Source: an uncultured Muribaculaceae bacterium | GTDB taxonomy: Bacteria > Bacillota_I > Bacilli_A > RF39 > UBA660 | Direction of reading: 5' to 3' | DNA: 17,856 nt | NCBI GenBank assembly: GCA_964492595.1 | Contig: CAZBKY010000013.1 | Coordinates: 1-17,856, forward strand | Part shown: in pieces, positions 1 to 17,856 of the stretch | How the letters are laid out: the number at the start of each line of letters is the position of its first letter | How positions within the stretch are numbered: position 1 is the stretch's first letter | Program-made: the position numbers and the translations under genes | Notes under the pieces: model-generated | Database searches by the model: none | What the model was told of the DNA's origin: nothing | The model's input: the letters and a program-made list of their open reading frames with translations, nothing else

Positions 1-68
1 CGCCATAAAATATAGATAATGATATCATAAGTTTATAGAAATATCAATCAAATATGTATTTTTTTTAG

Positions 69-446
69 TTAATTTTGAATAACCGCAATTATTTTTTTAC
101 CATTTTTTGATATATTTATAATCATTGAGTTCATAAAATCATTGCTGGATGGATTTAACAAACAGCCAACTTCGCTAGTACAACCACTCTCGTTTTGTTT
201 AAAGTCAGCTTTTAAATATTCTGTTTCTAACAGAGTTTCAACAGTAATATTTTGGGGAAAATTTGTTATATTATCTTGGGCATATAATGAAGCGGCTGTT
301 TCTATAAGATTTACTTTGGTTTCATATTCTTTTTCTTTTACTGAATTATTTGAATTTGTTAACGAAAAAACTGCTATTACTATAACAATTGCAATAATTG
401 CAATAACCGCAATTAATTCCACTAATGTAAAACCTTTTTTATTCAT
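69..446 (-). CDS. Type IV pilin-like / competence-type pseudopilin with a prepilin N-terminal cleavage-methylation domain
   Basis: The N-terminus MNKKGFTLVELIAVIAIIAIVIVIAVF has the class III signal (G|FTLVE, Glu at +5) followed by a hydrophobic helix. ATG at 444-446 is preceded by GAGGAAAG. The stop is TAA. Confidence 0.8.
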   Translation of the reverse strand: MNKKGFTLVELIAVIAIIAIVIVIAVFSLTNSNNSVKEKEYETKVNLIETAASLYAQDNITNFPQNITVETLLETEYLKADFKQNESGCTSEVGCLLNPSSNDFMNSMIINISKNGKKIIAVIQN

Positions 447-464
447 AATAATCTTTCCTCAAAA

Positions 465-538
465 TGGTGCCGAATGGCAGAATCGGACTGCCAACTGAGC
501 CTTACCATGGCCCTGTTATACCACTTAACTAATTCGGC
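465..538 (-). tRNA. tRNA-Thr (anticodon GGU), 74 nt with encoded CCA
   Basis: The reverse complement folds as a cloverleaf: acceptor GCCGAAT/ATTCGGC, D arm GTTA..TAAC, anticodon stem GGGCC/GGCTC with loop AT-GGT-AA, T arm GGCAG-TCCGATT-CTGCC, discriminator A, CCA. Confidence 0.85.
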
Positions 539-558
539 TTGTGTAATTATTATAACAC

Positions 559-582
559 AAAAAATATGAAAAACTTTCATAT
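559..582 (-). terminator. Candidate intrinsic terminator after nifU
   Basis: There is a perfect 8-bp inverted repeat atatgaaa/tttcatat (564-582, 3-nt loop) 2 nt after the nifU stop. It is followed on the minus strand by TTTTT (559-563). The stem is AT-rich and therefore weak. Confidence 0.4.
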
Positions 583-583
583 T

Positions 584-1000
584 TTATTCTAAATTACATT
601 TATTTATTATTTCATCTTCAGGTAGTTTTAATACATTTCTATAATAATCAGCAATAGCTAGTTTAATTGCCTCTTCAGCAAGTATAGAACAGTGCATCTT
701 TATTTGTGGAAGTCCCCCCAACTCATCAACTACACTTTTATTAGTTATTTTTAAAGCTTCATCTACAGATTTTCCTTTTATCAGTTCTGTTGATATACTG
801 CTTGATGCAATCGCAGCACCACAACCAAATGTCTTAAATTTGACATCAGTAATTATATTATCTTCAACTTTCAAATATATTCTTAATATATCTCCACATA
901 CAGGATTTCCTACTTCTCCAACTCCAGAATAATCTTCTATTTCCCCAACATTTCTTGGATTAGAATAGTGATCTATTACTTTTTCATTGTATAATTCCAT
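584..1000 (-). CDS. nifU: Fe-S cluster assembly scaffold, NifU/IscU N-terminal-domain type
   Basis: The 138-aa protein carries the three conserved scaffold cysteines (NPVCGD, FGCGAAIASS, MHCS). AAGGAG lies upstream of the ATG. The gene sits 4 nt downstream of the cysteine desulfurase gene. Confidence 0.9.
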   Translation of the reverse strand: MELYNEKVIDHYSNPRNVGEIEDYSGVGEVGNPVCGDILRIYLKVEDNIITDVKFKTFGCGAAIASSSISTELIKGKSVDEALKITNKSVVDELGGLPQIKMHCSILAEEAIKLAIADYYRNVLKLPEDEIINKCNLE

Positions 1001-1004
1001 TTTT

Positions 1005-2177
1005 TCACTCCTTATTTTTTAATTTTTCATACAACGGGGACATATCTCTTAATTTTTGAACTATTGGAACTAAGTTATTTATTAAATAATCTATTTCTTT
1101 TTTTGTATTGTACTTTCCTATGGTTATTCTTAAAGAGCCATGAGCTATTTCATGAGGTAATCCAATTGCAAGTAATACATGAGATGGTTCAAGCGAATCT
1201 GATGTACAAGCACTCCCACTTGATGCATAAATTCCTTTGTTGTCTAAATTTAATAAAAGCCCCTCGCCTTCAATATATCTAAAAGATATATTAGCATTTC
1301 CGGGTAATCTTGAATTAATATCTCCATTTAATTTTATATTGGGTATTCTTTTATTCACTTCATCTATATAATAATCTCTCAAAGATTTAATGCGCTCATT
1401 TTTTTTCTCCATCTCTTCGTAAACAATTTCTATGGCTTTCCCCATGCCTACTATTGATGGAACATTTTCAGTTCCAGCTCTTTTACCTTTTTCCTGATGT
1501 CCTCCATTAATTAATTTTTTAAATCTTACACCTTTTTTAACATATAACGCCCCAATACCTTTAGGACCATAGAATTTATGGGCTGATAAAGATAAACTGT
1601 CTATATTCAATTCCTTTACATCTATTTTTATATTTCCAATTGCCTGTACTGCATCAGTATGAAAAAATAGATTGTGTTTTTTAGCAATTTCTGCAATTTC
1701 TTTAATCGGCTCAATAGTACCTATTTCATTATTTGCATACATAATACTTATCAAAATCGTATTTTCTTTTATTGAACTTTCTAATTCTGATAAATTAATT
1801 ATTCCAGTTTCATCTACACTTATATAAGTAACTTCAAAACCTTCATTCTCTAATTCCTTGCAAGTTTCAAGTACTGCAGGGTGTTCTATTTTTGATGTTA
1901 TAATATGATTTCCTTTATTTTTATAAGCATAAGCAATCCCCTTTATTGCAGTATTATCACTTTCAGTTCCTCCTGATGTAAAATATATTTCCGAGGGCTC
2001 AGCATTAATACTTTTAGCTACCTGTTCTCTAGCTTTTTCTATAGATCCTCTAGTATTTCTTCCTAATTTATATATAGAAGATGCATTACCATATTCATCT
2101 GTTAAATAAGGCATCATTGCTTCTAAAACTCTTTTATCTAATTTAGTAGTGGCTGCGTTATCTAAGTAAATTTCCAT
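1005..2177 (-). CDS. nifS: Cysteine desulfurase (NifS/IscS class, PLP-dependent)
   Basis: It has the PLP-lysine motif SAHKFYGPKG and the active-site loop SSGSACTS. I place the start at the ATG at 2175-2177 (MEIYLDNAATT), which is preceded by GGGAGGAA. The track ORF extension to 2243 begins at a TTG and looks spurious. The stop is TGA. Confidence 0.9.
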   Translation of the reverse strand: MEIYLDNAATTKLDKRVLEAMMPYLTDEYGNASSIYKLGRNTRGSIEKAREQVAKSINAEPSEIYFTSGGTESDNTAIKGIAYAYKNKGNHIITSKIEHPAVLETCKELENEGFEVTYISVDETGIINLSELESSIKENTILISIMYANNEIGTIEPIKEIAEIAKKHNLFFHTDAVQAIGNIKIDVKELNIDSLSLSAHKFYGPKGIGALYVKKGVRFKKLINGGHQEKGKRAGTENVPSIVGMGKAIEIVYEEMEKKNERIKSLRDYYIDEVNKRIPNIKLNGDINSRLPGNANISFRYIEGEGLLLNLDNKGIYASSGSACTSDSLEPSHVLLAIGLPHEIAHGSLRITIGKYNTKKEIDYLINNLVPIVQKLRDMSPLYEKLKNKE

Positions 2178-2255
2178 AAATTCCTCCCAGTAAATAAAAT
2201 TATACACTTCAATTCCTACTAAGTCAATAGGAATTAAAAGCAAAAAATAGATACA

Positions 2256-2651
2256 TTATTTAATTAAATCTTCTAAAGTTTTACTATCCACATAATCTTC
2301 AATAACTTTATCTAACCCCTCCCAAAACACATATGACTTACATCCACCTTTTTTATCACAAAATCCATCAGAAATGCATTCAAGAGGCGCAAGAGTGCCT
2401 TCAGTAGCTCTTAAAATATCTCCTATTTTATATTCATCGGGTTTTTTAGAAAGCATATACCCACCAGTATTTCCCCTGGCAGTTTTTAAATATCCAGCTT
2501 TATTTAATTTAGAAATTATTTGCTCTGAATATTTACTGGATATACCTTGCCTTTTAGATATTTCAGTTAAAGAAACATAATTTTCTTTAGCATTTAAAGA
2601 CAAGTCAATCATAATTTTTAGGGCATATCGCCCCCTTGTGGATATTCTCAT
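2256..2651 (-). CDS. iscR: Rrf2-family transcriptional regulator, IscR-like
   Basis: It has an N-terminal winged-helix region (MRISTRGRYALKIMIDL...) and C-X5-C-X5-C cluster ligands (CISDGFCDKKGGC). It lies directly upstream of nifS-nifU. Confidence 0.8.
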   Translation of the reverse strand: MRISTRGRYALKIMIDLSLNAKENYVSLTEISKRQGISSKYSEQIISKLNKAGYLKTARGNTGGYMLSKKPDEYKIGDILRATEGTLAPLECISDGFCDKKGGCKSYVFWEGLDKVIEDYVDSKTLEDLIK

Positions 2652-2680
2652 AATATCTCCTTTTACTTAATAATTTATTA

Positions 2681-3376
2681 TTATCTTCCAAACCTTCTAT
2701 TTCGTTTATTGTAAACCTTAATAGCCCTATCAAACTCTTTCTTAGAAAAATCTGGCCAATAAACCTTAGGAAAATAAAATTCTGCATAAGCACATGTATA
2801 AAGCATAAAGTCACTTAATCTTTGTTCTCCACTAGTACGAATCATTAAATCAACATCAGGAAGATTGTTATACAAATTCTCTCTCACAATGTCTTCATTA
2901 ACTTCACTTTCCTTAATTCGTTTATTTATTAATTTTTTATATGTATCAACAATCTCTAATCTACCACTATAATTAATACATATATTTAGAATACCGTTTT
3001 TATTATCTTTCGTTTCACTTATCATTTTATCAATACTTTTTAATACTTTTAAAGGAAGATTTTCTCTGCTTCCAGATATTACTATTTTAATATTATTTTT
3101 AACTATCTTTTTCATTTTAGAAGAAAACATATTTGTAAATAATTTCATTAAATGATTTACTTCTTCTTTAGATCTTTTAAAATTTTCTGTAGAAAAAGCA
3201 TATAAACTTAATACATTAACTCCTTTACTAAAGGCATACTCCACTATTTCTTCAACTCTTTTGAGTCCAAATGTATGTCCTTCCATTCTTGTAAGTCCTT
3301 TAGATAAAGCCCATCTTCCATTACCATCTAATATTATCGCAATATGATTAGGAATATCTAAATTTTTCTGATTCAT
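2681..3376 (-). CDS. uppS: Isoprenyl transferase (undecaprenyl-diphosphate synthase)
   Basis: It has the canonical HIAIILDGNGRWA motif and the C-terminal RRFG. The length (231 aa) is typical. Confidence 0.9.
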   Translation of the reverse strand: MNQKNLDIPNHIAIILDGNGRWALSKGLTRMEGHTFGLKRVEEIVEYAFSKGVNVLSLYAFSTENFKRSKEEVNHLMKLFTNMFSSKMKKIVKNNIKIVISGSRENLPLKVLKSIDKMISETKDNKNGILNICINYSGRLEIVDTYKKLINKRIKESEVNEDIVRENLYNNLPDVDLMIRTSGEQRLSDFMLYTCAYAEFYFPKVYWPDFSKKEFDRAIKVYNKRNRRFGR

Positions 3377-3569
3377 AAATACCTCTTTTCCATATTATAG
3401 CACATGTATAGTATGGAGTATAAAATTTTTAAAAATAAACTTAATCTTTAAGTTTTTATTATTAATGTAAAAAATAATTGGTTAATATAGCTTAATGAAT
3501 TCAAAAGGATCAATGTCTATCATATGTTAAAATCACTATGGATACTCAATTGACTTTTACGACAACTTA

Positions 3570-3599
3570 TTGCGAAAATCATCATGGAAATGTTATAAT
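3570..3599 (+). promoter_or_regulatory. Candidate sigma-70-type promoter for the small membrane-protein ORF
   Basis: TTGCGA (3570-3575), an 18-nt spacer, then TGT-TATAAT (extended -10, 3594-3599), about 90 nt upstream of the ATG at 3691. Chance matches are common in AT-rich DNA. Confidence 0.3.
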
Positions 3600-3690
3600 A
3601 TTTATAGAGTTTAGTTCAAAAATATTTATGTTTGTTTTATTATAATTTATTGAAAAGTTTAAAAATTTTTGATTTGAAAGGAGATTTATC

Positions 3691-3894
3691 ATGAAACAAG
3701 AAAATTACACTCCAATTAAAATATTATCATTTTTATTCCCTGTTATCGGAGTAATATTTTATTTTATTGAAAGTGGAAAAAATCCTAAAAAAGCAAAAGC
3801 GATTTTAGGAGGTTTAAAGATATTATTTATATTAATAATAGTTATTATTTTTATAATAATTTCAGTAATGATACAAAGAAGTTCCACATACTAA
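3691..3894 (+). CDS. Small two-TM membrane protein, function unknown
   Basis: The 67-aa protein has two hydrophobic segments separated by a basic loop (GKNPKKAKA). There is a good RBS (AAAGGAGA) 7 nt upstream. This is the only convincing plus-strand gene. Confidence 0.55.
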   Translation: MKQENYTPIKILSFLFPVIGVIFYFIESGKNPKKAKAILGGLKILFILIIVIIFIIISVMIQRSSTY

Positions 3895-4313
3895 AATAAA
3901 ATTAAAGAAATAAAAGATTTAAATTGAAAGATTTTGCCCTACATTTATTACTATTTTACTCTTAAGTAAAATATTATTCTTTTGCTATTATTTCCGATTT
4001 TGTTATTAATCAACTCTAGCACGTATATTGTCGTTAGATTCACATATTCTAAATGCAACCTGCTCTGTTTCATAGAATGTATATAATGCAGAACAAGTTT
4101 CTTCAAAATCATTTTACTTTATTAGTGTTTTCGTTTGCTTTTTAAGCCTAGCTCTTATTTATACCCTTTACTTATAGATAGTTAGCCCTTTGAGGAGTGT
4201 CATAAAAAATGCTGAAAATGATATTTGATAATGCTAATTTGTTATAGTTTATAATATTAATAAAACAAAAATCTTGAAAATACTGAACTTCCAAGACTTT
4301 TTTAAATCAAAAA

Positions 4314-4390
4314 TGGCGTTCTCGATCAGAGTCGAACTGATGACCTATCCCTTAGGAGGGGATTGCTCTATCCATCTGAGCTACGAGAAC
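4314..4390 (-). tRNA. tRNA-Arg (anticodon CCU), 77 nt with encoded CCA
   Basis: The reverse complement is GTTCTCG-TA-GCTC-AGATGGATA-GAGC-A-ATCCC-CTCCTAA-GGGAT-AGGTC-ATCAG-TTCGACT-CTGAT-CGAGAAC-G-CCA. The cloverleaf is clean and has a canonical TTCGA T-loop. Confidence 0.9.
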
Positions 4391-4454
4391 AAAAAACATA
4401 GTACTTTCTCATAAAACCCTTAGATTATATCACTTTTCCTTAGAAAAATCTAAT

Positions 4455-4820
4455 TTATATCCATCTTGGAATGTATAAATTTCTTGTATAATATTCCAAA
4501 TATTTATCATAAGCCTCTATTATCTTTTGAGCAATAAATAAAAGTACATTATCTATTCTAGAACTTATTTTTAAATTAGATATAGTTCCAATTAATTCTT
4601 TTTTAAATTCTCCATCTTCAAAATACTTAATAATAGAATCTGCCATTTTATTAATTATACAAATATCTTCTTTTTTATTAACATCAATACTAAAAACAAA
4701 TTCCTGAAATATTTGAATCAGTTTTATTGAAACAACTTCGCTATCTAAGAAATCTTGATTTATAATATTATAATAATTAGGACAATATTTTAATATTTCC
4801 TTATTTTGCAGTACACCCAT
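4455..4820 (-). CDS. Hypothetical protein (121 aa, acidic, predicted helical)
   Basis: The frame is open, with ATG preceded by GGGGGA, 9 nt downstream of the rseP stop. I recognise no family. Confidence 0.5.
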   Translation of the reverse strand: MGVLQNKEILKYCPNYYNIINQDFLDSEVVSIKLIQIFQEFVFSIDVNKKEDICIINKMADSIIKYFEDGEFKKELIGTISNLKISSRIDNVLLFIAQKIIEAYDKYLEYYTRNLYIPRWI

Positions 4821-4829
4821 AAAATCCCC

Positions 4830-5876
4830 CTAAAATAATTTGAATATATCATTAAATGTAATATATACAAATAATGCTACCAATAAGAAAAATCCCACTG
4901 TATTTAATATGCCTTCTAATTTTTTATTTTTCTTTTTAGTTATTTTTTGAATTATCAGAAGTAATATTCTTCCTCCATCAAATACTGGTATTGGAAGCAA
5001 GTTAATTACCCCTATATTAATACTTAGATATGCAGTTAAATATATTAGATTTTCCAATCCCGCCCATTTAATTTCATCAATAACAGTGTAAATCCCTATA
5101 GGACCACTTAAATTATCAATTGAAATTGTACCAACAAACAAATTCTTAAGTATACTTACTATTGATTTTAACATATCCCAAAAACCACCTACTGAATATT
5201 TCAAAGCATTAACAAAACCATATGTTTTGGGATATGATATTGCAAAACCAAATACTTTTTGTAATTCACCCTCTATTTCTTTAATCTGAGGAATTACAAT
5301 AAATTTAGAAATATTTCCCGATCTTTCAACAACAAAAGTGTACTCTTCTTTTTCTTCTTTGACTGATATTTCTAAAAGTACATCATCCCAAGAAGATGTT
5401 TTTACTCCATTTATAGATTTTATTATATCTCCAGTTTGTATTCCTGCGATGTTTATAGCACTGCCACCCTCAACCTCTCCAACAATAGGTTTTGTTATAG
5501 GACTTCCATAAAACAAGCCATTTATAAAAAGTAAAAATATTGTTAATAAAAAATTCAGTAATATGCCCATTATTAAAACTGAAAATATTTGTATAAAATT
5601 TTTATTTTCTAAAACCTCTTCTTTTTTTATTTTCATCTGTGGATCTTCTTCGTTAGCCATTGACACATATCCACCAATTGGAAATGCTCTTATAGAATAT
5701 GTAGTCTCATCTTTTTTACTTTTACGACTCCATAACTTTGGTCCCATCCCTATAGCAAACTCATCAACATAAACTCCATTTTTCTTTGCCATTATAAAAT
5801 GTCCGAATTCATGAATTAAGATTATTACTCCAAGCATTAATACTAAAACCAAAAATGTTATTATAAAATTTATCAT
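4830..5876 (-). CDS. rseP: RIP metalloprotease RseP/YluC (site-2 protease, M50 family, with PDZ domain)
   Basis: It has the HEFGH zinc motif in TM1, a central PDZ-like segment (GGSAINIAGIQTGDIIKSINGV), and the C-terminal NLLPIPVFDGG motif. Confidence 0.9.
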   Translation of the reverse strand: MINFIITFLVLVLMLGVIILIHEFGHFIMAKKNGVYVDEFAIGMGPKLWSRKSKKDETTYSIRAFPIGGYVSMANEEDPQMKIKKEEVLENKNFIQIFSVLIMGILLNFLLTIFLLFINGLFYGSPITKPIVGEVEGGSAINIAGIQTGDIIKSINGVKTSSWDDVLLEISVKEEKEEYTFVVERSGNISKFIVIPQIKEIEGELQKVFGFAISYPKTYGFVNALKYSVGGFWDMLKSIVSILKNLFVGTISIDNLSGPIGIYTVIDEIKWAGLENLIYLTAYLSINIGVINLLPIPVFDGGRILLLIIQKITKKKNKKLEGILNTVGFFLLVALFVYITFNDIFKLF

Positions 5877-5882
5877 ATTTAC

Positions 5883-6692
5883 CTATATAATACTTATGAT
5901 AAGACAGAACGTTAATATTACAAATAATATACTGTCTAACCTATCAAGTATTCCTCCATGCCCTGGCATTATTTTGCCAAAATCTTTTATTTCGTATTGC
6001 CTTTTAATAAAACTAAAAAATAGATCTCCTAGTGCAGACATTATAGAAATAAACATCATAACTAAAATTAATAAAATTATACTCCCTGTATAATCAAAAG
6101 TAGTGATGTATATATATGTTGTAATGAATGTTCCAAATAAAAGTCCACCAATAAAACCTTCTACAGATTTATTAGGGGATATTGTAGGGCACATTTTATG
6201 CTTACCTATTAAAATTCCAACAATATACGCAAAAGTATCAGTAGAGATTGTAATTAATAAAATAAATATTAAATAGTATACATTATATTCCCTCATCATC
6301 ATAAGGGCACTGAAACCTAAAACTAAAAATATATTGAATCCAGAGAAAAATATTGCGTCTTCAATACTATATTTTTTATTATCATGATAAAATATCAAAG
6401 GTAAAAGCAGCAATAAAGTATTCAAAATCAAATATTTATATGGCATATTTAATATAAATTCATTATTATTTATATTTACTATCATCATTAAAAGAAAATT
6501 AGCTACTGTTATAATTTTAATTAATAATGGAACTTTTTTATCCTTTGATTTTGCTTTAATTAATTCCATAACCCCAATAACTCCCAGAATTATTACACCA
6601 ATTTTATAAAAATATCCACCAATAATAATCAAAGGTATTACTATTAAAAGTGCAACCAGAGCACTTATTATTCTCTGTTTCATATGAATCAC
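5883..6692 (-). CDS. cdsA: Phosphatidate cytidylyltransferase
   Basis: It is a polytopic membrane protein with the CdsA signature SFIKRQYEIKDFGKIMPGHGGILDRLDS. The start is either GTG at 6692 or ATG at 6683. Confidence 0.9.
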   Translation of the reverse strand: MIHMKQRIISALVALLIVIPLIIIGGYFYKIGVIILGVIGVMELIKAKSKDKKVPLLIKIITVANFLLMMIVNINNNEFILNMPYKYLILNTLLLLLPLIFYHDNKKYSIEDAIFFSGFNIFLVLGFSALMMMREYNVYYLIFILLITISTDTFAYIVGILIGKHKMCPTISPNKSVEGFIGGLLFGTFITTYIYITTFDYTGSIILLILVMMFISIMSALGDLFFSFIKRQYEIKDFGKIMPGHGGILDRLDSILFVILTFCLIISII

Positions 6693-6740
6693 TATCTTTC
6701 TACTCCAAATTATAACATAAAACTCCTATTTTATTCAACA

Positions 6741-7796
6741 TTATTTTAAAACATTTAAACTTATTAAATCTTTTCTATCAATTTTATTATACATTTTTAA
6801 AATAAAATTGTAACTATTTGCATGTTTAAAATGAGCTAAAAAACTATTCCATTCTAAAATCATTTTATTTTCATTCAACTTATTAAAAGAATTTAACTTA
6901 TTCCATAAATTTATTCTTTTTTTCATTTGAATTTTAGCTCTTTTTCTCAATAGTCTATGTGTCTCATATATTATATATCCACAAAAATTAATTCCTGATT
7001 TGTTAGGATAATAATTACTTTTGTTATTAAGCTCTAAATTCAAATTTTTATTTAAAAATTCTTCAATTATTTTTTTAAATCTTTTAGCATCATTTTTACT
7101 ATTTACAAGCAAAATAAAATCATCCATATATCTAACATAATATTTAACCTTTAATTTCTCTTTTATAAAATGATCTAAAATATCTAAATATATATTGGCA
7201 AAATATTGACTGGTATAATTTCCAATTGGTATACCAGTATCTTCACTGTCAAATATAAAAATTTCAGTTAAATGTAATATTTTTTTATCTGTAATAGCCT
7301 TTTTTAAAATATTAAATAATATATCTTTATCAATACTATAAAAAAAATTCTTTATATCACATTTTAAAATATAATATTTTTCATTTTTTCTTTTCATTAT
7401 TCTCATATATTTTTGTGCTTTATCCACAGCATAATGAGTACCTCTTTTTTCTATACAGGCACATGTATTACTTATAAATCTTTTAACAAAAAATGGTTTT
7501 ATAAATTCATAGATATACCACTGCTGAATGACCCTGTCTACATAAGGTAAAGATTTAATAACCCTCTTTTTGGGTTCATATACTGTAAAAGTTTTATATT
7601 TTCCAATTGAATATTTTTCATTTTTAAGTTTATTAATTATATTCCATAAATTTGTTTCTAAATCCATATTGAATTTTAATACATCCCTTTTATTTTTCTT
7701 GTTTTTTATAGATCTTTCATGAGCTTTTAACATTTTTTCAAAAGTTAAATTTTCATAAAACATATTTTTCATTGTTTTAGACATGAGTTTATCCAT
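6741..7796 (-). CDS. DGR-type reverse transcriptase
   Basis: RT motifs are present: RVIKSLPYVDRVIQQ, the DGR-diagnostic IPIGNYTSQYFANIYL ([I/L]GxxxSQ rather than the group II/retron QGxxxSP), and the catalytic YMDDFILL. The length (351 aa) fits. It is adjacent to avd and a TR/VR pair. The start is uncertain (in-frame ATGs at 7796, 7784, 7772 and 7763), and it overlaps the avd 3' end. Confidence 0.9.
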   Translation of the reverse strand: MDKLMSKTMKNMFYENLTFEKMLKAHERSIKNKKNKRDVLKFNMDLETNLWNIINKLKNEKYSIGKYKTFTVYEPKKRVIKSLPYVDRVIQQWYIYEFIKPFFVKRFISNTCACIEKRGTHYAVDKAQKYMRIMKRKNEKYYILKCDIKNFFYSIDKDILFNILKKAITDKKILHLTEIFIFDSEDTGIPIGNYTSQYFANIYLDILDHFIKEKLKVKYYVRYMDDFILLVNSKNDAKRFKKIIEEFLNKNLNLELNNKSNYYPNKSGINFCGYIIYETHRLLRKRAKIQMKKRINLWNKLNSFNKLNENKMILEWNSFLAHFKHANSYNFILKMYNKIDRKDLISLNVLK

Positions 7797-8125
7797 CCAC
7801 CTAATAAATTACATATATTAGTTATTTTTTTGCTCCATGAAGCATAATTTTTAATGCTAATATATTTTTTCTTATATGAAATTCTTATTAATATTTTTAA
7901 CATTTTCAAATTGACATCTAATTCTCCTAAAATATTTAACCTTACTTTTTTATCTCTAACTTTTTGAGCTTTTATTATTAATTTCATTCCATCATATGTA
8001 TTATTTTTTATTTGCACACATATATTTTTTCTTTCTATTTTGGGATATTTAATCAAAATATTTTCTGTATAATATATAAGCTCTAAATATTGCTTATAAA
8101 TTAATAAATCTTCTAAATCACTCAT
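7769..8125 (-). CDS. avd: Avd-like accessory variability determinant (small basic four-helix-bundle protein)
   Basis: The 118-aa, Lys/Arg-rich, predicted all-helical protein (LIYKQYLELIYYTENILIKYPKIERKNI...) sits immediately 5' of the RT, as in other DGRs. AAGGAG is the RBS. Its start overlaps the upstream gene's stop (ATGAGTGA). Confidence 0.75.
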   Translation of the reverse strand: MSDLEDLLIYKQYLELIYYTENILIKYPKIERKNICVQIKNNTYDGMKLIIKAQKVRDKKVRLNILGELDVNLKMLKILIRISYKKKYISIKNYASWSKKITNICNLLGGWINSCLKQ

Positions 8126-8486
8126 TAATTATCTCCTTTAATTCACCCAATACTCTAAGGGCCTCTATTGGGGTAAGATAATTAATATCTATTTTTTTTA
8201 ATTTCATTATTATTTTATCTGTTGGTTTTATTTCATTACATTCATCTATTATTTTAATATTTAATTTTAAATTATCAAATATTGAAATATATTTTTCTTT
8301 TGAGTTAATTGGAAAACCGCATTTAACTATATCTTTATTTAAATTTATTAATTTTAAAGTTGTTATTTTATTAATTTTAATTGCATCTTCATCTAAAAAT
8401 ATATAAAAATTACCACTTTTAAATAAATATAATGCCTCCTTATTTTCTTTTTTTAATTCTAAATACTTATTATATAATTTACTCAC
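8118..8486 (-). CDS. Mini-MutS-like protein (MutS domain I plus the MutS C-terminal helix motif); DGR accessory 'MSL'
   Basis: LYNKYLELKKENKEALYLFKSGNFYIFLDEDAIKINKITTLKL...KCGFPINSKEKYISIFDNLKLNIKIIDE aligns by eye with MutS domain I (QQYLxLKxxxPxxLLFFRxGDFYExFxxDA...xAGxPxHxxxxYxxKLxxxGxxVAICEQ). The C-terminal KKIDINYLTPIEALRVLGELKEI resembles the MutS ...LDxxxLTPxxALxxLxxLK motif. It uses a GTG start at 8486 with AAGGAG 8 nt upstream. Confidence 0.7.
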   Translation of the reverse strand: MSKLYNKYLELKKENKEALYLFKSGNFYIFLDEDAIKINKITTLKLINLNKDIVKCGFPINSKEKYISIFDNLKLNIKIIDECNEIKPTDKIIMKLKKIDINYLTPIEALRVLGELKEIINE

Positions 8487-8734
8487 TTTCTTACTCCTTT
8501 TTAATATTTAAAAAAGCAGTATTAACAAACGAACCATAAATAGTTCATTTAATTACTACTGCCTTGCGTAAAGTTTCATTTTCATCATTTTACTACTCAC
8601 ATAACTTCACTATCTATTTTTTTGTTCTTATTAAAGAACAGGAATTAAACTTCTACGATAAACATTACTTTATAATATCCTTAAATATTATAATTTGAAT
8701 GAAGAATATTATATTCTTATATATAGTAGTCTTA

Positions 8735-8868
8735 AACACAACCGACCGAAACGAAATGTTGCTGTTGGCACTACCGTTGTTGTTGTTCAAATTGAAGCCA
8801 CCCGCACCCACACCGTTGCTATAGTTACCACCTCGGTTGAACCACGGATTGGACGCATTTACAAAATA
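8735..8868 (-). repeat. DGR template repeat, copy 1 (TR1), 134 nt
   Basis: It aligns without gaps to 9056..9189. All 16 mismatches are T on the plus strand (A on the minus/coding strand) in the TR versus C/G/A in the VR. Read in the VR frame, the TR encodes YFVNASNPWFNRGGNYSNGVGAGGFNLNNNNGSANSNISFRSVV, with 12 AAY codons and, by my count, 32 adenines. It lies outside any ORF with a start codon. Confidence 0.92.
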
Positions 8869-8928
8869 TCTTTTACAGCTTAATCCCTATCTATTTAACA
8901 CCGAAGTGTATAGACCTTTTTAATTTTT

Positions 8929-8962
8929 ATACGAGTCCCCAAAAAAGTGTGGGGACTCGTAT
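8929..8962 (-). other. GC-rich 13-bp stem-loop between VR1 and TR1
   Basis: atacgagtcccca-[8 nt]-tggggactcgtat is a perfect stem. It is not followed by a U-tract on the minus (sense) strand. It is duplicated at 12717..12750. Confidence 0.6.
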
Positions 8963-9030
8963 GTTTTCACTTCTTTATTTTTATATGCTATTGTAATTCT
9001 ATGTACTTTTTTCCCTGATTTTAGAGTAAT

Positions 9031-9050
9031 ATTAGGCATAAATGCCTAAT
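9031..9050 (-). promoter_or_regulatory. Perfect palindrome/hairpin immediately 3' of VR1, overlapping the target stop codon (candidate DGR homing hairpin/cruciform)
   Basis: attaggcat-aa-atgcctaat is a 9+9-nt inverted repeat that starts 5 nt beyond the end of VR/TR homology. The TAG stop (9046-9048) lies inside it. It is absent downstream of the TR. It is duplicated at 12819..12838. Confidence 0.55.
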
Positions 9051-10992
9051 AAGTCAACACAACCGACCGAAACGAAACGCTGCCGCTGGCACTACCGTTG
9101 CTGTAGTACAAACTGAAGCCACCCGCACCCACACCGCGGCTATAGAAACCACCTCGGTAGAACCACGGAGCGGACGCACTTACAAAATAATTGAAATCTT
9201 TGTACCACGAATTTGTTTCTCCCAGAGCCTCTCCTAAATAACTTGTTTTACTTTGCCATCCTGATGAAGTATATAATTTGTAATATTTAGTGTTTGGATA
9301 ATCTAATCCAGTTATATTACTTGTTATACCTGAATCACATCCTGTATAACTTGGATTACCATATAATCCTTTGAATCCACTATCATATATATTGCATAAT
9401 CCTGAATATTTATCATTTGTGGCATTAGTATATACGCTCATTTGATATTCGTATGCTCCTCCAGACATATCAAATATACCCGTTATATTTCCTGTTGTGC
9501 TCTGGGGATATGATGAAGCTGCTCCATATGTTATTTCACAGCTTGAAGTAGCTGCCAGATTATCAGCACTTGCTCCACATCCTGTTTTATAACCCGAATT
9601 ATTGTTTATTCTTATTTCTGTGTTTATTCCATATACCGAGTGTGATAGGTAGGCTATTGCTCCCCATTCCGCATTTGTACTCATTTTACTTTCTGCCCTT
9701 AACCCGTATGCTGCATTTGATGAGAATTTTTGTGATGTAGCAAATTCTGTTGATACATTTTGACTTTTCCATGAAGTTATATTTGGTTTTACTGTTGGAT
9801 TTGCTGTTCCTACATTTGCGGCTGTTCCCTGTGTTGTTTCAAATTTTCCAACCCATATTCCATTTACTTCTCTTCCTCCATATGTAAATGCAGGATGGGT
9901 TAACTCACTTCCATTTGTTGTACCACTGCTTTTTGCTGTAACTGAATTTTCAAATGTTATTTCTATGCTCCTTGGACAATTTGCCGTACAGTTTGGGGTT
10001 GTCCATGTACCAGAGTTTGCTTCACATGTTGTTTGTGAATAATATGATGCATTTGAGCATCCTCCTGTATATGTTGAAGCAGTACCCGCTACATTCCATA
10101 ATGTGTATCTATATCTTGGTATCCATACTAAATATGCCAATATATCAGCTTCACTTACTGTTACATTATAGTTTGTTTGATAATATGCTCTACTATTTGT
10201 TCCGCTTTCTTTTACCAACACAACATTTGCCCATGACCCTGATGCATAACTATACCATGTACTATTTGGATTTGCTGTTGTTACTGTTCCGTTATTTGCT
10301 ATTGTTACTGGTATCATTCCTTCACTTATTCTTGGATATGCTCCATTTAATATACTCTCTTTATATAGGTTTGTTGTATATGATTTCCAACTTGATGTCT
10401 CCTCATTCCATGTTCTTACTCCCTCACCCTGTGCTATATCCACTTGCAATACCCCACTAAATACTTTTCCCTGTACTGCATTTTGATCTTTATGTATTTC
10501 TTTTAGTTCTATCTTAAAAGTATATGTATGTTTATCTTTTCCATTTAATATTCCATTATCACTTAATACATTGTTTCCTGTTTTTATTGGCACTGTTACA
10601 TCTGTCAAATTTATTATTGTTCCTCCATTTGTACTTGTACCACTTAGACTATACACAAACGCATCTTCACTTAGTGGAGTTATTTCATTTGTTGTTACAT
10701 TCAAAAATATTGCATATGATATTTGATCTTGGGCTGCTTCTGCTGCATTTTCTATTGTAAATGTTTTTGTTATACTCCATCCAGGGTATACTTTTGTTAC
10801 ATTTATTTCACTTCCATCTAAAAACACTATATTTCCTAAATTAACTGTTGTCACTATTACACTCGATGCTGTATCATTGCCTGTTACATTTATACTGAAA
10901 TATGCCACACTTACTGCAAAAAGTGCAGATAGTAACGCCGCTATCAACAATATTGTCATCAAACTTGAATGTCCTCTTTGCTTAATTTTCAT
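9046..10992 (-). CDS. DGR target protein, copy 1: secreted protein with a TasA/camelysin-like (SipW-type) N-terminal signal and beta-sandwich region and a C-terminal C-type-lectin/FGE-like variable domain
   Basis: The N-terminus MKIKQRGHSSLMTILLIAALLSALFAVSVAYFS... has the AYFS motif typical of SipW-cognate signals, followed by a TasA-like segment (VTKVYPGWSITKTFTIEN). The C-terminus has FGE/CLec-like motifs (MSTNAEWGAIAYLS; PWFYRGGFYSRGVGAGGFSLYYSN...SFRSVV). The VR occupies the last ~45 codons. Confidence 0.85.
   Translation of the reverse strand: MKIKQRGHSSLMTILLIAALLSALFAVSVAYFSINVTGNDTASSVIVTTVNLGNIVFLDGSEINVTKVYPGWSITKTFTIENAAEAAQDQISYAIFLNVTTNEITPLSEDAFVYSLSGTSTNGGTIINLTDVTVPIKTGNNVLSDNGILNGKDKHTYTFKIELKEIHKDQNAVQGKVFSGVLQVDIAQGEGVRTWNEETSSWKSYTTNLYKESILNGAYPRISEGMIPVTIANNGTVTTANPNSTWYSYASGSWANVVLVKESGTNSRAYYQTNYNVTVSEADILAYLVWIPRYRYTLWNVAGTASTYTGGCSNASYYSQTTCEANSGTWTTPNCTANCPRSIEITFENSVTAKSSGTTNGSELTHPAFTYGGREVNGIWVGKFETTQGTAANVGTANPTVKPNITSWKSQNVSTEFATSQKFSSNAAYGLRAESKMSTNAEWGAIAYLSHSVYGINTEIRINNNSGYKTGCGASADNLAATSSCEITYGAASSYPQSTTGNITGIFDMSGGAYEYQMSVYTNATNDKYSGLCNIYDSGFKGLYGNPSYTGCDSGITSNITGLDYPNTKYYKLYTSSGWQSKTSYLGEALGETNSWYKDFNYFVSASAPWFYRGGFYSRGVGAGGFSLYYSNGSASGSVSFRSVVLTY
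9056..9189 (-). repeat. DGR variable repeat, copy 1 (VR1), 134 nt
   Basis: See TR1. It encodes YFVSASAPWFYRGGFYSRGVGAGGFSLYYSNGSASGSVSFRSVV. The 3'-terminal 22 nt on the coding strand (TTTCGTTTCGGTCGGTTGTGTT) contain no A, are identical to the TR, and resemble an IMH-like anchor. Confidence 0.92.
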
Positions 10993-11017
10993 AATATCCT
11001 TCTACTTTTATACCTAA

Positions 11018-11046
11018 ATACTACCATTTTTTGACATTTACTTCAA
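11018..11046 (-). promoter_or_regulatory. Candidate promoter for the target gene (copy 1; the equivalent is at 14806..14834)
   Basis: On the minus strand: TTGAAG, 17 nt, TAGTAT preceded by TG, ending ~25 nt upstream of the ATG (RBS GAAGGA). Specificity is low in AT-rich DNA. Confidence 0.3.
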
Positions 11047-11140
11047 GTAAATATTTAAGACTTGTAAGAATATATGATTTTTTTTGTAAGAATTTCATTA
11101 ATTCAAAAAAACGATAAAATTTATCATTATTTTTTCGACA

Positions 11141-12327
11141 TTATTTTAAAATCTCTATTTTATTTAATACCAATTGATATTTATTCAATCTTCTTTCAAC
11201 CTTGCAATAAGCATTTATAACTATCATTTTCCTTAATGAGTTATATATCTCTTTATAATAAATTGGGAATACTACTCCATCTATACATCCATATTCATCA
11301 CTTAGTTTTAAAAATGCCATTTTATCATTATTTTTAGTTTTTATTTCTTTAATACTCTCAATTAATAAAATCATTCTTACATTCTTATCAAAATATTTAC
11401 TTATATTTAATATATTTATATCTCTTTTATATTTTGTAACAGGATGATTAGAAAAATAAAATCCTAAGAGTTCACTTTCACTCTCTAATAAATATGAATC
11501 ATCATATTCATCAAATAAGATAATTTCAGGTATTATTACATTATAATCACCAAGTTCCTGACATAATAAAGAATAATTTATTATTTCTTCTAAATTTTCT
11601 ATTAATGTTTTTTTATTATAATTAAATTTATCGAAAGCTCCTATCAATACCAAAGATTCCAATACTTTTTTATTAACTGCATTATTATAACACCTTACAG
11701 AAAAATCTAAAAAATCTTTAAAAATTTCATTATTCCTTTCCTTTAAAATCCTTTTTATTGCAATATCTCCTACATTTTTAACAATACCAAGAGGCAAAAT
11801 GATTTTATTGTTTTTATTGTAATATATATCTGCACTTTCATTTATATCTATCTCACCGAAATTTAAACCAAGTATTTTTGACTCATCTATATACTCTTTT
11901 GTCTTATTTCCCCTACCAATTTCCTTATTTAACAGATTAATCATAAATATATCTTTATAATTTGCCTTTAAATAGGCCATCTGATAACCAACCATAGCGT
12001 AAGCAACTGAATGAGATTTATTAAATCCATAGTTTGCGAATTTAATTATCAGATTATAAACTTCATTAATATCATTTTTATTAAATCCAAGTTTTAAACT
12101 TCTTTTTTCAAAATTAGTCCTTTCTTTTAATAATACTACTTCATCTTTACTTTTAATTGCTGATCTTATGATGTCAGCTTCAGCATACGTATAACCCGCC
12201 ATTACATTTAATATTTCAAGGAGCTGTTCTTGATAGATGATTATGCCTAAAGTATCTTTTAAAATACCTTCTAATTCTTTAACAGGATAAGTAACACTCT
12301 CTTTTCCTTCTCTTCTTCTTAGATAAG
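11141..12327 (-). pseudogene. 5'-truncated duplicate of dnaE (the C-terminal ~395 codons, created by the tandem duplication)
   Basis: It is identical to 14929..16115. The frame is closed by a TAA only a few codons upstream of the junction at 12327/12328. The first in-frame ATG is at 12202 (353 aa), and I see no obvious RBS there. Confidence 0.85.
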
Positions 12328-12522
12328 ATAGTTCATTTAATTACTACTGCCTTGCGTAAAGTTTCATTTTCATCATTTTACTACTCACATAACTTCACTA
12401 TCTATTTTTTTGTTCTTATTAAAGAACAGGAATTAAACTTCTACGATAAACATTACTTTATAATATCCTTAAATATTATAATTTGAATGAAGAATATTAT
12501 ATTCTTATATATAGTAGTCTTA

Positions 12523-12656
12523 AACACAACCGACCGAAACGAAATGTTGCTGTTGGCACTACCGTTGTTGTTGTTCAAATTGAAGCCACCCGCACCCACA
12601 CCGTTGCTATAGTTACCACCTCGGTTGAACCACGGATTGGACGCATTTACAAAATA
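12523..12656 (-). repeat. DGR template repeat, copy 2 (TR2)
   Basis: It is identical to TR1 (offset 3,788). It is followed by only 195 nt of the native TR-downstream spacer before the dnaE fragment begins. Confidence 0.9.
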
Positions 12657-12833
12657 TCTTTTACAGCTTAATCCCTATCTATTTAACACCGAAGTGTATA
12701 GACCTTTTTAATTTTTATACGAGTCCCCAAAAAAGTGTGGGGACTCGTATGTTTTCACTTCTTTATTTTTATATGCTATTGTAATTCTATGTACTTTTTT
12801 CCCTGATTTTAGAGTAATATTAGGCATAAATGC

Positions 12834-14780
12834 CTAATAAGTCAACACAACCGACCGAAACGAAACGCTGCCGCTGGCACTACCGTTGCTGTAGTACAAA
12901 CTGAAGCCACCCGCACCCACACCGCGGCTATAGAAACCACCTCGGTAGAACCACGGAGCGGACGCACTTACAAAATAATTGAAATCTTTGTACCACGAAT
13001 TTGTTTCTCCCAGAGCCTCTCCTAAATAACTTGTTTTACTTTGCCATCCTGATGAAGTATATAATTTGTAATATTTAGTGTTTGGATAATCTAATCCAGT
13101 TATATTACTTGTTATACCTGAATCACATCCTGTATAACTTGGATTACCATATAATCCTTTGAATCCACTATCATATATATTGCATAATCCTGAATATTTA
13201 TCATTTGTGGCATTAGTATATACGCTCATTTGATATTCGTATGCTCCTCCAGACATATCAAATATACCCGTTATATTTCCTGTTGTGCTCTGGGGATATG
13301 ATGAAGCTGCTCCATATGTTATTTCACAGCTTGAAGTAGCTGCCAGATTATCAGCACTTGCTCCACATCCTGTTTTATAACCCGAATTATTGTTTATTCT
13401 TATTTCTGTGTTTATTCCATATACCGAGTGTGATAGGTAGGCTATTGCTCCCCATTCCGCATTTGTACTCATTTTACTTTCTGCCCTTAACCCGTATGCT
13501 GCATTTGATGAGAATTTTTGTGATGTAGCAAATTCTGTTGATACATTTTGACTTTTCCATGAAGTTATATTTGGTTTTACTGTTGGATTTGCTGTTCCTA
13601 CATTTGCGGCTGTTCCCTGTGTTGTTTCAAATTTTCCAACCCATATTCCATTTACTTCTCTTCCTCCATATGTAAATGCAGGATGGGTTAACTCACTTCC
13701 ATTTGTTGTACCACTGCTTTTTGCTGTAACTGAATTTTCAAATGTTATTTCTATGCTCCTTGGACAATTTGCCGTACAGTTTGGGGTTGTCCATGTACCA
13801 GAGTTTGCTTCACATGTTGTTTGTGAATAATATGATGCATTTGAGCATCCTCCTGTATATGTTGAAGCAGTACCCGCTACATTCCATAATGTGTATCTAT
13901 ATCTTGGTATCCATACTAAATATGCCAATATATCAGCTTCACTTACTGTTACATTATAGTTTGTTTGATAATATGCTCTACTATTTGTTCCGCTTTCTTT
14001 TACCAACACAACATTTGCCCATGACCCTGATGCATAACTATACCATGTACTATTTGGATTTGCTGTTGTTACTGTTCCGTTATTTGCTATTGTTACTGGT
14101 ATCATTCCTTCACTTATTCTTGGATATGCTCCATTTAATATACTCTCTTTATATAGGTTTGTTGTATATGATTTCCAACTTGATGTCTCCTCATTCCATG
14201 TTCTTACTCCCTCACCCTGTGCTATATCCACTTGCAATACCCCACTAAATACTTTTCCCTGTACTGCATTTTGATCTTTATGTATTTCTTTTAGTTCTAT
14301 CTTAAAAGTATATGTATGTTTATCTTTTCCATTTAATATTCCATTATCACTTAATACATTGTTTCCTGTTTTTATTGGCACTGTTACATCTGTCAAATTT
14401 ATTATTGTTCCTCCATTTGTACTTGTACCACTTAGACTATACACAAACGCATCTTCACTTAGTGGAGTTATTTCATTTGTTGTTACATTCAAAAATATTG
14501 CATATGATATTTGATCTTGGGCTGCTTCTGCTGCATTTTCTATTGTAAATGTTTTTGTTATACTCCATCCAGGGTATACTTTTGTTACATTTATTTCACT
14601 TCCATCTAAAAACACTATATTTCCTAAATTAACTGTTGTCACTATTACACTCGATGCTGTATCATTGCCTGTTACATTTATACTGAAATATGCCACACTT
14701 ACTGCAAAAAGTGCAGATAGTAACGCCGCTATCAACAATATTGTCATCAAACTTGAATGTCCTCTTTGCTTAATTTTCAT
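12834..14780 (-). CDS. DGR target protein, copy 2 (identical 648-aa product)
   Basis: Its translation is identical to 9046..10992. Confidence 0.85.
   Translation of the reverse strand: MKIKQRGHSSLMTILLIAALLSALFAVSVAYFSINVTGNDTASSVIVTTVNLGNIVFLDGSEINVTKVYPGWSITKTFTIENAAEAAQDQISYAIFLNVTTNEITPLSEDAFVYSLSGTSTNGGTIINLTDVTVPIKTGNNVLSDNGILNGKDKHTYTFKIELKEIHKDQNAVQGKVFSGVLQVDIAQGEGVRTWNEETSSWKSYTTNLYKESILNGAYPRISEGMIPVTIANNGTVTTANPNSTWYSYASGSWANVVLVKESGTNSRAYYQTNYNVTVSEADILAYLVWIPRYRYTLWNVAGTASTYTGGCSNASYYSQTTCEANSGTWTTPNCTANCPRSIEITFENSVTAKSSGTTNGSELTHPAFTYGGREVNGIWVGKFETTQGTAANVGTANPTVKPNITSWKSQNVSTEFATSQKFSSNAAYGLRAESKMSTNAEWGAIAYLSHSVYGINTEIRINNNSGYKTGCGASADNLAATSSCEITYGAASSYPQSTTGNITGIFDMSGGAYEYQMSVYTNATNDKYSGLCNIYDSGFKGLYGNPSYTGCDSGITSNITGLDYPNTKYYKLYTSSGWQSKTSYLGEALGETNSWYKDFNYFVSASAPWFYRGGFYSRGVGAGGFSLYYSNGSASGSVSFRSVVLTY
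12844..12977 (-). repeat. DGR variable repeat, copy 2 (VR2)
   Basis: It is base-for-base identical to VR1, including all 16 substituted positions. Confidence 0.9.
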
Positions 14781-14928
14781 AATATCCTTCTACTTTTATA
14801 CCTAAATACTACCATTTTTTGACATTTACTTCAAGTAAATATTTAAGACTTGTAAGAATATATGATTTTTTTTGTAAGAATTTCATTAATTCAAAAAAAC
14901 GATAAAATTTATCATTATTTTTTCGACA

Positions 14929-17832
14929 TTATTTTAAAATCTCTATTTTATTTAATACCAATTGATATTTATTCAATCTTCTTTCAACCTTGCAATAAGC
15001 ATTTATAACTATCATTTTCCTTAATGAGTTATATATCTCTTTATAATAAATTGGGAATACTACTCCATCTATACATCCATATTCATCACTTAGTTTTAAA
15101 AATGCCATTTTATCATTATTTTTAGTTTTTATTTCTTTAATACTCTCAATTAATAAAATCATTCTTACATTCTTATCAAAATATTTACTTATATTTAATA
15201 TATTTATATCTCTTTTATATTTTGTAACAGGATGATTAGAAAAATAAAATCCTAAGAGTTCACTTTCACTCTCTAATAAATATGAATCATCATATTCATC
15301 AAATAAGATAATTTCAGGTATTATTACATTATAATCACCAAGTTCCTGACATAATAAAGAATAATTTATTATTTCTTCTAAATTTTCTATTAATGTTTTT
15401 TTATTATAATTAAATTTATCGAAAGCTCCTATCAATACCAAAGATTCCAATACTTTTTTATTAACTGCATTATTATAACACCTTACAGAAAAATCTAAAA
15501 AATCTTTAAAAATTTCATTATTCCTTTCCTTTAAAATCCTTTTTATTGCAATATCTCCTACATTTTTAACAATACCAAGAGGCAAAATGATTTTATTGTT
15601 TTTATTGTAATATATATCTGCACTTTCATTTATATCTATCTCACCGAAATTTAAACCAAGTATTTTTGACTCATCTATATACTCTTTTGTCTTATTTCCC
15701 CTACCAATTTCCTTATTTAACAGATTAATCATAAATATATCTTTATAATTTGCCTTTAAATAGGCCATCTGATAACCAACCATAGCGTAAGCAACTGAAT
15801 GAGATTTATTAAATCCATAGTTTGCGAATTTAATTATCAGATTATAAACTTCATTAATATCATTTTTATTAAATCCAAGTTTTAAACTTCTTTTTTCAAA
15901 ATTAGTCCTTTCTTTTAATAATACTACTTCATCTTTACTTTTAATTGCTGATCTTATGATGTCAGCTTCAGCATACGTATAACCCGCCATTACATTTAAT
16001 ATTTCAAGGAGCTGTTCTTGATAGATGATTATGCCTAAAGTATCTTTTAAAATACCTTCTAATTCTTTAACAGGATAAGTAACACTCTCTTTTCCTTCTC
16101 TTCTTCTTAGATAAGTTGGAATCATATTCATGGGTCCGGGTCTAAACATTGCAATTACTAAAACCAAGTCATCAAAATTCTTAACATTCATTTTACGTAA
16201 TAGATTTCTGATGCCTGAACTTTCATACTGAAATATTCCAGTAGTTTCTGCTTTATTAAACATCTCAATTGTTTTTGAATCATCCAAAGGGATATCATTT
16301 AGATTAATAAATTCTTTCGTATCTTCTTTTATTTTATTCAAAACTTCATCAATTATAGAAAGATTTCTGATACTAAGTAGATCTATTTTTAATATACCCA
16401 ACTCTTCAATATGTTTCTTGTCATAGCCAACTAGTATATTATTTCCGCTTTTAAATAATGGAACTTTATTAGTTAGAGGTTCACTATCTATAACAATTCC
16501 TGCAGCATGCACACTAGCATGCTTTTTTAATCCCTCCAATTCTTCACTTATATCCAGAAGTTTAACATACTCTTTATTAAATGAAATTAGAGATTTATAT
16601 TTTGAATTGCTCTCTAAATCATATAAACTATCTTTATCTTTTAATAAGCTAAGTAAAGTATCCATTTTCTTTACACTTATATTTAAAACTCTGCCAACAT
16701 CTCTTAGAACTTGTTTTGGAAGTAATGTACTGAAAGTAATAATATTGGCAACTTTATCATAACCATATTTAACTCTGACATATTCTATTAATTCTTCTCT
16801 TTTAATATCGCTTATATCTATATCTATATCGGGCATACTTAAGCGATTAGGATTTAAAAATCTTTCAAAAAGCAAATTATATTTTAATGGGTCTATATCT
16901 ATTATTCCAAGACTATAGCTTACTAAACTTCCCACGGCACTTCCTCTTCCGGGCCCGACATAGATATTATTTTTCTTGGCATACAAAACGATATCATAAA
17001 CTATTAGAAAATAATCTACATAACCAGTACTTTCAATTATTTCTAGCTCATAGAGTAATCTTTTTTTATATTTGTCTGGAACTTTATCATTTAATCTTTT
17101 TTCAAGTCCTCTCTTACACAAACTTTTTAAATATTCTATTGAATTAGATTTATATTTAGGTAATTTAAATGAAAATTTAGGGAGTTCTAAATTAATTTGT
17201 TTAATAAATTCTTCATTAGTTTTTATGTCAAAATCATTTATTTTTAAATTAAAACAATTGTTTTCAAATTTATATTCATTTATATCATCTATAGTTTTAC
17301 CATCTTTAATCATATATAAATATTTTAAATATTCATAATCAGATTCATTAAAGCATAAAACTTCATTCATATATAAAATATTATCCGTTATAATCAATGC
17401 TTCTTTTTTCTCCAGTTCATTTTTATAACTTAGGTACACATTATCAAATATTCTGGATAACAATTCATAGTTGCTGTTACTTTTATTTATTAAAACACAT
17501 ATTAAATCGTTACTGTTTTTTTCAATGTAATCAAAATTTAATATATTAATATTTTTTTCCGACACTATTTTGCATAAATTCTGGTAACCTTTAAAATTTT
17601 TAGCATATAATATAAATCGTATGTTTTCTACTTCTATATCTATACCGACAATAACTTTAATATTATTCTTTTTACATAATTCATAAAACTCTAAAAACGA
17701 GAATAAATTGCTATCAGTAACACCTAATACATTAATATTATTTTGTAATGCATAATTAATTAAATCATCTATTTTTATAATACTAGATAATAATTCATAA
17801 TTGGTTTTTATATTTAATGGCATTATACTCAT
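14929..17832 (-). CDS. dnaE: DNA polymerase III alpha subunit, DnaE type (967 aa)
   Basis: The layout is an N-terminal PHP-like region, then the Pol III alpha core (GPGRGSAVGSLVSYSLGI, MPDIDIDI, FNKSHSVAYAMVGYQMAYLK), then a C-terminal OB fold. The start is either ATG at 17832 or the Met at codon 4. Confidence 0.9.
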   Translation of the reverse strand: MSIMPLNIKTNYELLSSIIKIDDLINYALQNNINVLGVTDSNLFSFLEFYELCKKNNIKVIVGIDIEVENIRFILYAKNFKGYQNLCKIVSEKNINILNFDYIEKNSNDLICVLINKSNSNYELLSRIFDNVYLSYKNELEKKEALIITDNILYMNEVLCFNESDYEYLKYLYMIKDGKTIDDINEYKFENNCFNLKINDFDIKTNEEFIKQINLELPKFSFKLPKYKSNSIEYLKSLCKRGLEKRLNDKVPDKYKKRLLYELEIIESTGYVDYFLIVYDIVLYAKKNNIYVGPGRGSAVGSLVSYSLGIIDIDPLKYNLLFERFLNPNRLSMPDIDIDISDIKREELIEYVRVKYGYDKVANIITFSTLLPKQVLRDVGRVLNISVKKMDTLLSLLKDKDSLYDLESNSKYKSLISFNKEYVKLLDISEELEGLKKHASVHAAGIVIDSEPLTNKVPLFKSGNNILVGYDKKHIEELGILKIDLLSIRNLSIIDEVLNKIKEDTKEFINLNDIPLDDSKTIEMFNKAETTGIFQYESSGIRNLLRKMNVKNFDDLVLVIAMFRPGPMNMIPTYLRRREGKESVTYPVKELEGILKDTLGIIIYQEQLLEILNVMAGYTYAEADIIRSAIKSKDEVVLLKERTNFEKRSLKLGFNKNDINEVYNLIIKFANYGFNKSHSVAYAMVGYQMAYLKANYKDIFMINLLNKEIGRGNKTKEYIDESKILGLNFGEIDINESADIYYNKNNKIILPLGIVKNVGDIAIKRILKERNNEIFKDFLDFSVRCYNNAVNKKVLESLVLIGAFDKFNYNKKTLIENLEEIINYSLLCQELGDYNVIIPEIILFDEYDDSYLLESESELLGFYFSNHPVTKYKRDINILNISKYFDKNVRMILLIESIKEIKTKNNDKMAFLKLSDEYGCIDGVVFPIYYKEIYNSLRKMIVINAYCKVERRLNKYQLVLNKIEILK

Positions 17833-17856
17833 AATACATTCTCTTTCTATAAATAA

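Follow-up and report, generated by a model that had tools for sequence, protein, structure and literature searches.

Diversity-generating retroelements (DGRs) that encode a small MutS-like protein (MSL) together with Avd and the reverse transcriptase (RT) are known as 'Architecture D' (Wu et al. 2017 NAR, PMC5758913). MSL is also found in the Bacteroides Bfr, Bth and Bun DGRs (bioRxiv 10.1101/2024.11.15.621889), and a Legionella DGR has been reported with MSL. The window analysed here is a stretch of 17,856 nt from the AT-rich genome (27% GC) of an uncultured gut Bacilli-type bacterium, and we are highly confident that it carries a chromosomal MSL-type DGR of Architecture D. On the minus strand, a target gene with a C-terminal variable repeat (VR) is followed by a short hairpin, the template repeat (TR), an RT-14 spacer, a terminator-like hairpin and msl-avd-RT (Table 1). 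The element is identified as a DGR because its TR/VR differences are confined to adenines, its RT resembles Bordetella bRT, its accessory protein matches the Avd profile and its target has a TaqVP-like predicted fold. An initial annotation of this DNA had described a complete chromosomal DGR with adenine-only differences, a DGR RT, Avd and a MutS-like gene, and every test run bore this out. The same annotation considered the accessory set noteworthy, but this set is not new, MSL with Avd having been described before. The DGR is thus genuine but ordinary; it belongs to an already described type, and the class is not special.

Table 1. Coordinates of the DGR features and flanking genes in the window.
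Feature	Position	Strand	Remarks
cdsA, downstream flank	5883..6692	-	followed by rseP (4830..5876)
22-nt direct repeat, cdsA-proximal cassette end	6730..6751		at RT stop codon
DGR reverse transcriptase	6741..7796	-	351-aa ORF
avd accessory gene	7769..8125	-	118 aa
msl, MutS-like accessory gene	8118..8486	-	122 aa, GTG start; MutS domain I and helix-loop-helix tail
Terminator-like hairpin (8513..8565) and U-run (8507..8512)	8507..8565	-	between spacer RNA and msl RBS
Tandem duplication unit, copy 1	8540..12327		3788 nt
Structured spacer RNA, divergent copy of Rfam RF02921 RT-14	8567..8704	-	directly 3′ of TR
TR1 (template repeat, copy 1)	8735..8868	-	32 A, 12 AAY codons
14-bp stem-loop	8928..8963	-	between target stop codon and TR; DNA fold -13.8 kcal/mol, z -5.0
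Hairpin/cruciform-type inverted repeat	9030..9051	-	9-bp stem, 4-nt loop TTTA
VR1 (variable repeat, copy 1)	9056..9189	-	encodes target residues 602-646
Target gene, copy 1	9046..10992	-	648 aa, VR at C-terminus
22-nt direct repeat, dnaE-proximal cassette end	11130..11151		at dnaE stop codon; repeated at 14918..14939 by duplication
Duplicated dnaE 3′ fragment	11141..12327	-	from codon 573; residual 353-aa ORF 11141..12202
Tandem duplication unit, copy 2	12328..16115		3788 nt; RT-14 copy 2, TR2, VR2, target copy 2, 3′ part of intact dnaE
RT-14 copy 2	12355..12492	-	without 3′ half of terminator hairpin
TR2	12523..12656	-	identical to TR1
VR2	12844..12977	-	identical to VR1
Target gene, copy 2	12834..14780	-	648 aa, identical to copy 1
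Intact dnaE (DNA polymerase III alpha), upstream flank	14929..17832	-	967 aa

Pairwise alignment of TR1 and VR1 on the minus strand reproduced exactly the annotated match of 134 nt without gaps. All 16 mismatches lie at TR adenines (A>G 9, A>T 5, A>C 2), and a search for differences at other TR bases over the 134 nt found none. The TR consists of 32 A, 39 T, 37 G and 26 C, and the hypergeometric distribution puts the chance of 16/16 mismatches hitting adenines at ~3e-12. In the target frame, 11 of the 12 AAY codons of the TR are changed in the VR. The counts of adenines and AAY codons given previously were both correct, and so was the A-free 22-nt 3′ end shared by the two repeats (TTTCGTTTCGGTCGGTTGTGTT).

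The RT matches the RVT_1 profile (69.7 bits), and its best PDB match is Bordetella bRT (8ub7, E 1.6e-43, 152.6 bits). It contains both IGNYTSQ and YMDD, as expected from the IGNxxSQ and YMDD motifs first noted in it; the DGR RT motif is defined in PMC3521204. The form annotated by NCBI starts at 7784 (347 aa), and a start at 7772, in an ATGA overlap, is also possible. The gene preceding the RT was rightly called Avd-like: its product scores 70.9 bits with PF22296 (bAvd), above the Pfam cut-off of 40, and 69.5 bits with NCBIfam DivGenRetAVD, under the equivalog cut-off of 80. The RT and avd reading frames overlap by 28 nt, those of avd and msl by 8 nt (ATGAGTGA). From such overlaps a single operon had been proposed. 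This probably applies to msl-avd-RT alone, since an RT-14 RNA ending in a terminator-like hairpin separates the TR from these three genes.

The MutS-like assignment of msl is supported by a match to PF01624 (MutS_I, 43.8 bits). Its AF2 model (pLDDT 89) superposes on MutS domain I with an rmsd of 1.5-2.3 Å (Foldseek, prob 1.0). As in bacterial MutS, the domain carries the GxFY wedge motif, which is invariant across 26 aligned MSLs, and the tail weakly resembles the C-terminal helices of MutS (residues 822-852). However, MSL lacks the connector, core, clamp and ATPase domains, and the Glu of the Phe-X-Glu motif is replaced by I, V or L in 26/26 sequences. Therefore MSL is not a repair enzyme.

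The target protein begins with a signal or anchor sequence and a β-rich domain of uncertain family. Residues ~210-648, modelled by AF2 with pLDDT >90, make up a conserved module with a CLec-type VR domain at its end. The protein is predicted to fold like TaqVP, a DGR variable protein of Thermus aquaticus, which is the top Foldseek match of the model (PDB 5vf4, E 3.6e-9, prob 1.0) and whose fold likewise ends, at the C-terminus, with the VR. Identity to TaqVP and other CLec-fold DGR variable proteins is, however, only 15-16%, with TM-scores of about 0.3-0.5, and the window target is much larger, with an extra N-terminal module of ~200 aa and a central domain. Many of its 1772 homologs have a type IV prepilin leader.

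The spacer 3′ of the TR aligns with the full RT-14 model (positions 1-144; 41.5 bits, E 1.2e-4) and shares its internal helices, conserved loops and position by the RT gene cluster. It scores below the gathering threshold of 48.1 because its outermost stem is missing; the spacer RNAs of relatives at the same position exceed this threshold. Covariation analysis found 95.3% of cells paired, compared to 71.9% in shuffled alignments (0/500 shuffles), with 11 of 13 pairs compensatory. RT-14 lies immediately 3′ of the DGR TR in every examined locus having a TR. The paper reporting RT-14 gave it no function (Weinberg et al. 2017, PMC5737381); here it may act in priming. The terminator-like hairpin that follows has an RNA folding energy of -21.4 kcal/mol, and relatives have GCAGTA...TACTGC and a T-run at this position. 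The 14-bp stem-loop at 8928..8963 was listed in the terminator scan and is a possible terminator or insulator. Finally, the hairpin at 9030..9051 starts 4 nt past the VR and spans the target stop codon (z -3.9; equal folding in 0/200 shuffles), and folding comparison gave no corresponding hairpin after the TR. Its geometry fits the DGR target-recognition hairpins of Guo et al. 2011, but its stem is AT-rich and its loop is not the GRNA of the GC-rich phage hairpins.

The chromosomal location proposed initially agrees with the housekeeping genes on both sides. The DGR cassette, ~4.4 kb long, is inserted between dnaE and cdsA and has 22-nt direct repeats at its ends. The repeats are identical at 20/22 positions, a level reached by 0/1946 random segment pairs. 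In the two nearest genomes (L001 and L002) the cassette is absent and cdsA directly follows dnaE, and the empty site of L001 has a single copy of the repeat. The target-msl-avd-RT order was found in 17 of 85 sequences (the window and 16 related loci), and msl adjoins avd and/or RT in nearly all 85. Upstream of msl, 14 of these loci have a VR/TR pair whose mismatches are mainly at TR adenines, and exclusively so in three. The layout target, TR, msl, avd and RT recurs in gut metagenome loci.

The only unusual feature of the element is a tandem duplication, which may be an assembly artefact. Segments 8540..12327 and 12328..16115 are 100% identical over 3788 nt and meet at the junction TTCTTAGATAAG|ATAGTTCATTTA. 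Thus the span first assigned to the element (6741-10992) is real but covers one of two TR-VR-target copies; likewise, the described order of target/VR, TR, spacer of ~250 nt (248 nt), mutS-like gene, avd and RT is correct except that TR, VR and target are duplicated. The dnaE 3′ fragment, corresponding to the 3′ 40% of the gene, is a by-product of the duplication. We lean slightly towards a real and recent event that amplified the target and TR and carried the dnaE fragment as a passenger. Both copies lie inside the contig rather than in an end overlap, and an assembler would need reads supporting the novel junction. Moreover, the breakpoint at 8540 is the first apical-loop nucleotide of the strong terminator-like hairpin, as is typical of real replication slippage or template switching, and the arrangement leaves dnaE and every DGR gene intact. 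If the duplication is real, the host would possess two targets that can be diversified independently, and two TR transcripts. Yet VR1 and VR2 are identical, so that no retrohoming can have followed the duplication if both copies are real; TR2 has no terminator, and large perfect tandem repeats are unstable. No repeat of at least 500 nt occurs in any of the 84 other related sequences, the window standing alone among 85 and without precedent in this set.

It is also quite conceivable, if somewhat less so, that a short-read graph loop was traversed twice or a chimeric junction formed, and that the genome holds a single-target DGR. One graph node would give copies identical even in the hypervariable VR, the window is an entire 17.86-kb MAG contig, and tandem targets with identical VRs were flagged by Wu et al. 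2017 (PMC5758913) as a probable assembly error. The lack of such repeats in the related sequences points the same way; the internal position, the junction, the hairpin-loop breakpoint and the intact genes oppose it.

Identical VRs would also fit a recently inactivated fossil, in which the adenine-only pattern records past activity and diversification has ended. Relatives illustrate routes of decay: L021 and L023 no longer have a separate TR, and in L024 the RT is fragmented and 7/22 TR/VR mismatches are at bases other than A; the RT-14 of the window itself has no outer stem. We nevertheless consider inactivation unlikely. The genes for RT, Avd and MSL are all intact and retain the catalytic and signature motifs, the VR hairpin and A-free anchor are preserved, and the 134 nt hold none of the non-A differences that decaying relatives gather. 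An RT of group II intron, retron or defence type beside a coincidental repeat is refuted, although NCBIfam gave no DGR RT model and ranked the group II RT/maturase TIGR04416 first, ahead of weaker Drt3a and retron RT matches, because these scores are far under their cut-offs (TIGR04416 102.5 bits vs 300), bRT leads the PDB search by 90 bits over a group II RT (62.1 bits), the SQ motif replaces QGxxxSP (PMC3521204), an Rfam search of the window found neither group II intron nor retron RNA, and the TR/VR pattern is adenine-only.

The Architecture D element is probably still active. As in the Bordetella phage DGR, the RT-Avd complex would bind an RNA holding the TR and the RT-14 spacer, and cDNA would be synthesized with misincorporation opposite template adenines. 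This cDNA would replace the VR, with the A-free 3′ end as homing anchor and the VR-proximal hairpin marking the recipient. Counting only the 12 AAY codons, the system could produce 1.3e14 or more versions of a CLec-fold ligand-binding surface, which would presumably lie at the C-terminal end of a secreted or surface protein. MSL may be regarded as a stripped-down MutS, with the mismatch-wedge Phe kept, the repair-licensing Glu replaced and the ATPase absent. Most plausibly, it would attach to the cDNA:VR heteroduplex with its many mismatches and prevent the mismatch repair of the host from reinstating the parental VR. In Bacteroides, knock-out of the host mutS increases retrohoming 5- to 10-fold (bioRxiv 10.1101/2024.11.15.621889); MutS was reported not to be required for Bordetella retrohoming, which counts against this role.

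As in Bordetella phage BPP-1 (mtd-avd-TR-brt), the window combines Avd and a bRT-homologous RT with adenine-specific TR>VR differences, a conserved A-free 3′ end, a structured RNA directly 3′ of the TR and a 4-nt-loop hairpin a few nt past the VR but not after the TR. Unlike BPP-1, it has its TR before msl-avd-RT, an additional MSL gene, RT-14 rather than RT-10 as spacer RNA and an AT-rich rather than GC-rich hairpin; it is chromosomal, not phage-borne, and its target is no tail fibre. The MSL-containing DGRs, too, encode a small MutS-domain-I protein with avd and the DGR RT, have no HRDC gene and place the VR at the target C-terminus, and the MSL of the window falls within their reported range of 112-283 aa. 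The window differs from them in its host, an uncultured gut Bacilli-type MAG, in its insertion site between dnaE and cdsA, in a target akin to type IV-pilin-linked CLec proteins instead of type V pilins, and in the tandem duplication of its TR and target module.

The initial annotation had proposed a DGR from a TR and a VR of 134 nt that form a gapless alignment with 16 differences, all of them at adenines of the TR. Pairwise alignment returned precisely this pair, and tabulation of the mismatches by TR base placed 16 of 16 on a TR adenine, replaced in the VR by G (9), T (5) or C (2). The count of 32 adenines in the TR was reproduced, and the hypergeometric probability that all 16 mismatches land on them is ~3e-12. 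In the frame of the 648-aa target ORF, the TR contains the 12 AAY codons previously reported, 11 of which are changed in the VR, and both repeats end in the same A-free 22 nt at their 3′ side. The VR encodes residues 602-646 of the target. The TR 3′ 22-mer had no match in the reference genomes (species representatives), and no second example of the element was found in the protein collections searched, where the clusters of the window proteins have one member each.

The best PDB match of the RT is the Bordetella phage DGR RT 8ub7 (E 1.6e-43, 152.6 bits), the best group II intron RT in this search reaching 62.1 bits. The IGNYTSQ and YMDD motifs attributed to it earlier were both found. Since (I/V/L)GxxxSQ in region 4 and YxDD in region 5 constitute the signature of DGR-clade RTs (PMC3521204), the RT appears by sequence to belong to this clade. 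A group II intron RT/maturase was rejected (TIGR04416 102.5 bits, for a cut-off of 300), as were retron and Drt3a RT identities, whose NCBIfam scores are far under the cut-offs; the Rfam scan of the window detected neither a group II intron nor a retron RNA. A profile search recognized the suspected Avd-like gene (PF22296 bAvd, 70.9 bits, cut-off 40), and the ORF coordinates confirm the overlaps described among msl, avd and RT. The repeat pattern, the RT and the target fold all bear out the identification of the element as a DGR.

Coordinates of the features of the DGR and its surroundings in the window
Feature	Position	Strand	Remark
125-aa ORF	69-446	minus	beside tRNA-Thr
uppS to tRNA-Arg interval	3377-4313		~0.9 kb
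Short ORF in this interval	3691-3894		no family
22-nt direct repeat	6730..6751		RT stop codon
RT ORF	6741..7796	minus	RVT_1 match
avd ORF	7769..8125	minus	
msl ORF	8118..8486	minus	
Duplication unit, first copy	8540..12327		TR, VR, entire target gene, 3′ 40% of dnaE
RT-14 match in spacer	8567..8704		
TR1	8735..8868	minus	
Stem-loop	8928..8963		14 bp
Inverted repeat	9030..9051		9-bp stem, 4-nt loop
Target ORF, copy 1	9046..10992	minus	648 aa
VR1	9056..9189	minus	
22-nt direct repeat	11130..11151		dnaE stop codon; 20/22 identical to the repeat at the RT stop codon
353-aa ORF	11141..12202	minus	duplicated dnaE fragment
Duplication unit, second copy	12328..16115		same contents as first copy
TR2	12523..12656	minus	from duplication
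Target ORF, copy 2	12834..14780	minus	from duplication
VR2	12844..12977	minus	identical to VR1
22-nt direct repeat	14918-14939		further copy
dnaE, upstream	14929..17832	minus	intact despite duplication

The fold of the target was identified solely by structure search. No Pfam or NCBIfam family was assigned at E<0.01 (FGE-sulfatase is a weak Pfam match, E 0.013) and no PDB sequence matched at E<1. The AF2 model has pLDDT >90 for residues 210-648, VR region included, and the top three Foldseek hits are chains of Thermus aquaticus TaqVP (5vf4; E 3.6e-9, probability 1.0). The VR lies inside the ORF, at the C-terminus of a variable protein that has, by this model, a C-type-lectin (CLec) fold. In total, 1772 members of the target family were detectable, a few with FGE-sulfatase annotations. 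Most of these relatives have only the C-terminal two-thirds in common with the target and begin with a true type IV prepilin leader (ComGC-like, with TIGR02532 above cut-off). The N-terminal module differs in the window target and its two closest homologs, and the window target, having no match to the prepilin N_methyl motif (G|FxxxE; PF07963/TIGR02532), is not regarded as a type IV pilin or pseudopilin. A TasA/camelysin N-terminal domain was also considered, on account of an AYFS-type leader and a weak Peptidase_M73 hit. Over the N-terminal 201 aa, PF12389 (Peptidase_M73) reached 17.0 bits (E 0.005), under its gathering score of 22.5 bits, and Foldseek matched TasA 5of1 at E 0.067 in a low-confidence region; the candidate was dropped, as the two closest homologs and NCBIfam give nothing. 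The largely type IV-pilin-linked family points to DGR-diversified pilus adhesins in gut Bacilli, outside Bacteroides. Given these pilin-linked relatives, the 125-aa ORF of the window is relevant: PF07963 detects a prepilin N-methylation motif in it (32.4 bits), which makes type IV pilus or competence-pseudopilus machinery probable in the host.

The closest homolog of the target, P0002 (59% identity; L017 10001-11830, in the MAG of L001, one of the two nearest genomes), has the same non-pilin N-terminus. It stands alone between gap and pgk of the glycolytic operon, adjoining an ORF6N-domain gene, and has a VR-like C-terminus but neither a TR nor an RT within 10 kb. That it is a remote target of the window TR was rejected, as its VR-like end differs from that TR at non-A positions and no RT is nearby. 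P0002 is an orphan, or else a target served from a distance.

The spacer between TR and msl is 248 nt long, with a core conserved in ~10 independent lineages. RNAalifold predicted two helices from the spacer alignment (A6), in which 11 of the 13 pairs show compensatory changes; 95.3% of the cells are paired, against 71.9% after shuffling (none of 500 shuffles reached the observed value) and 38-52% when the partners were slid. This alignment takes in L021, L024, L025 and L028, related loci that pass the gathering score of the Rfam motif RT-14 (RF02921). The window spacer matches the full model (1-144) with 41.5 bits (E 1.2e-4), under the gathering threshold of 48.1 bits because the outer stem is missing; at the equivalent position, the spacers of relatives score above threshold (51-100 bits). 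Judged by sequence, the window spacer would be an RT-14 RNA, which misses the curated threshold and shares the covariation of bona fide members. RT-1 to RT-19 were catalogued as motifs near RT genes, RT-10 lying between TR and brt in phage BPP-1, and other RT motifs were speculated to serve other DGRs (Weinberg et al. 2017, PMC5737381). In MSL-type DGRs RT-14 is placed directly 3′ of the TR, which gives this orphan motif a genomic context. By analogy, because of this position, RT-14 is likely the counterpart of the Bordetella cDNA-priming spacer RNA. The spacer closes with a terminator-like hairpin and a U-run immediately ahead of the msl ribosome-binding site, and the TR RNA may therefore be partly a separate transcript from msl-avd-RT.

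Downstream of the VR, an inverted repeat (z -3.9) begins 4 nt past the TR/VR homology and spans the target stop codon; folding found no comparable inverted repeat after the TR. In BPP-1, a hairpin/cruciform is needed for efficient retrohoming, and many VRs have one downstream, with stems of 7-10 bp and 4-nt loops located 4-34 bp from the VR (PMC3240598). The geometry of the window hairpin is alike, whereas its stem is AT-rich and its loop reads TTTA in place of GRNA. Another, strong stem-loop (z -5.0) separates the target stop codon from the TR. It has its T-run on the plus strand, on which a gene is not expected, and it may insulate the target from the TR transcript. A promoter scan gave 68 sites for 72 expected by chance and is uninformative in such AT-rich DNA.

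The msl gene (MutS_I, 43.8 bits in the Pfam search) adjoins avd in an overlapping frame, and no HRDC match was obtained among the scanned window ORFs. This cassette fits Architecture D, a small MutS-like gene with avd and without HRDC: MSL was reported in 16 of 372 DGRs, each time accompanied by avd and in no case by HRDC (Wu et al. 2017, PMC5758913). Msl has also been reported in Bacteroides DGRs (bioRxiv 10.1101/2024.11.15.621889), and the family of small stand-alone MutS_I proteins numbers at least 692 sequences. The AlphaFold model of MSL (pLDDT 89) superposes on MutS domain I (1.5-2.3 A over ~83 residues) and ends in a helix-loop-helix. In the MSL alignment GxFY is invariant, so that the Phe acting as the mismatch wedge in MutS is retained; the Glu of Phe-X-Glu is replaced by Ile in the window MSL and by I/V/L in every aligned member. 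The protein stops after ~120 aa, and the ABC ATPase domain (domain V) is absent. With this Glu replaced and no ATPase, MSL as a MutS mismatch-repair protein was rejected. E. coli MutS mutants at Glu38 keep mismatch binding and lose the authorisation of repair; PDB entries of MutS E38T/A/Q mutants on a G.T mismatch were returned by the MSL fold search. Deletion of host mutS is reported to increase retrohoming 5- to 10-fold in Bacteroides (bioRxiv 10.1101/2024.11.15.621889). The retained Phe, the lost Glu and the missing ATPase, together with the Glu38 phenotype and the mutS effect in Bacteroides, make an anti-repair role the most plausible: MSL would bind mismatches without licensing repair and shield the cDNA:VR heteroduplex. 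The Phe-kept, Glu-lost pattern across the family offers a testable hypothesis, which fits host MutS reportedly suppressing retrohoming in Bacteroides.

A conserved tail, K-I-K-x-I-D-I-x-x-I-T-P-x-x-A-L-x-I-L-x-x-L-K (residues 88-121 of the window MSL; MSL alignment A4), weakly matches E. coli MutS 822-852. A profile built from MSL only matched full-length E. coli MutS co-linearly over its last 30 residues (conditional E ~1e-3, 3-6 bits), and full-length MutS scored ~5 bits above 800-residue truncations. The fold search reported domain I alone, with no match to the MutS C-terminus. These scores are a weak hint that the tail may share the oligomerisation helices of the MutS C-terminus; if true, MSL would consist of MutS domain I plus C-terminal oligomerisation helices.

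The DGR lies among housekeeping genes in DNA of 27% GC, with dnaE upstream and cdsA, rseP, tRNA-Arg, uppS, an Rrf2 regulator, nifS, nifU and tRNA-Thr downstream. The nearest dnaE relatives, from gut MAGs, have 84% and 70% amino-acid identity, and the next (~50%) belong to Bacilli, Erysipelotrichaceae and 'Clostridium sp. CAG:1000' MAGs. In the two nearest genomes (L001, L002), dnaE is followed directly by cdsA-rseP, which makes the DGR a ~4.4 kb insertion. A 22-nt direct repeat is found at the stop codons of dnaE and RT, and the empty dnaE/cdsA site of L001 (12880-13000) has one copy of it. No match of the 20/22 type was found in 1946 random segment pairs, and the final residues of the RT (NVLK, then stop) are not common to related RTs. 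For these reasons the repeat has the appearance of an insertion site that was duplicated and provided the last RT codons, by either a long duplication of the target site or an insertion at short homology. No recombinase gene was found within the DGR cassette. The empty and filled sites with their flanking repeat provide a rare precise view of a non-phage DGR cassette entering a chromosome. Elsewhere in this region, the uppS to tRNA-Arg interval contains one short ORF and no Rfam match, and the order of uppS relative to cdsA-rseP is unlike that of L001. Both L001 and L002 are titled 'uncultured Muribaculaceae bacterium'; this label is probably wrong, because the same MAG encodes Spo0A (L017 13885-14646) and dnaE groups with Bacilli/Erysipelotrichaceae MAGs.

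A TR scan of the entire window returned four copies, against the two noted initially. A segment of 3788 nt recurs head-to-tail with 100% identity, and the junction reads TTCTTAGATAAG abutting ATAGTTCATTTA, with no real microhomology. A suspected ATAA microhomology was rejected, since exact mapping shows a one-base offset; the junction is therefore effectively blunt. One breakpoint, 8540, falls on the base with which the apical loop of a strong hairpin begins; a U-run comes after this hairpin. As a result, the hairpin is destroyed downstream of TR2, its folding energy being -21.4 kcal/mol when intact and -7.0 downstream of TR2. We incline slightly to a real duplication that is very recent or confined to a subpopulation: it lies inside the contig, an assembler needs reads supporting the novel junction, one breakpoint falls in a hairpin loop and every gene is left intact. 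An assembly artefact is quite possible, if not the reading we favour. The copies are perfectly identical, VR included, the window is essentially the entire MAG contig, no long duplication occurs in any of the 84 related loci, and the literature explicitly warns about identical VRs in tandem targets (Wu et al. 2017, PMC5758913). If real, the duplication shows a route by which multi-target DGRs arise. We consider it unlikely that two proposals hold jointly, namely that MSL is a mini-MutS decoy (heteroduplex shield or host-MutS poison) raising retrohoming and that the duplication is real, with the DGR going from one to two TR-target modules.

In nearly all of the 85 sequences (window and 84 loci), msl adjoins avd and/or RT. 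The order target>msl>avd>RT with the common target family occurs in 17 of them, window included. In 14 relatives the VR lies ~320 nt upstream of the TR and the TR 181-255 nt before msl, and several of these have perfect A-only TR/VR patterns. In L021 (9560-10003) and L023 (20-311), the VR-like target 3′ end runs directly into TR-type downstream sequence and RT-14, which starts 3 nt after the stop codon, and a search of 4.4 kb around the cassette gave no separate TR. Recombination between VR and TR probably removed the intervening ~320 nt in this lineage and killed the template; the arrangement was seen in two samples. A decaying relative, L024 (9156-11112), has 7 of 22 TR/VR mismatches at non-A positions and an RT reduced to a 119-aa fragment, with two Y2-transposase ORFs immediately upstream of the target. 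In a very common human-gut lineage (31 loci, L040-L089, e.g. L041 4001-6368 and L049 4001-6530; contigs up to 255 kb), RT and avd lie downstream of msl on the opposite strand, and a high-scoring RT-14 (81-100 bits) is found between msl and RT, on the RT strand; the parts are the same, in another arrangement.

Alongside the observed sequence pattern, gene identities, folds and RNA covariation, homology with the Bordetella system suggests how the element would operate. RT-Avd would bind the TR and RT-14 RNA and synthesize cDNA with misincorporation opposite adenines, and this cDNA would replace the VR starting at the A-free 3′ anchor. As many as 14 residues (12 are Asn codons in the TR) would thereby be diversified on the CLec-type binding surface of a protein that is secreted or located at the cell surface. 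The element belongs to the already catalogued MSL-type Architecture D, and adds little as a DGR because its class, its MSL accessory and its CLec target fold are all documented. Its value relative to these known systems is modest and lies in the RT-14 context, the MSL motif pattern, the pilin-linked target relatives, the clean insertion site and the duplication.

Follow-up and report, generated by a model that had tools for sequence, protein, structure and literature searches.

A perfect 3,788-nt tandem repeat of template, target gene and dnaE 3′ end in an MSL-type DGR locus: a real junction is slightly favoured over an assembly artefact

The locus described here raises the question of whether a perfect kilobase-scale repeat within a DGR was present in the sampled DNA or was produced by the assembly. 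The window, the whole 17,856-nt stretch that was analysed, comes from a low-GC MAG of gut Bacilli and contains a DGR flanked by dnaE and cdsA. Apart from the repeat, the locus is an ordinary MSL-type DGR of a described architecture (MSL/Avd/RT, "architecture D"), in which the RT, Avd and MSL genes are each found once and the target gene is found twice:

6741..7796, minus strand: DGR reverse transcriptase (RT), 351 aa, single copy; PF00078, E = 3.6e-19
7769..8125, minus strand: avd, single copy; PF22296, E = 1.5e-19, 70.9 bits (cut-off 40)
8118..8486, minus strand: MSL accessory gene, 122 aa, MutS domain I only; single copy, outside the repeat unit
9046..10992, minus strand: target gene copy 1, 648 aa, VR at the C-terminus
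12834..14780, minus strand: target gene copy 2, identical to copy 1

The RT translation carries the sequences IGNYTSQ and YMDD, which correspond to the DGR-clade I/LGxxxSQ and YxDD motifs, and relatives of this RT at 48-68% identity occur as part of the same cassette at 80 loci from gut Bacilli MAGs. Against NF033474, Avd scores 69.5 bits, under the cut-off of 80. The MutS domain I assignment of MSL is based on PF01624 (E = 3.5e-11), with further matches to TIGR01070 and to PDB MutS chains, and its gene is placed between TR and avd, as it is in many related loci. Relatives of the target protein (32-41% identity) bear PF03781 (FGE-sulfatase/C-type-lectin-like), and the target protein itself had no match in a PDB sequence search. 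The first-pass annotation of this DNA had described two TRs and a doubled target gene/VR; two TRs and two VRs are found, together with two hairpins that are likewise present twice:

8735..8868, minus strand: TR copy 1, ahead of the complete spacer and of MSL, avd and RT
12523..12656, minus strand: TR copy 2, with 195 nt of the spacer kept, followed by the dnaE fragment
9056..9189, minus strand: VR copy 1, 134 nt
12844..12977, minus strand: VR copy 2, identical to VR copy 1
9030..9051, minus strand: 9-bp hairpin 4 nt past the VR end, at the position of a DGR target-site hairpin (z = -3.3)
12818-12839, minus strand: target-site-position hairpin, copy 2, a duplicate of 9030..9051
8928..8963, no strand assigned: GC-rich hairpin of 13-14 bp between VR and TR (z = -5.0)
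12716-12751, no strand assigned: GC-rich VR-TR hairpin, copy 2, a duplicate of 8928..8963

TR and VR differ at 16 of 134 nt, all 16 mismatches are at TR adenines and at codon positions 1-2, and half of the TR adenines (16/32) differ in the VR. The VR end lies 7 nt before the target-gene stop codon; over their final 22 nt, TR and VR do not differ and contain no A (IMH-like). This IMH-like end and the 9-bp hairpin agree with what is expected of a DGR, and both are candidates for the corresponding functions. Judging from the RT motifs, Avd, MSL and the adenine-specific TR-VR differences, the DGR is intact and has clearly been active.

The repeat itself was examined by direct string comparison. 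Window positions 8540-12327 and 12328-16115 are identical over 3,788 nt with 0 mismatches, as had been proposed from a first reading of the sequence:

8540..12327, no strand assigned: repeat unit copy 1, 3,788 nt, identical to 12328-16115
12328..16115, no strand assigned: repeat unit copy 2, 3,788 nt; blunt join at 12327/12328 with 0 nt of microhomology
12327/12328: novel junction, with the letters ...CTTAGATAAG/ATAGTTCATT...

The two copies form a directly adjacent head-to-tail pair with a single novel junction. Identity at an offset of 3,788 runs from 8540 to 12327, and the run length therefore equals the period, giving exactly 2.000 copies and zero microhomology at the junction. Consistent with the earlier statement that no microhomology is visible, the edge bases of the unit differ on both sides (8539 A versus 12327 G; 12328 A versus 16116 T). 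When microhomology or a template-switch signature was sought at the breakpoints, local alignments were at chance level apart from a displaced ATAA, which is all that self-BLAST adds; this 4-nt match is displaced by one base and is trivial at 27% GC. The longest word common to both breakpoint neighbourhoods is 8 nt, compared with a random mean of 7.7. An exact repeat of 3.8 kb cannot have arisen by chance. The repeat was also not introduced with the window, since the deposited NCBI contig (17,858 bp, the window plus 2 nt) itself carries it and a 353-aa dnaE fragment and the target protein are both catalogued from that one contig.

Each unit is made up of the final 394 codons of dnaE, 148 nt of intergenic DNA, the target gene (648 aa, VR included), TR, and a 195-nt part of the spacer downstream of TR; all genes within it are co-directional. 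Rfam and tRNA scans yielded just two tRNAs, both outside the unit, and a promoter scan was at background level. Thus, each of the two full target genes has its own 148-nt upstream intergenic region, and a truncated dnaE is wedged between two complete TR-target modules, an arrangement that the first-pass annotation had described correctly. The right end of the unit is internal to dnaE, as had also been noted, and lies at codon 573, after 1,717 nt of the gene:

14929..17832, minus strand: full-length dnaE, 967 aa; codons 573-967 within copy 2
11141..12327, minus strand: truncated dnaE, running from base 2 of codon 573 through the stop codon; HHH_6 and OB domains only

Full-length dnaE comprises the Pfam domains PHP, DNA_pol3_alpha, finger, HHH_6 and OB. 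In the truncated gene, the first start codon is M615 at 12202 and has no Shine-Dalgarno sequence or ribosome-binding site. An in-frame stop at 12343-12341, within the spacer, precedes the fragment, and no ORF of at least 20 aa crosses the junction. The C-terminal dnaE fragment, promoterless and start-less as read from its sequence, is probably a silent pseudogene. No structure is found at the right breakpoint.

The left breakpoint, 8539/8540, is located in a structured region. The end of the unit lies 54 nt before the start of the MutS-like gene (GTG at 8486), as first described; its placement in the middle of the spacer was wrong, however, because the breakpoint is at the spacer end, in the apical loop of a terminator-like hairpin:

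8540..8734, minus strand: conserved structured TR-downstream spacer, the part inside the unit (alignments A1 and A2)
12328-12522, minus strand: spacer, copy 2, a duplicate of 8540..8734
8516..8562, minus strand: terminator-like hairpin closing the spacer RNA, 17 pairs followed by a T run

The spacer structure shows compensatory changes at 20 of 35 predicted pairs among 8 sequences. The terminator-like hairpin is kept in relatives, where it has a shorter loop. Here, the apical loop spans 8535-8542 and encloses the breakpoint, and the terminal hairpin behind TR copy 2 accordingly lacks both its 3′ arm and its T run. Random positions fall inside such a loop in 1.7% of cases, and the coincidence, which was recognized post hoc, has a p of about 0.03 for either of the two breakpoints. 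Hairpins are hotspots of fork stalling and breakage.

Comparisons with related loci and with sequence collections yielded no second example of this arrangement. Among 39 related loci with a callable TR/VR pair, none clearly has two TRs (38 have one TR and L062 is ambiguous), and none of 80 related loci contains a perfect kilobase-scale duplication. One relative, L083, has two 864-nt stretches with 95.8% identity, and the called VR is within one of them; duplication around the target/VR region is thus a plausible route in these DGRs. About 15 related-locus contigs stop within 300 nt of a VR; given that related contigs often break at this element, the run of the present contig through two VRs, two TRs and a 3.8-kb repeat is surprising. 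Eight window proteins were found in a collection of about 15 billion proteins, all as singleton clusters at 90% identity, and the searched collections contain no independent assembly or sister genome of this organism. A 39-mer spanning the junction had 0 matches in metagenome_contigs. The nearest RT is 68% identical and the nearest dnaE 50% identical. None of the metagenome dnaE relatives (at most 50% identical) is then followed by a DGR, none of the related DGR loci adjoins dnaE, and the nearest target homologues (P0002, P0005 and P0006) are in other genomic contexts.

Taken together, these data slightly favour a real junction over an assembly artefact. That the novel junction was real in the sampled DNA, as a young tandem duplication or as an amplification in a sizeable part of the population, is given about an even chance. 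Graph-based assemblers need reads that hold a junction in order to print it. Because no shared repeat, k-mer-length overlap or N run is present, an assembler of this kind would have printed the 12327/12328 junction only if reads contained it. Multi-target DGRs, the near-identical stretches in L083 and the intact, active state of the DGR were counted in favour of a real junction. The assembler's rendering alone, on the other hand, may account for the perfect identity and for the presence of just two copies, neither of which should be treated as measured. In the traversal of a de Bruijn-graph loop, one graph edge supplies both copies, and their identity then follows by construction. The anatomy given in the first-pass annotation thus stands in its checkable details, apart from the placement of the breakpoint within the spacer, but its use of perfect identity as an independent sign of recency does not: identity of the copies, VRs included, provides no such evidence. 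The three readings that it had offered, a very recent event, selection or an artefact, all keep some weight.

The main competing explanation, that the organism has one copy and that the repeat is an assembly or post-assembly artefact, is a serious possibility held with less than even confidence. An artefact of this type could arise in three ways: a chimeric long read may have passed into the assembly where coverage was low, two overlapping contigs (1-12327 and 8540-end) may have been placed end to end rather than merged during merging or gap closing, or the assembler may have traversed a low-level chimeric loop edge. The exact identity and integer copy number are consistent with these routes, as is the lack of junction homology, which is the commonest result (roughly half) of a random artificial join. 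Despite the past activity of the DGR, the two VRs do not differ, which counts against a real duplication, and no relative has a similar structure. Moreover, the contigs of related short-read MAGs usually break at VR/TR, and a resolved 3.8-kb exact repeat is suspicious in that setting. Chimeric loops that join a sequence end to itself are a known de Bruijn-graph artefact in RNA-seq assemblies (PMC6736328), and there is a precedent of suspected misassembly for tandem DGR targets (PMC5758913). Several observations oppose this explanation. There is no k-mer-length repeat at the junction to make a false graph edge, and any overlap-aware tool would have merged two contigs sharing 3,788 nt when the second is 5.5 kb long. 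A naive scaffold join normally leaves Ns, and the window has none. Purely in-silico concatenation would not be expected to place a breakpoint at a hairpin apex; such a position could, however, fit a chimera introduced by a polymerase or during library preparation. A false loop caused by cross-talk between TR and VR was rejected; the two elements are spaced 321 nt apart rather than 3,788, and the breakpoints are outside both of them.

Less room is left for explanations that place the unit in a different physical form or derive it from another process. It is improbable that the junction is real and the layout is not, with a minority higher-order amplification or an excised 3,788-bp circle existing beside a single-copy chromosome. 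A chromosome plus circle and a tandem duplication yield the same assembly graph, and exactly 2 copies is the minimal traversal of a graph loop; the unit, however, is without a replication or recombinase gene, no att-like repeats are found at its ends, and no excision mechanism is evident. The idea that a mobile element or an att site duplicated the 3′ end of dnaE was likewise rejected, as nothing lies between the two copies and there is no integrase. Retro-duplication, in which a read-through transcript from the dnaE interior to the spacer terminator is copied by the DGR RT and inserted beside its source, could account for the co-directional genes of the unit and for the location of one unit end in the terminal hairpin of the TR-spacer RNA. 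DGR RTs, however, misincorporate at template adenines, and not one of the 3,788 nt differs between the copies; the boundary falls within the loop of the hairpin and not at a transcript 3′ end past the T run; and DGR cDNAs, as known from the Bordetella phage DGR, are short and primed within the spacer. With no A-to-N change between the copies, RT-mediated retro-duplication is effectively refuted and is given almost no weight.

If the junction is real, the duplication would have formed by a homology-independent (illegitimate) join. A replication fork running in the gene direction, as suggested by the G-rich minus strand, may have stalled or broken at the apex of the spacer hairpin, and the broken end may have been re-joined on the same strand to the sister duplex 3.8 kb upstream, at dnaE codon 573. 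The locus would thereby gain another complete target gene, together with an upstream region, VR and target-site hairpin of its own. The second TR would retain the conserved spacer minus the terminator, such that its transcript would enter the dnaE fragment and the downstream target copy, and the single-copy MSL, Avd and RT would have to act in trans on both modules. RecA-proficient cells do not stably maintain a perfect tandem repeat of 3.8 kb, and a high frequency of the duplication would therefore require recent origin or selection. The stronger reading, that the duplication is real, is present in most cells and is kept by selection as the birth of a second TR, VR and target module, is rather unlikely; that assessment includes hairpin-apex breakage as the origin, one MSL-Avd-RT set acting in trans, and a terminator-less new TR fused to the dnaE remnant.

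The type of event is ordinary, and it can be compared with three known systems. Tandem duplications and amplifications with short junctions, formed independently of RecA in enteric bacteria, have reportedly been verified by genetics or reads in work by Roth, Andersson and colleagues. Similar to these, the present repeat is kilobase-scale and head-to-tail with little or no junction homology, and would be expected to be unstable and to be kept by selection or recency; unlike these, it is known from a consensus sequence alone. MSL-containing DGRs constitute 'Architecture D' of Wu et al. 2018 (NAR 46:11; PMC5758913), and the present locus shares with them the order target(VR)-TR-MSL-avd-RT on one strand, an MSL consisting of MutS domain I only, and adenine-specific substitutions. 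In contrast to its Architecture D relatives, it has two identical copies of TR, of the target and of part of an adjoining housekeeping gene. Multi-target loci account for about 15% of DGRs (PMC5758913). They include a Stenotrophomonas DGR with eight tandem targets, for which Wu et al. suspected an assembly error as the VRs are shared (PMC5758913). Tandem targets served by one RT are common to multi-target DGRs and this locus, but the known loci have diverged targets and one shared TR, whereas here the copies are 100% identical, TR is doubled and a dnaE fragment is carried along. With assembler loop, concatemer and chimeric-loop artefacts (PMC6736328), the repeat shares exact identity, an integer copy number and its occurrence in one assembly only; it differs from them in lacking a k-mer-length repeat and Ns and in being internal to the contig rather than at its ends.

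If the repeat is an artefact, target and TR counts, target dosage and dnaE pseudogenes taken from this record mislead, and the locus is a further sign that metagenome assembly is error-prone at DGRs. If it is real, it shows how DGR loci acquire extra targets and, exceptionally, extra templates, and it provides a dated starting point from which the divergence of two identical VRs can be followed. In that case, the structured ends of DGR RNAs may also be fragile sites.

The first-pass annotation had described an apparently perfect tandem repeat of two 3,788-nt copies with no visible junction homology, and this description is accurate. Direct sequence comparison of window positions 8540-12327 with 12328-16115 gives 0 mismatches over 3,788 nt. 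The run of identity at an offset of 3,788 starts at 8540 and ends at 12327, so that there are exactly two copies with zero shared bases at the junction, and the window contains 0 Ns. Self-BLAST adds nothing to the match except a displaced ATAA, the longest word common to both breakpoint neighborhoods is 8 nt (random mean, 7.7), and local alignments between the two neighborhoods are trivial, with nothing shared above chance. One NCBI contig (17,858 bp, the window plus 2 nt) is the catalogued source of both the 648-aa target protein and a 353-aa dnaE fragment; the duplication thus belongs to the public record and was not created by preparation of the window. Every gene lies on the minus strand, in the following order:

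17832-14929, minus strand, dnaE (967 aa)
14780-12834, minus strand, target gene copy 2, with its variable repeat, VR2, at 12977-12844
12656-12523, minus strand, template repeat TR2, followed by 195 nt of spacer
12328/12327, junction between the TR2 spacer and the dnaE remnant
12327-11141, minus strand, dnaE remnant (codon 573, second base, to the stop)
10992-9046, minus strand, target gene copy 1, with VR1 at 9189-9056
8868-8735, minus strand, TR1, followed by its own spacer
8486-8118, minus strand, MSL (MutS domain I only)
8125-7769, minus strand, avd
7796-6741, minus strand, reverse transcriptase (RT), with IGNYTSQ and YMDD
then, in minus-strand order, cdsA, rseP, tRNA-Arg, uppS, an Rrf2 regulator, nifS, iscU, tRNA-Thr, and a ComGC-like pilin

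Over their 134 nt, the TR and VR show 16 mismatches. Every one involves a TR adenine, of which there are 32 in total, and occupies codon position 1 or 2. A 9-bp hairpin lies 4 nt downstream of the VR, and a 13-bp hairpin lies between VR and TR. The diversity-generating retroelement (DGR) is a textbook member of the MSL-containing "Architecture D" defined by Wu et al. (2018; PMC5758913) and hence of a known type. It appears to be inserted among housekeeping genes, and no integrase or phage genes are present within the window. Gene order across 2681-6692 and 6741-17832 is unusual: the cdsA-rseP pair is upstream of uppS, compared to the common uppS-cdsA-rseP order seen, for example, in related locus L054, and the slot upstream of cdsA is filled by the DGR cassette and dnaE. 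Between uppS and tRNA-Arg(CCU), ~940 nt (3377-4313; GC minimum 19%) are without an ORF of at least 100 aa, the longest being a hydrophobic 67-aa ORF on the plus strand; this stretch may be long intergenic DNA or the remains of a gene. On the strand opposite the target gene, both copies carry a low-complexity, Leu/Tyr-rich 168-aa ORF (9954-10460 and 13742-14248, plus strand) that is most likely spurious.

Most homologues of the target protein have a prepilin N-methylation motif (PF07963). The N-terminal third of the window protein (9046-10992, minus strand; residues 1-200) differs from them and gives a weak camelysin/TasA-like match that is below threshold (PF12389, E = 0.013). The only full-length homologues (proteins P0002 and P0006; loci L001-L003 and L085) are 56-59% identical, are flanked by gap and pgk, and have no RT in the vicinity, a context that suggests that they are possibly remote or non-DGR paralogues. 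The window MSL (8118-8486, minus strand) was aligned with those of L004, L005, L007, L015, L024, L045, L048, L031, L054, and L083 (alignment A3). In the MutS mismatch-binding motif, the G-x-F-Y core with its conserved Phe is kept in all 11 proteins, and the Glu of Phe-X-Glu is replaced by Ile, Leu, or Val in 11 of 11, with the E. coli MutS N-terminus as the reference. This pattern points to proteins that bind DNA or heteroduplexes but do not discriminate mismatches in the canonical way.

Alignment of the TR-to-MSL region with 11 relatives reveals a conserved, structured, RNA-like TR-downstream spacer of ~200-250 nt in these gut Bacilli DGRs, found at 8487-8734 (minus strand) in the window. Conserved blocks in the spacer alignments (A1 and A2, including L004 9083-9310, L045, L072, L048, L041, L030, and L055) are GACTA..TATA, TTTAAGGA, TAGAAnTCTAATTCC, and AGTAATAAAATGATGAAAAT. 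The spacer comprises three or four helices, with compensatory changes at 20 of 35 predicted pairs among 8 sequences, and ends in a terminator-like hairpin and T run directly upstream of the MSL ribosome-binding site. No Rfam family matches the spacer, which probably corresponds to the Sp region in the DGR RNA of the Bordetella phage. The terminal hairpin is longer in the window (17 pairs, 8516-8562) than in relatives, and the left breakpoint, 8539/8540, is inside its apical loop. Such a position, inside the apical loop of an equally long stem-loop, is occupied by 1.7% of random window positions, giving a chance of ~0.03 for either of two breakpoints; the observation was made post hoc. At the right breakpoint, in dnaE, there is no structure (z about -0.1).

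TR2 retains every conserved spacer block and has lost the 3′ arm of the terminator and the T run, such that its transcript would, as read from the sequence, run on into the remnant of dnaE and then target copy 1. The remnant, probably a silent pseudogene, encodes only HhH and OB domains and has no start codon ahead of M615 and no Shine-Dalgarno sequence. An in-frame stop (12343-12341) lies before it in the spacer, and no ORF of at least 20 aa spans the junction.

Searching GTDB species representatives with the window RT returned 80 related loci (RT identity 48-68%), nearly all from uncultured gut Bacilli MAGs and most with MSL between TR and avd. None of the 80 has dnaE adjacent to the DGR or a perfect kilobase-scale tandem duplication. 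Of the 39 in which a TR/VR pair was callable, 38 carry a single TR and the L062 call is ambiguous, leaving the window alone with a clear pair of TRs. L083 contains two 864-nt stretches that are 95.8% identical, one of which includes the called VR. Identical (100%) repeat pairs of 108-172 nt in L026 (7464-7635/9598-9769), L035 (62-169/581-688), and L080 (6850-6962/8008-8120) could be undiversified TR/VR pairs or further assembly collapses. About 15 of the 39 callable contigs stop within 300 nt of the VR (L005, L011, L015, L016, L017, L019, L027, L030, L031, L047, L055, L068, L070, L077, and L082); VR/TR regions thus tend to break short-read assemblies, which fits disruption by VR heterogeneity or TR/VR similarity. 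All eight window proteins present in a collection of ~15 billion are singleton clusters at 90% identity, metagenomic dnaE relatives are at most 50% identical with no DGR downstream, and metagenome_contigs does not contain the junction 39-mer; no independent assembly was therefore found for comparison.

There is about an even chance that the tandem structure is genuine, as a duplication or an amplification carried by a sizeable share of the population or more. Graph assemblers print a junction that lacks both a k-mer-length repeat and an N gap, as here, only if it is present in the reads, and simple scaffold joins leave Ns. The hairpin-apex breakpoint matches fork stalling or hairpin cleavage and is unexpected from in silico concatenation. 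Gain of extra targets is also common in DGR evolution (~15% of DGRs; PMC5758913), and the near-duplicate in L083 points the same way. An assembly or library artefact, a serious contender that we place short of even, would account for copies that are exactly identical, both VRs included, in a DGR clearly active in the past, for the integer copy number, and for a blunt join, the commonest outcome for a random one. No related locus shares the structure, the contig crosses a 3.8-kb exact repeat and four TR/VR repeat copies where related contigs typically break, and perfect tandem repeats are unstable in vivo. A de Bruijn-graph assembler that traverses a loop prints both copies from one graph edge; if this occurred, the perfect identity and the "2" would not be measurements, and VR identity is for that reason unusable for dating the duplication. 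Chimeric loop edges are a recognized graph artefact (PMC6736328), and Wu et al. suspected an assembly error for a DGR with tandem targets sharing VRs (PMC5758913).

It is improbable that the junction is real yet derives from a minority form, for example a circle. RT-mediated retro-duplication can in practice be dismissed: an RT that mutates adenines would have left errors in a 3,788-nt copy. The three-way interpretation offered in the first-pass annotation (very recent, selected, or artefact) still stands, not much narrowed by the evidence. If real, the event is of an ordinary kind, an illegitimate tandem duplication; what would set it apart is that the TR was duplicated along with the target and that part of an essential gene was carried too.
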